NCBI GenBank assembly: GCA_046538375.1
Contig: JBKHJA010000002.1
Span: 1-54,807 of the forward strand
DNA: 54,807 nucleotides
Direction of reading: 5' to 3'
DNA from: Candidatus Aminicenantes bacterium
Lineage (GTDB): Bacteria > Acidobacteriota > Aminicenantia > Aminicenantales > Aminicenantaceae
Shown: positions 1-54,807 of the stretch, piece by piece
Layout of the letters: every line of letters starts with the position of its first letter
Numbering within the stretch: position 1 is the first letter of the stretch
Notes under the pieces: generated by a model
What the model was told of the DNA's origin: nothing
Database searches by the model: none
Seen by the model: the letters and a program-made list of their open reading frames with translations, nothing else
Translations under genes and position numbers: made by a program

Positions 1-52
1 AGATTTGCACCAGCTTTTGAAATTTCTTTCCTGCTCTTTGGGCATCGTCCAT
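1..52 (-). CDS. 5' end (17 codons) of an unidentified gene that runs off the left edge
   Basis: Reverse strand reads GGGAGGAAGAT-ATG GAC GAT GCC CAA... (MDDAQRAGKKFQKLVQI). A strong Shine-Dalgarno lies 5 nt upstream of the ATG at 50-52. Too short to assign a family. Confidence 0.35.
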   Translation of the reverse strand, partial: MDDAQRAGKKFQKLVQI

Positions 53-195
53 ATCTTCCTCCCTTGAATTATTACAAAGAATATTGTAATATTTTTTATC
101 AATTCAAAAAAGCTATCAGGTAGCATTTGAGGCACTTCAACTCCTTCGATGATACAAAAATTTAGCCTCTTTTCACCTGAAATCAGGTGGGTAAG

Positions 196-522
196 ATGAA
201 AAATAAAGAAAAAAATAATAAAGATAAGACTAAACAAGAAAAAAAAGATAAAACACAAGAGGTAGTCCCTCCTCTTGATTTCAGCTCATTAGTCCTTCCT
301 TTCTATACCCAGGCGCTGATCAAGCTAGGTCTAACCAAGGATCCTTTGTCAGATAAGGAAGAAGTGAATTTGGATTTGGCCAAAAGGCTGATTGATTTGC
401 TGGATCTTTTGAATCAGCGAACTAAAGGCAACTTGAAACCAGAAGAAGAGAAATTTTTGAGTTCCTGTCTCCAGCAGCTCAAATTGAGCTACATGGAAAA
501 AGCAAGAATCATCAAATTATGA
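196..522 (+). CDS. DUF1844-like small protein
   Basis: K/E-rich N-terminus followed by the core FSSLVLPFYTQALIKLGL, which I recognise as DUF1844. AGGTGG lies 7 nt before ATG 196; the track ORF starts at GTG 187. Confidence 0.7.
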   Translation: MKNKEKNNKDKTKQEKKDKTQEVVPPLDFSSLVLPFYTQALIKLGLTKDPLSDKEEVNLDLAKRLIDLLDLLNQRTKGNLKPEEEKFLSSCLQQLKLSYMEKARIIKL

Positions 523-526
523 CTTC

Positions 527-1459
527 ATGAAAATCATTGAAGGATTTGAGACCCTTCCTCCTGCTTCTCGACAAACGGCAGTCGCCATCGGCAATTTCGA
601 CGGGATTCACATCGGCCATAAAAAGATATTGGAGTTTCTTTCTCATAAAGCCCGTCAATCGGGATTTATTTCCGTGGTCCTCACCTTCTCTCCTCATCCA
701 GAAAAAATTCTGGGCAAAAAAAGGGTGAAGATGATTCAGACTATGGAGCAGAGATTGGAGGAGATCGAAAAATATGGAATTCAAATCGCCTTTGTCATTC
801 CTTTTGACAAAAAATTCTCTGCCCTCTCTGGCCAGGATTTTATCCAGAAGATTTTGATCGATTCTCTCCAGGCAAAAGTGGTGGTGGTGGGCGAAGATTT
901 CCATTTCGGCAGGAACCGCGGCGGAGACATATCTCTTCTCCAGCACATCTCCTCTGCGTTTGGACTTAAAGTCTTTTCTCTACCTTCGGTCACCAAAGAC
1001 GGAATGGTGGTGAGCAGCAGCCTCATCCGGAATCTTCTTCAAAAAGGAGAAACCAGAAAAGCCAACGCCCTTCTAGGCAGGAATTACAGGATAGATGGAA
1101 AGCTCATAAAAGAAAAATCAGGGAGGCAAATCCTGGGATTTAAGCCTGCAAACATCCGATCAGAAAATGAGATTGTTCCTCCAGGAGTATTCATTACCAA
1201 AGTGGTCCATGGGTCCAAAGTTTTTCCTTCCTTGATCAGCACCCCCCACTTCCCTGCTTCAAATCAAAAGGAAATAAAAATAGAAGCATACATCCAGAAT
1301 TTCCATCAGAATCTCTACCAAAAAAAAATCAGAATCTATTTTATGAAGAAAATCAGGGAAAAAATAAAATATGGCTCGTCCGAAGATATTTCCCAACAGA
1401 TCAGAAAAAACATAGATAAAGCCAAGAAATATTTTGCCACAGCACATCCTGAAAACTAA
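527..1459 (+). CDS. ribF: bifunctional riboflavin kinase / FAD synthetase
   Basis: GNFDGIHIGH nucleotidyltransferase motif near the N-terminus and a C-terminal riboflavin-kinase-like half. Length is 310 aa. Confidence 0.9.
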   Translation: MKIIEGFETLPPASRQTAVAIGNFDGIHIGHKKILEFLSHKARQSGFISVVLTFSPHPEKILGKKRVKMIQTMEQRLEEIEKYGIQIAFVIPFDKKFSALSGQDFIQKILIDSLQAKVVVVGEDFHFGRNRGGDISLLQHISSAFGLKVFSLPSVTKDGMVVSSSLIRNLLQKGETRKANALLGRNYRIDGKLIKEKSGRQILGFKPANIRSENEIVPPGVFITKVVHGSKVFPSLISTPHFPASNQKEIKIEAYIQNFHQNLYQKKIRIYFMKKIREKIKYGSSEDISQQIRKNIDKAKKYFATAHPEN

Positions 1460-1540
1460 TCGGATCTCTTCACCGATTGATACTCTCTTTCCTCTCCTCT
1501 GGTGATTCCATGTGCAGCCCCGGCACTGACGTTTCTGACG

Positions 1541-1582
1541 CCCCCCATCCCTCACCCCTATCACGGAAATAGAAATACTTAC
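1541..1582 (+). repeat. intergenic repeat family, copy A (CCCCCCATCCCTCACCCCTATCACGGAAATAGAAATAC)
   Basis: Shares the CCCTCACCCC + TATCACGGAAAT-GA-AT-C core with loci at 7357, 9527, 26007 and 45681. Lies between ribF and pyrR, about 25 nt upstream of TTGACA at 1604-1609. Confidence 0.7.
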
Positions 1583-1708
1583 GAACGACTAGACTGTCTT
1601 TTCTTGACATTTTTTCTTCAATGTTGCATTTTCATAGGGAAAGAAAAGCCATTTATGACCCGGGCTGGGTCATCATGGAGCAACTGATTCCCGTTCAGGA
1701 GTGGATTC

Positions 1709-2263
1709 ATGGAAGAAAAAATCAAAGCCAGGATTATGGACACCCGCAAGATCAAGAGAGTCCTGCATCGGATGACCACAGAAATCATCGAACGCAACCG
1801 CAATTTGAAAAATGTGGTTATCATCGGGATAAGGACCCGCGGCATCTATTTAGGGAAAAGGATCTCCAATTTGATAAAAAAATTAGAGAATATAGAAATC
1901 CCTGTCGGGGTTTTGGACATCACTCTCTACCGGGATGACTTTTCCGAGCTGGAAGCTCAGCATATGGTGAAAAAAACGGAAATAAATTTTTCTGTTACCG
2001 AAAAAGATGTGCTTCTGGTGGATGATGTGCTGTTCACAGGCAGAACCATCCGAGCTGCCATGGACAGTTTGATTGACCTGGGACGTCCCAAAACCATCCA
2101 GCTTTTGGTCCTCATTGACCGCGGCCACAGGGAACTCCCCATAAGAGCAGATTATGTGGGAAAGTTTCTTCCTACCTCAAAACGGGAACTGGTCCAGGTC
2201 CGATTAAAAGAAATCGATGAAATCGATGAGGTCTTGATTACAGAACCAGTAGGGATAAAATAG
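1709..2263 (+). CDS. pyrR: bifunctional pyrimidine operon regulator / uracil phosphoribosyltransferase
   Basis: PRPP-binding loop VLLVDDVLFTGRT. Length is 184 aa. AGGAG SD present. Directly precedes pyrB-pyrC. Confidence 0.9.
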   Translation: MEEKIKARIMDTRKIKRVLHRMTTEIIERNRNLKNVVIIGIRTRGIYLGKRISNLIKKLENIEIPVGVLDITLYRDDFSELEAQHMVKKTEINFSVTEKDVLLVDDVLFTGRTIRAAMDSLIDLGRPKTIQLLVLIDRGHRELPIRADYVGKFLPTSKRELVQVRLKEIDEIDEVLITEPVGIK

Positions 2264-2272
2264 GAGAAAAAA

Positions 2273-3211
2273 TTGCCTTTCCATCACAAACATCTGTTAG
2301 GGATTCAACAGCTTGCTGCTTCTGACATACTGACCATCCTGGAAGCAGCGGAATCATTTTATGAGATATCTACCCGGGAAGTAAAAAAAGTTCCCACTCT
2401 TAGAGGAAAAACCGTCATCAACCTCTTCTTTGAACCAAGCACCAGAACCAGAAGTTCATTTGAGTTGGCAGCCAAGAGATTGAGTGCAGATACCGTCAAT
2501 TTCAACAGGCTGGCCAGCAGCGTGGTTAAAGGAGAAAGCTTGAAAGATACCATATTGAATTTGGAAGCCATGAATCCTGAAGCTATCATCGTCAGGCATT
2601 CTGCAGCCGGTGCTCCCCGGTTCATCAGCACTTTCTGCCGTTCTCACATCATCAATGCTGGTGATGGTCCTCATGAACATCCCACCCAGGCTCTCCTGGA
2701 TGCTTTCACCATCAGACAGGAAAAGAAAAATTTTAAAGATCTGAAAGTGGTTATCGTTGGAGACATACTCCATAGTCGAGTGGCCCGATCCAACATTTTT
2801 TGTCTGAACAAACTAGGGGCCAAGGTAACACTCTCTGGCCCTCCTCCTCTGCTTCCTGAAGAATTTAAGGAATTTGGGGTGGATATCGATTTCAATTTTG
2901 ATCGGGCTGTCCAGAACGCCGATGTGATCATGATGTTAAGAATCCAGTTAGAGAGACAGCATAAAAACTACTTTCCTTCTATCAGAGAATACAGAAATCT
3001 CTACAGCTTGACTAAAAAAAGATACCGAAAAGCCAAAAGAAGTGCCATCATCATGCATCCAGGTCCTATAAACAGGGGCGTAGAAATCTCGGCAGATATG
3101 GCTGATTCCGCAAAATCGGTCATTCTCAGGCAGGCAGAAAACGGGATCGCTGTCAGAATGGCGGTTCTTTATCTTTTGCTAGGAGGAAAAGAGCGTGAGC
3201 TTACTGATTAA
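2273..3211 (+). CDS. pyrB: aspartate carbamoyltransferase catalytic subunit
   Basis: STRTR and HPTQ motifs. Length is 312 aa. TTG start 6 nt after AGGAG. Confidence 0.92.
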
Positions 3212-4472
3212 AAACGGAAGAGTGATCGACCCGGCTTCAGGAAAAGATGAGACTTTAGATATCCTTATCCAAAAAGGAAAAATCAAGGCCATCAAACCAA
3301 AAATAGAAGCACATGACCAAAAAGTAATCGACGCTTCCCGGCTGGTGGTGGCCCCTGGATTTATCGATATGCATGTTCACCTTCGAGAACCAGGCCAGGA
3401 AGATAAAGAGACCATCCGGAGTGGTTCCCTTGCTGCAGCCAAGGGAGGTTTTACTTCTGTGGCCTGCATGCCCAACACGGCTCCGGTCAACGATACCCGA
3501 GGTGTCACCGAATATATTATCTCCGAAGCCAAGAGAAAAGCTGTGGTCAATGTCTTCCCTATAGCAGCGGTAAGCAGAAATCAAAAGGGGGACGAACTCA
3601 CCGACATGGCTGACCTTGAAGATGCTGGAGCAGTGGCCTTCTCCGATGACGGCCTCCCTGTCAAGACCAGCCATCTCATGCGTCGATCCTTGGAGTATTC
3701 CAGACTTTTAAACTCCCTCATCATCGATCATTGTGAAGACCGAAGCCTCACCCAGGATGGAGTCATGAATGAGGGCTATTCTTCCTATCTTTTTGGGCTC
3801 AAGGGAATGCCTGTCTCGGCTGAGGAAATCGTGGCAGCCCGGGACCTTATCCTGGCAGAAAGAGCTGGTGCCAGGATTCATATCGCCCATCTGAGCTGCC
3901 GAGGGGCAGTGGATATCGTAAAAAAAGCCAAGCAAAGGAAGGTCAGAGTCACCACGGAAGTAACTCCCCATCATCTGATACTGGATGATTCTTTCCTTGA
4001 AAGCTATGATACGAATTTGAAAGTCAATCCTCCTTTGAGAAGCAAACAGGATGTGGAAGCATTGATCAGGGCGGTAAAAGAAGGAATGGTGGATGTGTTG
4101 GTGACTGATCATGCCCCTCATACCGTTGATGAAAAGAACGTTGAATTTGATGAAGCCCCTTTTGGCATCAACGGTCTGGAAACAGCGGTTTCTCTGCTGC
4201 TGGACAAACTGGTCAACAGGAATATTATCTCTCTCTCAAAATTCATTGAAATGATATCCACCACTCCCGCCCGCCTCCTGGGATTAGAAAACAAGGGAAA
4301 AATTGAAGTGGGAGCAGATGCTGATCTGACCATTCTTAATCTGCATCGGCAGATAGTGGTGGATGTGGAAAAATTCAAATCCAAAAGCCGGAACAATCCC
4401 TTTCACGGCTGGAAATTGAGAGGAACGCCGGTCATGACCATCGTGAGGGGGAAAATAGTTTATTCAGAATAA
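3195..4472 (+). CDS. pyrC: dihydroorotase
   Basis: [10 protein letters not shown] metal-binding motif of an amidohydrolase, 425 aa. GTG start after AGGAGG, overlapping the pyrB end by 17 nt. Confidence 0.9.
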
Positions 4473-4479
4473 TCTCAAC

Positions 4480-5226
4480 ATGGAAGTCAGCTTATCTCCA
4501 TTGGAAAAAAAGATAGGGTACCGATTCAGAAACAAAAACATTCTCCTGCAGGCTCTCACTCACAGCTCTTATGCCTATGAAAATTATCAACATAACCGAT
4601 CTGATAATGAAGTGCTGGAGTTCCTGGGAGATTCTGTCCTGAGTTTGATCATCGCCGATTTCCTGTACAAGTCTTATCCCGATCTTTCCGAAGGCGAACT
4701 CTCAAAACTCAAATCAGCTGCTGCCAGCACCTCATCGCTCTCTTATTTCGCACAAAAGATAAGCCTGGACAAAAAACTGCTCCTTGGAAAAGGGGAAGAA
4801 AAAAGCGGGGGAAGAAAAAAGAAAACCATCTTGGCTGGAGCTTTTGAGGCTTTAATCGCCGCCATCTATCTTGACGGCGGTCTGCAGGCGGCCAAAAAGT
4901 TCACCTACACCCACCTCCGATTGCTATTCAAAAGAATCGATGTGGAAAAATTTTTTATCAATAATTATAAATCTGCTCTCCAAGAATACTTGCAAAGGGA
5001 AAACCTTCCTGCCCCTGATTATAAGACACTTACCACCAAAGGCCCAGATCACAAAAGGAGTTTTGTGGTGGAAGTCCTTTCTGAAGGCAAGCCTCTGGCT
5101 AAGGCCAAAGGACCTTCCAAGAAAAGTGCTGAAAAAAAAGCAGCTCAAAAAGCTCTAAAAAATCTTTTAGGAAAAAAAATGAAAGCTTTGACCACTGATA
5201 CATTCCTGTTGAAGAAAAAGAAATGA
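4480..5226 (+). CDS. rnc: ribonuclease III
   Basis: Signature NEVLEFLGDSVL and a C-terminal dsRNA-binding-like region with a K-rich tail. Length is 248 aa. Confidence 0.92.
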   Translation: MEVSLSPLEKKIGYRFRNKNILLQALTHSSYAYENYQHNRSDNEVLEFLGDSVLSLIIADFLYKSYPDLSEGELSKLKSAAASTSSLSYFAQKISLDKKLLLGKGEEKSGGRKKKTILAGAFEALIAAIYLDGGLQAAKKFTYTHLRLLFKRIDVEKFFINNYKSALQEYLQRENLPAPDYKTLTTKGPDHKRSFVVEVLSEGKPLAKAKGPSKKSAEKKAAQKALKNLLGKKMKALTTDTFLLKKKK

Positions 5227-5561
5227 TTGAATCCTATTCATTTGGTCGCATGGTGATCAACGGTCAAACCTTTACCTCTGACCTGATCATTTTTCCCCAC
5301 AGGATTAATCCTTCCTGGTGGCGAAAATCAGGCCATCGACTGTGTGTTGAGGATATCAAAGGTGTCCTGGACGAGAAACCTGAAGTCCTGGTAGTGGGGA
5401 CAGGATTTACTGGCCTGATGAAAGTGGAGGAAGAAGTCAAGCGGCTTGCACAGTCAAAAGAAATTCTGCTTATCATTGAAAAAACCAAGAAGGCTGTGCA
5501 AAAGTTTAATGAGCTTTCTTCCCAAAAGAAAACTGTAGGTGCTTTTCATCTGACTTGCTGA
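5223..5561 (+). CDS. Mth938-like (DUF498) domain protein
   Basis: Pattern YSFGRMVINGQTF..DLIIFP......PEVLVVGTG......AFHLTC is typical of the Mth938/NDUFAF3-like fold. ATGA overlap with the rnc stop. Confidence 0.75.
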   Translation: MIESYSFGRMVINGQTFTSDLIIFPHRINPSWWRKSGHRLCVEDIKGVLDEKPEVLVVGTGFTGLMKVEEEVKRLAQSKEILLIIEKTKKAVQKFNELSSQKKTVGAFHLTC

Positions 5562-5606
5562 CCGATTGATTCAGCCTTGCCCACTCTGGTATCATTTATA
5601 GTCAAC

Positions 5607-6305
5607 ATGGCTAAATGCGCGAAATGCAAAAAAAGGAAAGCCAAACGGTACTGCATCGCTCTGGGAGAATCTTTATGCAGTCTGTGTTGTGGTCTTTTGA
5701 GAGAAAAAGAGATCCACTGTCCTCCAGACTGCACTTTCCTCAAGCAGCATAAGCCTTATCAAGAAAAGAGGATGGTTGAAAAAAAAGCTCCCTCCTCACC
5801 TGAAAGAGATTTGACAGGAAAAGATATCCTCAATGACCAGAGAATGGCCTGGTTGGCTTTTCATATCGAAATGCCCCTTAAAGAAATGTCGGACAGAAAC
5901 ACACTTTTTACGGACAAGGATGCTGTGTTGGCTCTCCAATACGCAAAGGAAAAGCTAATCAAGGGAAAAGGAATTCTCCTCTTACCCTATGGTGAGATGG
6001 GTCCCAAGAACGAGGCAGGAGAAGCCATCTTCAAAAACATGGAAGAATGTCGCTACCAAAGAAAGGTCATCCTTCCAGGAGAAAAAGACACTTACAATCA
6101 ACAAGAAAAAATCGATTGTTTGGACAGAATCATTCTGTCTGTAAAATTCAAGGCCAAAGGCAACTTCGACGGGCACCGCTACCTCCAGAATCTCCGTCAG
6201 CGGTTTGACCGGCTGGAAGAATTATCCGGGGAGAAAAAAATCACTCCTTCTTCTGGTTTAAGAAACCTAGTCCTTACTCATGAGAACGGACACAAATTGA
6301 AGTGA
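5607..6305 (+). CDS. hypothetical protein with N-terminal Cys-rich (zinc-ribbon-like) segment
   Basis: MAKCAKCKKRKAKRYCIALGESLCSLCCGLLREKEIHCPPDC has 9 Cys in the first 42 aa, and the rest is hydrophilic. ATG 5607 is preferred over the TTG at 5577 used by the track. Confidence 0.6.
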   Translation: MAKCAKCKKRKAKRYCIALGESLCSLCCGLLREKEIHCPPDCTFLKQHKPYQEKRMVEKKAPSSPERDLTGKDILNDQRMAWLAFHIEMPLKEMSDRNTLFTDKDAVLALQYAKEKLIKGKGILLLPYGEMGPKNEAGEAIFKNMEECRYQRKVILPGEKDTYNQQEKIDCLDRIILSVKFKAKGNFDGHRYLQNLRQRFDRLEELSGEKKITPSSGLRNLVLTHENGHKLK

Positions 6306-7310
6306 AGGAATATTGCTGCACACAATCTTTATGATAGCGGCGATAGGCACTGCCAAAATCATCCCTGGAAGGCCCCACAGCCAGCCCCAGAAAAAAAGAG
6401 AAAAAAGCACTACCAGGGGACTCAATCCTAATCCCTGCCCCATAAGTCTGGGCTCCACGAAATTTCCCATGGTCATCTGGGTGATGCCAAGAATGAGCAG
6501 AATCCAAAAAGCGGGCCAAAGGGTATCAAACTGAAAAACAGCAATGGTCAAAGGAAGAGCAGTGGCAATTATAGAGCCAATATTGGGGATGTAATTGAGC
6601 AGGAAAGTCAAGAACCCGAAAACAATAGCAAAATCTACACCCAAAACCATCAACACCACGGTGGCTATCATTCCGGTAAAAAAGCTCACCACTGTTTTGA
6701 TGGCTAAATATCTTTGGATTTGGCTGTCTATATTCTGGATAACAGAGATAATCTTTGAACTTCGGCTCTCGCCGAACGATGTTTTTATCTTGTCCTTTGT
6801 CTTTCCCCGGCCAGCCAGGATGAACACCAGAAAAATGAAGATCAAAAAAAGGTTGGACATAAAAGAAAAAAAAGGACCTATGGAGGAAAGAAGAAATCCC
6901 CCTATCTTGTTCATATCGAACTGTCCCACCCAATCAAAGGGATCTCGCTCCATCCCAGAGAGCTTGAGCCTCTCTTGAAAAGAAGCCAAAATAGAGCTAA
7001 TCTTCTGCCCGTATTTTGGAAAATCAGAAGCAAAACCCTTACCGCTGGAGTAAAAAAGCATTCCCAGCAGATAAATGAGCAGAAATGTGATGATGAGAAT
7101 AAAAATAATGGAAATGGCCTTTGGAATCTTCCACCGGGTCAAAAAATCCAAGGCGGGAGAAAGCACAAAAGAGAGAAAGATGGCTAAGAAAAACGGAAAA
7201 AGAACAGGCTTGGCTAATTTGAGAACAAGACCAGTTATAAAAATAACAATGATGACCATAGAAGCAGTGGTGACTTTGGTTCCTTGCATGGAATCTCTCT
7301 GCTCCATCAT
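6267..7310 (-). CDS. AI-2E family (PerM/UPF0118) transporter
   Basis: Polytopic membrane protein of 347 aa with the LNYIPNIGSIIATALP motif typical of the family. Confidence 0.85.
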   Translation of the reverse strand: MMEQRDSMQGTKVTTASMVIIVIFITGLVLKLAKPVLFPFFLAIFLSFVLSPALDFLTRWKIPKAISIIFILIITFLLIYLLGMLFYSSGKGFASDFPKYGQKISSILASFQERLKLSGMERDPFDWVGQFDMNKIGGFLLSSIGPFFSFMSNLFLIFIFLVFILAGRGKTKDKIKTSFGESRSSKIISVIQNIDSQIQRYLAIKTVVSFFTGMIATVVLMVLGVDFAIVFGFLTFLLNYIPNIGSIIATALPLTIAVFQFDTLWPAFWILLILGITQMTMGNFVEPRLMGQGLGLSPLVVLFSLFFWGWLWGLPGMILAVPIAAIIKIVCSNIPSLQFVSVLMSKD

Positions 7311-7356
7311 TATAGTCTATTTAAGGTGAGAAATAAATCTTCAGCCGAACATGGTG

Positions 7357-7408
7357 GGCATCCTTATTTCCGCGATAGGAGTGAGGACCAGAAATGGAAT
7401 CTCACCCC
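7357..7408 (-). repeat. intergenic repeat family, copy E (degenerate)
   Basis: Minus strand reads TCCTCACTCCTATCGCGGAAATAAGGATGCC. It is followed on the plus strand by a partial second arm CCAGAAATGGAATCTCACCCC. GGAGTGAG...CTCACCCC can pair. Confidence 0.55.
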
Positions 7409-7429
7409 AATATTCACCTTAAAAGGCTA

Positions 7430-7457
7430 TTGACCACATCCTGATCATGCATAAAAT
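7430..7457 (+). promoter_or_regulatory. sigma70-like promoter candidate for the response-regulator/GGDEF gene
   Basis: TTGACC-N16-TAAAAT, about 75 nt upstream of ATG 7536. Confidence 0.35.
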
Positions 7458-7535
7458 CCAAGGTGGGAAAAATTGTGGAGAAAAAATCCATCTTATTCCA
7501 AACTAAATAAAACCTAAATTCCAGAAAGAAACGCC

Positions 7536-8492
7536 ATGAAAGTTCTCATAGCAGAAGACGAACTCATAGCCTGTCGAGAATTGGAGAAAAGCATCAGAGA
7601 CTGGGGATATGAAACGGTTATTGCCAAAAACGGCAAAGAGGCCTGGGAACGTGTAAAAACAGACGAAATTCGCTTAGCTGTTCTGGACTGGATGATGCCG
7701 GGAATGAACGGCGTGGAGCTTTGCCGCAAAATTCGTCAAGAATTTCAAGAAAAAAAATCCAAATATATATATATTATCCTTCTTACCGGGCGAGACCAGC
7801 AGGGAGATGTCATTACCGGTCTTTCCGCTGGAGCTGATGATTATATCACTAAGCCTTACAGCTTCCTTGAGCTGAAGATCCGTCTCCAGAATGGAGAACG
7901 TATCATCGAACTTGAAGACAACCGTCTCAAATTAGCCAGTTATGACAGTCTGACTAAATTGTGGAACAGAAACAAAATCCTGGATTTTTTCAAGGAAGAA
8001 CTCGAGCGCAGCCGCCGGGAAAATCAATCCACTGGCTTGATTATGATGGACATTGATCATTTCAAAAAAATCAATGATTCTTATGGTCATCACACCGGTG
8101 ATGTGGTGTTGGTGGAAGTGGCTCTCCGGCTGAAAAAATCAATCCGAAAATATGATAAAGTCGGCCGCTACGGAGGAGATGAGATGATTGTCGTTCTCCC
8201 CGACTGCAGCCAAGCCAGTGTGAGAAAGATTGCCCAAAGACTTCTTCAATGTATAGCAGAAGAAAAAATAAAAACAGAAAAAACTCCACTGGATGTGACC
8301 ATAAGTGCTGGAGGCGTTTCTTCAGATAATTTTCCTCTTGCTTCTAGCGAAGAACTCATTCAAGCCAGTGATAGAGCTCTTTATGCAGCAAAAGAGAAAG
8401 GGCGCAATTGTACAGTGATCTTAGATAATATCAACGCAGAAAAAACCAGGAGTTTGTGCAAAGCAGGTGCCTTTCACCAGAAGCATCACTAA
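7536..8492 (+). CDS. response regulator receiver + diguanylate cyclase (GGDEF-type)
   Basis: CheY-like N-terminus (VLIAEDE..., LAVLDWMMPGMNG). The C-terminal GGDEF domain has active-site variant GGDEM and an RxxD I-site (RKYD) 5 residues upstream. Confidence 0.88.
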   Translation: MKVLIAEDELIACRELEKSIRDWGYETVIAKNGKEAWERVKTDEIRLAVLDWMMPGMNGVELCRKIRQEFQEKKSKYIYIILLTGRDQQGDVITGLSAGADDYITKPYSFLELKIRLQNGERIIELEDNRLKLASYDSLTKLWNRNKILDFFKEELERSRRENQSTGLIMMDIDHFKKINDSYGHHTGDVVLVEVALRLKKSIRKYDKVGRYGGDEMIVVLPDCSQASVRKIAQRLLQCIAEEKIKTEKTPLDVTISAGGVSSDNFPLASSEELIQASDRALYAAKEKGRNCTVILDNINAEKTRSLCKAGAFHQKHH

Positions 8493-8545
8493 ATCTTTGA
8501 TGAAGAAACAATCAAAGTCATTGTTTTGGCCTTTTGGCATCAGGC

Positions 8546-9460
8546 TCAAGGAATAGGGCTGTTTTTTAGAGATGCCAGCAGGGTATCTAAATATCTTTTT
8601 CCCATCTCTTCATATCCATCTTTGATATTCACCACTCCGCAAAGGAAGTTTTCTACCCGGGCAAGATAAATATGATGATAATAGCTGTCTTTGAGATGAT
8701 ATCCACGGTCCATTTTTTTCTGGCTCCGCCCACTTTTGACTTCCAGATATCTCTCCAGCATGTTCTGGGCCTCCTGGGCATCTTCCCCTTCTATGAAAAA
8801 ACATTGAAAATCAGTTCCTTCAAATTCATAGTCGGCTAAATATCCATCGTGGAAAAATTCATATCCCATGAAGTTTTTCAAGATGAATTTTTCGCTGTTC
8901 AAAACGAGCCCTTGTTCAGGAAAACGCCTCACCAGATGCGGAAACTGGCCTTTCTCTTCGATCTTGTTCAAGAATTCTTTAGAAAAAAGCCGGAGAAATT
9001 TGTCTGACTTATCCTCACAATCAAAACAGAGCAATTTGATATAATATTTTCCTATCAGAAAATTCATAGCTCCTTCTTCCACATAACCCTGGGTGCCTGC
9101 AGAAACAAATTGAGCATCAGGAAACCGTTCTGCGCTGTAGATACCAAAAGAATTTTTTTCATTTCCCATATCATATATCTCCACAGAAACCGAAGCTGTT
9201 GTGTCCCTCTTCTTATACTGCCCTACCATCAGTTTCCTGAAATCATAGCTGAGGTATATCTCTGCAGCTCCGTCGATATATTCATAAAGTGTTTCAGGAA
9301 AATAAATTTGAGGCTCTTCTGAATATTCCCAGCCCTCCATATCAGGGAGAAGAGAAGACTGTTGGTCTTCAGCCCCAGAAACCCGATTCCCTGGAGAAAG
9401 ACAAAGAAAAAGAACCACCCAGAAAAAAATAATGGCTTTAGTGTACTTAACTATTTGCAT
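8546..9460 (-). CDS. secreted hypothetical protein (resembles the family I recall as DUF6599)
   Basis: N-terminal signal peptide (IIFFWVVLFLCLSPGNRVSGA) and the motif LYEYIDGAAEIYLSYDF. No catalytic motif recognised. Confidence 0.6.
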   Translation of the reverse strand: MQIVKYTKAIIFFWVVLFLCLSPGNRVSGAEDQQSSLLPDMEGWEYSEEPQIYFPETLYEYIDGAAEIYLSYDFRKLMVGQYKKRDTTASVSVEIYDMGNEKNSFGIYSAERFPDAQFVSAGTQGYVEEGAMNFLIGKYYIKLLCFDCEDKSDKFLRLFSKEFLNKIEEKGQFPHLVRRFPEQGLVLNSEKFILKNFMGYEFFHDGYLADYEFEGTDFQCFFIEGEDAQEAQNMLERYLEVKSGRSQKKMDRGYHLKDSYYHHIYLARVENFLCGVVNIKDGYEEMGKRYLDTLLASLKNSPIP

Positions 9461-9493
9461 CCTTCCATCTCCGTCCGCTTTTGATTTTCTCCT

Positions 9494-9522
9494 AATATAA
9501 TCTCAATGCATTCTTTTGACAA
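9494..9522 (-). promoter_or_regulatory. sigma70-like promoter candidate for the 8546-9460 gene
   Basis: Minus strand reads TTGTCA-N17-TATATT, 8 nt downstream of repeat copy C and about 33 nt before the ATG at 9460. Confidence 0.35.
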
Positions 9523-9526
9523 GACC

Positions 9527-9598
9527 GGAAGCATCTCTAATTCTGTGATATGGGGTGAGGGATGGATTTATACTCATCACAGTTTTGGAAATGCTCCC
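9527..9598. repeat. intergenic repeat family, copy C (palindromic unit)
   Basis: Left arm GGAAGCATCTCTAATTCTGTGATA plus TGGGGTGAGGGATGG. Right arm TCATCACAGTTTTGGAAATGCTCCC. The arms are imperfect inverted repeats, about 19 of 24 by hand. Confidence 0.7.
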
Positions 9599-9614
9599 AG
9601 TCAGTGGAAGCGGG

Positions 9615-9643
9615 TTGACAACCTCTGGCATGAAGAGTAATTT
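9615..9643 (+). promoter_or_regulatory. sigma70-like promoter candidate for the DUF362 gene
   Basis: TTGACA-N17-TAATTT. It is very close to the start codon (GTG 9649 / ATG 9658), so the transcript would have almost no leader. Confidence 0.3.
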
Positions 9644-9648
9644 TCTAG

Positions 9649-10548
9649 GTGGTGAAGATGTCTAAAGTCGTCATAGTCAAAGGAAAAGGAGTCATAGACA
9701 GACACCGCAATGTTCATCAAGCTAAACTCATGAACATGTACAAAACTGGGATTCAAACTTTAATGGGGAAAAGAAATTGGGAAGACAGCCTATCATTGCT
9801 TTTCTCAAACAAAGACAAAGTGGGAATCAAGATCAACACCATTGCTGGTAGAAAGCTTTCCACTTTACCAGAGGTATCTTTGTCCTTGGCCCATTTTCTC
9901 TCTGAGAAGGGAATCCAAAAAAGAAATATCATTATCTGGGATCGGACCAACAGGGAACTGAAAGACGCTGGATACCATCTCAAATCCAGTGGAAACCACA
10001 TCAAAGTTTTCGGCACAGATACAAACGGAACAGGCTACAGCCGCAGACTGGTCGCTCACCGCAACATCGGCAGTCTCTTTTCCTCCATTCAGAGCCAGCT
10101 CATTGATTCTTCAGTAAGCCTGGCTATTTTGAAAGACCATGGCTTGGCTGGAGTGACAGGAGGAATGAAAAATTATTTTGGAGCCATCCATAATCCCAAT
10201 AAATATCATGATTTCAACTGCAATCCTTTTATAGCTGAACTCTTTGACACTGATCTCATTAAAAAAAAACACAAGCTCACAATCCTGGATGCCCTGATTG
10301 TCCAATACCATCTGGGTCCTTCCTATCATTCTCAATGGGCTGAAAGATATGAATCCCTTCTATTTGGCCTCGATCCTGTGGCTACTGATTTTGTTGGCTG
10401 GCAGGTGATAGAAAAATTGAGGGCTGAAAAGGGATTGCCCACTCTAACGGAAGAAAAAAGAAAACCTGTTTATTTGAAAACAGCTGCCAGGATGGATTTG
10501 GGGAAGGCAAACTTAGGGGAGATTGAAATCATGGAAGAGGAAGTTTGA
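9649..10548 (+). CDS. DUF362 domain protein
   Basis: The VGIKINTIAG..L.T.PEV region and overall layout are typical of DUF362. Alternative start ATG 9658 follows AGGTGG. Confidence 0.7.
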   Translation: MVKMSKVVIVKGKGVIDRHRNVHQAKLMNMYKTGIQTLMGKRNWEDSLSLLFSNKDKVGIKINTIAGRKLSTLPEVSLSLAHFLSEKGIQKRNIIIWDRTNRELKDAGYHLKSSGNHIKVFGTDTNGTGYSRRLVAHRNIGSLFSSIQSQLIDSSVSLAILKDHGLAGVTGGMKNYFGAIHNPNKYHDFNCNPFIAELFDTDLIKKKHKLTILDALIVQYHLGPSYHSQWAERYESLLFGLDPVATDFVGWQVIEKLRAEKGLPTLTEEKRKPVYLKTAARMDLGKANLGEIEIMEEEV

Positions 10549-10606
10549 TGGTGGAGTTCAATCCTTTTGGCTTTTGCTTACGGGCCACAAGCTTTATGGT
10601 GCTAAA

Positions 10607-11728
10607 ATGAACAGAAGACAATTTTTCAGGACGGCAGGATGTACTGGTCTGTTAGCAGGCACAGGCATGAAGCCATTCCTGGCCGACCTTTATGCTTTCA
10701 GCAACAAGGCCAACCTCTCCCAGGTAGAAGCCCGCTATTACAAAAAGCTTCCACATAGAGAAATCAAGTGCGAGCTCTGTCCCCGTTTCTGTAAGCTGGG
10801 AGACAAAGAGAGGGGCTACTGTGGGGTAAGAGAAAATAAGGGAGGCACTTACTACACCCTGGTGTACGGAAAAGCCTGCACTGTGCATGTGGATCCTATA
10901 GAAAAGAAACCCTTTTTCCATTTTTTACCCCAGAGCAATGCCCTTTCTTTGGCCACTGCCGGCTGCAACGTGAACTGCAAATTCTGTCAGAACTGGGAAA
11001 TTTCCCAAGTAAGACCAGAGCAGGTCCGTCATTATGACTTTCCACCCCAACGAGTGGCCGAATCCGCCCGCCAGAATCACTGTCCAGTGATTGCCTACAC
11101 TTATACGGAACCCATAATTTTTTACGAATACATGTATGATTCATCAGTGGAAGCCCGTAAAAAATCAATCAAAAACGTAGTGGTCACAGGAGGGCATACA
11201 AATCCTGAACCTCTCCGCGATCTTACCCCAGTGGTGGATGGCATCAAGATTGATTTGAAAGCATTTTCCGAAGACTTCTACGCAAAGTATGTGAGTGGAG
11301 AATTAAAACCAGTGCTGGATGCCATTAAAATCGTGCACCAGAGCCCGGTCTGGCTGGAGATTGTTTACCTGGTGATCCCCACCCTTAATGACAGTGAGGA
11401 AGAAATCCGCACCATGTCTCGCTGGCTGATGAAGGAGATCGGGCCAGATGTTCCTGTTCACTTTTCCCGTTTTCATCCCATGTATTTGATAAAAAATCTT
11501 CCGCCCACCCCTATCACCACTCTGGAAAGGGCGAGAAACACGGCCCTGGAGGAAGGTCTTCATTATGTTTACATCGGAAACGTTCCTGGACATGAGGCGG
11601 AAAACACTTTTTGTCCCAGCTGTCATAAGGTGGTCATCGAGCGCATCGGTTATAGAATAAAAAAAATCGACCTGAAGAAAGGCCGCTGTCAATATTGTGA
11701 TCATCCTATTCCTGGGATTTGGGATTGA
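10607..11728 (+). CDS. radical SAM enzyme (AmmeMemoRadiSam-system-like) with twin-arginine signal
   Basis: CNVNCKFCQNW (CxxxCxxC). N-terminus MNRRQFFRTAGCTGLLAGTG is a Tat-type motif. C-terminal CPSC...CQYC pair. The track ORF extends to 10523 inside the DUF362 gene, which I regard as spurious. Confidence 0.8.
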   Translation: MNRRQFFRTAGCTGLLAGTGMKPFLADLYAFSNKANLSQVEARYYKKLPHREIKCELCPRFCKLGDKERGYCGVRENKGGTYYTLVYGKACTVHVDPIEKKPFFHFLPQSNALSLATAGCNVNCKFCQNWEISQVRPEQVRHYDFPPQRVAESARQNHCPVIAYTYTEPIIFYEYMYDSSVEARKKSIKNVVVTGGHTNPEPLRDLTPVVDGIKIDLKAFSEDFYAKYVSGELKPVLDAIKIVHQSPVWLEIVYLVIPTLNDSEEEIRTMSRWLMKEIGPDVPVHFSRFHPMYLIKNLPPTPITTLERARNTALEEGLHYVYIGNVPGHEAENTFCPSCHKVVIERIGYRIKKIDLKKGRCQYCDHPIPGIWD

Positions 11729-13860
11729 TTAATTTTCTTCCTCCCTTTCTTCTTGGATTCCTTGCTCTCTCTTTCCAGATCTTCCTGTTGAGAGAGTTCT
11801 CTGTCCATTTTTACGGCAACGAAATAACGTTCGGCCTTATCCTTGCCTGCTGGCTGCTGTGGGGTGGGGTGGGCAGCATCTCCGTCTCAAAGGCGAAGTT
11901 CGATACTGAAAAGCTCCCTTATATCTATTACGCCATTATTATTCTCTATCCTCTTTCCCTGGTGGGACTTCGATTTTCCCGCTTTATCCTGGGCCATCTT
12001 CCGGGAGAAATCACCGGTGTCATCTCCATCCTGATTTTCTCGTTTTCTGTCACCTTTTTGGTCAGCCTGCCGTTGGGAATGCTGTTTGTGTTCAATACTC
12101 ATTTCCAGAAAGGAAACCTTTCTCGAGTTTACTTCTTGGAGTCTGCTGGCTCAGCCTTTGCCGGATTGGTGGTATATCTTGTCTTTATCCCTGTCTTTCC
12201 CAACTGGAAAGGAGCGGCAATCATCGCTGCGTCAGCGGCTGTGCTTGTCTTTTTCTCTTTTGGAGAGAGAAAAAACAGGCTTTTCCTTATTTTTATACTC
12301 CTGTATTTAACTCTGTTCAGCCTGTTTGATTTTCCCAGCCAACAAATTTTCTGGAGGCCTTTCCATCTGGTAGAGAGCAGGGATACTCCTTATGGAAAAC
12401 TTCAAATCCTTAGAACTCAAGAACAGATCTCTTTGTATAACAACACTCTCATCAACTATTCCTACCCCAATCTTTCTGCTGCCGAGGAATCTGTTCATTT
12501 TGCTCTTCTTCAAAAGCCTGAAGCAGAAAGGGTGCTTTTGGTGGGAGGCGGGGTGGGAGGAAGTCTGGGAGAGGTCCTAAAATACCCTCACGCCCAAGTA
12601 GATTATGTGGAACTCAATCCTGAAATGATCCATCTCTCCCTGAAATACCTCCCTGAGGAAGAACGTCAAATTTTTGACGATCCGCGTGTTCAGACTTTTT
12701 ATCAAGACGGAAGAGCATTTCTGACTCAAGTCCAGAAAAAATATCAAGTGGTCATCCTCAACCTTCCTGAACCAGCCACAGCCCAGATCAACCGTTTCTA
12801 CACCAAAGAATTCTTTCTCCTGGTCAAAGAAAAGCTCACCTCAGGCGGAGTCTTTTCTTTCCGGGTCCCTTCTGCAGAGAATTATATCAGTGCTGAACTC
12901 CAAAATTTCCTTTCTTCGCTTTATTTCACCCTGAGAGAGGTTTTCCCCGAGGTCAAGATCGTGCCCGGAGATACCAATATCTTTTTGGCCTCCTCCTCTC
13001 CCCTGACCATAGACTCTGATAAACTCAGCCAGAGGATCATTGATCTGAACCTCCAGACTACCTATATCAGTCCCCATCTTCTCTTCTCACGACTCAATCC
13101 TCTCAGAATCAGCCTGTTGAAGGACGCTGTTTCTGAAGGAAGGAAAATCATAAACCTGGATTTTGTTCCCATAAGCTATTTCTACAGTTCTGTGTTATGG
13201 AGCAGCCAGTTTAGGGGTTTGGAGAAAAAAATATTTACCTTTTTGTCCCACCTGAGCCCTCGCTGGCTGCTTGACTTTCCCCTAGCTATTTTCCTCTGTA
13301 TTCTTGTTGTGTTGTGGATAGCCAGAAGAAGATCATCCTTTTTCCTGGTTCCTTTAGCGGTGATGGGTTTTACCACCATCGTTTTCGAAATCATGGTTAT
13401 CATTTCTTTCCAGACTATTTTTGGATATCTTTATCATAGAATCTCCCTTCTTCTTGCTTCCTTCATGATCGGGTTAGCAGCAGGCGCCCTGCGAGGGAAA
13501 AAAAGGAAAAAGTTTGATTTCACTCGCCTTCTGGTCATCCAATCTGGGTTCATACTGGTTGTTCTGCTCTTTTATGTGTGTCTACAAATTTCTCCTCCAG
13601 AAATATTGTTTTTTGTGTTTCTGTTTTCTGTCGGATTTCTGGGAGGTGATTTGTTTGTGGTTTCCAATCATCTTTTCCTAAAACTGAAAAAAAACTATGG
13701 TTTGGGTTACGGCTTGGATCTGCTGGGCTCTTTTTTGGGAGCTCTAGCCGCTTCTTCGTTCTTGATTCCGCTGGTGGGACTGCCCCTTTTGCTGAAATAT
13801 CTTTTTCTCTTTAACTCTTTTTGCTTTCTTTTTTTGGTGGGCGGCCTTGCAAGACGATGA
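11719..13860 (+). CDS. membrane-fused spermidine-synthase-like (aminopropyltransferase-fold) protein
   Basis: About 7 N-terminal and about 6 C-terminal hydrophobic helices flank a soluble domain with VLLVGGGVGGSLGEVLK...VDYVELNPEM. TTG start is uncertain. Confidence 0.75.
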   Translation: MGLINFLPPFLLGFLALSFQIFLLREFSVHFYGNEITFGLILACWLLWGGVGSISVSKAKFDTEKLPYIYYAIIILYPLSLVGLRFSRFILGHLPGEITGVISILIFSFSVTFLVSLPLGMLFVFNTHFQKGNLSRVYFLESAGSAFAGLVVYLVFIPVFPNWKGAAIIAASAAVLVFFSFGERKNRLFLIFILLYLTLFSLFDFPSQQIFWRPFHLVESRDTPYGKLQILRTQEQISLYNNTLINYSYPNLSAAEESVHFALLQKPEAERVLLVGGGVGGSLGEVLKYPHAQVDYVELNPEMIHLSLKYLPEEERQIFDDPRVQTFYQDGRAFLTQVQKKYQVVILNLPEPATAQINRFYTKEFFLLVKEKLTSGGVFSFRVPSAENYISAELQNFLSSLYFTLREVFPEVKIVPGDTNIFLASSSPLTIDSDKLSQRIIDLNLQTTYISPHLLFSRLNPLRISLLKDAVSEGRKIINLDFVPISYFYSSVLWSSQFRGLEKKIFTFLSHLSPRWLLDFPLAIFLCILVVLWIARRRSSFFLVPLAVMGFTTIVFEIMVIISFQTIFGYLYHRISLLLASFMIGLAAGALRGKKRKKFDFTRLLVIQSGFILVVLLFYVCLQISPPEILFFVFLFSVGFLGGDLFVVSNHLFLKLKKNYGLGYGLDLLGSFLGALAASSFLIPLVGLPLLLKYLFLFNSFCFLFLVGGLARR

Positions 13861-13874
13861 TTTTTTGAATTTCC

Positions 13875-13903
13875 TTGACAGGACTGCCAAATTATGTTTT
13901 ACT
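13875..13903 (+). promoter_or_regulatory. weak sigma70-like promoter candidate for the hdr-kor-frd operon
   Basis: TTGACA-N17-TTTACT, about 80 nt upstream of ATG 13983. Confidence 0.2.
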
Positions 13904-13982
13904 GAAAGGTAATTTTTTCCTTTACAAATCCTATCGCAGTTATAGGTATTTAAAATCCACATTCTCCGGAAAGAGCATTCAT

Positions 13983-14390
13983 ATGAGAATCAACATCTCA
14001 CAAAGAAAAATCAAAAATTCCTTTGTGGCTAAGGTCCAAGAACTGAGCGGCCAAAATCTTCTCGCCTGTTATCAGTGCGGCAAGTGTTCTGCTGGTTGTC
14101 CGGCTGTCTCAGAAATGGACATTCTTCCCAATCAAATCATCCGTTTTGCCCAACTGGGTTTTAAAGATGAGCTGCTTCGATCAAAGTCTATCTGGATCTG
14201 CGCCTCCTGTATGACCTGCAATGCCCGCTGCCCCAAGGGAATCAACATCGCTGAGGTCATCGAAGCCATCAGGCAAATTTTACTTCGCAAAAGGGAAGAC
14301 CATGTCAACATAGAAAAACTCTCTGATGAGCAAAAGAGAAATGTTCCTCCCATCGCTCTTGTCAGTAACTTCAGGAAATTTACTTCTTGA
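13983..14390 (+). CDS. hdrC: heterodisulfide reductase subunit C-like 4Fe-4S protein
   Basis: CYQCGKCSAGCP and CASCMTCNARCP motifs. Length is 135 aa from ATG 13983; the track begins at TTG 13875. Confidence 0.8.
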   Translation: MRINISQRKIKNSFVAKVQELSGQNLLACYQCGKCSAGCPAVSEMDILPNQIIRFAQLGFKDELLRSKSIWICASCMTCNARCPKGINIAEVIEAIRQILLRKREDHVNIEKLSDEQKRNVPPIALVSNFRKFTS

Positions 14391-14443
14391 TTCTATTGTC
14401 ATGACATACAACCTATTAATATCAAATCAAATAAGGAATCATA

Positions 14444-15322
14444 ATGAAAATAAGTTATTACCCCGGGTGTACGCTGAAAAACAATGCTAAAAATTTCGAA
14501 GAATCAACTTTTTGCTCCTTAAAACATCTGGGTGTGGAAGTGGAAGAGCTTCCACGCTGGAACTGCTGTGGAACAGTCTTTTCGTTAGCCACAGATGATT
14601 TGATTCATCATGTGGCTCCCATCCGGAACCTTCTTCGGGTCAAAGAATCCAACTCAGATCAAGTGATGACTCTCTGTGCCATGTGCTACAACACTCTAAA
14701 AAGAGCCAACCAGCGGGTGAAATCAGAGCCTGAAGATCTGGAGAAAATCAATAACTTCATGTACAGAGAAAATATCGAATATAAAGGCGATGTGAAGATT
14801 TTCCATCTTCTGGAGCTGCTCAGGGACAAAATCAAGTTTGAAAACATAGCTAAAAAAGTGGTCAAACCCCTAAAAAACTTAAAGGTGGCCAGCTATTACG
14901 GCTGCCTTTTGGTTCGTCCCAAAGAGGTGGGCTTCGACGATGTGGAAAACCCCACTATTCTGGAAAATCTTATCCGTGTCTTGGGTGCGGATCCCGTAGA
15001 TTTCCCTTATAAGACCGAATGTTGCGCCGCTTATCAAACCGTGGATAAGCCTGGTATGGTGGCTGAACGGACCTATCACATCCTCACCTCTGCCCAAGAC
15101 CAGGGAGCTGAGGCCGTAGCCTTGAGCTGTCCCTTATGTGCTTTCAACCTGGACCATAGGCAGAAAGAAACTTCCCAAAAATATCCGGAATTCAGGAATA
15201 TGCCTATCTTCTATTTCACGCAGCTTATGGCCATTGCCTTAGGCTGTTCAGAAAAGGATCTGAGATTTGATCTTCACTATATTGATCCCAAGCCTATTTT
15301 AAAAGAAAAGGGATTCATTTGA
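14444..15322 (+). CDS. hdrB: heterodisulfide reductase subunit B-like (two CCG domains)
   Basis: YYPGCT...NCCG and YYGCLL...ECCA...CPLC patterns of duplicated CCG domains. Length is 292 aa. Confidence 0.85.
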
Positions 15323-15329
15323 GGGACAA

Positions 15330-15605
15330 ATGGTTTATTTTGGCGATTTAAAACCTAAAAAAGGCAAAGTTCACATCAACAAAGATCGATGCAAAGGCTG
15401 CGGTTTCTGTGTGGAATATTGTCCGAAAGATGTCCTGGAGATGTCAGAGGAATACAATATAAAAGGATACCATCCTCCGTTTGTCAAGAATGAGGACGAA
15501 TGTCTGTACTGTCAACTGTGCGAGACCATATGTCCTGAATTTGCTATATCTGTCACTCCAAAGGAAGAGGAGGAACAAGGTGAAAAAAGTGAAAGCAGAC
15601 CCTAA
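15330..15605 (+). CDS. korD: 2-oxoacid:ferredoxin oxidoreductase delta subunit (2x[4Fe-4S] ferredoxin)
   Basis: [12 protein letters not shown] and [12 protein letters not shown]. Length is 91 aa. Directly precedes the alpha subunit. Confidence 0.75.
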
Positions 15606-16746
15606 AGGAGTGTTAACCGGAGCCCATTATCTGGATGGAGACTTCGCTCTAGCAGAAGGAGCTCTGGCTGCCGGTTGCCGCTTTTTTGCCGGCTATCCCA
15701 TCACTCCTTCCACTGAAACAGCAGAAAGGTTCTCAGAAAGGATTCCTGCTGTGGGAGGAGTGTTTATTCAGATGGAAGACGAGTTAGGATCCATGGCTGC
15801 CTTGATCGGGGCTTCTTGGGCAGGCAAGAAAGCCATGAGCGTGACTTCTGGGCCAGGTTTTTCCCTTATGATGGAAAATATCGGCTTGGCCTGCATGATG
15901 GAAACTCCGGTGGTGATCGCTAACGTCCAGAGAGGAGGCCCTTCCACCGGTCTTCCCACTCTCACTGGTCAGCAGGACATGATGCAGGTGAGATGGGGGT
16001 CTCACGGGGACTATGAAATCATCGCTCTCTCCCCCGACTCCCCTCAGGAATGTTTTGATCTTACTATCCAAGCTTTTAATCTCTCAGAAAAGTTTCGTGT
16101 CCCCACCTTTGTGATGACCGATGAATGCGTGGGGCATATGCATGAGAAAGTCATCATCCCACCTGCTGAAGAGATAGAACTGGTGGAAAGAAAATGGTAC
16201 ACAGGGCCCAAGGATAAATATCTTCCCTACAAACCAGATAAAGATATGATCCCTTTTATGGTTAAAGCCGGCGATGGCTACCGTTTCCACACCACTGGTT
16301 TAACCCATGATGAGCGGGGTTATCCGGAGATCAATGCCAAATATCAGGATTTTTGTGTGCGCCATTTGGTGGACAAGATCAAAAAGAATGCAGATAAAAT
16401 CATCAAAATCGAAGAGGATGAAACAGACGATGCTGAAGTCATTGTGATTTCCTACGGGATCACTTCGCGGGTGGCCATAAGAGCGGTTAAGAAAGCCAGA
16501 AAATCTGGCATCAAGGTGGGGACTGTAAGGCTCATCACTGTGTGGCCTTTTCCTGAGAAACGGATAAAAGAACTGTCCAAAAAAATAAAGGCCTTTATTG
16601 TTCCTGAAGTCAACTACGGCCAGATGGTATATGAAGCGGAACGATGCGCTGCCGGCAACTGCCCTGTTATCCATGTCCCCCACTGCGGAGGCTGGGTTCA
16701 TAATCCAGAAGACATACTTAAGGTCATTAAGGAGGGTTTAAAATGA
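15580..16746 (+). CDS. korA: 2-oxoacid (probably 2-oxoglutarate):ferredoxin oxidoreductase alpha subunit
   Basis: The GYPITPSTE motif lies about 40 aa from GTG 15580, which follows AAGGAAGAGGAGGAA. The part of the track ORF upstream of 15580 overlaps korD. D-A-B-G gene order matches Helicobacter oorDABC. Confidence 0.8.
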
Positions 16747-17606
16747 GAAAAGAAAAACCAGTTGAACAGAAGAGCCCTACAGAAAGTTTCTTGAGGATGG
16801 ACAGGATCCCTCATATTTGGTGTCCAGGGTGCGGCATAGGCGTGGTGGTCACCTCTTTTACCGAAGCCCTCCGCAAGAGCGAGATAGACCTTGACAAAGT
16901 GTCAGTGGTTTCAGGAATCGGCTGCACCGGACGGGTGGCAGGATATGTCAAACTGGACTCTTTTCACACCACCCACGGCCGGGCTGTGCCTTTTGCCACT
17001 GGATTGAAGCTTGGCAATCCGGATTTGAAGGTGGTTGTTTTCAGTGGAGATGGAGATATCGTGGGCATCGGGGGCAATCACTTTGTCCACGCTGCTAGAA
17101 GAAATATGGATATCGTGGTCATCTGTGTCAATAATTTTAACTATGCTATGACCGGAGGCCAGGTAGCAGCGACCACTCCTATCCAGGCCAATGCCTCTAC
17201 AGCTCCTTACGGAAATTTTGAATATCCCTTCAATCTCCCCTACCTTGCTGAGGCTTCAGGAGCAACCTATGTTGCCCGCTGGACTGCCCTCCATCTGAGA
17301 AGAGTGACCAAATCCATCCAGGAAGCTTTGAACAAGAGAGGTTTTTCTTTGATCGAGGTCATCACTCCCTGTGTCACCCTTTATGCGCGCAGGAACCGGC
17401 TGGGCGACGGGCTGAATCTGTTGAAATATTATTATGAAAAGTCTGAAATTCAGCACGGTGCCGACACCAAGACCCTGGATATCAGCTATCAGGGAAAACT
17501 CATCGTGGGTAAATTTGTGGACAAAGAAAAACCTACTTTTCTTGACGCCATGAATGAACATTTGGCCAAAGTTTTAGGCGAAAAATATCAAGCATATGGA
17601 GTGTAA
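16743..17606 (+). CDS. korB: 2-oxoacid:ferredoxin oxidoreductase beta subunit (TPP-binding)
   Basis: WCPGCGIG and SGDGD TPP/Mg motifs. Length is 287 aa. ATGA overlap with korA. Confidence 0.85.
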   Translation: MRKEKPVEQKSPTESFLRMDRIPHIWCPGCGIGVVVTSFTEALRKSEIDLDKVSVVSGIGCTGRVAGYVKLDSFHTTHGRAVPFATGLKLGNPDLKVVVFSGDGDIVGIGGNHFVHAARRNMDIVVICVNNFNYAMTGGQVAATTPIQANASTAPYGNFEYPFNLPYLAEASGATYVARWTALHLRRVTKSIQEALNKRGFSLIEVITPCVTLYARRNRLGDGLNLLKYYYEKSEIQHGADTKTLDISYQGKLIVGKFVDKEKPTFLDAMNEHLAKVLGEKYQAYGV

Positions 17607-17609
17607 ACC

Positions 17610-18197
17610 ATGAGTGAAATAAGGTTTTCTGGTTTTGGTGGACAGGGAATCATCCGCTGTGGCTTGATTACAGGGAAGGCTTTAGCCATCTATGAGGATA
17701 AACACGCCACCATGACTCAGAGTTTTGGCCCTGAAGCACGAGGCAGTGCCTGCAGCTCCCAACTGGTTGTCTCAGAGGACAGAGTCCTTTACCCTTACAT
17801 CGCCCGTCCAGAAATCCTGGTTTCCATGTCCCAGGAAGCCTATGATAAATACGAGCCTGAATTAAGAGAGGATGGACTTTTGATCATTGATAAAGATTTG
17901 GTCAAAGCACGGCCGGCACGGGGAAAAATAAAAATCTACGGCGTCCCCTCCACCAGATTCGCCGAGGAGCTGGGAAACAGGATCATCGCCAACCTGGTCA
18001 TGCTGGGTTTCTTTTCCTCAATCGCCAAAATCGTCTCTCCTGAAGCCATGAAAAAAGCTCTTCCTGGTTTGGTCCCTGATAGATTCGTCGATCTAAACAT
18101 CAAAGCCTTCGACAAAGGATACCAGTACGGGGAAGATCTTTTAGCCAAAGAAAAACAATCTAAAGCCAAGAAGTCAAAAAGCAAGAAAAGAAAATGA
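17610..18197 (+). CDS. korG: 2-oxoacid:ferredoxin oxidoreductase gamma subunit
   Basis: FSGFGGQGI motif. Length is 195 aa with a K-rich tail. Confidence 0.8.
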   Translation: MSEIRFSGFGGQGIIRCGLITGKALAIYEDKHATMTQSFGPEARGSACSSQLVVSEDRVLYPYIARPEILVSMSQEAYDKYEPELREDGLLIIDKDLVKARPARGKIKIYGVPSTRFAEELGNRIIANLVMLGFFSSIAKIVSPEAMKKALPGLVPDRFVDLNIKAFDKGYQYGEDLLAKEKQSKAKKSKSKKRK

Positions 18198-18249
18198 AAA
18201 AATAATTTCAAAATGCATAAACGGGAAAGCTCGTTATGAGAGGAAAAAA

Positions 18250-20196
18250 ATGAAACGGACTGGAGTATTTGTCTGCCACTGCGGCATCAACATTGCCGGC
18301 ACAGTGGATGTGAAGAAAGCGGCTGAAGAACTCTCTAAGAACAAAGGTGTGGTCCACGCTGAAGACTATGTGTACATGTGTTCTGATCCCGGCCAGAAGA
18401 TGATCATAGAATCCATCAAAGAAAATAATTTGGACAAAGTGGTGGTTGCCTGCTGTTCCCCCACTCTTCACGAGACTACCTTCAGGAATTGTGCCCAATC
18501 AGCGGGACTTAATACTTTCCAGTGTGAAATCGCCAACATCCGAGAACAGTGCAGCTGGGTCCATAAGGACATGGACAGGGCCACCAAAAAAGCCATAAAA
18601 ATCACCAAAGGCGCTGTGGAAAGAGTTCAACGAAATGAATCTCTGGATCCCATAGGCGTGCCTGTAACCCGGAGAGCTTTGGTTGTAGGGGGAGGAATCG
18701 CTGGGATCCAGTCTGCTCTGGACTTGGCCAACACAGGATTTGAAGTCATCCTGGTGGAAAAGTCTCCATCCATCGGCGGCCACATGATTCAGCTCTCCGA
18801 AACATTTCCCACTCTAGACTGCTCTCAGTGCATTTTAACTCCCAAGATGGTGGAGGTCTCCAAACATCCCAAGATTAAGCTCATGACCTGCAGCGAAGTC
18901 CAGGATGTCACTGGTTATGTGGGCAACTTCAAAGTCAAAATTCTCAAAAAGCCCACTTATGTGGATTCCGATAAATGCACTCTCTGTGATGAATGCACAA
19001 AAGTCTGTCCAGTGGTGGTTCCTGATGAATTCAATCTGGGCCTCAGCGGCCGAAGAGCCATCTACATTCCCTTCCCTCAGGCCATTCCTGCCACCTACAC
19101 TCTAGATATAAACAACTGCCCGGGGCTTCTTCCCATTGCCTGCGGAAAATGTGCCGAAGTCTGCGAGCCTGAAGCTATCGACTACGACATGAAGCCTGAA
19201 ATTGTGGAAGAAGATGTGGGCGCTATGGTGGTGGCCACTGGATATGACCTTTATGATAAAAAGGTGATGGCCGAGTACGGCTACGGAAAATACGACGATG
19301 TCCTGGATGGCCTTCAATTCGAAAGACTGTTATCTGCTTCGGGCCCCACTCAGGGTAAAATTCTCCGGCCTTCTGATCACAAGGAGCCAAAAGAAGTGGT
19401 TTTCATACAATGCGTGGGTTCCCGGGATCCAGAAATGCACTGTGCCTACTGCTCAAAGATCTGCTGCATGTACACAGCCAAACACGCCATGCTGTATAAA
19501 CATCACGTCCACGACGGCCAAGCTTATGTTTTTTATATAGACATCCGTTCTGGAGGCAAAGGATACGAAGAATTTGTCCAGAGGGCTGTGGAAGATGACG
19601 GAGTGGTCTATCTGCGGGGAAAAGTTTCTAAGATATTCGAAGAGAAAGGCAAAATTAAAGTCTGGGGTGTGGACACTCTCACTGGAAAAGATATCGAAAT
19701 TGATGCGGATATGGTGGTGCTGGCTATGGCCATGCGTCCCTCCAAAGGAGCGGAGGAACTGGCAAAAAAACTCAAACTGGCTGTGGACAAGGATGGCTTT
19801 CTCTCTGAAGCTCATCCCAAGCTCAGGCCTGTGGAGAGTGTTTCCTCTGGTTTATTCCTGGCCGGTGCTGCTCAAGCCCCAAAGGATATCCCTGAGGCTG
19901 TGGCTCAAGCCAGCGGAGCATCAGCCAAAGCCATAGCCATCTTGTCCCAGGAAAGACTCTTCCATGCTCCCACAGTGGCCCAGGTCAACCACAATCTCTG
20001 CACAGGGTGTGGAATGTGCGTCCATGTTTGTCCCTATGATGCTCTTTCCCTCAAAGACGGCAAAGTTGAAGTCAAGGAAGTCCTGTGCGAGGGCTGTGGA
20101 ACCTGTTCAGCCACCTGCTTACGGGCAGCCATCCAGGTTAGAAACTTTGCTCCTCAACAGATCCACGAAATGATAAAAGCATCTCTGGGAGGATAA
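18250..20196 (+). CDS. hdrA: heterodisulfide reductase subunit A-like FAD/FeS flavoprotein
   Basis: N-terminus MKRTGVFVCHCGINIAG, FAD fold VVGGGIAGIQSAL, and several CxxCxxCxxxCP ferredoxin motifs. Length is 648 aa. Confidence 0.9.
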   Translation: MKRTGVFVCHCGINIAGTVDVKKAAEELSKNKGVVHAEDYVYMCSDPGQKMIIESIKENNLDKVVVACCSPTLHETTFRNCAQSAGLNTFQCEIANIREQCSWVHKDMDRATKKAIKITKGAVERVQRNESLDPIGVPVTRRALVVGGGIAGIQSALDLANTGFEVILVEKSPSIGGHMIQLSETFPTLDCSQCILTPKMVEVSKHPKIKLMTCSEVQDVTGYVGNFKVKILKKPTYVDSDKCTLCDECTKVCPVVVPDEFNLGLSGRRAIYIPFPQAIPATYTLDINNCPGLLPIACGKCAEVCEPEAIDYDMKPEIVEEDVGAMVVATGYDLYDKKVMAEYGYGKYDDVLDGLQFERLLSASGPTQGKILRPSDHKEPKEVVFIQCVGSRDPEMHCAYCSKICCMYTAKHAMLYKHHVHDGQAYVFYIDIRSGGKGYEEFVQRAVEDDGVVYLRGKVSKIFEEKGKIKVWGVDTLTGKDIEIDADMVVLAMAMRPSKGAEELAKKLKLAVDKDGFLSEAHPKLRPVESVSSGLFLAGAAQAPKDIPEAVAQASGASAKAIAILSQERLFHAPTVAQVNHNLCTGCGMCVHVCPYDALSLKDGKVEVKEVLCEGCGTCSATCLRAAIQVRNFAPQQIHEMIKASLGG

Positions 20197-20621
20197 TGAT
20201 GGCGGAGAATTTTGAACCAAGAATCGTGGCCTTCCTCTGTAAGTGGTGTTCTTCAGCAGGCGCTGATTTCGCCGGTGTTTCCCGCATGCAATACCCTCCC
20301 AATGTGGTGCCCATCACGGTGATGTGCTCTGGAAGTGTATCCCCTCTTTATATTTTATCTGCCTTTAACAGAGGAGCTGATGGCGTTTTGGTTTCAGGAT
20401 GCCATCCCGGAGACTGCCATTATATAAAAGGAAACTACTATGCACGACGCCGAATCGCTTTGGTCAAGAAACTCCTGGAATACATGGGCCTTGAACCCCA
20501 GCGCTTCCAAATGTCCTGGGTTTCAGCAGCGGAGGGAACAAAATACACAGAGATCATAAAAGATTTCGTCAAGGAACTCAAGCCGCTGGGTCCCCAAAAG
20601 AAGCTGAGGAGTGATCTATAA
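20196..20621 (+). CDS. mvhD: MvhD/FlxD-like [2Fe-2S] protein (hydrogenase iron-sulfur subunit family)
   Basis: PRIVAFLCKWCSSAGADFAG...VMCSG...GADGVLVSGCHPGDCHY. TAATG junction with hdrA. Confidence 0.88.
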   Translation: MMAENFEPRIVAFLCKWCSSAGADFAGVSRMQYPPNVVPITVMCSGSVSPLYILSAFNRGADGVLVSGCHPGDCHYIKGNYYARRRIALVKKLLEYMGLEPQRFQMSWVSAAEGTKYTEIIKDFVKELKPLGPQKKLRSDL

Positions 20622-21652
20622 TGGTCAACCTTGATGAGTTGAAAGAAAACGCCAAAAAACTCCTGCAGGAAGGAAAAGTCAAATACGTTATCGGTTACAA
20701 GAGAAAAGCCAACGGCTTGATGCCAGTTCCTGCCTTCATCCACAAACCCCAAGATGTGGAGAAGTTCATCTGGGATCCGTCATGTGTTTATAACTTAACC
20801 CGCTATCTGGTGGACGAAAAGAGGAAAAAAGCAAGGGAAAAAGAACCAGATGAAAGGCCGGTAGCCCTGGTGGTTAAAGGCTGTGACAGCCGGGCCATCA
20901 ATGTTTTGCTCCAAGAAAAATTCATAGACCGAGATGAGATTTATCTCATCGGTATTTCCTGTGAAAATACCGGAATGGTGGATGAGAAAAAACTGGCCAC
21001 AAAGCTCAAAGGGAAGAAAGCCAAAAAGATCGAATTTGATGACCAGGATAATTTTGTGGTGACCACCCAGGAAGGCAAAACCAAGATCCCCGCCAAGGAG
21101 GTCATGGCCGATCGGTGCCTGGAATGTCCAGCCAATTTTCCTGTCGTTTATGATGTCCTCATCGGAGATAAGACAAAAAGAAAACCCGCTCCTCCCTTCC
21201 AATCTATACAAAAGATTGAATCCATGTCTGAACAGCAGAGATGGGATTTTTGGAAAGAACAGCTCGACAGATGCATCCGCTGCTATGCCTGCCGTTCTGC
21301 CTGCCCCATGTGCTACTGTGATGAATGTGTGGTGGACACCATAAATTTTGCTGTCACTGCAGACACCACTGCTGAAGAAAAAGCCCAAAAAATCAAATGG
21401 GTAGAAAAGTCTCCTGTTTTATCTGAAAATTTCGTGTATCATTTTGTCAGAGCTATCCATCTGGCAGGCCGCTGTGTGGACTGCGGCGAGTGTGAAAGAG
21501 CCTGCCCTCTAGATATTCCCATAAGATTTTTGAATAAAAAATTAGAGAAAGAAGCCAGTCAACTTTTTGGATATGATGTGGGCTTTGATCCCCAAAAACC
21601 CTCTCTAGTCTCCTGCTTCAAGGATGAGGACCCGGAGGATTTTATCAGGTGA
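20621..21652 (+). CDS. 4Fe-4S dicluster protein (Flx/FrhB-like electron-transfer subunit)
   Basis: CIRCYACRSACPMCYC and CVDCGECERACP motifs. Length is 343 aa. TAATG junction with mvhD. Confidence 0.7.
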   Translation: MVNLDELKENAKKLLQEGKVKYVIGYKRKANGLMPVPAFIHKPQDVEKFIWDPSCVYNLTRYLVDEKRKKAREKEPDERPVALVVKGCDSRAINVLLQEKFIDRDEIYLIGISCENTGMVDEKKLATKLKGKKAKKIEFDDQDNFVVTTQEGKTKIPAKEVMADRCLECPANFPVVYDVLIGDKTKRKPAPPFQSIQKIESMSEQQRWDFWKEQLDRCIRCYACRSACPMCYCDECVVDTINFAVTADTTAEEKAQKIKWVEKSPVLSENFVYHFVRAIHLAGRCVDCGECERACPLDIPIRFLNKKLEKEASQLFGYDVGFDPQKPSLVSCFKDEDPEDFIR

Positions 21653-21653
21653 A

Positions 21654-22697
21654 ATGATGGAAAAGATACTGGAAAAAAAATCTTTAACTTCATGGCTGAA
21701 AGAACTGGCGTCTTATGACATCTATGCTCCTGTTAAGGATGGTGATTTCTGGAAGTATGAACTCATCCGGGATCCAGATGAAATAGACCTTGATTATCTC
21801 AACACTGTCGTTTCTCCCAAAAAAATCATTTTCCCCCAAAGAGAGGTGCTGCTGGAATTTTTATCCTCAGATGAGGGCGGACCCCAGATCAAAGAACACC
21901 TTCCTGAGGAAAAGCCAACCCTTCTTTTTGGGGTCAGACCATGCGATGCCCGGGCTTTGTCTCTTACGGATAAAGTATTCGGGGGTGACTTTGTTGATCC
22001 TTACTACTGGAGAAGAAGAGACAAAACTGTTTTGGTGGGACTGGCCTGCAATACTCCTCCCTCTCCTGATTGTTTTTGTACTTCGGTGGATGGATCTCCT
22101 CACTCCAGCCAAGGATTAGATATCCTTTTGACTGACCTGGGAAAGAAATTTTTCCTGCAGTCCTTTACCGAAAAGGGAGACAAGCTGATCAGTTCCTCCA
22201 AAGAGATTTTTCAATCACCTGATGCAAAAGACAAAAAGGACCTGGAGAAGATCCACCAAGATTCAGAGAAAAAGGTTGAGCGTCATCTCCGACAGGTTAA
22301 AGACATCCCTCCCAAGCTGAAGAAAATGTTCGATTCTCCCTTCTGGGAACAAGAATCGCTGAGCTGCCTCCGCTGCGGCATCTGCACTTATCTCTGCCCC
22401 ACCTGTCACTGCTTTGACATCAACGATGAAGTGACCTCATCCTCTCCCATAAAAGGAAAAAGAGTAAGGACCTGGGATACCTGCCAGTTTCCTGATTTCA
22501 CCATGCACTCTTCGGGACATAATCCCAGGCCTGATAGAGCCTCCCGCCTGCGGCAGAGAATCATGCACAAATTTCAGTATTTTGTAGAGATCTACAATAA
22601 TTATCAATGCACTGGCTGCGGGAGATGCATTTCTAACTGCCCGGTGGGAATCGACATTATCGAAGTCCTTGATAAGGTGAAAGAATATGAATCATAA
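21654..22697 (+). CDS. 4Fe-4S dicluster protein (AsrA/FlxB-like)
   Basis: CLRCGICTYLCPTCHCFD and CTGCGRCISNCP motifs. ATG 21654 lies 1 nt after the preceding stop; the track ORF begins at 21624. Confidence 0.7.
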   Translation: MMEKILEKKSLTSWLKELASYDIYAPVKDGDFWKYELIRDPDEIDLDYLNTVVSPKKIIFPQREVLLEFLSSDEGGPQIKEHLPEEKPTLLFGVRPCDARALSLTDKVFGGDFVDPYYWRRRDKTVLVGLACNTPPSPDCFCTSVDGSPHSSQGLDILLTDLGKKFFLQSFTEKGDKLISSSKEIFQSPDAKDKKDLEKIHQDSEKKVERHLRQVKDIPPKLKKMFDSPFWEQESLSCLRCGICTYLCPTCHCFDINDEVTSSSPIKGKRVRTWDTCQFPDFTMHSSGHNPRPDRASRLRQRIMHKFQYFVEIYNNYQCTGCGRCISNCPVGIDIIEVLDKVKEYES

Positions 22698-23511
22698 TGT
22701 CTACGTTCCAAAACTGGCTGAAATAATCACCATCAAAGAGGAAGTGGGTGGGGCCAGACCCGTCAAGTCTTTTCGGACTCGTTTTATCAATAATAATGAA
22801 TTTACTTTCCGCTGCGGCCAGTGTGCTATGCTCTCTGTGTTCGGTAAAGGCGAATCCATGATATCCATCTCTTCCTCTCCACTTGTCAAGGATTACCTTC
22901 AATTCAGCATCCTCAAAATGGGAAGAGTGACCTCCGCTCTCCATGAAATGGTGGAAGGAGATATCATCGGAATAAGAGGTCCATACGGCAGTGGATTTCC
23001 CCTCCAGGAATGGAAGGGGAAAAACCTCATTTTTATCGGAGGAGGAATCGGCTTGGCTCCTATATGGTCTGTTCTGCAGACTGCCATAAATAAGAAAGAT
23101 GAATACGGAGACCTGGTGCTTTTCTACGGATCAAGGACATCCAAGGACCTTGTTTTCAGGGATGAGGTTGAGGAACTCAAGAATAAAATGGATGTTTATC
23201 TCTCCGTGGACGTGGAGGAACCAGGATGGGAAGAGTTCGTGGGTTTTGTACCTCAGAATGTCACCCAGAAGAAACCATCACCTGAGAACGCCATCGCAGT
23301 GACCTGTGGTCCTCCCATCATGATCAAGTTCGTTATCCAAGGCCTGAAAGAGCTGGGCTTCGATGATGAACAGATTTACACCACTGTAGAGAACAAGATG
23401 AAATGCGGGATAGGAAAGTGTGGACGATGCAACATCGGAATGCATTATGTGTGCAAAGATGGCCCTGTCTATTCCTGGGCTGAGCTAAAAAAGCTCCCTC
23501 AAGAATATTGA
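22687..23511 (+). CDS. FAD/NAD(P)-binding oxidoreductase with C-terminal [2Fe-2S] (AsrB/PyrK/FlxA-like)
   Basis: The ferredoxin-reductase-type fold has LIFIGGGIGLAPI and the C-terminal motif CGIGKCGRCNIG...CKDGPV. Overlaps the previous gene by 11 nt. Confidence 0.78.
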   Translation: MNHNVYVPKLAEIITIKEEVGGARPVKSFRTRFINNNEFTFRCGQCAMLSVFGKGESMISISSSPLVKDYLQFSILKMGRVTSALHEMVEGDIIGIRGPYGSGFPLQEWKGKNLIFIGGGIGLAPIWSVLQTAINKKDEYGDLVLFYGSRTSKDLVFRDEVEELKNKMDVYLSVDVEEPGWEEFVGFVPQNVTQKKPSPENAIAVTCGPPIMIKFVIQGLKELGFDDEQIYTTVENKMKCGIGKCGRCNIGMHYVCKDGPVYSWAELKKLPQEY

Positions 23512-23567
23512 CAAAATTTCAAACATGAACAAAACGATTCTTTGATTTTCCACCTGAGGAGGAAGAC

Positions 23568-24323
23568 ATGAAACAGAAAAAGAGCATTATGGACAGGATC
23601 GCAGAATCAAATAAATCTGTAACCACGGGAATTGATGAAAAGGATATCAAGTACTGGGTGACGATTTACATCATGGGAAAGTCTTATAAAGTTCCGGCTG
23701 GACTGACCATTATGCAGGCCATGGAGTTTGCTGGATACAGGTTTGTCAGATCTGCCGGGTGCAGGGCAGGATTCTGTGGGGCCTGTGCTACGGTTTACAG
23801 AAGAATTGGCGATTACAAACTCCAGACCGCCATGGCCTGCCAAACAAGAGCAGAAGATGGAATGTATTTGGTTCAAATACCTTTCTCACCCGCTGAGAAA
23901 GCTGTCTATGACATCAGCAAAGAAGAATTCAATGTAGGAACATTATTCAAATATTACCCTGAGCTGGCAAGGTGTGTATCCTGCAACACCTGCACCAAAT
24001 CCTGTCCTCAAGACCTGGAGGTCATGGATTATATCCAGTCGGCAATAAAAGGCGATTATAAAGCAGTGGCTGAGGAGTCCTTTGACTGCATTCAATGTGG
24101 ACTGTGTGCCATCAGATGTCCTTCCGAGCTGGTCCAGTATCATATTGCTCAGCTGGCCAGAAGAATGTACGGGCGCTATGAATGCCCGGAGCCCCCTCAT
24201 CTTGACAAAAGATTAAAAGAAATAAAAAAGGGAAAATATAAAGAAGACTGGAAAAACCTTCTCAAAGCTACAAAAAAAGAGCTCGAAAAACTGTATGCTG
24301 AGAGAGAAAGAGAGAAAGATTGA
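23568..24323 (+). CDS. succinate dehydrogenase/fumarate reductase iron-sulfur subunit-like protein
   Basis: GCRAGFCGACA is a [2Fe-2S] motif resembling SCR.GICGSC of SdhB/FrdB. It is followed by CVSCNTCTKSCP and CIQCGLCAIRCP. Length is 251 aa. Confidence 0.7.
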   Translation: MKQKKSIMDRIAESNKSVTTGIDEKDIKYWVTIYIMGKSYKVPAGLTIMQAMEFAGYRFVRSAGCRAGFCGACATVYRRIGDYKLQTAMACQTRAEDGMYLVQIPFSPAEKAVYDISKEEFNVGTLFKYYPELARCVSCNTCTKSCPQDLEVMDYIQSAIKGDYKAVAEESFDCIQCGLCAIRCPSELVQYHIAQLARRMYGRYECPEPPHLDKRLKEIKKGKYKEDWKNLLKATKKELEKLYAEREREKD

Positions 24324-24338
24324 TAAAGGAGGAGAGAA

Positions 24339-25997
24339 ATGTCTGAAATGAAATTTATCGGAGGCTATCCCCAATACATGCGGAAGCTCATAGATGTGGT
24401 GAATAAAACAAGAAGCAGGCGGAAAGACTACGAACCTCCTGCCATGAGTAAAAAGGAAAAAGAAGAGGTCCTTAAGCTCCATCCAGATTTTGCTGCTGGA
24501 GGGAAAAGAAAAATAAAAATAGGACAGAATAAAGGTGAGATTGGACCCAATGAAGTGGTGGATCTGCTGGAGGCCTATCCTCTTATAGAAAAAGGAGACA
24601 TTGACCTGTCTAAAATAGATCACGATGTTGATATTTTGATTATAGGAGGAGGTCTGGCAGGAACAACAGCGGCCATCTGGGCCAATAATCAGGGCATTCC
24701 GCCTGATAAAATTCTTCTTGCCAATAAATTAAGGCACGGGGATTCCAACTCCATGATGGCAGAGGGAGGAACTCAGGCGGCTGATCGTCCCAACGATTCC
24801 CCTCTCATCCACTACCTGGATGCATTGGGAGGAGGACATTTTGCCAACAAGCCCGATGTCCTCAAAGGGCTGGTTGAAGATGCTCCGTTCATCATGAGCT
24901 GGCTTTTAGAACTGGGGGCCATGATTGACAGAGAAGATGGCGGAAATTTTTCGGAAAAATGGGGTGGCGGCACCTGCAGAAAAAGAATGCATGCCTGCAG
25001 AGACTACACTGGCCTTGAGGAATTGAGGGTGATAAGAGACGAGTTCAGAAACAGGAAAATTTCGTGCTTGGAATACTATCCCGCTGTTGAACTTCTTAAA
25101 AACGGCCAGGACCAGGTGGCTGGAGCGGTTCTCTGGAATTTTGAAACAGGCGATTATAAAATCGTTAAAGCCAAAGCCACTATTCTGGCCACAGGCGGTT
25201 TTGGAAGGCTTCACATAAGAGGTTTCCCCACCACCAATCATTATGGGGCAACCTGTGACGGTGTGGTCCTCGCCTACCGCGCTGGAGCCAAGCTGAGAGA
25301 TGTGGACACCGTTCAATATCACCCCACCGGGGCTGCCTATCCACAGCAGATCATCGGTCTTCTTCTTACGGAAAAACTCAGGAGCATGGGAGCTCAGCCT
25401 GTAAATAAGGACGGAGAGGCCTTTGTTTTTCCTCTTGAACCAAGAGACGTGGAAGCCTCTGCCCTGATCAGAGAATGCTATGTGAGAGATAAAGGAATCA
25501 TTACTCCTACCGGGATGAGAGGTGTCTGGCTTGACACTCCCCTCATCGAAGTCAAAAATGGTGAAGGAACCATAGACAGCGCTTTTCCCGGAATGAGAAG
25601 GATGTTCAACCGGTTTGACATTGATATGCGGAAGGACCCGGTTCTCGTTTTCCCCACTCTCCATTACCAAAACGGAGGTGTGGAAACAGATCCTGAAGGA
25701 AAGACCACGGTGGAAGGACTGTTTGTTGCCGGCGAGATTTCGGGTGGCGTCCATGGAAAAAACAGACTCATGGGAAACTCAACTCTTGATTGCATGGTCT
25801 ACGGTCGAAGATCCGGGATCTATGCTGCGAAATATGCCAAAAAAACAAAGAAACGAGAAAAGCTTTCACTGGACCATATGAAAAAATATGTCAAAATGCT
25901 CAAACAGGCAGGAATCAAGCCCGAGAGAAGAGCACCCATTCTTCTGCCGGATTACAGAGGCAAAGCCGTATTGGCCAGGATGATTGATATCTTTTAA
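24339..25997 (+). CDS. FAD-dependent oxidoreductase of the fumarate reductase/succinate dehydrogenase flavoprotein family
   Basis: ILIIGGGLAGTTAA dinucleotide fold, plus VQYHPTG and PTLHYQNGGV motifs characteristic of FrdA/SdhA/NadB-type enzymes. Length is 552 aa with an N-terminal extension of about 90 aa. Confidence 0.75.
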   Translation: MSEMKFIGGYPQYMRKLIDVVNKTRSRRKDYEPPAMSKKEKEEVLKLHPDFAAGGKRKIKIGQNKGEIGPNEVVDLLEAYPLIEKGDIDLSKIDHDVDILIIGGGLAGTTAAIWANNQGIPPDKILLANKLRHGDSNSMMAEGGTQAADRPNDSPLIHYLDALGGGHFANKPDVLKGLVEDAPFIMSWLLELGAMIDREDGGNFSEKWGGGTCRKRMHACRDYTGLEELRVIRDEFRNRKISCLEYYPAVELLKNGQDQVAGAVLWNFETGDYKIVKAKATILATGGFGRLHIRGFPTTNHYGATCDGVVLAYRAGAKLRDVDTVQYHPTGAAYPQQIIGLLLTEKLRSMGAQPVNKDGEAFVFPLEPRDVEASALIRECYVRDKGIITPTGMRGVWLDTPLIEVKNGEGTIDSAFPGMRRMFNRFDIDMRKDPVLVFPTLHYQNGGVETDPEGKTTVEGLFVAGEISGGVHGKNRLMGNSTLDCMVYGRRSGIYAAKYAKKTKKREKLSLDHMKKYVKMLKQAGIKPERRAPILLPDYRGKAVLARMIDIF

Positions 25998-26006
25998 TAA
26001 TTCAAT

Positions 26007-26046
26007 CCACCCTCACCCCCCTATTATGGAAATGGAGATGCTTCCC
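26007..26046 (+). repeat. intergenic repeat family, copy D (CCACCCTCACCCCCCTATTATGGAAATGGAGATGCTTCCC)
   Basis: Same core as 1541, 7357, 9527 and 45681. Lies 9 nt after the flavoprotein stop and 20 nt before TTGACT at 26062. Confidence 0.7.
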
Positions 26047-26061
26047 TACCTCAAATTTTTT

Positions 26062-26089
26062 TTGACTTTTATACCTGATTTGTTATATT
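26062..26089 (+). promoter_or_regulatory. sigma70-like promoter candidate (extended -10) for the PilZ gene
   Basis: TTGACT-N16-TATATT, with TGT immediately upstream of the -10. About 120 nt before ATG 26213. Confidence 0.4.
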
Positions 26090-26212
26090 AATAAAAACTG
26101 GAAATATTATGGAGGGCGGGTAGAGGGAATGTCCACAGATATTCAAAACAATAATGACTGCTGTGAACACAAAACAAGGTATTGCTTCCAATAATCAACA
26201 GGGAGGTCAACA

Positions 26213-26650
26213 ATGGGAGAAAATGAATTGGACGGAAGATCCTGCGTCAGGTTCGAGACTCCTGGGGCCACTGTAAGCTACAAAAAGAAAACATTTTTCT
26301 TTTCCAAAGGCAAATATGGGGAGGAATTTTGTCCCATTCTAGACATAAGCCGGGGAGGCCTTAGATTTTTAGCCCAGAAAGATATCAAAATAAACAAAGA
26401 ACTGAATCTAAAAATATCCATACCCGGCGAAAAAATCCCTCTTGTCCAGAAAGGGAAAGTCCGCTGGTGCTCCTTCAACGTGGGCAAAAGTTATAAGTAC
26501 CAGATCGGGATTCAGTTCAGTCCTTACGGAGAAAAAAAAGGGCAGAATTATCCCGGAAACCTTACCAAAATCATTGCCCTGGAACAAAAATATGTCCCCC
26601 CAGAAAAGAGAACCAAAGAAAAGGCCGGAGAATCCAAGCCCAAAGATTAA
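26213..26650 (+). CDS. PilZ domain c-di-GMP-binding protein
   Basis: RSCVR (RxxxR) and DISRGG (DxSxxG) motifs at canonical spacing. Length is 145 aa. GGGAGG SD. Confidence 0.8.
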   Translation: MGENELDGRSCVRFETPGATVSYKKKTFFFSKGKYGEEFCPILDISRGGLRFLAQKDIKINKELNLKISIPGEKIPLVQKGKVRWCSFNVGKSYKYQIGIQFSPYGEKKGQNYPGNLTKIIALEQKYVPPEKRTKEKAGESKPKD

Positions 26651-26680
26651 ATTTAATCCCCGAAAAAATCCTCCCGAATT

Positions 26681-28753
26681 CTATTTGTTCTCCCCTTCAA
26701 CCACCACTTGGGAGTAATCAGCCACCTTAAGAAAAAGTTTGCTGATGTCCTGAAGGAGAGCCAACCGGTTTCTTCTGATTTTTCTATCCTCTGTCATCAC
26801 CAACACTTGATCAAAAAAATTATCGATGGCTGCCCTCATCCGGAAAATGAATCTCTGGGCTCTGGCAAAATCCCCCCTAGAGATCAACGGAAGAGTATTT
26901 TTCTGGATTATGGTGAAAGTGGTATAAAGCTCCTTTTCCTCTTTTTCTTGGAACAGATCTGGATTTACCCTGTACCGGGGGTGGTCTCTCAGGATATTAT
27001 TCACTCTCTTGACAGTCAGGATCATGGGTCCAAAATGAGAGCTGTCCTTTAGATTATCCAAGGCCTTTAATCGAAGGTAAGAGTGGTAGATGTTATCAGC
27101 GTCAGCACTAAGAGCAGCTTTAATCAGATCGTAACGGTATCCCTGCCGTTCATAAATGGACTGGAGACGTCCTGAGAAAAATTGGCCGCAGTGGTCTTTT
27201 ATTTCTTGTTTAGAGAGGGAAAGCTTGCCGATGTAGAGTTTCACCGCTTTATCCAGAAGGCGAGAAAAAGAAAAGTCGAACTTCTTCTCCAGAATGATTT
27301 TACAGATTCCCTGGGCATTGCGGCGAAGTCCAAAAGGATCTTTCGAACCGGTCACCTGAATCCCGATCCCTACTGCTCCAACCACAGAGTCTATTTTATC
27401 AGCGATGGACAGGATTGCTCCAGTTGCAGTGGAAGGGGAATCATCCTCCAAACTCAAAGGCTGGTAGTGTTCATAAACGGCTTTCCATACCGGGGAAGGA
27501 TAACCTTCCTGTTTAGCATAAATTCCCCCCACTTTGCCCTGGAGAGAAGGAAATTCCTTGATCATTTCTGTAAGCAAATCCGACTTAGCCAGTTCTGCGG
27601 CTTGAACACCGTCCTTTTTTATTTTTGGTTCGCCGATTTTATCAGACAAATAGGAAACCATCTTTTTCAATCTTGCCACTTTATCCCCATAACTTCCCAG
27701 TTTTTCTTGAAAGACAATCCGATCCAGGTTTCTTACTCTTTCCTTCAAGGCCATTTTTAAATCCTGTTCCCAGAAAAACTTGGCATCCTCCAGCCGGGCT
27801 ATGAGCACCCTTTCGTTTCCTTTGAGAATGAGCGATTCCGTGTCTTTATAATTATCAGCCACACCTATAAAATAAGGAAGCTGTTGGTTTCCCTTGACCA
27901 CCGAAAACAGACTCTGCCCCTTTTTCATGGCTGTACTCAAAATTTCAACGGGTAAAGCCAGATATTTTTTAGGAAAAGAACCCAAAAAAACATAAGGGTA
28001 TTCCACATCATATATAATTTTTTCCATCAGCTCTTCATCGGGCAGGAGCTGACCATCTATGGACTCCATTTTCATGGAAATCTGACTGAGGATCATCTTC
28101 CGCCTTTGCTCCCCTTCCACCACCACCTTATTCTCCCGCAGCTTGACTTTGTATTCAGGAAAAGAATGGATAGGTATCTTCTGGGGAGAGAGTATTTTGT
28201 GTCCGATGGAAACTCCCGAAGAAGATATTTTTCCCACCGAAAAAGGAATGACGTCCTGGTTGCATATACAAAGTATATTTTTGATAGGACGGGAAAATTT
28301 CTGGGTTTCCTCTCCCCATCTCATCATTTTGGGAAAGGACAGAGAGGTGACCATGTCCGGGATAATCTTCTGGAGTATTTCTGGAGTTGGCTTCCCTTTT
28401 TCCACTTTTCTCAATCCCACATATTCCCCCTTTTCAGTCCTGATCACCTGCAGGCGATCAACACCAATCCCGTGTGACCTGGCAAATCCGAGGGCTGCTG
28501 AAGTGGGAGTGCCATCTGGAGAAAAAGCCACCACCTTAGGGGGCCCTATCACCTCTTCCTTTCTATCCTTCTGCTGGGGAGAAAAATCTCCTGCCACCGC
28601 CAACCGCCGGCAGGTACCCAAGGTCTGGATTTTGTAGATATCCACATCAAAAGAGGAGAGTTCTTGGGTGAACTTTTCTTTCAGCTGCGAAAGAGCAGAC
28701 TTGACATGAGAAGCCGGCATTTCTTCGGTGCTGATCTCTAAGAGAAACTCCAT
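26681..28753 (-). CDS. glyS: glycine--tRNA ligase beta subunit
   Basis: Begins MEFLLEISTEEMPASHV, a typical GlyS N-terminus. ATGA overlap with the glyQ stop. The upstream 48 codons of the track ORF overlap glyQ and are rejected. Confidence 0.92.
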   Translation of the reverse strand: MEFLLEISTEEMPASHVKSALSQLKEKFTQELSSFDVDIYKIQTLGTCRRLAVAGDFSPQQKDRKEEVIGPPKVVAFSPDGTPTSAALGFARSHGIGVDRLQVIRTEKGEYVGLRKVEKGKPTPEILQKIIPDMVTSLSFPKMMRWGEETQKFSRPIKNILCICNQDVIPFSVGKISSSGVSIGHKILSPQKIPIHSFPEYKVKLRENKVVVEGEQRRKMILSQISMKMESIDGQLLPDEELMEKIIYDVEYPYVFLGSFPKKYLALPVEILSTAMKKGQSLFSVVKGNQQLPYFIGVADNYKDTESLILKGNERVLIARLEDAKFFWEQDLKMALKERVRNLDRIVFQEKLGSYGDKVARLKKMVSYLSDKIGEPKIKKDGVQAAELAKSDLLTEMIKEFPSLQGKVGGIYAKQEGYPSPVWKAVYEHYQPLSLEDDSPSTATGAILSIADKIDSVVGAVGIGIQVTGSKDPFGLRRNAQGICKIILEKKFDFSFSRLLDKAVKLYIGKLSLSKQEIKDHCGQFFSGRLQSIYERQGYRYDLIKAALSADADNIYHSYLRLKALDNLKDSSHFGPMILTVKRVNNILRDHPRYRVNPDLFQEKEEKELYTTFTIIQKNTLPLISRGDFARAQRFIFRMRAAIDNFFDQVLVMTEDRKIRRNRLALLQDISKLFLKVADYSQVVVEGENK

Positions 28754-29601
28754 CAGGATGACCTCTCCTTGTGTGTGTATTTTTTTGCAATCTGAGTTAC
28801 CACTTCCCTTATCTGAGCGATCATCTTCACCCGCTCGGTAACGCTTATGGCTCCACGAGAATCCAGAAGATTGAAAAGATGAGAACACTTCAGACACATA
28901 TCATAGGCAGGAAGAAAAAGATTCTGTTTGATGAGACTTCCCGCTTCTTTCACCTGCATCCCAAAAGATTCTTGAAGCATTTTGATGTTGGCCTGGTTGA
29001 AGTTATAGTCGGAAAACTCCTTCTCTTCCTGAAACCTCAAATCCTTATAGGTGACATCTCCAGACCAGTTCAAGTCATAAATATTGTCTTTTCCTTCTAA
29101 AAACATCTCCAATCTTTCCAGGCCGTAAGTGATTTCTACAGGCACCGGATAAAGATCGATTCCTCCGGCCTGCTGGAAATAAGTGAACTGAGTGATTTCC
29201 AATCCATCCAGCAGTATCTGCCAGCCCACTCCCCAGGCTCCGATAGTGGGAGATTCCCAGTCGTCTTCATCAAAACGAATGTCATGTTCTTCGAGCTGAA
29301 TACCCAAGGCCACCAGACTGTCCAAGTAGATCTGTTGAATATCAGGAGGCGATGGCTTTATGACCACCTGGTACTGGAAGTGTTTCTGAACCCGATGAGG
29401 ATTTTCGGCGTATCTCCCATCCCTGGGCCGTCGTGAAGGCTGAACATAAGCGACTTTCCACGCTCTCTTATCCAGGACTCTAAAAAAAGTATCTGGAGTC
29501 ATGGTTCCTGCACCCACTTCAACATCATAAGGCTGGGCAAGATAGCATCCTCTCTCTGCCCAAAATTTTTGGAGATTCATGACCAGGTCTTGTATACTCA
29601 T
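28753..29601 (-). CDS. glyQ: glycine--tRNA ligase alpha subunit
   Basis: MSIQDLVMNLQKFWAERGCYLAQPYDVEVGAGTMTP is a highly conserved GlyQ N-terminus. Length is 282 aa. Confidence 0.95.
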   Translation of the reverse strand: MSIQDLVMNLQKFWAERGCYLAQPYDVEVGAGTMTPDTFFRVLDKRAWKVAYVQPSRRPRDGRYAENPHRVQKHFQYQVVIKPSPPDIQQIYLDSLVALGIQLEEHDIRFDEDDWESPTIGAWGVGWQILLDGLEITQFTYFQQAGGIDLYPVPVEITYGLERLEMFLEGKDNIYDLNWSGDVTYKDLRFQEEKEFSDYNFNQANIKMLQESFGMQVKEAGSLIKQNLFLPAYDMCLKCSHLFNLLDSRGAISVTERVKMIAQIREVVTQIAKKYTHKERSS

Positions 29602-29619
29602 GCTAAGATACCAGAACGA

Positions 29620-31086
29620 TTATTTTGTTTTTCTGGCGTCCCTGGCTCCATGCCACCTCAACACCGGCTTTCTGGCAGCTTGAGCCTCGTCCAATCTTCT
29701 CACATAAGACTTGTGGGGCGCAGATTTCAAGAGTTCAGGGTTTTCTTCAGTTTCTTTGGAAATCTTCTTCATGGCCTGGATGAAGAGATCAAGATCCCGT
29801 TTGCTTTCTGTCTCAGTGGGTTCAATCATCAGGGCTCCATGCACCACCAGGGGAAAAGACATGGTGGGAGGATGCAGGTCAAAATCGATGAGCCTTTTGG
29901 CAATATCGATGTTGGTTACCCCATGTTTTTTCTGAAATTTATCAGAAAAAACACACTCGTGCAGAGTGGGTGAGCTGTATTTAAGGTGATAATCCTTTTC
30001 CAGGTTTTTTCTAAGATAATTAGAATTCAAAACAGCCGTTTCTGCTGTTTCTTTAAATCCTTCATATCCCTGAGACAGAATATAAGCCAGAGCTTTGACC
30101 ACCACCAGAAAATTTCCATAAAAACTGTGGATTTTTCCTATACTCTGGGGACGAAGGAAATTGAAAAAATACTTTCCGTCCCTGCCCTCAATAATGGGTA
30201 CCGGCAGATAGGGTTCCAGATGTTTTTTTACTCCCAAGGGGCCAGATCCAGGACCTCCCCCGCCGTGAGGAGTGGAGAAAGTTTTGTGCAGATTGAGATG
30301 GATGATATCAACATCCATCTCCCCGGGTCTGCATTTCCCCACCAGAGCATTCATGTTGGCCCCATCCATGTAAAGAAGTCCACCCCGGGAATGGATGATC
30401 CGAGCGATTTTCCTGATATCTGTTTCAAAAATTCCCAAGGTGTTGGGGTTGGTTATCATCAAGGCTGCCACATCTTCAGTCACAGCTCGCGAGAGAGCAT
30501 CCAGGTCCACTGTCCCTTTCTGGTTGGACCGGACTTCATGAACCCGATAACCGCAGAGATGGGCGCTGGAGGGATTGGTTCCATGGGCTGAGTCTGGAAT
30601 GAGAACAATCTTTCTGGGATCTCCCTGTTCTTCAAGATAAGCGCGGACCAGCATCATTCCTAATAATTCTCCCTGAGCACCGGCTGAAGGCTGCAGAGTG
30701 AAAGCATCCATTCCGGTTGTTTCAGCCAAAAGCTCTTCTGTTTTCTTGAGAACAGCCAGGTTTCCCTGGACCAATTCCTGGGGAAGATAGGGATGAGCGG
30801 CGGCGAATTCAGGCTGAGAGGCCAGGTTCTCGTTTATCTTGGGATTGTATTTCATGGTGCAGGAACCCAATGGGTAAAACCCTTCATCAATACAGTAGTT
30901 GGTTCGAGAAAGACGGGTAAAATGCCTGACCACCTCCACTTCCGAAACTACGGGAAAATCCTTTATTTCCTTTCTGGTGGGGAGATTTTTGATGATTTCT
31001 TTATCTGGAGGAACATCTAATTTTGGCAGAGGAAAGTCACCTTTTCCTTTATCGCTTATTTCAAAGATTAGTGGTTCTCTGATCAT
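29620..31086 (-). CDS. gcvPB: glycine dehydrogenase (decarboxylating) subunit 2
   Basis: PLP-lysine region NLHKTFSTPHGGGGPG. Length is 488 aa. Confidence 0.93.
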   Translation of the reverse strand: MIREPLIFEISDKGKGDFPLPKLDVPPDKEIIKNLPTRKEIKDFPVVSEVEVVRHFTRLSRTNYCIDEGFYPLGSCTMKYNPKINENLASQPEFAAAHPYLPQELVQGNLAVLKKTEELLAETTGMDAFTLQPSAGAQGELLGMMLVRAYLEEQGDPRKIVLIPDSAHGTNPSSAHLCGYRVHEVRSNQKGTVDLDALSRAVTEDVAALMITNPNTLGIFETDIRKIARIIHSRGGLLYMDGANMNALVGKCRPGEMDVDIIHLNLHKTFSTPHGGGGPGSGPLGVKKHLEPYLPVPIIEGRDGKYFFNFLRPQSIGKIHSFYGNFLVVVKALAYILSQGYEGFKETAETAVLNSNYLRKNLEKDYHLKYSSPTLHECVFSDKFQKKHGVTNIDIAKRLIDFDLHPPTMSFPLVVHGALMIEPTETESKRDLDLFIQAMKKISKETEENPELLKSAPHKSYVRRLDEAQAARKPVLRWHGARDARKTK

Positions 31087-31096
31087 CGGTGTTTGC

Positions 31097-32452
31097 TCAC
31101 TCCTTCAGGGCTTCCTTTAATTTTTTGATCAGGTGATCGATGTCTTCTTTTTTATGCATCTCGGTCACACAGAACAAAGCACAGTTTTTAAGCTCTGGAT
31201 AGTCCTTTTCCAGGCTTAATCCGCCGATAACACCCTTCCTTTTGAGAAAGCCATTGATCCTGGACCAGTCTTTTGAGCACTCTATGACAAATTCGTTGAA
31301 AAAACTTCCATTGAATTTTTGCCTAAGTCCGGTCAACTTTTGCATCTGCCTCAAGGCATAATGGGCTTTTTGCACGTTTTGCCAGGCTAATTCTCCTAAT
31401 CCCTGCTGGCCCAGGGTCTCTAAAAAAATGGTGGCTCTCAGAGCGCACCAGGCTTGATTGGTGCATATATTGGAGGTGGCCCGCTCTCGTCTTATGTGCT
31501 GCTCTCTGGTGGATAAGGCAAGAACAAAGCCGCGTTTTCCTTCAACATCGGTAGTCTGTCCAGCTATACGGCCGGGAAATTGTCTCAAAAATTCCTTCCG
31601 GCAGGCCATAAATCCAAGATAAGGCCCTCCAAAGCTTAGAGGAAGGCCAAAGGACTGCCCTTCCCCTGTGACCATATCTGCTCCTGATTCTCCAGGGGAC
31701 TCCAAAAGACCCAAAGAGACTGGCTCGGCCACCACCGCTATGGATAAGGATTCATGACGGTGAGCGAGGCCGGAGATTCTTTCTCCCTCCTCTATAACAC
31801 CCAGGAAATTGGGGGACTGAAAAACCACCGCTGAAGTCTGCTTATCCATCTTTTTTTCAAGGCCATCAAAATCAATCTTTCCTGACTTTTGGTAACCTAT
31901 TTCTTCCACCTTGATCCCCAGGTTTTTGGTATAAGTCCGGATGACTTTTCTGTATTGAGGATGGAGTGTTCTGGCCACCAAAATCTTAGACTTCCCTTGA
32001 AGACGATCAGCCATCAAGACAGCCTCTGCTGCCCCTGAAGCCCCATCGTAAAGAGAAGCATTGGCAATATCCATTCCTGTCAGCTGACAGATCAAGGTTT
32101 GGAATTCAAATATAACCTGGAGTGTCCCCTGGCTCAGTTCTGGCTGGTAGGGAGTATAAGGGCTTAAAAATTCACCACGAGAACTCAAATAGTCCACCAC
32201 CGCGGGGATGAAATGACGATAAGCTCCAGCCCCCAAAAAACAAAGATAGTCCTGGAATGTGTTCTTTTTTCTTAAGTCCTCAAAGTGGCGAATCAGCTCT
32301 GCTTCTGTCAGTGGAGAGGGCATATTGAGCTTTCTTTTTAACTTTAAATTTTTTGGTATACAGGCAAAGAGTTCCTCCATCGAGGAAAGCCCCACTTTGG
32401 CCAGCATTTCCTTCTTATCTTTGTCGCTCAGAGATGTGTAACTCATGATCAA
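31097..32452 (-). CDS. gcvPA: glycine dehydrogenase (decarboxylating) subunit 1
   Basis: N-terminus ...DKDKKEMLAKVGLSSMEELFACIP and the motif PYQPELSQG. Length is 451 aa. Confidence 0.92.
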   Translation of the reverse strand: MIMSYTSLSDKDKKEMLAKVGLSSMEELFACIPKNLKLKRKLNMPSPLTEAELIRHFEDLRKKNTFQDYLCFLGAGAYRHFIPAVVDYLSSRGEFLSPYTPYQPELSQGTLQVIFEFQTLICQLTGMDIANASLYDGASGAAEAVLMADRLQGKSKILVARTLHPQYRKVIRTYTKNLGIKVEEIGYQKSGKIDFDGLEKKMDKQTSAVVFQSPNFLGVIEEGERISGLAHRHESLSIAVVAEPVSLGLLESPGESGADMVTGEGQSFGLPLSFGGPYLGFMACRKEFLRQFPGRIAGQTTDVEGKRGFVLALSTREQHIRRERATSNICTNQAWCALRATIFLETLGQQGLGELAWQNVQKAHYALRQMQKLTGLRQKFNGSFFNEFVIECSKDWSRINGFLKRKGVIGGLSLEKDYPELKNCALFCVTEMHKKEDIDHLIKKLKEALKE

Positions 32453-32480
32453 GAAATCCAGTTTGGTTGGAAAAAGTCAG

Positions 32481-32867
32481 TTATTCTTCGATTCCTTCAA
32501 GAAACTTTTCGTATTCCGAAGCAGACATCAGCTTTTGCAATTCTGTTTCGTCTTTGATTTTCAGCCGGATTATCCATCCCTGTCCATGGGGATCTTCGTT
32601 GATCATCTCTGGAGAATCATTCAATTTTTGATTGACCTCAGCCACTTCACCTGCCACAGGAGAATACACATCAGAAACTGCCTTTACGGATTCTATGACT
32701 CCCAAAGACTGATGAAACTCCAGTTTTGTCCCCACTTCAGGAAGCTCTACGTACACCACATCCCCCAGCTGCTTTTGAGCAAAATCTGTGATTCCGACTG
32801 TGGCCCTTTCTCCTTCCACTTTGATCCATTCATGATCTTTGGTGTAATGAAAATCATCAGGATACAT
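32481..32867 (-). CDS. gcvH: glycine cleavage system H protein
   Basis: Lipoyl-lysine motif IESVKAVSDVY. Length is 128 aa. Confidence 0.95.
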   Translation of the reverse strand: MYPDDFHYTKDHEWIKVEGERATVGITDFAQKQLGDVVYVELPEVGTKLEFHQSLGVIESVKAVSDVYSPVAGEVAEVNQKLNDSPEMINEDPHGQGWIIRLKIKDETELQKLMSASEYEKFLEGIEE

Positions 32868-32961
32868 TCAATTCCTCCTCCTGACCGTTGAATCATTGAT
32901 GAAGGGTGAAGGGAGAAAATGAATTCTCCTGTTCACCCTTACTGATTATACTTCATCTTAG

Positions 32962-34053
32962 TTATTTTTTGTTTCTTTTGTAGAAAGGGATGGAAACCAC
33001 TCTGGCCTGGGCTTTTCTATTCCTTATTCCCACCTCAATTTCTGTTCCTTTCTGTGTGTACTCAAGGGGAAGATAAGTCAATCCTATGCTTTTTTTCAAG
33101 TACGGAGAATAGGATCCAGAAGTGACTTCAGAAACTTTTTTATGGTCTGCAAAAACAGGATAATGAGGCCGAGCTATACCGGCGCCCAGTATTTCAAATC
33201 CTGCGATCTTTCGCTTTATCCCTTTTTCCTTTTGTTTAAGGAGAGCTTCTCTGCCTAAAAAGTCGCCTTTTTCGAATTTCACCAGCCAGCCCAGCCCTGC
33301 TTCCAGAACCGTAGTGGTCTCGTCAATATCATTGCCGTAGAGCATGAGAGTGGCTTCCAAACGGAGTGTATCTCGGGCTCCAAGACCTGCCGGTACCAGG
33401 CCGTATTCTTTTCCCCCATCAAGGAGAGCTTCCCAAATTTTCTCTGGATTGAGGGAAAGGGTGTAAATTTCAAAACCATCTTCACCTGTGTACCCTGTCC
33501 GGGATATCAGAACTTTTTCTCCTTCCAGCTCTCCCCCACTGAACCGGAAAGGTCTCATCTCTTCCAGATTGATTTCAGTCATCGGCTGCAGTATATCAAG
33601 AGCCTTTGGCCCTTGCAGAGCGAGCTGTGTATAATCCTGACTTTTGTTCTCCACCTTCACTTCGAATCCCTGCTTATGGCGATGGATCCATTCATGATCT
33701 TTGTCCGAATTGGCAGCATTGACCACCAGAAGATATTCTTCAGGGGTCAAGCAGTAGACCAGAAGATCATCCACAAAGGTTCCTTGGGCTGTGGTCAGGG
33801 CTGAGTACTGGGATTTTCCAGATGAAAGCCTCCCTGCATCATTAGGGCTAAGATACTGGACCAGATCAAGAGCTTGTTTTCCAGAAATCAGGATTTCTCC
33901 CATGTGACTGACATCAAACAGTCCAGCTTTTTTCCGCACTGCTAGATGTTCATCGATGACACCAGAAAATTCGACCGGCATTTCCCAGCCGAAGAATTCA
34001 ATCATTTTTGCGCCCCATTTTTTATGGGCTGAATGAAGGCGGGTTTTTTTCAT
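32962..34053 (-). CDS. gcvT: glycine cleavage system aminomethyltransferase T
   Basis: From ATG 34053 the protein starts MKKTRLHSAHKKWGAKMIEFFGWEMP, co-linear with known GcvT N-termini. The track ORF starts 11 codons earlier at a GTG without an SD. Confidence 0.9.
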   Translation of the reverse strand: MKKTRLHSAHKKWGAKMIEFFGWEMPVEFSGVIDEHLAVRKKAGLFDVSHMGEILISGKQALDLVQYLSPNDAGRLSSGKSQYSALTTAQGTFVDDLLVYCLTPEEYLLVVNAANSDKDHEWIHRHKQGFEVKVENKSQDYTQLALQGPKALDILQPMTEINLEEMRPFRFSGGELEGEKVLISRTGYTGEDGFEIYTLSLNPEKIWEALLDGGKEYGLVPAGLGARDTLRLEATLMLYGNDIDETTTVLEAGLGWLVKFEKGDFLGREALLKQKEKGIKRKIAGFEILGAGIARPHYPVFADHKKVSEVTSGSYSPYLKKSIGLTYLPLEYTQKGTEIEVGIRNRKAQARVVSIPFYKRNKK

Positions 34054-34165
34054 TTCCTCGTTTCTTTTAGAGTAATTTACTATCACATAATTTTCGATGA
34101 TGCAAGAAAAATCCCAGGGTGAGCCTTGTTCATAATCGGAAATTTGCTATAATTAAAAACCAATC

Positions 34166-36103
34166 ATGATCAAATTCAAGGCCTGGTTGAAAAAAGAGAT
34201 CCACCAGAAGCTCAAAGGCAAGTATCCTGTTGACAGGAAAGAAATAGGTATCGACTACACTCCCCGACATAAAATGGGAGATTTAGCTCTGACTTTCCCT
34301 TTTCAGCTGGCCAAAAAAATTGACTCCAATCCCCGCCAGATAGCTGAAGAAGTAATTTCTCATATCTCTCCTATTCAAGGTGTGAAAAAAATAGAAGTGG
34401 CTGGTCCGGGTTATATCAATCTTTTTCTGGACCGCCGAAAATTCTTTCTGAACTTGCTCCGTTCCCTTCCCTTATCCTTCCTCACTCCCGAAGAAAAAAA
34501 AGTAATCATCGAGCACACCAATATCAATCCCAATAAGGCAGCCCATATCGGCCATCTGAGGAATGCCTGTCTGGGCGATACTCTGGGCCGCTGCCTGAAA
34601 TACAAAGGGGAAAATGTGGAGATCCAGAACTATATTGATGATACAGGAGTTCAGGTGGTGGATGTGGTGTTCGGCCTGATGGAGATGGAAAAAAAGACCC
34701 TGGAAGATATAAGGAAGATTAACGGAAAATTTGACTATTACTGCTGGGATCTATACCCCCGTGTATCTTCCTATCTGGAGGCTCATCCTGAGGCTCAAAA
34801 AAGAAAATCGGAAATCCTTAAAAAAATCGAACAAGGCATCAATCCTGAAGCAGAGATAGCTCATCTCATCTCCCGCCGTGTTATCAAAGCCCATGTTCAG
34901 ACCATGCGGAGAATCGGTGTCAGTTATGACCTTCTACCCTGTGAAAGCACCATTCTTGACCTCAAATTTTGGGAAGAAGCCTTTTCCCTCCTCAAGGAAA
35001 GAAAAGCTATCTATCTGGCCGCTGAAGGAGCCAACCAAGGATGTTGGGTGATGAAGCTGGAAGAAGAGGAAGACAGGGAGAAAATCATCGTCCGTTCTGA
35101 CGGCACAGTGACCTACGTGGGGAAAGATATCGCCTACCAGCTCTGGAAATTCGGCCTTCTGGAAAAGGATTTTTATTATGAACCCTTTCTGGATCAAAAC
35201 GGAAAAACCATCTGGATCACTTCCTCCAATCCTAAAAGCCGGTCTCCATCTTTCGGCCAGGGCAGTCTAGTGTACAATGTCATTGATCTCCGCCAATCCT
35301 ATCTTCAAAAAATCGTGGTCCAAGGATTGAAATCTCTTAAATATTTTGACCAAGCCGCCAAGTCCATCCATTTCTCCTATGAGATGGTGGCGCTTTCTCC
35401 TAAAAGCCTGAAAGAGCTCAACCTGAGCATATCAGAGGAAGACAAAGACAAAGATTTTCTTGAGGTTTCTGGGAGAAAGGGATTGGGAATCAAGGCTGAT
35501 GACCTTCTGGACAGACTGGAAGAAAAGGCCCGTTCAGAAGTAGAAAAAAGGAATCCAGGACTTTCATCTGAGAAAAAAGCAGATACGGCCCGAAAAATTG
35601 CCAGCGGGGCCCTGCGCTATTTTATGCTCAAATTCTCCAGAAATTCCCTTATCGTGTTTGATTTTGAAGATGCTTTGAGTTTTGAGGGAGAAACCGGTCC
35701 CTATCTCCAGTACACCCTGGTGAGAATCAACAGCATATTCCGTAAATTGAAGAAAAGAGAAGGATTTGAAGAAAAAGACCTGCAGTCACTCCTTTCTTCT
35801 GCTGAATTTCCCCTGGAGGCGCTATCCGAGGAAGAAAAAGATGACTTCTGGGAGCTCATCTTCTATGCTTCTCAGTTTGAAGAAGAAGTGATTCATTCTG
35901 TAAGATCACTGGAATTCTCTCATCTGGCGAAATTTTCTTTTAACCTTTCTCAAAAGTTCAATTCCTACTACCATGTCTATCCTGTTTTAGCTGAAGAAAA
36001 CCAGAAACTCAAAAGAATGCGGATATTGACTATCTATTACGTCAGAGAAGTTCTCAAACGCACTCTTTCTCTGATGGGTATTCCCCAACCAGAAAGAATG
36101 TGA
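34166..36103 (+). CDS. argS: arginine--tRNA ligase
   Basis: Class I HIGH motif in NPNKAAHIGHLRNA, plus a C-terminal DALR-type anticodon-binding region. Length is 645 aa, which is long for the family. Confidence 0.9.
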   Translation: MIKFKAWLKKEIHQKLKGKYPVDRKEIGIDYTPRHKMGDLALTFPFQLAKKIDSNPRQIAEEVISHISPIQGVKKIEVAGPGYINLFLDRRKFFLNLLRSLPLSFLTPEEKKVIIEHTNINPNKAAHIGHLRNACLGDTLGRCLKYKGENVEIQNYIDDTGVQVVDVVFGLMEMEKKTLEDIRKINGKFDYYCWDLYPRVSSYLEAHPEAQKRKSEILKKIEQGINPEAEIAHLISRRVIKAHVQTMRRIGVSYDLLPCESTILDLKFWEEAFSLLKERKAIYLAAEGANQGCWVMKLEEEEDREKIIVRSDGTVTYVGKDIAYQLWKFGLLEKDFYYEPFLDQNGKTIWITSSNPKSRSPSFGQGSLVYNVIDLRQSYLQKIVVQGLKSLKYFDQAAKSIHFSYEMVALSPKSLKELNLSISEEDKDKDFLEVSGRKGLGIKADDLLDRLEEKARSEVEKRNPGLSSEKKADTARKIASGALRYFMLKFSRNSLIVFDFEDALSFEGETGPYLQYTLVRINSIFRKLKKREGFEEKDLQSLLSSAEFPLEALSEEEKDDFWELIFYASQFEEEVIHSVRSLEFSHLAKFSFNLSQKFNSYYHVYPVLAEENQKLKRMRILTIYYVREVLKRTLSLMGIPQPERM

Positions 36104-36161
36104 AGAGAGAACCGAGAATCACACTCTGAGATCAAATCATGAGACAAAAGGAGATTAAGAA

Positions 36162-37088
36162 ATGATTGAAGTCGCTCATCTGACCAAAAAATATGGTGAG
36201 CTGCTGGCTGTGAATGACCTAAATTTTAAAGTGGAGAAAGGGAAAATTTGGGGCCTTCTGGGCCCTAACGCAGCCGGCAAAACAACCACCATGAGAATCC
36301 TGACCGGGTACCTTCCAGCTACTGACGGCCAGGCTACAGTGGCCGGATATGATGTCTTCGAGCACCCCACAGAAGTTAAAAAGATTACCGGCTACCTGCC
36401 AGAAAATGTTCCCCTTTATCCTGAGATGACTGTCCAGTCCTACCTCAGCTTTGTGGCTGAAATCAAACAGATCCCCGCCAATCGAAAGCAGGAAGCTTTA
36501 ACCAAAGCCATGCAGACAAGCGGGCTGGAGTCGGTCAGAGGAAGACTCATCAAGAACATCTCCCGGGGATTCAAACAGAGAGTGGGGATCGCCCAATGCC
36601 TGATCCATGAGCCTCAAATCCTTATCCTGGATGAACCCACTATCGGGCTCGACCCGGCTCAGATCGTAGAAATCCGAAAGCTCATCAAGTCTTTGAAAGG
36701 AGAGCGGACCATCATGCTCTCCACTCATATCCTGGCCGAAGTCACCCAGACCTGTGACGGAGTGGCCATCATTAACGAGGGCCGATTGATGGCCTCGGAC
36801 TCCTTGGAGGAACTCACTTCCTCCTTCAGCCAGAAAACAGGGATGTTCATCAGGCTCAAAAAGGCAGACCAAGAAGCCGCTTCCCTGCTGCAGGCCTTTC
36901 CCGGGGTAGACAAAGTCAGCCGGGAAGACGATGGCTTTACCGTGGAATGGGCTGAAGGAAAGGATATCAGAGACCAGATCACCAAATTCATGGTGGAAAA
37001 AGAACTGGGTCTTGTGGAAATGAGACCTCTGGCCATGAACATCGAGGATCTCTATCTCAGGATCATCTCAGGAGGTGTGAAACAATGA
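36162..37088 (+). CDS. ABC transporter ATP-binding protein (GldA-like)
   Basis: Walker A GPNAAGKTT, signature-like ISRGFKQR, Walker B ILILDEP. Length is 308 aa. Confidence 0.9.
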   Translation: MIEVAHLTKKYGELLAVNDLNFKVEKGKIWGLLGPNAAGKTTTMRILTGYLPATDGQATVAGYDVFEHPTEVKKITGYLPENVPLYPEMTVQSYLSFVAEIKQIPANRKQEALTKAMQTSGLESVRGRLIKNISRGFKQRVGIAQCLIHEPQILILDEPTIGLDPAQIVEIRKLIKSLKGERTIMLSTHILAEVTQTCDGVAIINEGRLMASDSLEELTSSFSQKTGMFIRLKKADQEAASLLQAFPGVDKVSREDDGFTVEWAEGKDIRDQITKFMVEKELGLVEMRPLAMNIEDLYLRIISGGVKQ

Positions 37089-37852
37089 AAAACATATGGG
37101 CTGTATGCAAAAAAGAAATCAAAACTTACTTCACCTCTCCCATCGCCTATGTAACCATCACCGTATTTCTGGTGTTGGTGGGATTTTTTTTCTACAGCCT
37201 CATCTGGTGGTTCAACTCTCAATCCCTTCAGATGGCCAGAAACCCCTATTACCAGCAGCAGCTCAACATCAACCAGATGGTCTATTCCCCGCTTTTCCAT
37301 AATATCAGCATTATCCTGCTGTTGATGATCCCGCTTTTGACCATGCGGCTTTTTGCCGAAGAAAAGAAAGCCAACACCGATGAACTTCTGTACACCAGTC
37401 CTATTTCTGTCAACCAGATCATACTGGGGAAATATTTTGCTTCTATCTTTGTGCTGGTGGCCATGCTGGTCCTCACCGGAATTCTCTCTATTTTCACATT
37501 TGCTTACGGCAATCCTGAAATGGCTCCCCTCTTGAACGGTTATCTGGGCCTGTTCCTGATGGGAGCAGCTTTTATGGCTGTGGGCATCTTTTTCTCCTCT
37601 CTCACCGAAAACCAGATTGTGGCTGCTATCCTGACCTTTGGCGCCCTCCTTCTGTTCTGGATTCTGAACTGGGCTTCTTATTCTGCCGGAGGGATGTGGA
37701 AGGATGTGCTGAATTATCTCTCTTTCTTCCAGCATTTTGATGATATGACCAAAGGAATTCTGGATACCACGGATGTGGTGTACTACCTCAGTTTCTCCTT
37801 TTTTGGTCTGTTCTTAACTCATTCTGTCATTCAATCGCGAAGGTGGAGGTAA
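37085..37852 (+). CDS. ABC-2 type permease (GldF-like)
   Basis: Six hydrophobic helices, 255 aa. ATGA overlap with the ATPase gene. Confidence 0.82.
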   Translation: MKNIWAVCKKEIKTYFTSPIAYVTITVFLVLVGFFFYSLIWWFNSQSLQMARNPYYQQQLNINQMVYSPLFHNISIILLLMIPLLTMRLFAEEKKANTDELLYTSPISVNQIILGKYFASIFVLVAMLVLTGILSIFTFAYGNPEMAPLLNGYLGLFLMGAAFMAVGIFFSSLTENQIVAAILTFGALLLFWILNWASYSAGGMWKDVLNYLSFFQHFDDMTKGILDTTDVVYYLSFSFFGLFLTHSVIQSRRWR

Positions 37853-37854
37853 AA

Positions 37855-39438
37855 ATGGAAAAGATCAAGAAATATCTGAATTATGTGGCTATTGCCCTGA
37901 TATTCCTGGCTTTGATCTCTCTTAAAATCTGGCCCTACCAGAAAACAGTGCCTCTGGTATTAGGTTTGCTGGGAGTGGCTGTTTTAATCGTCTACATGGC
38001 GTTGAACCTCTCTGTGCTTAAACAAAGCTTTAAGCGAAAATCGTTCCTCTATTCCAGCAATATGCTTCTGATTGTTCTTCTGGTTCTGGCCATCCTGGTG
38101 CTTATCAACTATTTTCTGGCCCACCATCACCACCGCTTTGACTTTACTGAAGCCAAGCTTCATTCTCTCTCTGGCCAATCGGTAAAGGTGCTTAAAAACC
38201 TGAAGGATGAGGTGAGAATCAGATGCTTTTTCAGAGAGGGAAATTTCAACCGGGCCAAGATGGAAAATCTGATGAAAATCTACGCCTACCATTCTAATAA
38301 GATAAAGCATGAATTTATCGATCCTGATAAAAACCCAGGGCTGGTCAAAAGATACGAAATCAAAGAAGACGGAACCACAGTTTTTGAAAGCGAGGGCAAA
38401 GACAGCCGGATTACCTCCACAACCGAAGAGGATATCACCAACGCCATCATCAAGATTTCACGAGAAAAGAAAAAAATCATCTACTTTCTTGAAGGACACG
38501 GTGAAGCCAGTACGGAAGATTCAGGAGATAGAGGATATTCCCTTGCCAAAAAAGAATTGGAAAAGTTGGGTTATGAAATAAAAAACATCACTCTGGCTCT
38601 TTCTGATACCTTTCCGGAAGACTGCTCTCTTCTGGTTATTCCCGGGCCTGAAAAAGATCTTCTTCCCAACGAGCTGGTGACCATAAGGAATTATATTCAA
38701 CAGGGGGGCAGGGTATTTTTCATGGTGGACCCGGAAAATGCCCCCTGCCTCAAATCCTATCTTCGGGATTTCGGGATGGAGCTTCAAGATGATCTGATTG
38801 TGGATACAGTTTCTCGTTTGCTGGGAGGCGACTATTTCATGCCTGTGGTGAGCGAATATGAATACCACACCATTACCGAAAAGTTCCGGTATGCCACCTT
38901 TTTTCCTTATACCCGCTCGGTCAATAAAATGGAAGAAATGCCGGAGGGAGTTTCTGTTAATATTCTGGCCAAAAGCAGTCCCAATTCCTGGTCAGAACGT
39001 CAGCTCGAGCAGAAGGAAGTCACTTTTGACAAAGATAAAGACCAACAAGGGCCCATTCCCTTGGCCGCTGTGGCCACGGTTGAATACAAAGAAGAAGAAA
39101 AGAAAACCCAGGAAGGAAAAGAATCCCAAAAAGAGGAGGGAACCACAGAAGAGTACCAGCCAGAGAGAGAGGGACGCCTGGCTGTTTTCGGTGATTCAGA
39201 TTTTGCCGCCAACACCTACTACAATCTCTCAGGAAACGGAAATTTCTTCCTCAACACTGTAAACTGGCTGGCCGAGGAAGCAGATCTTATTTCCATCCAG
39301 CCAAAGACTTCTTCCCCCCGGACCATCCATCTCACCCCCTCCCAGGGCAGGATGATCTTCTTTGTCTCTATCATCATTCTGCCTCTGATCGTGCTGGTTA
39401 CAGGAATTTCTATCTGGGTAAGGAGGAGATCCCTATGA
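37855..39438 (+). CDS. GldG-like ABC-transporter auxiliary protein
   Basis: N- and C-terminal TM anchors flank a large hydrophilic domain. Conserved position after the ABC-2 permease. ATG 37855 lies 5 nt after AGGTGGAGG; the track uses GTG 37843. Confidence 0.72.
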   Translation: MEKIKKYLNYVAIALIFLALISLKIWPYQKTVPLVLGLLGVAVLIVYMALNLSVLKQSFKRKSFLYSSNMLLIVLLVLAILVLINYFLAHHHHRFDFTEAKLHSLSGQSVKVLKNLKDEVRIRCFFREGNFNRAKMENLMKIYAYHSNKIKHEFIDPDKNPGLVKRYEIKEDGTTVFESEGKDSRITSTTEEDITNAIIKISREKKKIIYFLEGHGEASTEDSGDRGYSLAKKELEKLGYEIKNITLALSDTFPEDCSLLVIPGPEKDLLPNELVTIRNYIQQGGRVFFMVDPENAPCLKSYLRDFGMELQDDLIVDTVSRLLGGDYFMPVVSEYEYHTITEKFRYATFFPYTRSVNKMEEMPEGVSVNILAKSSPNSWSERQLEQKEVTFDKDKDQQGPIPLAAVATVEYKEEEKKTQEGKESQKEEGTTEEYQPEREGRLAVFGDSDFAANTYYNLSGNGNFFLNTVNWLAEEADLISIQPKTSSPRTIHLTPSQGRMIFFVSIIILPLIVLVTGISIWVRRRSL

Positions 39439-40835
39439 AATTCAGGACAACTCTGATTCTGCTTCTGGTTTTTATAGTGCTTCTGGCTTTGGTCTACTTC
39501 TTTGAGATCAGGGGAAAAGGTGAACAGGAGACAGAAGAAAAGCTGGTTGATCTTTCCTCTGATGAGGTCCGGAAAATTGTGTTTAAAAGGGATGATGAAT
39601 CCATCACTTTCAGAAAAGAGGAAGAAGATTGGTTGATCACTGAACCCCTGGAAGCCAAGGCAGACAAATATGAAGTCAACCAGCTTGTGGATAACTTCTG
39701 TCAACTGGGGATAGAAAGAGTGGTAGAAGAAACGGCGGCTGAAGAGGATCTTAAAAAATACGAAATTCCTCAGAAGGAAATTATCCTTCACTTTAAAGCA
39801 AAGGCACACCCGGTCAGGATAAAGGTGGGGATGGAGAATCCTTTGGATAACACGTTTTTTGCCCAAAGAGAAGGTGAACCTAGAATTGTACTCATCCCCA
39901 GCCATCTCAAAACTCATATGGAAAAAAGTGTGTTTGATTTTCGTAAAAAGGATATCTTTTCGTTCGATACAGATCAGGTGAAGAGCATCCGGGTTCGAGC
40001 CAAGGAAAGAAGCTGGCGTGCGCAGAAGAAAGAGGATGAATGGTTTCTGAAAAAGCCGCTGGAATCTCTGGCTGAGACAAGCAAAATCAACAGTATTCTG
40101 AATTCCCTCTCCAGTCTGAAAGCCAAGGAATTTATTTCAGAGAAAAAAAAGGAAGAAGAGATAAAAAAGTACGGACTGGACCGTCCTGACTATGAAATCC
40201 ATCTGATCCTTCCCGCAGCCAGCCAGGAGGCCACCTTTTTTCTGCAGGAAAAAGAAGATAAACTCTACGCCACCACTTCCCTCTCTTCTAAAATCATTGC
40301 TGCTGAGGATACCATCCTTTCTGACCTGGAAAAACAGGTCCAGGAATTGAGAGATAAAGAAGTCGCCCATTTTTACAGTTGGGAGGCAGACAAACTTCAC
40401 ATCAAAAAAGCAGAGCTGGATTGGATGCTCAAAAAAGATGATGAGGGCAACTGGCGGTTTGAATCACCGGTGAAAGAAGAGGCGGATAAAAGCAAGGTGG
40501 AGACTTTTATCCGCAAAATAGAAAGCCTGGAAGCTGATGAAATCATCGATCCTCCTTTGAAACTCAAACATTATGGACTGGACAGTCCTCAGGCTGAAGT
40601 GAAAATCTGGACTGAAGAAGATGAAGAAAAGGGCAAGGAAATCAACATCCTTGTAGGATCTGAAATCATGGAAAAAGTAAAGGAAGAAGAAGAAGAAGAA
40701 GAAGAAGAGGTCAAGCGGGTTTTCATCAAAAACGTCCGATTCGACTATATTTTCAAGGTGGAGGCCAGCTTCCTGGATGAATTTCCCCAAGGTCTCAAAG
40801 ACTGGAAAAAAGCAGAAGAAGAAAAAGAAAAATAG
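39435..40835 (+). CDS. DUF4340-like protein (fourth gene of the GldAFG-type module)
   Basis: N-terminal TM anchor, K/E-rich repeated beta-rich modules, and a position after GldG as usually seen for DUF4340. ATGA overlap. Contains a poly-Glu run. Confidence 0.6.
   Translation: MKFRTTLILLLVFIVLLALVYFFEIRGKGEQETEEKLVDLSSDEVRKIVFKRDDESITFRKEEEDWLITEPLEAKADKYEVNQLVDNFCQLGIERVVEETAAEEDLKKYEIPQKEIILHFKAKAHPVRIKVGMENPLDNTFFAQREGEPRIVLIPSHLKTHMEKSVFDFRKKDIFSFDTDQVKSIRVRAKERSWRAQKKEDEWFLKKPLESLAETSKINSILNSLSSLKAKEFISEKKKEEEIKKYGLDRPDYEIHLILPAASQEATFFLQEKEDKLYATTSLSSKIIAAEDTILSDLEKQVQELRDKEVAHFYSWEADKLHIKKAELDWMLKKDDEGNWRFESPVKEEADKSKVETFIRKIESLEADEIIDPPLKLKHYGLDSPQAEVKIWTEEDEEKGKEINILVGSEIMEKVKEEEEEEEEEVKRVFIKNVRFDYIFKVEASFLDEFPQGLKDWKKAEEEKEK
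40683..40709 (+). repeat. (GAA)8-GAG trinucleotide repeat encoding Glu9
   Basis: Direct reading of gaagaagaagaagaagaagaagaagag, in frame within the DUF4340-like gene. Confidence 0.95.
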
Positions 40836-40888
40836 AACATTCGTAGTTTTGATTGACCATTTCGAGTATTTATAATATTACTTAGAGG

Positions 40889-42244
40889 GTGGATAAAAAG
40901 AGGGAAACTCCAGAACTTCTAGAAGATTATTCACTCCAATCCGTTCCCTTAAACAGAAGAAAATCCTGGATCAACCTGGCTGTGATCTGGATAGGGATAG
41001 CGGTGGTCATGTCAGCCATTTTCCGGGGGATGATGATCGGCCTGGGCCTAGGAAAAATATCCAGCGTGATTTTCTCATATCTCCTGGGAGAAATCATCCT
41101 CATTGCTATGATGGGCTTTACCGGTTTCATCGGAGCTAAAACAGGATTTTCCACACCTCTAATCGCCAATTTCTCTTTCGGCCGCCTGGGCGCCATCCTC
41201 ATTTCCCTATCCATCGCTTTTTCCTTGATCGGGTGGTTTGGGGTTCAGGCCGCATTTTTTGCCCGCACCATCCAATTCTACTTTGGTACTCATCTTTCTC
41301 TGCCTCTCCTTTCTTTCTCCTGCGGAATTTTGATGATGATTCCAGCTATCTTCGGTATTCGAGGCTTAAGTGTTTTGAGCTGGATGGCTTCACCGTTTAT
41401 GGTTTTGATCTTTTTATGGGGAATCATAAAGATGGGTTTTCAATTCCTCCCTTCCCCGTGGTTAGTTTCACTGGCTCTCCACCATAAACCCGATCCTTAT
41501 CCTTTGACTTTAGGAGCAGCCGCTTCCATTGTAGCAGGAGGATTTATAGTCGGCGCTACCACCAGCGCTGATATCTTCCGTTATGCCAAACCCCGGCTAA
41601 AAGACATCTTCTCTGCTGCAATATTAGCCATGCTGTGCAGCGCCTTTCTCCATCTGGTGGGTTCTATCTTGGCCATGAATACAGGACTCTACCACGAGAG
41701 GCTTCCTGAACTCATCATCGGCCAGCAATACCTGGGACTGGGATTTGTGGGATTCCTGGTGCTCCTGCTGGCTCAATGGACCACTAATGACAGCAATATA
41801 TATTCCTCAGTGCTGGCATTAAACAATATTTTCAGAGTAAAACGCTGGAAAATCACCGTCATGGCCGGTATTTTTGCCTCCCTTCTCGCCGCCTTCGGTA
41901 TTCTGGAAAGACTTGAACTTTTCCTTGTTATCCTCACTGTGAGTATTGGCCCCATAGGGGGCATATTCATCTGCGATTACTATTTGCTGAAAAGGTTAAG
42001 AAAAAAGAATTTCAGACAGAAATCCTTTTCCAAAATAAGCTATAAGGCTTTAGGCGTTTACATGGTTTCTTTTCTTATCGGCTGGACTACTTCCGGCCAT
42101 CCCTTCACCATCCGAATTTTCCCTTTTTCTGTATTTGCCTTCAACGGCATAATCTCATCTATTTTTCTTTATTATCTGGTTATGAAAATTTTTCCTGACA
42201 AGGAGTCAAACCATGGCTTTAAAACAAGTGATGGAAGTTTATGA
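40889..42244 (+). CDS. NCS1-family (purine-cytosine/hydantoin-type) permease
   Basis: About 12 TM helices, 451 aa, and an N-terminal segment ...SLQSVPLNRRKSW.NLAVIWIG typical of CodB/NCS1 carriers. GTG start is uncertain. Confidence 0.7.
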   Translation: MDKKRETPELLEDYSLQSVPLNRRKSWINLAVIWIGIAVVMSAIFRGMMIGLGLGKISSVIFSYLLGEIILIAMMGFTGFIGAKTGFSTPLIANFSFGRLGAILISLSIAFSLIGWFGVQAAFFARTIQFYFGTHLSLPLLSFSCGILMMIPAIFGIRGLSVLSWMASPFMVLIFLWGIIKMGFQFLPSPWLVSLALHHKPDPYPLTLGAAASIVAGGFIVGATTSADIFRYAKPRLKDIFSAAILAMLCSAFLHLVGSILAMNTGLYHERLPELIIGQQYLGLGFVGFLVLLLAQWTTNDSNIYSSVLALNNIFRVKRWKITVMAGIFASLLAAFGILERLELFLVILTVSIGPIGGIFICDYYLLKRLRKKNFRQKSFSKISYKALGVYMVSFLIGWTTSGHPFTIRIFPFSVFAFNGIISSIFLYYLVMKIFPDKESNHGFKTSDGSL

Positions 42245-43154
42245 TCTTCTGGAAACTCCAAACATAGAAAAAGGAGAAATCCAAGATTTTTTCACCCAAA
42301 AAGGCCTTGACCGATCAGAAACACAATTTCAGAGGGTCAAAGAAGATAAGGGAGAAACCCAGTTTGTGAACATTCATATCAAAGGAAAGGAAGGATATTC
42401 GGAGGCAGGAGAAGCTCCCACCTTGGGAATAATCGGCCGTCTCGGAGGAATCGGCGCCAGACCGCATAAATCCGGACTGGTTTCAGACGCTGATGGAGCC
42501 ATAACCGCTTTATCCGCTGCCGCCAAAATTGCCGACTTGAGGAACAAGGGAGATCAACTCACAGGTGATGTGATGGTAGCTACCCATCTCTGTCCCCACT
42601 CCCCTATCATCCCCCATGAACCTGTTCCTTTCATGGACGCACCGGTAGCCCTGGACACCATGAACCAATACGAAGTGGATGAACGGATGGATGCCATTCT
42701 CTCTGTCGACACCACCAAAGGAAACAGGATCATCAATTGCCGAGGATTCGCCATCTCAGCCACAGTCAAGGATGGGTATATCCTGCGGGTGAGTGAGGAT
42801 CTTTTGGACATCATGCAAACAGTTACCGGCAAACTGCCGGTTGTCTTCCCCATCACCACTCAAGATATCACTCCCTACGGGAACCAGATCTTTCATCTCA
42901 ACAGCATCCTCCAGCCAGCCGTTGCTACTCATGCTCCTGTTGTTGGTGTGGCGATTACGACTGAAGTGGCTGTTCCAGGATGTGCTACGGGAGCCAATCA
43001 TGCATTGGATATGGAAATGGCGGTCAGATTTGTGGTGGAAGTGGCTAAAGCTTTCGGTAGAGCCCAATGCTCTTTTTATGATGAGGAAGAATTCCAAAGA
43101 CTAACCTCTCTTTATGGATCCTTAGAACATTTGAAAACTCTGAGAAAAAAATAA
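42213..43154 (+). CDS. DUF1177 domain protein
   Basis: 313-aa soluble protein whose layout I recognise as DUF1177, a family usually found next to AroM-like genes and permeases. AAGGAG SD. Overlaps the permease end by 32 nt. Confidence 0.6.
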   Translation: MALKQVMEVYDLLETPNIEKGEIQDFFTQKGLDRSETQFQRVKEDKGETQFVNIHIKGKEGYSEAGEAPTLGIIGRLGGIGARPHKSGLVSDADGAITALSAAAKIADLRNKGDQLTGDVMVATHLCPHSPIIPHEPVPFMDAPVALDTMNQYEVDERMDAILSVDTTKGNRIINCRGFAISATVKDGYILRVSEDLLDIMQTVTGKLPVVFPITTQDITPYGNQIFHLNSILQPAVATHAPVVGVAITTEVAVPGCATGANHALDMEMAVRFVVEVAKAFGRAQCSFYDEEEFQRLTSLYGSLEHLKTLRKK

Positions 43155-43223
43155 AATGTCATTGCGAATCCTTCAGGGACCACGCAATCTCATAATCCTT
43201 AAATACAAAAAAGCAATTTTCTC

Positions 43224-43892
43224 ATGGATAAAATAAAAATCGGATTCATTACTATAGGCCAATCGCCAAGAAAAGACCTTATACCTGAAATCAAGCCTTT
43301 TCTGCTTACTCATATAGAAATTGTTGAATATGGCTTGCTGAACCATATGAGGAATGAGGAAATTGAAAACATGAGCCCAGAAGCAGATGAAATCCCTTTG
43401 GTTACACGCTTAAGAAACGGAAGCCAGGTTCAATTAGGCGAGAAGAAAATAGGCGAACTTTTGCCCAAAGCCATCGACTTAATGAAGATCAACATGGATG
43501 TGAATGCTGTGGCCGCCCTCTGTACTCATGATTTTCCAAAAATAAAATCGGCCTGTCCCACCATATTTCCTTATGATTATCTTCAATTTCTTATAAATTG
43601 TATATTAGAGCCAAGAAAACTCGGAGTGGTGATTCCTTTGGAAAATCAATTTGAAATGGCCAAGAAAAAATGGGGATCAGACAGGACTATTGTCGAAGTG
43701 AAATCTCCATACGCCGAAGATAAAACATGGGAAAAAATAGCAGAAAATTTTGCTCAAAAAGAAGCAGGAGCAATCCTTCTTGACTGTATAGGATATAAAC
43801 TAAAGGACAGGCAGGCTATACAAAGATCTATCAAAATCCCCACCCTTCTGCCAAGAACAATCCTTGCCTTCGCTATCAATCAGCTCTTTTAA
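43224..43892 (+). CDS. AroM-family protein (Asp/Glu/hydantoin-racemase-like fold)
   Basis: N-terminus KIGFITIGQSPRKDL is characteristic of AroM-like proteins. Length is 222 aa. Confidence 0.65.
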   Translation: MDKIKIGFITIGQSPRKDLIPEIKPFLLTHIEIVEYGLLNHMRNEEIENMSPEADEIPLVTRLRNGSQVQLGEKKIGELLPKAIDLMKINMDVNAVAALCTHDFPKIKSACPTIFPYDYLQFLINCILEPRKLGVVIPLENQFEMAKKKWGSDRTIVEVKSPYAEDKTWEKIAENFAQKEAGAILLDCIGYKLKDRQAIQRSIKIPTLLPRTILAFAINQLF

Positions 43893-43948
43893 TATTTTAT
43901 GTATTTCACCGCTTGCAATTGTCTTAAATTATAGATGATGTCAGAATG

Positions 43949-45625
43949 CTAAGAGATTCTTTTTATGATAACCAGGGTCATGTCGTCCATTGGGTCAGTG
44001 CCTGCAGTAAAAGCATCCACTTCCTGTTGAATCTTTTCCACCAGTTTCTGGGCTGGAAGCTTGGAATGTTTTTGAATGAGCTTTATCAGTTTCTCCTCTG
44101 TGAATTCTGTGTTGTCTTTGCTCCGGCTTTCAGTTATTCCATCTGTGTACAGAAACGCCATCTCCCCTGGATTTAAGGCAATATCCTTTACTTCATAACG
44201 CGAAGAAGGAAACATGCCCAAGCACAAGCCGCAGCTCTCCAAGCGATGAATTTTCCCCTTCTTATCCAGAATAAGTGGTGGATTATGTCCGGCATTGACA
44301 AACTTCAATTCCCCTGTCTTTTTATTCAATTCTGTGTAGAAAAAAGTGATAAAACAACTGGGTGAAGAGCTGCGCTGGACAAAATCATTCAGCTTACAGG
44401 CCATCTCTTCCAATTTGTATTGAGCGTGAACTTCTGAATGAAGAGAAGCCCTTAAAGAAGCCATAAGAAGGGAAGCACTCACTCCTTTCCCGGAGACATC
44501 AGCGATAACTATCCCCAACCTGGAAGGATCTATAGCGATAAAATCATAATAATCGCCACCCACCTGATAGCATGGAACATTGGATCCGGCAATTTCATAA
44601 TTCTCAAGTTCTGGATTCTCTTTGGGAAGAAAGTCTTTTTGGATCTGGGCAGCAAGAGCCAGTTCTTTCTCCATTTTTTCCTTCTCTATGGATTCTTCAA
44701 AAAGCTTGGCATTTTCGATCTTGACTGCTGCAAGATTGGACAGAAGAGTCAACAGTCTTAAGTCATCATCTGAAAACTGTTCCAAATGAAGTATGCGGTC
44801 GGCATAGACAATGCCTATGATCTCTTTGTTGTTCCATAAAGGAACACACATGGCTGAATGGATGTTGGAGCCGACAATGCTCTGCTGCGATTTAAAACGG
44901 GTATCAGCCTGGGCATCGTGGGTGAGGATGGAGGAATGCTTATCCAGGGCCAGGTTGACTATACTCTGGCTCACCTGAATCTTCTGCTTTTTCAGGTTCT
45001 GGCTGTTTATCCTTACCACTTTAGGGATGAGCTGAGGAGGATGTCCTTCTTTGAGGATCAGAATCCCCCTGTCCATGGGAAGATTCTCACAGATGAGGTC
45101 CATGACATGGTCCAGGAGTTCGTTTAGAGGCTTGTGAAGAATAAGAGCCTTACTGACTTCACTGAGCACCGAAAATGCTTTGTGATCTGTCCTGATCCTC
45201 TCCAGATCAACTGGAGTAGGGGCAGCTTTCAGGGTAGTGTCGATATCCGGCTTTTTCAGGATTTCCTTGAGATTCATTATGGTGTTGATATTGGAAGCAG
45301 AAGAAGGAGTCTGGGTGACTTCAATGTTGGCTGCAAACTTTTTATCAAAGACCACCCTGGTGGAGCCTATAAGGACTTCATCTCCCTTTTTGAGTTCTTT
45401 TTCTGCCTGTATTCTTTTGCCGTTGAGGAAAGTTCCGTTTTTGCTTTTATTATCCCGAACCCCATATCCTTTTTCGGTGGGATAAAAAAAGGCATGATGT
45501 CCTGAAGAGAAAGGATCCGCAATGGAGATGTCGTTATCAGCGGAGCGGCCTATGGATATTTTTTTGTCCGGAAGGGTGAAGGTGAAATCCTCTCCTTCTT
45601 TCGGGTAAATGAACAGTTTAGGCAT
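43949..45625 (-). CDS. FHA - GAF - PP2C (SpoIIE/RsbU-type) serine phosphatase
   Basis: FHA region ISIGRSADNDISIADPFSSGHHAFF...NGTFLNG, a central GAF-like region, and a C-terminal PP2C region (GGDYYDF...IADVSGKGVSASL...TDGITE...DDMT). Length is 558 aa. Confidence 0.88.
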   Translation of the reverse strand: MPKLFIYPKEGEDFTFTLPDKKISIGRSADNDISIADPFSSGHHAFFYPTEKGYGVRDNKSKNGTFLNGKRIQAEKELKKGDEVLIGSTRVVFDKKFAANIEVTQTPSSASNINTIMNLKEILKKPDIDTTLKAAPTPVDLERIRTDHKAFSVLSEVSKALILHKPLNELLDHVMDLICENLPMDRGILILKEGHPPQLIPKVVRINSQNLKKQKIQVSQSIVNLALDKHSSILTHDAQADTRFKSQQSIVGSNIHSAMCVPLWNNKEIIGIVYADRILHLEQFSDDDLRLLTLLSNLAAVKIENAKLFEESIEKEKMEKELALAAQIQKDFLPKENPELENYEIAGSNVPCYQVGGDYYDFIAIDPSRLGIVIADVSGKGVSASLLMASLRASLHSEVHAQYKLEEMACKLNDFVQRSSSPSCFITFFYTELNKKTGELKFVNAGHNPPLILDKKGKIHRLESCGLCLGMFPSSRYEVKDIALNPGEMAFLYTDGITESRSKDNTEFTEEKLIKLIQKHSKLPAQKLVEKIQQEVDAFTAGTDPMDDMTLVIIKRIS

Positions 45626-45638
45626 CTTCCCTTACGCC

Positions 45639-45668
45639 ATTATAAGCGGAAGACAGGAAATATTTCAA
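45639..45668 (-). promoter_or_regulatory. sigma70-like promoter candidate for the phosphatase gene
   Basis: Minus strand reads TTGAAA-N18-TATAAT. It lies only about 14 nt before the ATG at 45625, so the leader would be very short. Confidence 0.3.
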
Positions 45669-45680
45669 CAAAATAGTAAT

Positions 45681-45803
45681 CCTTTCCATTTCCTTGATAG
45701 AGGGTGAGGGATGGGGGGTTGTCAGCACGCTAATTTTCCCCATCCCTCACCTTCTTTAATCAGTATATACTTTTATAATCATCACGGTTTTGGAGATACC
45801 CCC
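45681..45803. repeat. intergenic repeat family, copy B (most complete; contains a perfect 14-bp inverted repeat)
   Basis: The minus-strand core is CCCCCCATCCCTCACCCTCTATCAAGGAAATGGAAAGG (45720-45681). The hairpin is GGTGAGGGATGGGG-N21-CCCCATCCCTCACC (45703-45751). The distal arm is ATCACGGTTTTGGAGATACCCCC (45781-45803). Confidence 0.75.
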
Positions 45804-45856
45804 AAGAAAATAGTAAATATGCTTGTTCACGCAAGATAAAAAGCGTTGTTACAGGT

Positions 45857-48349
45857 TCAGCTTTTCTCCAAGGTTTTGTACAGCTTCCTGCATCTTCTCA
45901 CTTTATCTTCAAAAGGAAGATCATCGATAAGAGGAAGGAGAAACTCTTTTGTGTCTTTCTTTATCATGTTATCGAGAAGCTCCACAGAATAATCAATGGC
46001 CTTTTTTGTTCCCGCACAGATGTTTTGATAAGCCTTGATGATATCGTCATGAGGGTAGATAAGGCTGAGCAGTTCAAAAATCTGTTTGAGCAGTCCAGCC
46101 AAATTATTCTCTAAATGGGGAGCCAGAAGGGCTTTCTTCTTATCGCCTTTTATTTCATGCAGCTCCATCAAAACCAGATAACACTTTCTTATCTTCTGTA
46201 TGATCTCGCTTCTTATGATATTCTCTTGAAATTGAAGCTGAGGATGATTTGATCTCATTTTGTACATGGCTTCTATGATTTCAGCCTCCACCTCCTCCTG
46301 ATCTTTTCTCATTTCCATAGTTAACAAATCTGCTGCTCTCTGAGTTCCTATCCGGGATAAGATATCAGGAATGGCTTTCCGTAAACCAAGTTTTTCTTCC
46401 TGGTCTCCCAGATAATCCTTCAAGGTTCCTGCGATTTTCGTTCCGTACTTCACTAATGCCTTACTGGCTCCCCGCTGGGTGGAAGGCTTTTCCAACTGCT
46501 GGATTATGAGAGGAACAAACTCTCTTCTTTTCAGTTTTCCTGCACTCTCTACGGCATAACGGACAACATCTGGCGATTTATCCTTTAACAATTTACTGAG
46601 GTCATTTATGACCGGAGAGTTAGGATCCATCATGCCCAGAAGCTTGGCTGCTTCCATTCTTGAGACCTCATCTCCCTCCTCTTTCCTGCTGACAATTCTA
46701 TCTATATGCTCCTTCATCAACTCCTGGTAGACATCCAGAGACATGATTTCCTTGACCTGGGAATCCAGGGTTTCCTCATCCAGAGATTCATCCAGTTCCG
46801 GGATCAAGACTTCTCCATCCAACTCCAGAAGAGAATCCATGGAGCTGGCTCTGACCTCATCGGATTTTTGGGATATGATTTTTTTCAGCTCAGGGCTCAT
46901 TTTCCTGCTCTTTATCAGGTCAAACAGGTTCATGGCGTAAAGAACCGAACTCCTGTCTCTGCTGTGGAGGGTATCGAAAACCAGTTTGGCCATGTCCACA
47001 TCCATCTTTTCTCTTACAAATTTGTCAGCATCCTGCCATTTGATTCTCAATTTTTCCTTCACTATGCCCACATAATCCCTGTTGATCCTAACGATGAGAA
47101 AAATCCAGAGGGCAGTAAAAACTAGGGTGACGAAGCTCATCTGCCGGACAGAAAAATGCAAGACCGTAAAGAACAGAAGGATGAGAAGAGCACTGAAACC
47201 TTTGGCAAACTTGTTGATGAACATATCGATAAACACCTTGGCCCTGTACTTGACACCAGGAGAAACCGGAATATACAGGAGCTCTCTCACCGATTGGCTC
47301 AAAGAATGAGCCAGGCTCTTGTCTCCTCCTTTGATGACAACCGCCCAATAGATCAAGTAGGCCATGGGAACCAGAAAAATTGCCGCTGAACTTATCACTA
47401 AAAAGAAAGGAGCAATAAGAAGAGCCGTGCGCATGCCAAAATTCTTCAAAATGCGGCTGGTGGCTGAGACATGGAGAATGTAAGAAAAGACAAGCAGGGC
47501 GGTAAAAAAAGTCCCCAGAAAAGATGTCCGGGAATCTATTCCCGCGTAAATCCGTTCCACCACTGTGTTGAATTGAAAATCGACCAGGGTGGTGACCACG
47601 ATAGCAGAAGCCATGATTCCGGCCAGAGTCATCAAATAACGGTTTTTCTTCAACAAAAGAAAGCTCTCGCCATATCCAATCTTGGCCTTTCTTTTTTCTC
47701 TAGGCTTCTCTGTTTCTTCCTTTTTCTCCTCTTTCTCCTCAGGCTGAAATCTGTACACGGAATTGACGATGACCAGGCACACAAGCAGCATGACCGGACA
47801 AATCAAAAGAAGATCTTCTGTTCCCATAATCTGAGCCAGACAAGAGGCCAGCACAGAGCCAGCGATCCCTCCCAGAAGTCCTCCGCTGACAAAAAAGCCC
47901 ACCAGCCTTTTGGCCTGACGAGGATTATAGATATCATTGACTAAAATCCAGAATTGAGTGACTGATGCGGCAACAAAGATATCTGACCAGAACCAATAGA
48001 TCATGGAAATCCAGGGCCACTGACTCTTGAACAACCACCAGAAAAGGATGAGATTGGTGATAAAAAATGCAAGAGACAGGGAGATGAAAAGCTGGCGCCT
48101 CAGAGTGTGCAGCAGCTTGGAATTAAGAGTGACCACAAATCCGATCAAAAGAGCTGTCAAAAGATAAGCATAGGGAAGTCTTTCCGAGGTCAGCCATCCC
48201 AGGAAAAGAGAGACCTTAACCGGTTTTATTATGTACGCTGGACAAGTGATGAGGAAAAAATAGAAAAACATGAGCAGAGAAGGGATGGTTTCCCCGGGCC
48301 GTATATCCACCAGCCGGGATAAAACTTTATACAAAGGATTTTCATCCAT
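45857..48349 (-). CDS. TLC/Npt-like (ATP:ADP-antiporter-family-like) membrane transporter fused to a C-terminal HEAT-repeat domain
   Basis: The N-terminus VDIRPGETIPSLLMFFYFFLITCPAYIIKPVK resembles TLC-family starts and is followed by about 11-12 TM helices. The C-terminal ~400 aa consist of helical HEAT/PBS-lyase-like repeats (SPDVVRYAVESAGKL...). Length is 830 aa. Confidence 0.6.
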   Translation of the reverse strand: MDENPLYKVLSRLVDIRPGETIPSLLMFFYFFLITCPAYIIKPVKVSLFLGWLTSERLPYAYLLTALLIGFVVTLNSKLLHTLRRQLFISLSLAFFITNLILFWWLFKSQWPWISMIYWFWSDIFVAASVTQFWILVNDIYNPRQAKRLVGFFVSGGLLGGIAGSVLASCLAQIMGTEDLLLICPVMLLVCLVIVNSVYRFQPEEKEEKKEETEKPREKRKAKIGYGESFLLLKKNRYLMTLAGIMASAIVVTTLVDFQFNTVVERIYAGIDSRTSFLGTFFTALLVFSYILHVSATSRILKNFGMRTALLIAPFFLVISSAAIFLVPMAYLIYWAVVIKGGDKSLAHSLSQSVRELLYIPVSPGVKYRAKVFIDMFINKFAKGFSALLILLFFTVLHFSVRQMSFVTLVFTALWIFLIVRINRDYVGIVKEKLRIKWQDADKFVREKMDVDMAKLVFDTLHSRDRSSVLYAMNLFDLIKSRKMSPELKKIISQKSDEVRASSMDSLLELDGEVLIPELDESLDEETLDSQVKEIMSLDVYQELMKEHIDRIVSRKEEGDEVSRMEAAKLLGMMDPNSPVINDLSKLLKDKSPDVVRYAVESAGKLKRREFVPLIIQQLEKPSTQRGASKALVKYGTKIAGTLKDYLGDQEEKLGLRKAIPDILSRIGTQRAADLLTMEMRKDQEEVEAEIIEAMYKMRSNHPQLQFQENIIRSEIIQKIRKCYLVLMELHEIKGDKKKALLAPHLENNLAGLLKQIFELLSLIYPHDDIIKAYQNICAGTKKAIDYSVELLDNMIKKDTKEFLLPLIDDLPFEDKVRRCRKLYKTLEKS

Positions 48350-50849
48350 ATGGTTTAAAACCAGGATAAGTCTTCAAGAGACTGCGGAATCTTTTTACTC
48401 TTTCCTCCTCAGAGAGGTCCTCAACAACAGGAAGGATGATATCTTTCAATTCTTTTTTCAAGATGTTATCAAGGAGTTCCACTCCATAACCTACCGAATC
48501 TTTGGTTCCATCCTTCACACTCTGATATGCCCTGATGATGTCCTCGCGGGGATAAACAAGTTCCAAAAATTTGAAAATATCCGAGAAGGCTGCGGCCAGA
48601 TTTCTGGCAGTCTTCTCTCTCATTTCCTCTTTTTTATCCTCATACCGTGAATCATGGGACTGGATGATCATCTGATAATATTTTTTCACTTTTTGGATTA
48701 TTTTTGCTTCTATCACTTCTCTAAAGAACAGGATATCAGTATTCTCAGCCCGAATTTTGTCCAGAGCTTCGATAAGTTCCTCTTCCAGATCTTCGCTGTT
48801 TTCCGCCAATTCCCGGCACAATAAATCTGCTGCATCTTGACTGCCGATTCGGGCTAAAACCGAGGCTGCGGCTCTTCGCACCTCAATATTCTCTTCCGGG
48901 TCCCCCAGATAATCTGACAGAGTGCCCACAATTTTTGAGCCGTACTTTTTGAGCGCAGCACTGGCGTCCTCTCTGGTGACAGGATTCTCTAATATCTTGA
49001 TTATGGATGGAATATATTCTTTTCGTTTCAGTCTGGCCGCACTTTCCACTGCATATCTGCCCACTTCCGGTGATTCGTCATCAAGAAGCTCTTCCAGATT
49101 GTCGAGCAGAGGCGAAGACTGATCCATCAAGCCCATGGCCTTGGCCACTTCCATCTTGGCTGTCTCTGCTTCTCTCCCGGTCTCGGTCACCACTTTTCCC
49201 ATATAGTCCTTCATCACCTTCTCATAAACATCCAGCGACATGATTTCTTTGACATTTTTCTCCAGGTCTTCTCCCTCCAAATACTCTTCCATCTCCGGAT
49301 ACCAGGTGGTTTCTTCGACTTCCAGAAGTGTTCCCAGCGAAGCCGCTCTTATCTCATCTGATTTGTAAGAAATCAATTTTTTGATCTCTGGAGTGAGTTT
49401 GTCCTGCTTTATCAAATCGAAAAGATGCATGGCATACAGGACTGAACTCCGATTTTTACTCTCCAAAGTATCAAACACCAGCTTGGTGTAATCCATATCC
49501 ACTTTTTCTGCCAATATTTTGTCAGCCCGGTCCCACTTCATTTCCAGATTTTGTTTGACAGTCCCCACGTATTCATTGCTGATTTTAAGGTTGAGTAAAA
49601 TCCAACCCATGATAAAAACAGCGGATGCCAAAGACACCAGCCGCACCGGCGGTATCCCCAGAGGAAAGAAAAGCAGGATCATAAGTATCACCGCTCCTAG
49701 ACCTTTGGCAAACCGATTGAGGAACATATCTATGAAAATCTTGGCTTTGTACTTGAGTTGGGAAGAAACAGGAATATACAGAAGCTCTCTCACGGATTGA
49801 TTGAGGGAATAAGAGAGGCTTTTGTCGCTTCCCTTTAGCAGGACGGCGAGATAAATAGTGATGAATACAGCGATTCCCAATGAACAGGCAAGGAGGACTA
49901 TTGGAAAAAGCATCAAAGCCATGCGGATACCGTAACGCTTTATAAAACCGCTGGTCATGAAAAGCTGAAGAAAAAAAGGAAGAATTAACAGCCCGGCATT
50001 AAAGTATCCAAAGAAAGAGGTTAAGTTTCCGCTTACCGAAGGCGTATCTTTGATGACCTTGTTGAATTGAAAGTCTATCAGGGTGGAAACGATCATGGTG
50101 ATGGCCACCATACCCGCCATAAGCTTCAGGTAATAATTCTTTCTTACTGTATGGAAACACTCCCCAAATCCCACTTTGGTTAAGTTCTTCTCCCTCTCCC
50201 TGAATTCTCCCTGGCTTTTAGGGGTACCAGGCTGCCCCCTCTTTTCCAGGATAAATATCCCATACACCACCATGACACACAAAGCCAGAAGCCCGCAGGA
50301 AATTAGCAGAAGATGGTGAGGTGTTTCAGAGGGAGCTAAAAATCCCGCCACCATTCCTCCAGCCACTCCTCCCAATATGCCCCCGCTTCCGAAGAAGCCA
50401 ATCAGCCTTTTGGCTTCTCTGGGATTGAACACATCGTTGACCAACATCCAGAATTGAGTCATTAAGACTAAAATAAAAATGTTGGCCCATATCCAAAAAA
50501 CGAGAGGCAGCCAATCCCAACCCAGGGGGAAAAGAAGCCAGAAAATGAGTGCGTTGAGCAGGAAAAATAAGAGGCTGGAAATGAACAAAATTTGTCTTTT
50601 AATTCTGACCTGGAGTTTTGAATGCAAGGCCACCACAAAGCCCATAAGAACGGCTGTCAACAAATAGGCTAAGGGAAGATTGACCGCTCCCAGTGTTTCT
50701 AAATAACTGGCATTTCTCAAAGATTTTATGATGGTGTGAGGGGCGGTGATCAAGAAAAAATAAAAGAAAAGAAGAAATGCCAGCGAAGCTTCGCCGGGTT
50801 TAATCTCGACTACAGGAGAAAGGATTTTCTGAAGACGGTTTTTTGCCAT
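48342..50849 (-). CDS. TLC/Npt-like transporter::HEAT-repeat fusion, paralogue of 45857-48349
   Basis: Co-linear similarity to the neighbour over the full length (VEIKPGEASLAFLLFFYFFLIT, SVLYAMHLFDLIK, VKEIMSLDVY, SPEVGRYAVESAARL). Length is 835 aa. 8-nt overlap with the downstream paralogue. Confidence 0.6.
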   Translation of the reverse strand: MAKNRLQKILSPVVEIKPGEASLAFLLFFYFFLITAPHTIIKSLRNASYLETLGAVNLPLAYLLTAVLMGFVVALHSKLQVRIKRQILFISSLLFFLLNALIFWLLFPLGWDWLPLVFWIWANIFILVLMTQFWMLVNDVFNPREAKRLIGFFGSGGILGGVAGGMVAGFLAPSETPHHLLLISCGLLALCVMVVYGIFILEKRGQPGTPKSQGEFREREKNLTKVGFGECFHTVRKNYYLKLMAGMVAITMIVSTLIDFQFNKVIKDTPSVSGNLTSFFGYFNAGLLILPFFLQLFMTSGFIKRYGIRMALMLFPIVLLACSLGIAVFITIYLAVLLKGSDKSLSYSLNQSVRELLYIPVSSQLKYKAKIFIDMFLNRFAKGLGAVILMILLFFPLGIPPVRLVSLASAVFIMGWILLNLKISNEYVGTVKQNLEMKWDRADKILAEKVDMDYTKLVFDTLESKNRSSVLYAMHLFDLIKQDKLTPEIKKLISYKSDEIRAASLGTLLEVEETTWYPEMEEYLEGEDLEKNVKEIMSLDVYEKVMKDYMGKVVTETGREAETAKMEVAKAMGLMDQSSPLLDNLEELLDDESPEVGRYAVESAARLKRKEYIPSIIKILENPVTREDASAALKKYGSKIVGTLSDYLGDPEENIEVRRAAASVLARIGSQDAADLLCRELAENSEDLEEELIEALDKIRAENTDILFFREVIEAKIIQKVKKYYQMIIQSHDSRYEDKKEEMREKTARNLAAAFSDIFKFLELVYPREDIIRAYQSVKDGTKDSVGYGVELLDNILKKELKDIILPVVEDLSEEERVKRFRSLLKTYPGFKPYG

Positions 50850-50881
50850 AGAATGGCTCTATAACAGGACTTCAGCGGGAT

Positions 50882-51229
50882 TTAGTCCTTAAAAAAGCTA
50901 CCCAGGGCCGTTTCCTCATTATCGAAAATCTCAAGAACATTGGTGAGCATGGTCACCTGGAAGACAAGATAGAGTTTCTTGGAAATTTTTGCCAGCTTCA
51001 GCTTCCCCCCCAAATTGTTGGCCGATATATAGCTGGCTAAAATCTCCCCTACCCCGAAGCTGTCTATAAATTCAACATTCTGGAAATTGAGAAGAATATT
51101 CCTTTTGCCGCCTTCCAACTGCTCCTTAACCAGTTGATGAAGAGTCACATCTTTTATATCCGAACGCCTGATTTCACCTTCTATGTCAAAGATCACCACG
51201 TCGTCTTTCTCTCTGGTGTTTATGACCAT
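50882..51229 (-). CDS. STAS-domain protein (anti-sigma-factor-antagonist type)
   Basis: From ATG 51229 (GAGGAGAA SD) the product is MVINTREKDDVVIFDIEGEI....NILLNFQNVEFIDSFGVGEIL, of 115 aa. This is the typical SpoIIAA/RsbV layout, with the conserved DS(F/S)G phosphorylation-loop position reading DSFG. Upstream track codons are rejected. Confidence 0.8.
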   Translation of the reverse strand: MVINTREKDDVVIFDIEGEIRRSDIKDVTLHQLVKEQLEGGKRNILLNFQNVEFIDSFGVGEILASYISANNLGGKLKLAKISKKLYLVFQVTMLTNVLEIFDNEETALGSFFKD

Positions 51230-51481
51230 TTTCTCCTCGCCTCTCTTCTTTAAGCTTTTATCAGAAGAAATATGTAAAGTCAAATATCCCCCCTTTAAGC
51301 ATTTCCTCACTAAATTTCCTGGATGATATTTCACTCTACATCCGCTCTTATGAATCAAGAAATGCCCATAAAAACGGCCAATATATAGACCTGCCTGGTT
51401 TATTCTGATATAAATGTTAATGAAAAGAGTTGACTTGAAGGGGAGAAACTATAATTTTACAAGCTTAGGATACAACCTGGG

Positions 51482-52567
51482 ATGAGCACCATGATCAGAT
51501 CAACAAGAAAAGTCAAAAAATTTACAGCTCTCCTCCTTTCTGTTTCCCTCATCACTGTTTTTCTTTATGGCAGCAGCACACAATGCGTATGGAGTGATAT
51601 CGAGAAGATTGTGGCTGTGGGAGATATTCATGGCGATTACAAAAACTTTGTAAAAATCTTAAAGGGGACAAAACTGATCGATGAACAGCTCCATTGGACA
51701 GGGGGAAAAACTCATCTCGTCCAAACCGGTGATATCATGGACAGAGGGCCTGATGCCAAAAAAGTGTTTGACCTTTTGATGAAACTGGAGGAAGAAGCAG
51801 AAAAAACAGGGGGAAAAATTCATGTTTTGATCGGAAACCACGAAGAGATGAACATCACGGGTATAGCCTTTGACTACGCCGGCTATGTCACTGTGGAGCA
51901 GTTTGTTTCCTTTCTTCCTGAAAAATACAGAAAAAAGAAAAAGAAGGAATTTACAGAAAAAACGGGAGAAAATGAGATAGATCAGGATAAGTATTTAGAT
52001 AACAGCTTGAAGAAATATTGGCTGGAGCTTATGAAGGAAAAATCAGCCCGAAAGAAGTACGTGGATAATTTCAATGACAAATATGGAAAATGGATTCTTT
52101 CGCACAATGCGGTAATAAAAATCAACCACGTCATATTTGTTCACGGAGGTATCAGCAGGCAATTCTCCACCTGGAAAATAGAGGATATAAATGAGCAGCT
52201 TCAAGAGGAACTCTGCTTTCTGCAAAAAGCAGCCAAACGTCCCCGGTCATTCAGCGGTTCTTATAATCCAAAAATTGTCTACAAGAGCGAAGGGCCTCTC
52301 TGGTACAGGGGTCTAGCTCTTGAGGATGAACAGAATCTCAAACAAGAAGTGGATAAAATTTTGGAGAATCTGGGAGCAAAATACATGGTCATTGCCCACA
52401 CCCCACGTGCTGGCAGCAGGATAGTCTCCGAAGAGTACATGAGCCGATTCGATGGAAGGATATGGATAATCGACACAGGAATATCAGATTATTACGGCGG
52501 ATTCTTGAGCGCTTTGATCATCGAAAACGAAAATTTCACTCTGTGGAGGCCTGAGCATGAAAAATAA
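51482..52567 (+). CDS. secreted PPP-family metallophosphoesterase (Ser/Thr phosphatase-like)
   Basis: Signal peptide FTALLLSVSLITVFLYGSS. Motifs GDIHGD, GDIMDRG, GNHE and VHGG in canonical order. Length is 361 aa. Confidence 0.82.
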   Translation: MSTMIRSTRKVKKFTALLLSVSLITVFLYGSSTQCVWSDIEKIVAVGDIHGDYKNFVKILKGTKLIDEQLHWTGGKTHLVQTGDIMDRGPDAKKVFDLLMKLEEEAEKTGGKIHVLIGNHEEMNITGIAFDYAGYVTVEQFVSFLPEKYRKKKKKEFTEKTGENEIDQDKYLDNSLKKYWLELMKEKSARKKYVDNFNDKYGKWILSHNAVIKINHVIFVHGGISRQFSTWKIEDINEQLQEELCFLQKAAKRPRSFSGSYNPKIVYKSEGPLWYRGLALEDEQNLKQEVDKILENLGAKYMVIAHTPRAGSRIVSEEYMSRFDGRIWIIDTGISDYYGGFLSALIIENENFTLWRPEHEK

Positions 52568-53471
52568 AGAGACCCCAGCGGTGATGTTTTCTTTGCTTTT
52601 GACAAGCGGCCTCTTCTTTCACTGTCACTCCTCCAATATCAACCAAGAAGAGGAGGAACGAAAAAAAATAGAACATTACTTAAAAACGGCTGAAATTGTA
52701 ACTGTGGAAAAAGATGAACAGGCCGGGAGAACAGCTCCCTGGAGAATAAAATTGGATGACGGGAAAAAAGCGCGTCCAGGTCTTTTCAAGCATTTAGACC
52801 GGAGAAGACCTTCCCTTTTTGCTGACAGCTACAAATATGAATTAGCCGCTTATGAACTGAATAAACTTCTTCATCTCAACATCGTTCCTCCTGTGGTGGA
52901 AAGAGAAATAGAGGGCAAAAAAGGAGCTCTTCAGTTGTTCATCCAGGATGCCCTACCAGAAAGCAACCGGAAAAGAAGAAACATTGCTCCTCCTCGCTTG
53001 GAAGACCACCAAAACATCCTGGAGATGATCAACGTCTTCGAGAACCTGGTTTATGATGAGGAGTGTTTTGACGCCGAGGATACGTTGATAGACAGGAAAG
53101 AGTGGAAAGTGTGGCGGGTGGATTTCTCCATGGCCTTCTCCCCTACCTCAGGTCTAATTCCCGGCTGCAGAATCAGCCGCTGTTCCAGGAAGCTCTATCA
53201 AAATCTGGTGGAGCTGGACGCAGATACAGTGAGAGCTGAGCTTAAGCCTTATCTTAACCCACAGGAAATCGATGCTGTTCTGAAAAGGAAGAGCATCATC
53301 ATAGATAAAATCAAAAAATTGATTGAGGAAAAAGGAGAAGATTCAGTCCTCTTCCTTCAAAAGCATAAAGGAGGGCTTTCATGGAAAAAACATCCTCAGG
53401 TCTCATTCATAAGACACTCAGAATTTTCACTGTTATCCACCCTGACGAGGTCCCCACAGCGCTGCTTTTGA
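52557..53471 (+). CDS. secreted/anchored hypothetical protein, possibly with a PI3/4-kinase- or Fam20-like kinase fold
   Basis: N-terminal hydrophobic segment AVMFSLLLTSGLFF follows K-rich residues. The segment YKYELAAYELNKLLHLNIVPPVVERE resembles the AAFHLDR-LGF--VPP helix-loop of Fam20/PI4K-type kinases as I recall it. A later segment LVYDEE....TLID....WRVDFSMAF is reminiscent of a catalytic-loop/DFG arrangement. The fold assignment is speculative. Confidence 0.5.
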   Translation: MKNKETPAVMFSLLLTSGLFFHCHSSNINQEEEERKKIEHYLKTAEIVTVEKDEQAGRTAPWRIKLDDGKKARPGLFKHLDRRRPSLFADSYKYELAAYELNKLLHLNIVPPVVEREIEGKKGALQLFIQDALPESNRKRRNIAPPRLEDHQNILEMINVFENLVYDEECFDAEDTLIDRKEWKVWRVDFSMAFSPTSGLIPGCRISRCSRKLYQNLVELDADTVRAELKPYLNPQEIDAVLKRKSIIIDKIKKLIEEKGEDSVLFLQKHKGGLSWKKHPQVSFIRHSEFSLLSTLTRSPQRCF

Positions 53472-54757
53472 CCGTTAATGTTTTTTTGCTCCTCACAGCC
53501 TATTACATCATAAAACCAGTGAGAGATGCCTTGATGCTGGAAAGCTGGCCCCCGGAGGTCAAAAGCTATCTTTCTGCGGCCATAGCTGTCCTGCTTATTT
53601 TTGTGGTTAAAGTCTTCAGCAGGATTGCCTCCAGTTTTCCGCGGCAGAAGTTGGTTACCTGGGTAACACTCTTTTTTATTTCCAACTTGGGACTTTTTTA
53701 TATTTTGTATTTATCAGGTGTGGGCTCTGGAGCTATGGGAATTATCTTTTTTTTATGGGCAGGAATCTTTAACTTGATTGTTATCGCCCAGTTCTGGGGC
53801 TTCGCTAATGATGTGTACACCGAGGATGAAGGAAAGCGGCTTTTTCCTTTGGTGGCTTTCGGGGCCACTTTTGGAGGCTACGCCGGAGGAAAGATAACCG
53901 ATTCTCTGGTGGTGCTCCTGGGAATCTTCCAGCTCATGCTGGTATCAGGAGCCATATTGGGGATTTGCATTCTTTTCACCTGGATCATTCATCGACGGGA
54001 GATCAGGAGAATCCATGTTAAACCCGTTAAACCCATGGAGAAAGAAGAATTCAAACCAGAAGAACAGGAAAAGCCTCTTGAAAAGGGAGGAGCATTTCAA
54101 CTGCTTTTTAAAAACCGATATCTTCTTTACATCGCCTTTTTTGTGCTGCTTATGAATTTCATCAACACCAATGGTGTTTTTATGCTGGACACAGTGGCCC
54201 AGGATGCTGCCGCTAAAGCCGTAGAAACAGGCACAACAGGAGGACTGAGTAAAGGACAATTCCTGACTAAATTTTATGCTGGGTTTTACAATATCATGAA
54301 TATCTACGCCATGTTTATCCAGCTGTTCGTGGTCTCCAGGATTTTCAAGTGGTTTGGAGTCAGAGTGGCTATCTTCTTTTTACCTGCCCTTGCTCTGGGG
54401 GGATATTTTTGTATCAGTTTGGGTGCATTTCTGGTCCTGGTGAAATGGGTCAAGGCCTTTGAGAATGGAACCGATTATTCTCTTATGAACACCACCCGCC
54501 ATTCCCTTTTTCTTATAACCACCAGGGAAGAAAAATACAAAGCTCAAGCTGTCACCAAGACTTTTTTCCACCGGTCAGGCGATGTTCTTTCGGCGGTGAT
54601 GGTTTTCCTGGGTACAACTTATCTGGCATTCAATGTGGAAAAATTCGCTGCCTTCAACGTGGTTCTGGTGGTTATTTGGATATTCATCGGCATTTTAATC
54701 TTCCGAGAACACAAAAGACTGTCCGAAGCCAGAAAATTTGCTCAGGTGGCCCTTTAA
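53381..54757 (+). CDS. TLC/Npt-like transporter (membrane half only), third paralogue
   Basis: The N-terminus LIHKTLRIFTVIHPDEVPTALLLTVNVFLLLTAYYIIKPVRD aligns with the first residues of the two HEAT-fused paralogues. About 11-12 TM helices, 458 aa. Confidence 0.65.
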   Translation: MEKTSSGLIHKTLRIFTVIHPDEVPTALLLTVNVFLLLTAYYIIKPVRDALMLESWPPEVKSYLSAAIAVLLIFVVKVFSRIASSFPRQKLVTWVTLFFISNLGLFYILYLSGVGSGAMGIIFFLWAGIFNLIVIAQFWGFANDVYTEDEGKRLFPLVAFGATFGGYAGGKITDSLVVLLGIFQLMLVSGAILGICILFTWIIHRREIRRIHVKPVKPMEKEEFKPEEQEKPLEKGGAFQLLFKNRYLLYIAFFVLLMNFINTNGVFMLDTVAQDAAAKAVETGTTGGLSKGQFLTKFYAGFYNIMNIYAMFIQLFVVSRIFKWFGVRVAIFFLPALALGGYFCISLGAFLVLVKWVKAFENGTDYSLMNTTRHSLFLITTREEKYKAQAVTKTFFHRSGDVLSAVMVFLGTTYLAFNVEKFAAFNVVLVVIWIFIGILIFREHKRLSEARKFAQVAL

Positions 54758-54783
54758 CCTGGATTATTCATGAATAATCCAGG
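54758..54783 (+). terminator. perfect 26-nt palindrome immediately after the stop codon (terminator-like hairpin without a U-tract)
   Basis: CCTGGATTATTCA|TGAATAATCCAGG starts 1 nt after TAA 54755-54757. It is followed by CGTACCTGC, with no T-run. Confidence 0.4.
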
Positions 54784-54807
54784 CGTACCTGCATTATACA
54801 GAAATCA

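Follow-up and report, generated by a model that had tools for sequence, protein, structure and literature searches.

A thirteen-gene operon carries Kor, Hdr, Flx and fumarate reductase-like genes

The window analyzed here, a 54,807-nt stretch of DNA from an uncultured Aminicenantes-like bacterium, contains 13 co-oriented genes between positions 13983 and 25997 (Table 1). ORF listing and inspection of start codons and junctions gave the order hdrC-hdrB-korDABG-hdrA-mvhD(flxD)-flxC-flxB-flxA-frdB-like-frdA-like, with intergenic gaps of at most 56 nt and six junctions that overlap or abut, as the initial annotation of this DNA had described. From their layout, these 13 genes form a genuine operon. 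Sigma-70 promoter and terminator scans stayed at background level, which speaks neither for nor against a single transcript. For hdrC, we favor a start at ATG 13983 (TTG 13875 opens the longest ORF), and korA may start at GTG 15589, which has AGGAGG upstream, or at GTG 15580 (longest ORF from TTG 15481).

Pfam, NCBIfam and motif inspection found the expected domains and complete cofactor motifs in all 13 products, upholding every domain assignment made initially. The reported lack of a membrane anchor was likewise borne out: none of the 13 proteins matched an Sdh/Frd C/D, HdrE or NarI-type family in Pfam or NCBIfam, and a Kyte-Doolittle scan of all 13 yielded no transmembrane-like segment save one marginal stretch in KorG. 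Genes for SucCD, fumarase and ATP-citrate lyase are absent from the whole window.

Table 1. Genes of the operon, with the gap to the following gene (negative values are overlaps).
Gene	Position	Strand	Product	Gap to next gene (nt)
hdrC	13983..14390	+	135-aa subunit, two [4Fe-4S] clusters	53
hdrB	14444..15322	+	292 aa, two CCG domains	7
korD	15330..15605	+	91-aa delta subunit, two [4Fe-4S] clusters	-17 (GTG 15589 as korA start)
korA	15589..16746	+	Alpha subunit, 2-oxoacid:ferredoxin oxidoreductase	-4 (ATGA)
korB	16743..17606	+	TPP-binding beta subunit; Pfam TPP_enzyme_C	3
korG (korC)	17610..18197	+	Gamma subunit; Pfam POR	52
hdrA	18250..20196	+	648-aa flavoprotein, FAD and 6x[4Fe-4S], putative bifurcation site	-1 (TAATG)
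mvhD/flxD	20196..20621	+	141-aa [2Fe-2S] connector	-1 (TAATG)
flxC-like	20621..21652	+	343-aa FeS protein	1 (ATG 21654 as flxB start; ATG 21624 gives an overlap)
flxB-like	21654..22697	+	347-aa FeS protein, HydB/ShyB/AsrA type	-11
flxA-like	22687..23511	+	274-aa FAD/NAD(P)H-binding subunit, [2Fe-2S] cluster	56
frdB-like	23568..24323	+	251-aa FeS subunit: one [2Fe-2S], two [4Fe-4S] motifs, no CCG	15
frdA-like	24339..25997	+	552-aa fumarate-reductase-type flavoprotein, non-covalent FAD predicted	

The Hdr core and its Flx donor module

HdrC contains Pfam Fer4_8/Fer4_17 and two CxxCxxCxxxCP motifs (C29-C39 and C73-C83); its best NCBIfam matches are HdrC (TIGR03290) and QmoC, the latter solely over the soluble N-terminal 110 residues of the profile. 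HdrB is the sole CCG protein of the cluster. Both of its Pfam CCG domains carry a complete CX31-38CCX34-35CXXC motif, it scores 188 bits against NCBIfam HdrB and 169 bits against SdhE, and the methanogen HdrB proteins 7bkb_B and 5odc_B align with it end to end. HdrA matches NCBIfam HdrA2 at 840 bits (profile positions 1-640) and has the cysteine sets of the N-terminal, inserted-ferredoxin and C-terminal ferredoxin clusters. Its match to 5odc_A, a structurally characterized bifurcating HdrA, is full-length (738 bits by phmmer, residues 3-643 on 5-647). MvhD/FlxD scores 182 bits against Pfam FlpD and, in NCBIfam, matches VhuD and the C-terminal MvhD part of HdrA2.

Among the donor subunits, the FlxA-like protein combines Pfam NAD_binding_1 and DHODB_Fe-S_bind domains with a [2Fe-2S] motif (C240x4C245xxC248...C256), and is HydG/ShyC/AsrB-like in NCBIfam. 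The FlxB-like protein matches Pfam Fer4_22 (115 bits) and NCBIfam ShyB, HydB and AsrA (206, 196 and 143 bits). The FlxC-like protein has a Pfam FrhB_FdhB_C domain and two 4Fe-4S motifs; it matched no NCBIfam family, and a colinear homologue in a Clostridia cluster (L083, described below) is 35% identical.

The Kor subunits group with 2-oxoglutarate enzymes

KorA contains Pfam POR_N and PFOR_II and exceeds the cutoff of NCBIfam PRK08659 (567 bits; cutoff 411), while scoring 381 bits for OorA (cutoff 579), 296 for VorB and 115 for PorA. Its best PDB matches are 1yd7, 8ys5 (2-oxoglutarate synthase) and 6n2n (OGOR), with PFOR at just 59 bits. The top NCBIfam match of KorB is the 2-oxoglutarate ferredoxin oxidoreductase beta subunit (234 bits), compared with about 68 bits for PorB and VorB-beta. 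By these NCBIfam and PDB scores both proteins group with Kor/Oor and lie far from Por, Vor and Ior. Of the other subunits, KorG scores 200 bits against PRK08537 and 90 bits against OorC, and KorD has two Pfam Fer4 domains, eight cysteines forming two CxxCxxCxxxCP motifs, and OGOR_delta and OorD as best NCBIfam matches. The likely Kor substrate is 2-oxoglutarate, although the sub-cutoff OorA score leaves latitude in this sequence-based assignment.

A fumarate reductase-like pair and its probable link to HdrCB

The FrdB-like protein contains Pfam Fer2_4 and a 4Fe-4S dicluster domain, with a [2Fe-2S] motif (C65x4C70xxC73...C91) and two complete CxxCxxCxxxCP motifs. Its flavoprotein partner has an approximately 95-residue N-terminal extension, lacks the C-terminal Succ_DH_flav_C domain, matches only FAD_binding_2 in Pfam, and misses every NCBIfam cutoff; the best match is TfrA (288 bits; cutoff 718), followed by the SdhA/FrdA and NadB profiles (245-256 bits). 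Aligned by MAFFT to SdhA, FrdA and NadB of E. coli, it retains all the residues with which FrdA/SdhA bind dicarboxylates and carry out catalysis (H328, T344, E345, R348, R369, H442 and R476), including the proton-donor arginine R369. A Foldseek search placed E. coli FrdA and M. smegmatis Sdh1 at the top, using a model with a pLDDT of just 63. The position of the covalent-FAD histidine is occupied by asparagine (N137), as in every family member. Non-covalent FAD suits fumarate reduction rather than succinate oxidation.

Methanogen TfrB carries a CCG domain for thiol oxidation, whereas the FrdB-like protein has none. On the TfrB profile, it covers positions 19-181 (a weak match) and HdrB covers 262-473. 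Because this coverage is complementary, HdrB is the one CCG protein of the cluster, and 13 of the 35 hdrB-containing loci among relatives show the order hdrC-hdrB-frdB-frdA, HdrCB and FrdBA appear from sequence to behave as a split Tfr-like unit.

Conservation and exchange of the electron donor

The frdBA-like pair recurs widely. It is present in 80 species-level genomes, spread over many phyla of bacteria and archaea, and is frequently linked to hdrCB, hdrA-mvhD, kor and sucCD; frdB-like adjoins frdA-like in 73 of the 80 loci, the remainder being incomplete. Eight species-level genomes keep 12 of the 13 genes in window order, hdrB through frdA (the 10-kb flank retrieved for this comparison stops short of hdrC), and kor is nested between hdrCB and hdrA in 16. 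Such recurrence indicates that the arrangement is not due to chance. At least 28 of the 80 loci, mostly from WOR-3 or Stahlbacteria, have a solitary pair and no Hdr gene within 10 kb of it, so Hdr is not an obligate neighbor.

The donor module swaps between Flx (NAD(P)H) and Mvh (H2) among relatives. FlxCBA is present in the window and 11 of the 80 loci, while the MvhGA [NiFe] hydrogenase replaces it in WOR-3, Planctomycetia, Omnitrophota, Thorarchaeota and others. An exchangeable donor is the behavior expected of an HdrA-centered bifurcating platform. Four Aminicenantes-type loci keep hdrCB-kor-hdrA-(mvhD)-frdBA without flxCBA, so NAD(P)H is not the universal input.

Neighboring genes in relatives point to fumarate, succinate and 2-oxoglutarate. 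In six loci, L081 among them, sucCD adjoins kor and frd. The Clostridia locus L083 reads, in order, a Rex-like regulator, class II fumarase, hdrB-hdrC-hdrA-mvhD-flxC-flxB-flxA-frdB-frdA and an Asp-Al_Ex exporter; its nine non-kor proteins are all colinear with those of the window at 35-54% identity.

The initial annotation, which knew of no characterized complex that also includes Kor and HdrA-MvhD, had implied novelty, but the arrangement and its wiring are both already in the literature. In tubeworm symbionts and Thioflavicoccus mobilis, Rubin-Blum et al. (2019) described frdBA-hdrCB-korDABC-hdrA-flxDCBA, which in the autotrophic symbionts is embedded with aclAB and idh, and they proposed the same bifurcation model (PMC6315080), also summarized in PMC13147460. 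Co-expression of the cluster, including intergenic regions, was reported by Mitchell et al. (2024), the tfrAB genes of Endoriftia being an exception to the common pattern (PMC11636981). For Pseudoclostridium thermosuccinogenes, a succinate producer in which a 'succinate operon' of homologous type is up-regulated (PMC7282089), Koendjbiharie et al. put forward a Flx-Hdr-fumarate reductase. In Cloacimonadota the cluster has been interpreted as a reductive TCA cycle. Our literature search yielded no biochemical demonstration for any homologous cluster member. What the window operon adds is a member from Aminicenantes to a known cluster type. Even the reference FlxABCD-HdrABC is known from genetic and physiological evidence.

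A candidate soluble bifurcating fumarate reductase linked to Kor

Based upon these features, we favor, on balance, a soluble, anchor-less system in which a Flx-Hdr-Frd fumarate reductase and KorDABG would share a ferredoxin pool. The fumarate reductase would be of Hdr type, fed by NAD(P)H and probably electron-bifurcating. We infer that NAD(P)H would reduce the FAD of the FlxA-like subunit. The FeS clusters of FlxA, FlxB and FlxC, followed by the [2Fe-2S] cluster of MvhD/FlxD, would relay the electrons to the HdrA FAD, where each pair would be split. The high-potential electron would travel via HdrC (two [4Fe-4S]) and HdrB (two non-cubane clusters) to the FrdB-like subunit ([2Fe-2S] and two [4Fe-4S]) and the non-covalent FAD of the FrdA-like subunit, reducing fumarate to succinate. 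The low-potential electron would exit via the ferredoxin-like domains of HdrA to ferredoxin, with which KorDABG would most likely carboxylate succinyl-CoA to 2-oxoglutarate, as a reductive TCA branch that serves 2-oxoglutarate/glutamate synthesis or belongs to a reductive TCA cycle. The wiring first proposed for this DNA fits the parts, motifs, active site, Kor clade and synteny.

Kor could instead run oxidatively, from 2-oxoglutarate to succinyl-CoA, beside the same Flx-Hdr-Frd enzyme. Amino acids or dicarboxylates would then be fermented without reductive carboxylation, fumarate serving as the sink for NAD(P)H electrons and the reduced ferredoxin of both enzymes going to Rnf or hydrogenase. 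Because OFORs are reversible, the sequence accommodates either direction. Aminicenantes are usually described as fermentative heterotrophs, the window has neither ATP-citrate lyase nor sucCD, the Clostridia homologue belongs to a fermentative 'succinate operon' that also includes fumarase and an exporter, and peptidase and glutamate dehydrogenase genes adjoin frdBA in one locus (L024). However, the nesting of kor inside hdr in 16 genomes suggests a link tighter than shared regulation, and the symbiont (PMC6315080) and Cloacimonadota clusters have an autotrophic context and a reductive TCA reading, respectively; we regard the oxidative direction as unlikely.

Less probable still is thiol coupling as in methanogens, with Flx-HdrABC reducing a soluble or protein disulfide and a separate thiol:fumarate reductase re-oxidizing the thiol rather than a hard-wired connection; a DsrC-like protein, a lipoyl protein or a low-molecular-weight thiol could be the carrier. 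The intact CCG motifs of HdrB are typical of disulfide-reducing enzymes, and TfrA is the closest profile to the flavoprotein. A free thiol loop would, however, need two CCG sites where the cluster has one, the FrdB-like subunit lacks the domain by which TfrB oxidizes thiols, and hdrCB directly adjoin frdBA in 13 loci. No DsrC, TusE or lipoyl-carrier gene occurs in the window, L081 or L083, the loci inspected in detail, and none was among the window-derived gene queries run over the 80 loci. Since HdrB keeps both complete motifs, a thiol/disulfide intermediate is possible within the favored bifurcating system too.

It is very improbable that the FrdBA-like pair is not a fumarate reductase, being instead L-aspartate oxidase-like or another enoate/2-enoate reductase that feeds or drains Hdr. 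The NadB score (245 bits) nearly equals that of FrdA/SdhA (256 bits), the flavoprotein lacks the C-terminal domain and has a unique N-terminal extension, and the pair stands alone beside glycine-cleavage genes in one locus (L044). Against this, the dicarboxylate ligands of FrdA/SdhA are all invariant, the position of the NadB-specific glutamate (E121) holds G, F or A throughout the family, relatives have fumarase, sucCD and a dicarboxylate exporter as neighbors, and a dedicated FeS subunit always adjoins the flavoprotein; NadB, to our knowledge, has none.

The initial annotation also allowed for the reverse, confurcating direction, in which reduced ferredoxin from 2-oxoglutarate oxidation would pull succinate oxidation toward NAD(P)H, or H2 in Mvh variants, a soluble answer, if true, to the 'difficult' step of succinate oxidation that anaerobes face. 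In principle, flavin-based bifurcating enzymes can run either way, and Kor and Frd are co-encoded, but this is the least likely reading of all: asparagine replaces the covalent-FAD histidine throughout the family, E. coli Frd/Sdh no longer oxidize succinate once covalent FAD is lost, and by textbook midpoint values the potential averaged over succinate/fumarate (about +30 mV) and ferredoxin (about -450 to -500 mV) lies well above those of NAD+/NADH (-320 mV) and H+/H2 (-414 mV), making the reaction unfavorable save at extreme ratios.

A thirteen-gene operon encodes a complete Flx-Hdr set, a Kor enzyme and an anchor-less flavoprotein pair

The operon comprises 13 genes whose intergenic distances, in order, are 53, 7, -17, -4, 3, 52, -1, -1, 1, -11, 56 and 15 nt, where starts were chosen as in-frame ATG or GTG codons with purine-rich sequence upstream. 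The korA/korB junction is ATGA, and the hdrA/mvhD and mvhD/flxC junctions are both TAATG. A 13-gene operon with this spacing and these junctions had been proposed in the initial annotation, and it is borne out by the ORF listing, inspection of the start codons and the table of distances. The domain assignments made there were upheld in every case by Pfam and NCBIfam. The claim that the operon lacks a membrane anchor also holds, as Pfam, NCBIfam and a segment scan detected no membrane-anchor domain or transmembrane-like segment among the 13 products.

Pfam, NCBIfam and cysteine motifs together account for a complete FlxABCD-HdrABC subunit set. HdrA has the full-length layout of a bifurcating HdrA: a cluster domain at the N-terminus is joined by a thioredoxin-reductase-like FAD domain and by two ferredoxin domains, one inserted and one C-terminal. 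Its residues 3-643 align with residues 5-647 of 5odc_A (738 bits), end to end with a structurally characterised bifurcating HdrA, and its 32 Cys include four CxxCxxCxxxC-type sets, with cysteines for N-terminal, inserted and C-terminal ferredoxin-type clusters. HdrB matches methanogen HdrB over its full length, and both of its CCG motifs are complete (C9/C41-C42/C78xxC81 and C154/C193-C194/C229xxC232), the spacer of the second being 34 residues against 35-36 in CX31-39CCX35-36CXXC; its score of 188 bits falls below the NCBIfam HdrB equivalog cutoff of 345.

Features of the operon, its surroundings and the loci of relatives (L numbers; coordinates refer to the window unless a locus is named)
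Feature	Position (strand)	Description	Basis
Operon, 13 co-oriented ORFs	13983-25997 (+)	hdrC-hdrB-korDABG-hdrA-mvhD(flxD)-flxC-flxB-flxA-frdB-like-frdA-like	ORF listing of window
HdrC		Two 4Fe-4S clusters; two CxxCxxCxxxCP motifs	Pfam/NCBIfam
HdrB		Two CCG domains	Pfam/NCBIfam
HdrA			Pfam/NCBIfam
MvhD (FlpD)			Pfam/NCBIfam
FlxC-like		FrhB_FdhB_C/4Fe-4S protein	Pfam/NCBIfam
FlxB-like		Fer4_22 protein, HydB/AsrA type	Pfam/NCBIfam
FlxA-like		NAD_binding_1 + DHODB-FeS, HydG/AsrB type; 2Fe-2S motif Cx4CxxC...C	
Flavoprotein N-terminal extension	24339-24620 (residues 1-95)	~95 aa; Cys-free, family-conserved	
Antisense ORF	24906-25754 (-)	282 aa, wholly within frdA-like	
Upstream flank		ribF, pyr genes, rnc, GGDEF regulator, radical-SAM gene, membrane-fused spermidine-synthase-like gene	
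Radical SAM and 713-aa membrane protein genes	10523-13860	AmmeMemoRadiSam-type radical SAM gene overlapping gene for polytopic membrane protein with spermidine-synthase domain; directly upstream of hdrC	
Same two genes with hdrC, L010, L017, L018 (Aminicenantes)		Trio syntenic; not so in other phyla	
Downstream flank		PilZ gene, glyQS, glycine-cleavage genes, argS, ABC transporter	
Promoter-like site	26062-26089	Accompanies PilZ-domain gene	
PilZ-domain gene	26213-26650	Downstream of frdA-like	
gcvPB, gcvPA, gcvT	29620-34086 (-)	~4-8 kb downstream of operon	
gcvT-gcvH-gcvPA, L044 (WOR-3)	11666-14516	Directly after stand-alone frdBA-like pair, same strand, 7-nt gap	
Stop codon, L080 (Christensenellaceae MAG)	~447-449	In frame within frdA-like	
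PF05635 gene, L081 (WOR-3)	2947-3351	'23S rRNA intervening sequence protein', between hdrA and mvhD	
Rex-type regulator, L083 (Clostridia)	759-1412	Put_DNA-bind_N + CoA_binding; directly before fumarase-Hdr-Flx-Frd cluster	
Tandem korAB-like pairs, L008, L012, L022, L057, L081		Two pairs before korG and korD; order korA korB korA' korB' korG korD, or korD in between	

Kor belongs to the Kor/Oor lineage

The kor genes encode a four-subunit enzyme whose subunits are nearest Kor/Oor, not Por, Vor or Ior. KorA scores 567 bits against PRK08659, a generic Kor-type alpha model with a cutoff of 411, and lower against OorA (381), VorB (296), PorA (115) and IOR (63). Similarly, KorB scores 234 bits against OGOR-beta and about 68 against PorB and VorB-beta, and the closest solved structures to KorA are 2-oxoacid or 2-oxoglutarate enzymes (1yd7, 8ys5 and 6n2n), PFOR being distant. 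Based upon these scores and structures, Kor therefore belongs to the Kor/Oor lineage, in agreement with the initial annotation. The subunits fall below the cutoffs of the 2-oxoglutarate-specific equivalogs (OorA 579, OGOR-beta 364, OGOR_delta 125), and sucCD adjoins kor/frd loci in six relatives. From its sequence, Kor is likely to be specific for 2-oxoglutarate.

The frdBA-like pair is predicted to be of the fumarate-reductase type

The 552-aa flavoprotein scores similarly against the TfrA, SdhA/FrdA and NadB profiles (245-288 bits, all below cutoff), and the match is limited to the FAD and capping domains, without the C-terminal domain. Pfam assigns FAD_binding_2 only, PF02910 being absent, and the match to the TfrA equivalog covers profile positions 7-421 of 546. 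The N-terminal extension of the flavoprotein is retained down to about 50% identity, Clostridia included.

The flavoprotein was aligned by MAFFT with E. coli SdhA, FrdA and NadB and with seven family members of 50-75% identity. Residues H328, T344, E345, R348, R369, H442 and R476 correspond to SdhA H242, T254, E255, R258, R286, H354 and R399, and the FrdA/SdhA catalytic-site residues are invariant in the family, in both the MAFFT and the family alignment. Pairwise alignment by HMMER places the proton-donor Arg at R369, R378 or R383, and MAFFT with the family members settles on R369. The position of the covalent-FAD His (H45 in E. coli SdhA, also His in FrdA) is occupied by Asn137 in the seven aligned family members, and Asn is invariant there across a 35-sequence family alignment. 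At the position of NadB Glu121, the ligand of the amino group, the family holds G, F or A. Retention of the FrdA/SdhA catalytic residues and absence of the NadB Glu agree with the fumarate-reductase-like reading first given to this protein. AlphaFold2 modelled the flavoprotein poorly (pLDDT 63, pTM 0.66; alignment rows all at least 76% identical), and the best Foldseek matches of the model, E. coli FrdA and M. smegmatis Sdh1, speak for a general FrdA/SdhA fold only.

The adjacent FrdB-like subunit (251 aa) carries a plant-type 2Fe-2S motif, in a domain that hits Fer2_4 instead of the SdhB-type Fer2_3. Its two ferredoxin motifs each have all four Cys, and it has neither a CCG domain nor a 3Fe-4S-type motif. 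Against the TfrB profile it covers positions 19-181 only, the CCG part (262-473) lying on the separate HdrB. From these sequence features, the frdBA-like genes are predicted to encode a soluble catalytic pair of the fumarate-reductase type with non-covalent FAD.

Three other identities were rejected. A canonical TfrAB does not fit an FrdB-like subunit without fused CCG domains, nor a TfrA score of 288 against a cutoff of 718. Complex II does not fit a pair without an anchor, the His of covalent 8-alpha-N3-histidyl FAD, the 3Fe-4S motif and PF02910. L-aspartate oxidase (NadB), a monomeric enzyme not known to have an FeS partner, is dismissed by the missing Glu at the E121 position and by the FeS subunit gene, which always adjoins the frdA-like gene in relatives.

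The arrangement recurs across bacterial and archaeal phyla

Homologues of the flavoprotein number in the thousands, the closest named ones being from Candidatus Aminicenantes (86-88% identity), which makes this lineage the probable origin of the window. We surveyed relatives with one genome per species, which returned 80 loci, and mapped the window proteins onto them. Among bacteria the loci come from Aminicenantes, WOR-3, Stahlbacteria, TA06, Aerophobetes, Sumerlaeota, Cloacimonadota, Planctomycetota, Omnitrophota and Clostridia, and the survey also spans Bathyarchaeia, Thorarchaeota, Thermoplasmatota and others. Throughout the 80 loci, frdB-frdA is the constant unit, and at least 28, chiefly from WOR-3 and Stahlbacteria, have the pair by itself with unrelated neighbours. 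In 46 loci the sequence extends 9 kb or more upstream; of these, hdrB occurs in 28, hdrA in 27, mvhD in 22, korAB in 16, flxAB in 9 and mvhAG in 6. Further mvhAG genes are situated downstream in other loci.

Conservation of the gene order, on which the initial annotation placed weight, was found in related genomes. Eight carry the window order from hdrB through frdA, hdrC lying outside the fetched flank, and four more differ only by missing flxCBA. In loci that contain kor, hdrA follows it directly in 17/23 and hdrB directly precedes it in 16/23. The nesting of kor between hdrCB and hdrA is found in 16 genomes, with an internal order that varies between DABG and ABGD; Planctomycetia and Omnitrophota, for example, have (suc)-hdrCB-korABGD-hdrA-mvhD-frdBA-mvhGA. 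A WOR-3 contig (L081) reads hdrA ... mvhD-mvhG-mvhA ... hdrC-hdrB-frdB-frdA ... sucC-sucD-kor. In a Clostridia genome (L083), a Rex-like gene and fumC precede hdrB-hdrC-hdrA-mvhD-flxC-flxB-flxA-frdB-frdA, which an Asp-Al_Ex transporter gene follows; its nine non-kor proteins are colinear with those of the window at 35-54% identity.

Several further features of these loci are listed in the table. Between distant bacterial phyla and archaea (Bathyarchaeia, Hecatellales; L001-L080), FrdA-like proteins share 70-88% identity, and the neighbouring HdrB proteins of those lineages only 47-62%; this points to horizontal transfer of the pair, to strong constraint or to a combination of the two. The in-frame stop codon in the Christensenellaceae frdA-like gene may mark a pseudogene or reflect recoding or a sequencing error. 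The Rex-type regulator hints at control by the NADH/NAD+ ratio, and the tandem korAB-like pairs suggest two OFOR specificities sharing small subunits.

A proposed bifurcating enzyme that would supply ferredoxin to Kor

From sequence and gene neighbourhood, we infer the following steps of electron transfer, bifurcation and carboxylation. HdrA-MvhD-HdrCB would form a platform with an exchangeable input module, Flx for NAD(P)H or Mvh for H2, and with the FrdBA-like pair as its output. Electrons would pass directly from HdrA through HdrC, HdrB and FrdB to FrdA, and the energy drop from NAD(P)H (-320 mV) to fumarate (+30 mV) would drive the reduction of ferredoxin, which in turn would serve Kor in the reductive carboxylation of succinyl-CoA. 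In the comparative picture, the genes for fumarase, a dicarboxylate exporter, sucCD and kor are pathway neighbours that name the substrates, and the non-covalent FAD and textbook thermodynamics favour fumarate reduction.

Electrons could reach FrdA either directly or by way of a free thiol loop. The cluster encodes one CCG protein, HdrB, which together with the FrdB-like subunit spans the architecture of TfrB, and hdrC-hdrB-frdB-frdA is a recurrent unit in relatives. These features argue for direct transfer from HdrA to FrdA, rather than a free thiol loop, as the simplest reading.

A bifurcating Flx-Hdr-Frd enzyme supplying ferredoxin to Kor, as put forward in the initial annotation, stands as the best available explanation, and we lean slightly towards it. 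Its novelty does not stand, as it reproduces a hypothesis published by Rubin-Blum et al. 2019 (PMC6315080).

By analogy, Kor might instead be a physically docked CO2-fixing module of a Flx/Mvh-Hdr-Frd supercomplex, which we consider unlikely. Here, the ferredoxin-like domains of HdrA would hand the low-potential electron to KorD without a diffusible carrier, and one particle would couple fumarate reduction with succinyl-CoA carboxylation. In Fdh-Hdr-Fmd of Methanospirillum hungatei (PDB 7BKB), an Hdr bifurcation module is reportedly fused to a ferredoxin-dependent CO2-fixing enzyme; this partner is formylmethanofuran dehydrogenase, wired via polyferredoxin. The HdrB of that complex is the best structural-sequence match to HdrB of the window, and the nesting of kor, kept in 16 genomes despite the varying kor order, is compatible with docking. 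Against this, the polyferredoxin wire has no counterpart for Kor.

Relation to known systems

The model of a bifurcating enzyme feeding ferredoxin to Kor has its closest counterpart in tubeworm symbionts. Rubin-Blum et al. 2019 proposed a complex shuttling electrons to OGOR and fumarate reductase, with the order frdB, frdA, hdrC, hdrB, korD, korA, korB, korC, hdrA, flxD, flxC, flxB, flxA, aclB, aclA in their Table S1 (PMC6315080). Carriers of the rTCA-associated flxABCD-hdrABC/korABCD/tfrAB genes are Ca. Endoriftia, the Escarpia laminata symbiont and Thioflavicoccus mobilis (PMC6315080; PMC11636981), and the symbiont Kor has been placed 'in between HdrA and HdrBC' (Mitchell et al. 2024, PMC11636981). 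The window holds a cluster of this type, with co-oriented flxABCD, hdrABC, kor and an anchor-less frd pair, and with kor between hdrBC and hdrA. By published gene order, on which the likeness rests, 13 gene types are common to the two, and an 11-gene core is identical (hdrC hdrB korD korA korB korC hdrA flxD flxC flxB flxA). The models are also the same, with NADH bifurcated to fumarate reductase and, via ferredoxin, to OGOR. However, frdB-frdA lies upstream of hdrC in the symbionts and downstream of flxA in the window, and the symbiont cluster runs on into aclBA, idh and rubrerythrin, whereas the window cluster is flanked by housekeeping genes. The hosts differ as well, one being a sulfur-oxidising gammaproteobacterial autotroph and the other Aminicenantes-like and presumably an anaerobic heterotroph.

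A Flx-Hdr-linked, ferredoxin-reducing fumarate reductase has also been proposed in Pseudoclostridium thermosuccinogenes (Koendjbiharie & van Kranenburg 2019 preprint; PMC7282089). By its published description, the 'succinate operon' of this species matches the Clostridia cluster L083 gene for gene. In this arrangement, hdrA-mvhD-flxC-flxB-flxA-frdB-frdA is colinear with the window (35-54% protein identity to L083); kor is missing, the order is hdrB-hdrC, a Rex-like gene and fumarase precede and a dicarboxylate exporter follows.

All seven subunit types of FlxABCD-HdrABC from Desulfovibrio vulgaris are also found in the window. The acceptor that Ramos et al. reportedly proposed in 2015 is DsrC, with an alcohol dehydrogenase as partner; in the window the genes run in the opposite order, with kor interrupting them, and the acceptor module is the FrdBA-like pair. 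MvhAGD-HdrABC of hydrogenotrophic methanogens (PDB 5ODC) has full-length homologues of HdrA, HdrB, HdrC and MvhD, and relatives of the window cluster likewise use MvhAG as donor. The window has Flx, for NAD(P)H, as donor in place of a hydrogenase, and its acceptor is probably fumarate via FrdBA rather than CoM-S-S-CoB.

Two soluble enzymes offer partial parallels. Methanothermobacter TfrAB (Heim et al. 1998) is soluble and anchor-less like the window pair, with the same 2Fe-2S + 4Fe-4S dicluster layout in its FeS subunit and a CCG module involved, and TfrA is the top-scoring profile. The CCG domains of TfrB are fused, whereas in the window they lie on separate HdrB, with HdrC in addition, and TfrA has a C-terminal domain but no N-terminal extension, the opposite of the window flavoprotein. 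This bacterium is not expected to contain CoM-SH or CoB-SH. The Hydrogenobacter thermophilus enzyme is soluble, NADH-linked and multi-subunit, has FrdA and FrdB homologues and serves the reductive TCA cycle; it is described as a plain NADH-dependent, irreversible reductase of five subunits, not coupled to ferredoxin and without HdrA, MvhD or the Flx set (Miura et al. 2008; via PMC13147460).

A TFR-OGOR-fumarase-SCS-Mvh-Hdr cluster is known in Cloacimonadota (Williams et al. 2021, PMC8542988), and a 2026 survey recaps the Flx-Hdr-fumarate reductase hypothesis (PMC13147460). Our literature searches found neither a characterised 'bifurcating fumarate reductase' nor any paper on the cluster in Aminicenantes. 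The arrangement and the proposed mechanism are already published, and the window is an example from the Aminicenantes lineage that adds breadth, not a new idea. The present analysis contributes arguments from individual residues for fumarate reduction, an argument from the single CCG protein for direct wiring, and a survey that shows exchangeable donors and a broad phyletic range. A cluster called 'rare' in Gammaproteobacteria shares its core order with Aminicenantes-like genomes, and the frdBA-like core occurs in numerous uncultured phyla of bacteria and archaea, with Flx and Mvh as interchangeable inputs for NAD(P)H and H2. This points to lineages that may have donated the genes in the horizontal transfer proposed in 2019, and it enlarges the set of sequences that could be expressed. 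If the model holds, fumarate would become one of the few high-potential acceptors for flavin-based electron bifurcation. It would also explain how anaerobes that lack quinone-linked fumarate reductases conserve the large energy drop between NAD(P)H or H2 and fumarate, with low-potential ferredoxin made available for 2-oxoglutarate synthase and a reductive TCA branch becoming cheaper.

Genomic surroundings of the operon

The operon is flanked by unrelated housekeeping genes, and a search across the window for sucCD, fumarase, ATP-citrate lyase and a second Hdr set found none of them. Scans of 11500-27000 for sigma-70 promoters and intrinsic terminators gave no more hits than shuffled sequence and are silent on transcript boundaries. 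The upstream 713-aa polytopic membrane protein was considered as an anchor and rejected, being a spermidine-synthase-like fusion whose synteny is limited to Aminicenantes. PilZ genes recur beside the cluster in related Aminicenantes loci, at times duplicated or inverted. The proximity of glycine-cleavage genes to an frdBA-like pair, both in the window and in a WOR-3 locus, may be coincidence or a functional link. Finally, the antisense ORF inside frdA-like is most likely spurious.

Follow-up and report, generated by a model that had tools for sequence, protein, structure and literature searches.

The overlapping gene pair at 45857-50849 of the window (the whole stretch of DNA that was analysed, 54,807 nt) encodes two anciently duplicated, co-translated members of the NTT-HEAT family, here called A and B, each with a 12-helix inner-membrane NTT/TLC carrier followed by a cytoplasmic HEAT α-solenoid. 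We regard this assignment as close to certain. The NTT-HEAT fusion was already known, and the public annotation of these proteins is "ATP/ADP translocase/HEAT repeat protein"; the Aminicenantes gene context of the pair appears to be new. Near-constant packaging with a phospho-switch and with exported kinase-like and phosphatase proteins suggests a testable role. Our tentative model, to which as a whole we give a little under an even chance, is that the pair carries nucleotides or phosphate under regulation, with a STAS partner switch gating transport by way of the HEAT tail. The features are as follows, with window coordinates, strand and basis of assignment.

43949..45625, minus: FHA-GAF-PP2C (SpoIIE/RsbU-type) serine phosphatase, 558 aa (Pfam FHA, GAF, SpoIIE)
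45639..45668, minus: sigma-70-like promoter match, TTGAAA-18-TATAAT (11/12 consensus match only)
45857..48349, minus: NTT-HEAT paralogue B, 830 aa ORF (membrane half ~47081-48349, cytoplasmic half ~45857-47080)
48342..48349, minus: A-stop/B-start overlap ATGGATGA, 8 nt, translational coupling
48342-50849, minus: NTT-HEAT paralogue A, 835 aa ORF
48342..49574, minus: A cytoplasmic half, residues 426-835 (degenerate HEAT-like helices, then α-solenoid)
49575..50849, minus: A membrane half, residues 1-425 (12 TM, NTT/TLC fold; Pfam, PDB and Foldseek matches)
50882..51229, minus: STAS-domain protein of the anti-sigma-factor-antagonist type, 115 aa (Pfam STAS, TIGR00377)
51230..51481, no strand: divergent intergenic region, with the STAS operon (-) on one side and the phosphatase/u304/TLC-only operon (+) on the other (ORF layout)
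51482..52567, plus: exported Shelph-type (PPP family) protein phosphatase, 361 aa (Pfam Metallophos; signal-peptide-like N-terminus)
52557..53471, plus: u304, exported FAM20/PI4K/HipA_2-like kinase-fold protein (family profile; signal-like N-termini)
53381..54757, plus: third carrier C, TLC-only, 458 aa (Pfam TLC, 43.5 bits)

Both reading frames of the pair were found on the minus strand as the collinear paralogues that the initial annotation had described. They were 47% identical and 70% similar over the 834 columns of a pairwise alignment, in which all three blocks listed earlier as shared were recovered: SSVLYAM(H/N)LFDLIK, VKEIMSLDVY and SP(E/D)V.RYAVESA. The reported 8-nt overlap was likewise present, ATGGATGA belonging both to the end of A and to the beginning of B, and the junction reads ...CCATATGGATGAAAAT. 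In 39 related tandem-pair loci (from the best 80 of at least 512 relatives) the two genes in most cases overlapped by 4 nt or lay no more than 15 nt apart, and overlapping or abutting junctions on this scale argue for co-expression of A and B. Position-2 (B-type) copies formed a clade apart from position-1 (A-type) copies, with just 7 fixed differences between the two. A degenerate pseudo-transporter in one of the two positions was considered and ruled out: every invariant residue is kept in both clades, and conservation is similar.

The membrane half was identified as TLC/Npt-like, as had been proposed. Pfam TLC matched A at 58.3 bits and B at 68.1 bits (cutoff 21), MFS_1 scored 39 and 58 bits for the two proteins, and NTT structures came top both by sequence and by predicted fold. 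The canonical NTT structures compared were PDB 9j3n, 9j3o, 9j3j, 9j3l and 9j3m. A matched 9j3n/9j3j by sequence at E=1e-6. Its membrane half was confident in the AF2 model, and Foldseek on that model placed 9j3n, 9j3m and 9j3l on top with target-normalised TM-scores of 0.68-0.77, these ATP/ADP translocators outranking generic MFS carriers. The half agrees with an MFS fold (two 6-helix bundles joined by a long cytoplasmic central loop) in its many MFS fold matches and in a central loop, residues 201-239, with 9-12 K+R; the best matches were to TLC/NTT proteins and not to an unrelated MFS family. At the level of motifs, A and B keep the signatures of 9j3n: FW..N(D/E), EAKR, KS..Y.L..S.(R/K)E..YIP, K.K.K..ID and RF.K. 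Invariant or almost invariant in each of the two paralogue clades were K42, R/K45, W121, Q132, W134, N138, R148, D259, Q261, E355, P360, K366, K370 and D374, and B has every family-invariant transporter residue. Identity of A and B to solved NTTs was 17-20%, and scores against NCBIfam TIGR00769 (NTP/NDP exchanger) were 48.6 and 53.3 bits, far short of its cutoff of 387.2; their specificity may therefore differ.

The soluble half was confirmed as HEAT-type repeats by Pfam HEAT_2 (A 54.8 bits, with the match at 613-696; B 54.1 bits; cutoff 27.7), by alphaRep/HEAT matches in sequence searches and by HEAT/armadillo-type solenoids in fold searches. In the AF2 model, residues ~555-830 of A form a confident α-solenoid, and residues ~441-540 form degenerate HEAT-like helices that are strongly conserved and of low confidence; the pTM was 0.54 and domain-to-domain geometry is unreliable. 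Counts of K+R in inside and outside loops (A 30/4, B 34/5) place the HEAT half, by the positive-inside rule, in the predicted cytoplasm and not outside it. This is the predicted side of STAS, PP2C and the kinase as well. Over its full length the C-terminal half of A was homologous, at E<1e-10, to the corresponding halves of 973 cluster representatives, and it aligned end to end with TLC-HEAT(-cNBD) proteins of other phyla. Ten of the 973 were sampled: nine were TLC-HEAT or MFS_1-HEAT proteins, four of these with cNMP_binding, and the tenth (P0200) was a STAND NTPase with HEAT repeats. Twenty-four columns were invariant between NTT-HEAT clades. An enzyme domain concealed in the C-terminal half was ruled out by the fold search, which returned solenoid matches only.

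The run that contains the pair starts with the STAS gene, whose stop lies 32 nt ahead of the start of A. Pfam STAS (46 bits) and NCBIfam TIGR00377 (55.5 bits, cutoff 53.45) agree with the earlier report of a STAS gene just upstream. It was read at first as a 158-aa ORF starting at TTG; this was replaced by the ATG at 51229, giving 115 aa, because this start is preceded by GAGGAG and the product is 79-80% identical to 115-aa orthologues. The block FIDSFGVGEILA was at least 95% conserved in 54 sequences and includes the Ser of DSFG, the position phosphorylated in SpoIIAA. The phosphatase beyond B matched SpoIIE at 178 bits, and its motifs GGDYYDF, ADVSGKG, NAGH, TDG and DD.T, metal-binding ones included, were conserved in 56 sequences. 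A 231-nt gap, into which the promoter match falls, separates B from the phosphatase gene; in most related loci (best 80 of at least 512 relatives) the same gap is 13-86 nt. An RsbW-like kinase was sought by tblastn and none was found within the 54,807-nt window. By synteny its gene in this genome probably lies beyond the window end at base 54807; in related loci it matches HATPase_c_2 at 87 bits. Catalytic or phospho-acceptor motifs were conserved in all three switch proteins. STAS would be one leg of a full partner-switching set once the kinase of related loci is counted in, which the initial annotation had missed. A sigma factor gene or other obvious output was not seen in the conserved block of related loci.

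The genes on the other side of the divergent intergenic region encode exported proteins and carrier C. No Rfam element or riboswitch naming a ligand was detected in the intergenic region at gathering scores, and matches at E≤1 were noise only. The Shelph-type phosphatase matched PDB 2z72/1v73 (Shewanella protein-tyrosine phosphatase) at E=1e-31 and contains GDIHGD, GDIMDRG and GNHE; hydrophobic N-termini are kept in its orthologues. The window copy of u304 alone gave no Pfam match. The family profile matched FAM20A, FAM20B and FAM20C at E=1e-6 to 4e-5 and PI4K2B at 3e-3, and among 25 family members HipA_2 was matched by 14, PI3_PI4_kinase by 10 and Fam20C by 10. The family alignment resolves two subfamilies with signal-like N-termini; the window copy falls in the one whose catalytic loop is altered and, from its sequence, may be a pseudokinase. 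Neither bacterial homologues nor ATP supply is discussed in a Fam20 review (PMC7948968). Carrier C had been noted earlier as a third copy with the membrane half alone, and it indeed matches Pfam TLC and has no HEAT repeats. It shared 30% identity with A's membrane half (E=1e-31) and 57% with its orthologue in locus L002, had no PDB match by sequence, and deviates at family signature positions (E355 to H, YIP to LIT, ID to TK). That its gene shares an operon with those of the exported phosphatase and the kinase-like protein had been overlooked. A gene for a cytosine/purine-type permease lies a few kb off in the window, outside the conserved block.

Locus counts were drawn from the best 80 of at least 512 relatives, all of them Aminicenantes/Acidobacteriota MAGs, and all counts in this paragraph refer to that set. 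Dozens of related genomes have the pair together with its neighbours, which is not chance. STAS was directly upstream in 54/67 evaluable loci, with a spacing of 15-43 nt in 52 of the 54, and PP2C came straight after the last NTT-HEAT gene in 54/62. Among 38 Aminicenantes species loci with wide flanks, the 115-aa STAS was present in 37 and FHA-GAF-PP2C in 34. The earlier suggestion of STAS as a candidate partner has in these figures strong comparative support. The block of exported kinase-like protein, Shelph phosphatase and TLC-only carrier accompanied 32 of the 37 STAS-bearing loci, and within 7 kb none of it was found in the other 5. The eight-gene set was intact in two arrangements, divergent and convergent, and persists where the carriers are just 34-60% identical. 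STAS was ~80% identical between genomes whose A orthologues share 57-59% identity with A. Orphan paralogues with neither STAS nor PP2C were seen at L033, L045, L049 and L072. In place of STAS/PP2C, a distant clade of ~925-aa proteins always has genes for a cNMP-binding protein and a response regulator after the carrier gene, which makes a small switch protein beside NTT-HEAT a family-wide theme. No exported kinase or phosphatase was found among the neighbours of that clade, so the periplasmic link is clade-specific at best. An intermediate-distance relative, P0158, was considered as a cassette from outside Aminicenantes and rejected: its clade is again Aminicenantes, a single-copy variant. The STAS-linked type was therefore seen in Aminicenantes/Acidobacteriota only.

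In the model that we favour, the cargo of A and B would most likely be an organophosphate anion of the adenine-nucleotide type, probably moved by exchange as in characterised NTTs. The HEAT tail would most likely be the docking platform for a partner-switching module that gates transport. This module would comprise the upstream STAS protein, the downstream FHA-GAF-PP2C protein, which would dephosphorylate STAS, and the RsbW-like serine kinase. The preferred physiology is a controlled traffic of nucleotides between cytoplasm and periplasm that would serve the exported kinase-fold and phosphatase proteins, a reading put forward because the locus conserves a TLC-only carrier, exported FAM20/PI4K-like proteins and an exported Shelph phosphatase. 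Plastid NTTs exchange ATP against ADP plus phosphate (compare PDB 9j3m, an 'ADP/Pi bound' entry). A more specific version, which we consider improbable, makes the locus an extracytoplasmic phosphorylation system with its own ATP supply. C and/or A/B would export ATP and return ADP and phosphate, fuelling the exported FAM20/PI4K-like kinases; the Shelph phosphatase would oppose these, and STAS/PP2C/RsbW acting on the HEAT tails would open or close the supply.

The recovery of Aminicenantes MAGs from sediment and subsurface would also suit scavenging. Nucleotides, NAD or similar cofactors set free by sediment necromass would then be taken up through A and B (and C), working as proton symporters or exchangers; the switch would merely tune uptake to energy or stress, and the exported proteins would have other substrates. 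Net importers of a wide range of nucleotides and cofactors are known among characterised NTTs (reviewed in PMC5381601), an exported phosphatase could process extracellular phospho-compounds, and the purine-type permease is close by. That permease, however, is outside the conserved block, the phosphatase is nearest to a protein phosphatase and not to a nucleotidase, and the kinase fold of the exported partners is left unexplained; we consider scavenging unlikely, though it has some weight. The constant company of signalling genes around NTT-HEAT (histidine kinases, response regulators, cNBD, PP2C, STAS) could instead mean that the carrier half senses or binds a ligand with no net transport and that the HEAT tail is a membrane anchor sequestering STAS or the RsbW-like kinase. 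A and B would then either feed into a switch or be its output target, and this switch would finally control a regulator encoded elsewhere. The block has no sigma factor or obvious output, non-canonical STAS proteins often act on non-sigma targets (PMC8256260), and the conserved yet poorly modelled residues 441-540 are what an interaction segment would be expected to look like. Against such a sensor or scaffold, strong purifying selection acts in A and B alike on all NTT signature residues lining the substrate path, which is more easily explained by real transport, and we consider it distinctly unlikely.

It is more doubtful still that the cargo is a signal, with cAMP/cGMP, c-di-NMP, (p)ppGpp or Ap4A being exported or imported and sensed by the GAF domain of the phosphatase and by the cNMP-binding protein of the other clade. 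The GAF domain in the linked phosphatase and the invariable linkage or fusion of cNMP_binding in the distant clade point this way, as does the proposal by Major et al. that a cNBD bound to cAMP could tune ATP uptake by the carrier (PMC5381601). GAF domains, however, bind many ligands, the case is one of domain co-occurrence only, and no cyclase or phosphodiesterase gene was seen in the conserved block. A single class-level lineage supplied all the loci (best 80 of at least 512 relatives), which inflates their counts through shared ancestry, and the neighbours might be adjacent by ancestry only, around a lineage-specific duplication of a housekeeping carrier. The gene set nevertheless survives the rearrangement from divergent to convergent order and carrier identities of 34-60%, and its spacing is operon-like (15-43 nt or overlapping); a locus with no functional link is scarcely to be expected.

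NTT carriers are regarded as a hallmark of energy parasitism. Ever since the 2017 description of the family, it has been a puzzle why free-living bacteria retain hundreds of NTT-HEAT genes. A genetic and biochemical handle on it comes from the Aminicenantes cassette, which combines a phospho-switch protein with a phosphatase and a kinase, two carriers made by coupled translation, and a set of exported enzymes. Gating of the carriers by STAS via the HEAT tail, if it occurs, would be a new class of output for partner switching, and it would explain why a solenoid tail always stands beside a small sensor, cNBD in other phyla and STAS here. The textbook view, to our knowledge, is of a periplasm without ATP-driven chemistry, which would be challenged if the carriers feed ATP to exported kinases.

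The ATP/ADP exchanger AXER/SLC35B1 supplies ER/Golgi ATP to the secretory kinase FAM20C, of which FAM20A is a pseudokinase partner. By analogy only, the locus would resemble this system in combining an ATP/ADP-type exchanger with FAM20-fold proteins outside the cytosol, FAM20A corresponding to the degenerate u304 subfamily; it differs in that the carrier family is another one, that the compartment would be the periplasm of a diderm, and that the system is known here from sequence only. Like canonical NTT/TLC carriers (Chlamydia pneumoniae NTT1, Arabidopsis NTT1; TC 2.A.12), A and B have a 12-TM MFS-type fold and the signature motifs; unlike these, they have a 400-aa cytoplasmic tail, a free-living host, 17-20% identity and a sub-cutoff TIGR00769 score.

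The closest relatives are the NTT-HEAT proteins of Major, Embley and Williams (2017, Genome Biol Evol; PMC5381601), a widespread family whose function is unstudied. The initial annotation had missed that this family was already published and publicly annotated. As in the published proteins, an N-terminal PF03219 carrier is followed by C-terminal PF13646/PF02985 HEAT repeats with a signalling gene adjoining, and the C-terminal half of A is homologous throughout to those of NTT-HEAT and NTT-HEAT-cNBD. The Aminicenantes clade differs in length (~830 aa against ~920-1150 aa there) and in its tandem duplication, and has an upstream STAS, FHA-GAF-PP2C and an RsbW-like kinase where other NTT-HEAT genes have a downstream or fused cNBD. 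The available part of the article does not mention a STAS/PP2C association, and Acidobacteria appear there as a row of a taxon table only.

SLC26/SulP carriers are the historical link of STAS with transporters, and they too join an anion carrier to a cytoplasmic STAS, which is needed for function (PMC8256260). Here STAS is separate and phosphorylatable, the carrier fold is another one, and contact would be made in trans via the HEAT solenoid. The literature search found no precedent for a carrier with a HEAT tail as a partner-switch target. The conserved-Ser STAS and the PP2C, together with the GHKL kinase of related loci, correspond to those of known partner switches (SypE/SypA, BtrU/V/W, RbaV/W/Y; archetype RsbU/V/W), and the locus is without a sigma factor, as in non-canonical ones (PMC8256260). 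Unlike in these switches, the candidate target is a HEAT-tailed carrier encoded between STAS and the phosphatase, and the phosphatase carries FHA and GAF domains.

Two minus-strand ORFs of 835 and 830 aa, NTT-HEAT A and B, were present at the coordinates reported by the initial annotation. They are listed with the neighbouring genes.

45857-48349, minus strand: NTT-HEAT B, 830 aa
48342-50849, minus strand: NTT-HEAT A, 835 aa
start ATG at 51229, just upstream of A: STAS gene, 115 aa
51482-52567, plus strand: Metallophos protein, 361 aa, a Shelph-type PPP protein phosphatase (2z72/1v73 match, E=1e-31)
52557-53471, plus strand: u304, 304 aa, member of an unannotated exported family (proteins about 270-300 aa long)
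53381-54757, plus strand: C, TLC-only carrier, 458 aa, Pfam TLC part alone

A and B were 47% identical and 70% similar across their full length, and the shared blocks quoted initially were recovered in the alignment. The claimed overlap was also found, with ATGGATGA shared between the A stop and the B start. Profile search placed Pfam TLC, MFS_1 and HEAT_2 above curated cutoffs in both proteins. The third copy, described as having the membrane half only, was C, which shared 30% identity with A's membrane half. The STAS gene said to lie just upstream was real; the TTG start of a mechanical 158-aa ORF was rejected in favour of the ATG. The finding is real and had been read correctly.

Among solved structures, the membrane half was related by sequence only to the ATP/ADP translocators of plastids and Chlamydia (9j3j and 9j3n, E about 1e-6), and the classic NTT motifs lined up in the alignment to them. 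An AlphaFold2 model was generated from a 57-sequence alignment and was confident for the membrane half and residues 555-830 (mean pLDDT 78). For this model Foldseek ranked 9j3n, 9j3m and 9j3l highest, at E about 1e-8 and with TM-scores, normalised to the target, of 0.71, 0.68 and 0.77, respectively; generic MFS carriers ranked behind the NTT structures (E about 1e-5). Lys+Arg residues on alternate loops of the twelve helices numbered 30 versus 4 in A and 34 versus 5 in B, a bias that predicts a cytoplasmic location for both termini, and therefore for the HEAT tail. Neither protein came near the NCBIfam cutoff that defines bona fide NTP/NDP exchangers; on sequence grounds, A and B are NTT-like, not canonical NTTs.

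The C-terminal half was modelled separately (pLDDT 77) and matched alpha-solenoids only (HEAT-like alphaRep, armadillo/importin-alpha and the PP2A A subunit). Residues 441-540 were poorly modelled, yet had a mean column conservation of 0.63-0.75, and resemble degenerate HEAT repeats or a segment used for interactions. Used alone as query, this half matched 3933 cluster representatives, 973 at E<1e-10. Nine of ten sampled relatives were TLC-HEAT or MFS_1-HEAT proteins, four of these with cNMP_binding, and the remaining one was a STAND NTPase with HEAT repeats.

Gene calls and Pfam labels on three related contigs gave a row of STAS, two NTT-HEAT genes and FHA-GAF-(SpoIIE), with an RsbW-like HATPase_c_2 gene and, divergently oriented, a TLC-only gene close by. 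The distribution of the fusion and its neighbours was surveyed in species-representative genomes, yielding at least 512 relatives, of which the best 80, all Aminicenantes/Acidobacteriota MAGs, were used and their ORFs labelled with phmmer. Among these best 80, STAS was the immediate upstream neighbour in 54 of 67 evaluable loci (15-43 nt from the carrier in 52 of the 54), PP2C, the FHA-GAF-SpoIIE phosphatase, lay directly downstream in 54 of 62, and the tandem pair was present in 39 of 74, its two genes typically overlapping by 4 nt or separated by at most 15 nt. The 38 wide-flank loci contained STAS (37), PP2C (34), the u304 family (30), the Metallophos protein (29), the TLC-only carrier (22) and the RsbW-like kinase (14, a count held down by flank length). 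A deeper-branching single-copy lineage had a compact convergent block, with STAS, NTT-HEAT, FHA-GAF-SpoIIE and HATPase_c_2 facing Metallophos, TLC-only and two u304 genes; retention of the gene set through this rearrangement speaks for function over simple shared ancestry.

Orphan A-related NTT-HEAT paralogues were also seen. Two (L033 and L072, 6-7 kb flanks) had no STAS, PP2C or exported block; two on short contigs (L045 and L049) were judged for upstream STAS only, which was absent. L033 and a full cassette (L025) came from the same MAG, so some genomes hold an extra unlinked NTT-HEAT copy. Many MAG records titled 'uncultured Eubacteriales bacterium' (L008-L011, L014, L015, L018 and others) had loci sharing 50-60% identity with Aminicenantes cassettes; that title is apparently a placeholder rather than a true taxonomic assignment.

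In a neighbour-joining tree calculated without bootstrap, position-1 and position-2 copies formed two separate clades, to which single-copy lineages were basal or sister; the duplication is therefore old, with both copies retained. All family-invariant residues were kept in both clades, and fixed differences were confined to seven positions (e.g. E145 versus Q in the EAKR motif). An A+B hetero-oligomer, or two specialised carriers, fits the co-translation and long-term retention.

The STAS block FIDSFGVGEILA, which includes the acceptor serine, was at least 95% conserved, and the N and G boxes of the kinase and the metal-binding motifs of PP2C were conserved; judged by these motifs, the switch proteins look competent. 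STAS was ~80% identical between genomes whose carrier A orthologues are 57-59% identical to A. The window's phosphatase has a GAF domain. The window ends 50 nt past the TLC-only gene (54757-54807); beyond that point, syntenic loci (L002, L010, L054 and L057) have more kinase-like paralogues and an RsbW-like HATPase_c_2 kinase, so the kinase of this genome probably lies just outside. B and the phosphatase gene were separated by an unusually long gap of 231 nt (45626-45856, minus strand; 13-86 nt in most relatives), which contained an 11/12 sigma-70-like promoter match at 45668-45639. In the complete Aminicenantes chromosome CP070825.1 (L001/L012), the gene after the tandem pair is called at only 390 aa, FHA-GAF without the SpoIIE domain (L001 13054-14222), which may be a frameshift or truncation. 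Adjoining the window's phosphatase gene is a plus-strand cluster (40889-43892) of a cytosine/purine-type permease, a DUF1177 protein and an AroM-family protein, the AroM gene also being adjacent in L040 and L063. Further genes in a row on the plus strand (36162-40835) make up an uncharacterised ABC-associated system: an ABC ATPase, an ABC_transp_aux/DUF7088 protein and a DUF4340 protein that has a run of Glu residues close to the C-terminus.

C lies among the phosphatase and u304 genes. The Shelph phosphatase has a signal-peptide-like N-terminus, and its gene is co-oriented with those of the kinase-like protein and C; orthologues of 530-640 aa (L025, L028, L046, L085 and L086) imply an extra domain in those lineages. 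The 304-aa protein on its own had no Pfam match. A 25-member family profile matched FAM20A, FAM20B and FAM20C at E=1e-6 to 4e-5, as well as PI4K type II. HipA_2, PI3_PI4_kinase and Fam20C were matched by individual members, and N-termini were signal-like throughout. Alignment of the family gave two subfamilies, one retaining the NEDRxxxN...IDHSRSF catalytic-loop pattern; that of the window has lost its first part and may be a pseudokinase. Loci L008-L086 had 1-4 u304 paralogues each. The u304 ORF runs ~30 codons past the end of its orthologues (...GEDSVLF) and overlaps the TLC-only gene start by 91 nt (53381-53471), pointing to loss or displacement of the stop codon in this genome.

The analysis shows the fold, topology, family membership, conserved synteny and conserved catalytic motifs. 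A mechanism is further proposed in which A and B would transport a nucleotide-type anion. The kinase and FHA-GAF-PP2C would set the phospho-state of STAS, which would dock on the cytoplasmic solenoid and gate both carriers, and their traffic would supply the exported kinase/phosphatase set. Judged from synteny, the carriers could export ATP in exchange for ADP plus Pi. This fits the known NTT stoichiometry, ATP against ADP plus Pi; PDB entry 9j3m is titled ADP/Pi bound. Such export, if true, would close the mass balance of an extracytoplasmic kinase-phosphatase cycle. A and B might instead serve in nucleotide scavenging, carry a signalling nucleotide, or act as a non-transporting scaffold or transceptor.

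The closest relatives, all from Aminicenantes MAGs, are publicly annotated as "Npt1/Npt2 family nucleotide transporter", "AAA family ATP:ADP antiporter" or "ATP/ADP translocase/HEAT repeat protein". The fusion is already a published family: NTT-HEAT and NTT-HEAT-cNBD fusions were described by Major, Embley and Williams (2017; PMC5381601) as a monophyletic group that is widespread among bacteria and whose function is unknown, and no function is given in the searchable papers that use the name NTT-HEAT. In the searchable literature, no description was found of the tandemly duplicated Aminicenantes form linked to STAS, PP2C and the kinase, or of its association with exported proteins of the kinase-like type; the genomic context, rather than the fusion, appears to be the new part. 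In a second NTT-HEAT clade, of ~925 aa, four genomes were examined (L004-L007, about 6001-10500; one Zixibacteria MAG, one Aminicenantes MAG and two others), and in all four the NTT-HEAT gene was followed by a stand-alone cNMP-binding protein of 141-159 aa and then by a response regulator of 160 aa; histidine kinases or an RR-PP2C were often close by. Names in the homology list also place this clade in Calditrichia and Handelsmanbacteria. A small switch protein beside the carrier is thus a family-wide theme, the neighbour being a cNBD in the ~925-aa clade and STAS in the Aminicenantes A/B form.

Follow-up and report, generated by a model that had tools for sequence, protein, structure and literature searches.

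The periplasm is held in the textbook view to be free of ATP, and hence of kinases, and dedicated secreted kinases (Fam20C and its relatives) are familiar from the secretory pathway of eukaryotes. The locus analysed here, from an uncultured sediment bacterium, Candidatus Aminicenantes, raises the question of whether bacteria, too, can phosphorylate targets outside the cytoplasm. In a window of 54,807 nt (GCA_046538375.1 JBKHJA010000002.1:1-54807; the whole stretch of DNA that was analysed), the initial annotation had described three chained plus-strand genes, g1, g2 and g3, encoding a secreted phosphatase, a secreted kinase-like protein and a nucleotide-exchanger-like carrier, and had interpreted them as a possible extracytoplasmic phosphorylation module. 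We propose that this region makes up the left-hand portion of a conserved Aminicenantes cluster serving extracytoplasmic phosphorylation, a proposal that has a substantial, if somewhat less than even, chance of being correct.

An ORF check returned the three genes at the positions originally given (Table 1), with overlaps of 11 nt between g1 and g2 and of 91 nt between g2 and g3. The g1/g2 junction is of the ATGA type ('cctgagcATGaaaaaTAA'), and a ribosome-binding site of the AGGAGG type precedes the start of g3 by 8 nt. The g2/g3 overlap is real at the ORF level, because homologues of 455-470 aa span the N-terminus of g3. It should be noted that this overlap is not conserved; relatives show 170-390 nt between the two genes, and the g2 homologues stop at '...EKGEESVLFS', at a length of about 267 aa. 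Judged by these homologues and by the structural model, the last ~37 aa of g2 are a predicted lineage-specific read-through, the source of the 91-nt overlap. For the divergent STAS gene, the maximal ORF reaches 51358, and the 115-aa call of relatives was used (second assembly, L167).

Table 1. Features of the locus, with positions counted from the first nucleotide of the window.
Feature	Position	Strand	Evidence
FHA-GAF-SpoIIE (PP2C) phosphatase, partner-switching input	43949..45625	-	SpoIIE E 2e-52, FHA E 6e-18, GAF E 2e-14
NTT-HEAT carrier B, 830 aa	45857..48349	-	TLC E 9e-19, 68.1 bits; HEAT_2 E 2e-14; synteny conserved
NTT-HEAT carrier A, 835 aa	48342..50849	-	TLC E 8e-16, 58.3 bits; HEAT_2 E 1e-14; position conserved in relatives
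STAS-domain anti-sigma-antagonist-like protein, divergent from g1	50882..51229	-	Pfam STAS E 4e-12, TIGR00377
g1, exported Shelph-type PPP-family metallophosphatase, 361 aa	51482..52567	+	Pfam Metallophos, PDB match, motifs
g1 motif GDIHG	51620-51634		
g1 motif GDIMDRG	51728-51748		
g1 motif GNHE	51833-51844		
g2, exported/membrane-anchored Fam20-like protein, predicted pseudokinase, 304 aa	52557..53471	+	AF2, Foldseek, profiles, catalytic columns
g2 C-terminal read-through tail (predicted), non-conserved	53358..53471	+	homologues end '..VLFS'; residues 271-304 pLDDT <50; intergenic gap in relatives
g3, HEAT-less NTT/TLC-family carrier, MFS fold, 458 aa, 12 helices + central loop	53381..54757	+	Pfam TLC, AF2, Foldseek

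The kinase fold of g2 had been rated the weakest link of the interpretation. Its AF2 model (pLDDT 83 overall, above 90 in the core) was compared with solved structures by Foldseek, which places Fam20A and Fam20C first and PI4KII next (Fam20A 5wrr, E 2.6e-8, TMq 0.60; Fam20C, E 2.8e-7; PI4KIIbeta, E 1.2e-7). The protein has no Pfam match, and the Pfam Fam20C model stays below threshold on g2 alone. A profile of the g2 clade, with its conserved core at about aa 35-267, finds Fam20A in the PDB at E 5.5e-4, and a profile of the wider family, with both lobes aligned, finds Fam20A at E 6.4e-14, Fam20C at E 5e-10 to 5e-9 and Fam20B at E 6e-9. Two segments that had been flagged as reminiscent of Fam20/PI4K-type folds correspond, in the alignments, to the alphaC helix and the C-lobe of Fam20. 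Profile and fold matches thus identify g2 as a bacterial homologue of the Fam20 secretory-pathway kinases, within a family of exported Fam20 homologues in bacteria that comprises 3,060 clusters at 50% identity and is unannotated.

An export signal, initially suggested from a hydrophobic N-terminal segment following lysines, is predicted throughout this family: a simple heuristic detects a K/R-preceded hydrophobic segment at the N-terminus of 103/120 members of the g2 clade, and of 116/149 and 90/116 of the family members. The g2 of the window scores 1.95, just under the threshold of 2.0; its model has a continuous helix over residues 6-44 and, on that basis, the protein may be an uncleaved membrane anchor. 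Where fusions were inspected, their kinase-like domain begins at about profile position 29-40, past the hydrophobic segment.

The suggestion that g2 is the kinase whose marks g1 removes fared less well; the catalytic-loop Asp-Arg is missing, so that a pseudokinase or regulator is more likely. Where canonical members have the catalytic-loop 'DRN/DRH', g2 reads '..EECFDAED', with E169/C170 at the column of the catalytic Asp. Among 83 g2-type proteins, this column contains C in 43 cases, S in 11, R in 8 and D in 7 (C/S/R/other in 76/83), and the same column is D in 129/130 downstream paralogues and in 89/89 relatives from outside Aminicenantes. The metal-binding positions are kept: D175 (Asn-equivalent) in 82/83 and D189 (DFG-equivalent, 'LDN'/'IDH') in 83/83 of the g2-type proteins. 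The window protein also has K78 (the beta3 Lys) and E95 (the alphaC Glu), columns that vary within the clade (K 73 and R 10; E 58, D 12 and G 11, respectively). The alignment indicates that g2 is probably a pseudokinase, the catalytic-loop Asp-Arg having been lost in its clade. Two Fam20-like paralogues with canonical catalytic residues and signal peptides are located directly downstream in relatives; the window stops before them. It should be noted that the column of the Fam20 'FKPM' lysine is R, H or Q in most non-Aminicenantes relatives, which is odd for active kinases and speaks against exported phosphorylation.

For g1, the initial annotation had listed a signal peptide and the full phosphoesterase set. 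Both are present, the former as a charged, K/R-rich N-terminus followed by a hydrophobic stretch (simple heuristic) and the latter as GDIHG (aa 47-51), GDIMDRG (aa 83-89) and GNHE (aa 118-121), with VHGG (aa 220-223) as the downstream HGG motif of PPP. The protein matches Pfam Metallophos (E 2e-14, 54.8 bits; cut-off 21.5), and, among solved structures, it is closest to the Shewanella protein-tyrosine phosphatase (PDB 2Z72/1V73/2ZBM, E 1.4e-31), ahead of PP1/PP2A, ApaH and Rhilph enzymes. Weaker matches are found to Rhilph (5vjv, E 9.5e-4) and BSU1 (E 8.5e-3), as well as to ApaH/PrpE in NCBIfam. These sequence criteria make g1 a true Shelph-type PPP phosphatase, a member of a family described earlier (PMC535813), and it is predicted to have phosphoprotein phosphatase activity.

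The assignment of g3 as a TLC/Npt-like carrier is borne out by Pfam and by the predicted fold. It scores 43.5 bits against Pfam TLC (PF03219), the cut-off being 21, which both NTT-HEAT proteins also pass; against NCBIfam TIGR00769 (NTP/NDP exchange transporter), g3 has no match and NTT-HEAT A reaches 48.6 bits, below the cut-off of 387. The top four Foldseek matches of the g3 AF2 model (pTM 0.81) are AtNTT1, in ATP-bound and ADP/Pi-bound entries, and C. pneumoniae NTT1 (E 1.5e-9 to 8e-8, TMq 0.70); NorA is next at E 4.7e-7, so that NTTs rank ahead of generic MFS transporters. With ~17% identity to AtNTT1, g3 and both NTT-HEAT carriers are remote relatives of the NTTs that have been characterised, a point against ATP export, and their substrate could be something other than an adenine nucleotide.

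The synteny of the triad is conserved, and the combination has also been re-invented as fusions and in other gene orders. In 78/80 Aminicenantes genomes, the phosphatase gene lies next to the Fam20-like gene or is fused with it (fused in 19/80). A TLC gene is no more than 5 kb away in 69/80, and phosphatase/Fam20-like fusions are seen in distant relatives as well. Outside Aminicenantes, the trio occurs in at least six different gene orders, in lineages that, where named, are Acidobacteriota, including Thermoanaerobaculia, and in one case a Latescibacteria-labelled protein; among the non-Aminicenantes loci whose flanks both extend for 2 kb or more, 14/22 have a TLC gene within 5 kb. In all, 23 TLC genes were found in 261 kb within 3 kb of a Fam20-like gene versus 1 in 226 kb further off, a local enrichment of roughly 20-fold. 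Solitary Fam20-like genes also exist (L085, L086), which counts against a functional coupling. The carrier that travels with the phosphatase/Fam20-like pair across lineages is of the NTT-HEAT type, not the HEAT-less g3 that had been proposed; it corresponds to positions 45857-50849, outside the originally annotated unit, and NTT-HEAT A resembles the carriers beside Fam20-like genes outside Aminicenantes. The original interpretation is thus partly supported: the component identities, export signals and synteny stand, and g2 as the kinase and g3 as the carrier that accompanies the pair are not supported.

In the phosphorylation mechanism that we favour, g2, which is translationally coupled to g1, would most likely serve as a nucleotide-binding pseudokinase that targets or regulates the phosphatase or that, like Fam20A with Fam20C, switches on the canonical paralogues. 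The g3 carrier and the two NTT-HEAT proteins would swap cytoplasmic ATP for periplasmic ADP (plus Pi), the exchanged ATP would feed the exported canonical Fam20-like kinases, and g1 would reverse their marks, be the substrate a protein, a glycan or a lipid. Such a kinase-plus-phosphatase cycle would give exactly ADP and Pi, the NTT counter-substrate pair. The carriers themselves are probably controlled, in Aminicenantes, by a partner-switching set in the cytoplasm, made up of the FHA-GAF-PP2C and STAS proteins and an RsbW-like kinase. The broader reading, that several free-living lineages (where named, Aminicenantes, other Acidobacteriota including Thermoanaerobaculia, and one Latescibacteria-labelled protein) run periplasmic Fam20-type phosphorylation, with NTT/NTT-HEAT carriers exporting ATP for ADP and Pi, is tentative and on the doubtful side. 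The outer membrane lets ATP-sized solutes through, and periplasmic ATP would therefore leak. NTT-HEAT proteins, a clade with no function assigned, are also present in many bacteria without a known Fam20-like partner (PMC5381601), which likewise counts against the favoured mechanism.

An alternative, which we consider unlikely, is that the exported machinery would act on an envelope glycan or lipid, the metallophosphatase trimming or relocating phosphate in a kinase-phosphatase repair or maturation pair and the carriers supplying the nucleotide. Fam20B (glycosaminoglycan xylosylkinase) and PI4KII, which phosphorylate xylose and a lipid head group, respectively, rank high among the matches by sequence and fold; kinase-phosphatase fusions are typical for single-substrate processing enzymes; and an SdiA-regulated/phytase-like beta-propeller lipoprotein is conserved within the Aminicenantes cluster. 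However, the closest characterised relative of the phosphatase is a protein-tyrosine phosphatase, and neither glycosyltransferase nor lipid-biosynthesis genes were found in the conserved neighbourhood.

It is quite improbable that the locus serves scavenging, with NTT carriers importing external nucleotides and the exported phosphatase and the nucleotide-binding, kinase-like proteins capturing or processing extracellular nucleotides or organophosphates for uptake. Aminicenantes are degraders of organic matter in sediments, and metallophosphoesterases include nucleotidases (compare the ApaH/PrpE matches of g1), both of which fit such a role; free nucleotide triphosphates, however, are scarce in sediments. 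ATP uptake by an exchanger would cost ADP release, with no net gain of phosphorus, and scavenging leaves unexplained the retention of catalytically canonical kinase paralogues whose DRH/N and D motifs are intact, even though the characterised NTTs are all importers in their natural setting (PMC5381601, PMC1951785).

The gene order in Aminicenantes points to a further explanation. The NTT-HEAT genes lie between the STAS gene (within 8 kb in 48/80 loci) and the FHA-GAF-PP2C gene, conserved beside NTT-HEAT B in relatives, and an RsbW-like kinase ends the cluster. HEAT repeats are protein-interaction modules, and the NTT-HEAT proteins might be sensors or transceptors whose HEAT domain talks to STAS/PP2C/RsbW, the link to the exported enzymes being co-regulation and not ATP supply. 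NTT-HEAT-cNBD fusions elsewhere in bacteria also hint at regulation (PMC5381601). We regard this as very unlikely to be the whole explanation, because outside Aminicenantes the carrier persists without STAS and PP2C (STAS was found in 0 of the metagenome loci), and the Aminicenantes operon directly adds the HEAT-less g3. Finally, that the Fam20-like proteins are effectors or toxins using the ATP of other, targeted cells, with unrelated carrier and phosphatase neighbours, is highly improbable: signal peptides fit secretion, and the secreted bacterial kinases known so far are mostly effectors, e.g., the Legionella kinome (PMC9758233), but the proteins belong to free-living lineages of sediment and soil, no secretion-system genes were found in the conserved neighbourhood, and the TLC enrichment and phosphatase fusions would be unexplained.

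Genes for exported bacterial Fam20 homologues thus recur together with genes for an exported PPP phosphatase and for homologues of the ATP/ADP translocase, and we found no published description of such a gene cluster. If the phosphorylation mechanism is correct, it would constitute ATP-dependent extracytoplasmic phosphorylation in bacteria and the first known case of ATP being supplied to the periplasm of bacteria by a dedicated route, and it would provide small models (~230-residue core) of the Fam20 kinase/pseudokinase pair and point to a bacterial root for a family so far treated as eukaryote- or Metazoa-specific. It would also assign a role to the puzzling NTT-HEAT clade of free-living bacteria and explain why NTT-type carriers, taken as hallmarks of energy parasitism, are common in such bacteria, a question left open by Major et al. 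2017 (PMC5381601).

Comparison with known systems places each component. Like the Shewanella cold-active protein-tyrosine phosphatase (1V73, 2Z72), g1 aligns over both halves of the catalytic domain and has all PPP motifs; it differs in a 70-residue insertion (about aa 128-197) and in its genomic coupling to, or fusion with, a Fam20-like domain. With the NTT/TLC carriers (AtNTT1, Chlamydia Npt1/NTT1, Rickettsia Tlc), g3 shares Pfam TLC, the 12-helix MFS fold and the motif FWGFAN..T.DE.K..FPL (FWGFAN...DE.K..(F/Y)PL across the group). In their architecture, the two upstream genes match the NTT-HEAT fusions of free-living bacteria reported by Major et al. 2017 (PMC5381601), whereas g3 has no HEAT. 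The Aminicenantes host is free-living, so the physiological direction would be ATP out, not in. As in RsbU/RsbV/RsbW modules, FHA-GAF-PP2C, STAS and HATPase_c_2 proteins flank the carriers; however, no sigma factor was seen in the Aminicenantes cluster, and the output may be the carrier HEAT domain. In other lineages, the trio lacks this partner-switching set.

In the eukaryotic ER/Golgi, the ATP/ADP(AMP) antiporter SLC35B1/AXER supplies the lumenal kinase Fam20C. The cluster would likewise pair kinases in an ATP-free compartment with an antiporter, although SLC35 and NTT/MFS are unrelated carrier families, which makes this an analogy and not a homology, drawn on the bacterial side from gene neighbourhood. 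At the profile level, the g2 family and Fam20 share the N-lobe motifs A.FK.. and EIAA(F/Y).LD..L....VPP and the C-lobe motifs FD.LI.N.DR... and.(I/L)D...(A/G)F with a C-terminal helix, and an N-terminal export signal like that of Fam20 is predicted for the g2 family; the g2 family differs in being bacterial and in having a core of ~230 versus ~400 residues, with the Fam20 insertion domains absent. Fam20A has lost the alphaC Glu, unlike g2, in which the catalytic Asp is lost. Fam20A and Fam20C have the same composition as g2 and its paralogues, i.e., one catalytically degenerate member beside canonical ones.

A Shelph-type phosphatase, Fam20-like proteins and carriers of the NTT family, the first two of which are predicted to be exported, form a conserved, repeatedly re-assembled module, whose Fam20-like set comprises one degenerate member and, in relatives, two canonical ones. 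The window contains three plus-strand genes of this module, which were found exactly where the initial annotation had placed them: g1 (phosphatase), g2 (Fam20-like) and g3 (NTT/TLC carrier devoid of HEAT repeats). Two further carriers combining TLC and HEAT domains, NTT-HEAT A and NTT-HEAT B, lie divergently upstream. No tRNA or Rfam features were found in the window.

Positions of the analyzed features in the window
Feature	Position	Strand	Length	Remark
Ordinary chromosomal context	1-40835			GlyQ/GlyS; heterodisulfide-reductase-like CCG/FAD/4Fe-4S proteins; AI-2E transporter; DUF6599; ABC-2/GldG-like/DUF4340 set
Fusion protein	11719-13860		713 aa	hydrophobic N-terminal region fused to spermidine-synthase-like domain
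Gene row just upstream of the cluster	40889-43892			cytosine/purine-type permease, DUF1177, AroM
FHA-GAF-SpoIIE(PP2C), two NTT-HEAT, STAS	43949-51358	-		conserved block adjoining the operon in Aminicenantes
NTT-HEAT B	45857-48349	-		divergent, upstream of g1; overlaps NTT-HEAT A by 8 nt
NTT-HEAT A	48342-50849	-		divergent, upstream of g1
g1	51482-52567	+	361 aa	
g2	52557-53471	+	304 aa	
g3	53381-54757	+	458 aa	
Segment of g3 dropped in source annotation	53381-53533			
Remainder of the window	54758-54807			

Both overlaps that were said to chain the three genes are real, although the longer of them is not conserved among relatives. The g1/g2 junction (11 nt) is of the translational-coupling type. 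The 91-nt overlap between g2 and g3 is supported by an AGGAGG-like site 8 nt 5' of the g3 start, and by homologues of 455-470 aa that cover the first 50 residues of g3. It should be noted that the source annotation of g3 (P0386, 407 aa) begins at Met-52 and avoids the overlap; the call loses the first helix, which is conserved in all homologues. About 400 homologues of g2 have a length of some 267 aa and terminate at '...EKGEESVLFS', relatives have a spacer of 170-390 nt between the g2-type and g3-type genes, and the last ~37 residues of g2 appear in the AlphaFold2 model as a low-confidence read-through tail. A functional meaning of this overlap was rejected; it arose in this lineage when the g2 stop codon was lost together with the intergenic spacer. 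A promoter/terminator scan was uninformative; since no internal terminator or promoter was conspicuous, the three genes look like a single operon.

The product of g1 was assigned to Metallophos (Pfam, E 2e-14), and the full phosphoesterase motif set noticed earlier (GDIHG, GDIMDRG, GNHE) was recovered, together with HGG. Among solved structures, the cold-active protein-tyrosine phosphatase of Shewanella (1V73/2Z72/2ZBM, E 1.4e-31) is its nearest relative by a wide margin; thus, g1 belongs to the "Shelph" class of bacterial PPP phosphatases, as used by Andreeva and Kutuzov (PMC535813).

As a single sequence, g2 has no match in Pfam or among PDB sequences, and its Fam20 kinship is visible only by profiles and the structure model. 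Fam20A (E 2.6e-8, TMq 0.60) and Fam20C rank first among the structural neighbours of the AlphaFold2 model, which was built from 33 homologues (pLDDT 83, core above 90); PI4KII and PI3K/PI4KIII come next. By sequence, the profile of the g2 clade matches Fam20A, Fam20C and Fam20B at E 5.5e-4 to 8e-3, and that of more distant relatives matches the same three proteins at E 6e-14 to 6e-9. The latter alignments include the N-lobe (A.FK.. and EIAA(F/Y).LD..L....VPP), the catalytic and metal-binding loops (FD.LI.N.DR.....,.(I/L)D...(A/G)F) and the C-terminal helix. Both stretches of g2 that the initial annotation had singled out by eye are those aligned with Fam20 proteins. The remote-homology and structure searches that it had proposed returned Fam20 proteins by both profile and fold. 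NCBIfam gave a weak match to the SCO1664 family (E 5e-6), which fell well short of the cut-off and was set aside because Fam20 is the closer relative. The Fam20-like family is large and essentially unannotated: clustering at 50% identity leaves 3,060 representatives with E of 1e-3 or lower, 458 of which reach 1e-30 or lower. Its named members belong to Aminicenantes, to further Acidobacteriota (among them Thermoanaerobaculia) and to Latescibacteria.

The Fam20-type fold of the suggested kinase is therefore borne out; however, its catalytic Asp is lost, and g2 is probably inactive as a kinase. In PI3/4-kinases and Fam20, the counterpart of the wider-family consensus 'FDNLI.N.DRN.GN.LID..W..W.IDHTRAF' is the DRH..N catalytic loop with the DFG-like Asp; the corresponding stretch in the g2 clade is 'FENLVYDEECFDAEDTLI..WKVWRVDFSMAF'. 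We compared the catalytic columns across every family member from 166 loci, aligned to one HMM. The catalytic Asp column is D in 129 of the 130 downstream Aminicenantes paralogues, in which K, E, D, R, D and H are kept in 129-130 cases, and in all 89 non-Aminicenantes relatives. For the g2-type proteins (n=83), this column contains mainly C (43), S (11) and R (8), with D in only 7; the Asn position is Asp in 82, the DFG-like Asp is present in 83, the lysine column is K (73) or R (10), and the alphaC Glu position is E (58), D (12) or G (11). The g2 clade is also under strong purifying selection (mean column identity 57%). Retention of putative nucleotide- and metal-binding residues without the catalytic base, under purifying selection, is a pseudokinase profile, and g2 is probably a pseudokinase rather than an active kinase. 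A degenerate g2 beside canonical paralogues has a conceptual parallel in Fam20A beside Fam20C. The column of the Fam20 'FKPM' lysine is an oddity: relatives outside Aminicenantes that are otherwise canonical (loci L084-L166, the first from a Thermoanaerobaculia MAG) have R there in 46 cases, K in 17, H in 13 and Q in 10, so that the nucleotide-binding lysine of this family may be located elsewhere.

Several sequence features point to export. The g1 protein begins with a K/R-rich segment followed by a hydrophobic stretch, and the same kind of N-terminus was found in 103/120 members of the g2 clade, in 116/149 representatives and in 90/116 members of the canonical clade; soluble housekeeping proteins of the window lack it. 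In relatives, each of the two canonical paralogues (p2 and p3) begins with a classical signal peptide that ends in ..A/G|Q, and distant Fam20-like members carry AxA sites or lipoboxes. In the phosphatase/kinase-like fusions examined, the phosphatase part carries the signal sequence at its N-terminus, and the kinase-like domain starts at profile position about 29-40, past the hydrophobic segment. This architecture argues that both domains share one extracytoplasmic compartment. The g2 protein itself may be an uncleaved N-in/C-out anchor; its classification as a lipoprotein was rejected, as the Cys that follows its hydrophobic stretch is not conserved. The proteins of the g2 clade, otherwise poor in Cys, contain a nearly invariant pair, C204/C209 ('PGC.I.RCS'), which could form a disulfide, fitting an extracytoplasmic location, or a metal site.

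The view of g3 as a TLC/Npt-like carrier was upheld: it scores above the Pfam TLC threshold (43.5 bits vs 21), and it did not reach the cut-off of the NCBIfam NTP/NDP-exchanger model. Its AlphaFold2 model (pTM 0.81) shows 12 long helices and, in the middle, a disordered loop. It is closest to the four solved NTT structures (E 1.5e-9 to 8e-8, TMq up to 0.70): two of AtNTT1, bound to ATP or to ADP/Pi, and two of Chlamydia pneumoniae NTT1, one inward-open and one outward-open. Generic MFS transporters score behind them. The motif FWGFAN...DE.K..(F/Y)PL is common to the g3 profile and AtNTT1. The NTT-HEAT architecture is widespread in free-living bacteria, with no function assigned (Major, Embley and Williams, PMC5381601).

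The conserved order in Aminicenantes is FHA-GAF-PP2C, NTT-HEAT B, NTT-HEAT A and STAS on the minus strand, followed on the plus strand by the Shelph phosphatase, the g2-type gene and the g3-type NTT, and then by an SdiA-regulated/phytase-like lipoprotein (-), p2 (+), p3 (+) and an RsbW-like HATPase_c_2 protein (-). Both the window and the contig from a second assembly of this organism (L167) break about 25-50 nt after g3, and for this reason the canonical paralogues are not visible in this genome. Beyond the break point, two relatives (L001 8624-11972; L002 8535-11956) encode the beta-propeller lipoprotein, both canonical paralogues with signal peptides, and the RsbW-like kinase. The minus-strand block of the window and the RsbW-like kinase of relatives together provide all parts of a partner-switching set, but no sigma factor was seen. 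A survey of 80 species-level Aminicenantes genomes confirmed the conservation of the triad: the phosphatase is adjacent or fused to the g2-type gene in 78 (fused in 19), a TLC gene lies within 5 kb in 69 (39/45 where the flank measures 5 kb or more), and further Fam20-like paralogues are nearby in 70.

The linkage of phosphatase, Fam20-like protein and carrier exceeds inherited synteny. A tight alignment of the canonical clade gathered 80 metagenome loci, in which the trio occurs in at least six orders and orientations. Among the 22 of these loci that are flanked on each side by 2 kb or more, 14 have a TLC gene within 5 kb and 10 have both partners. As an internal control, 23 TLC genes were found within 3 kb of the Fam20-like gene (261 kb) versus 1 further out (226 kb). 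A Thermoanaerobaculia genome has the arrangement Fam20-like -> <- NTT-HEAT <- Metallophos, and distant relatives contain Metallophos-Fam20-like fusions with canonical catalytic motifs; lone Fam20-like genes also occur. Outside Aminicenantes the carrier is always of the NTT-HEAT type, with a C-terminal extension of about 470-490 aa, and resembles the upstream carriers of the window more than g3; the STAS/PP2C set is specific to Aminicenantes.

The component identities and the gene linkage are solid; an ATP-export mechanism is a tentative reading, to which we give somewhat less than an even chance. The carriers would move ATP out of the cytoplasm in exchange for ADP (+Pi) from the periplasm. Exported or envelope substrates would be phosphorylated by the canonical Fam20-like enzymes and dephosphorylated by the phosphatase, which its pseudokinase partner would guide or regulate. 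Such a cycle would release ADP and Pi, the pair of counter-substrates present in the AtNTT1 'ADP/Pi bound' entry, and in Aminicenantes the cytoplasmic HEAT domains and partner-switching proteins would gate the ATP supply. The statement on Pi rests on the title of this PDB entry ('ADP/Pi bound AtNTT1') and on work by Trentmann et al. in 2008, which reportedly supports Pi in NTT exchange; Pi co-transport is without support in the 2007 PamNTT1 paper. Under rival explanations, the substrate is a glycan or a lipid, the module scavenges nucleotides, the link is purely regulatory, or the Fam20-like proteins are secreted effectors.

Every component comes from a known superfamily; it is the combination that lacks precedent in the literature searched, in which we also found no prior description of bacterial Fam20 homologues or periplasmic kinases. 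A recent kinome survey considers FAM20 specific to eukaryotes or Metazoa (PMC9758233). The closest analogue of the module is found in the eukaryotic ER/Golgi; the likeness is by analogy only, as the antiporter of that system is unrelated to NTT. There, Fam20C is paired with an ATP antiporter.
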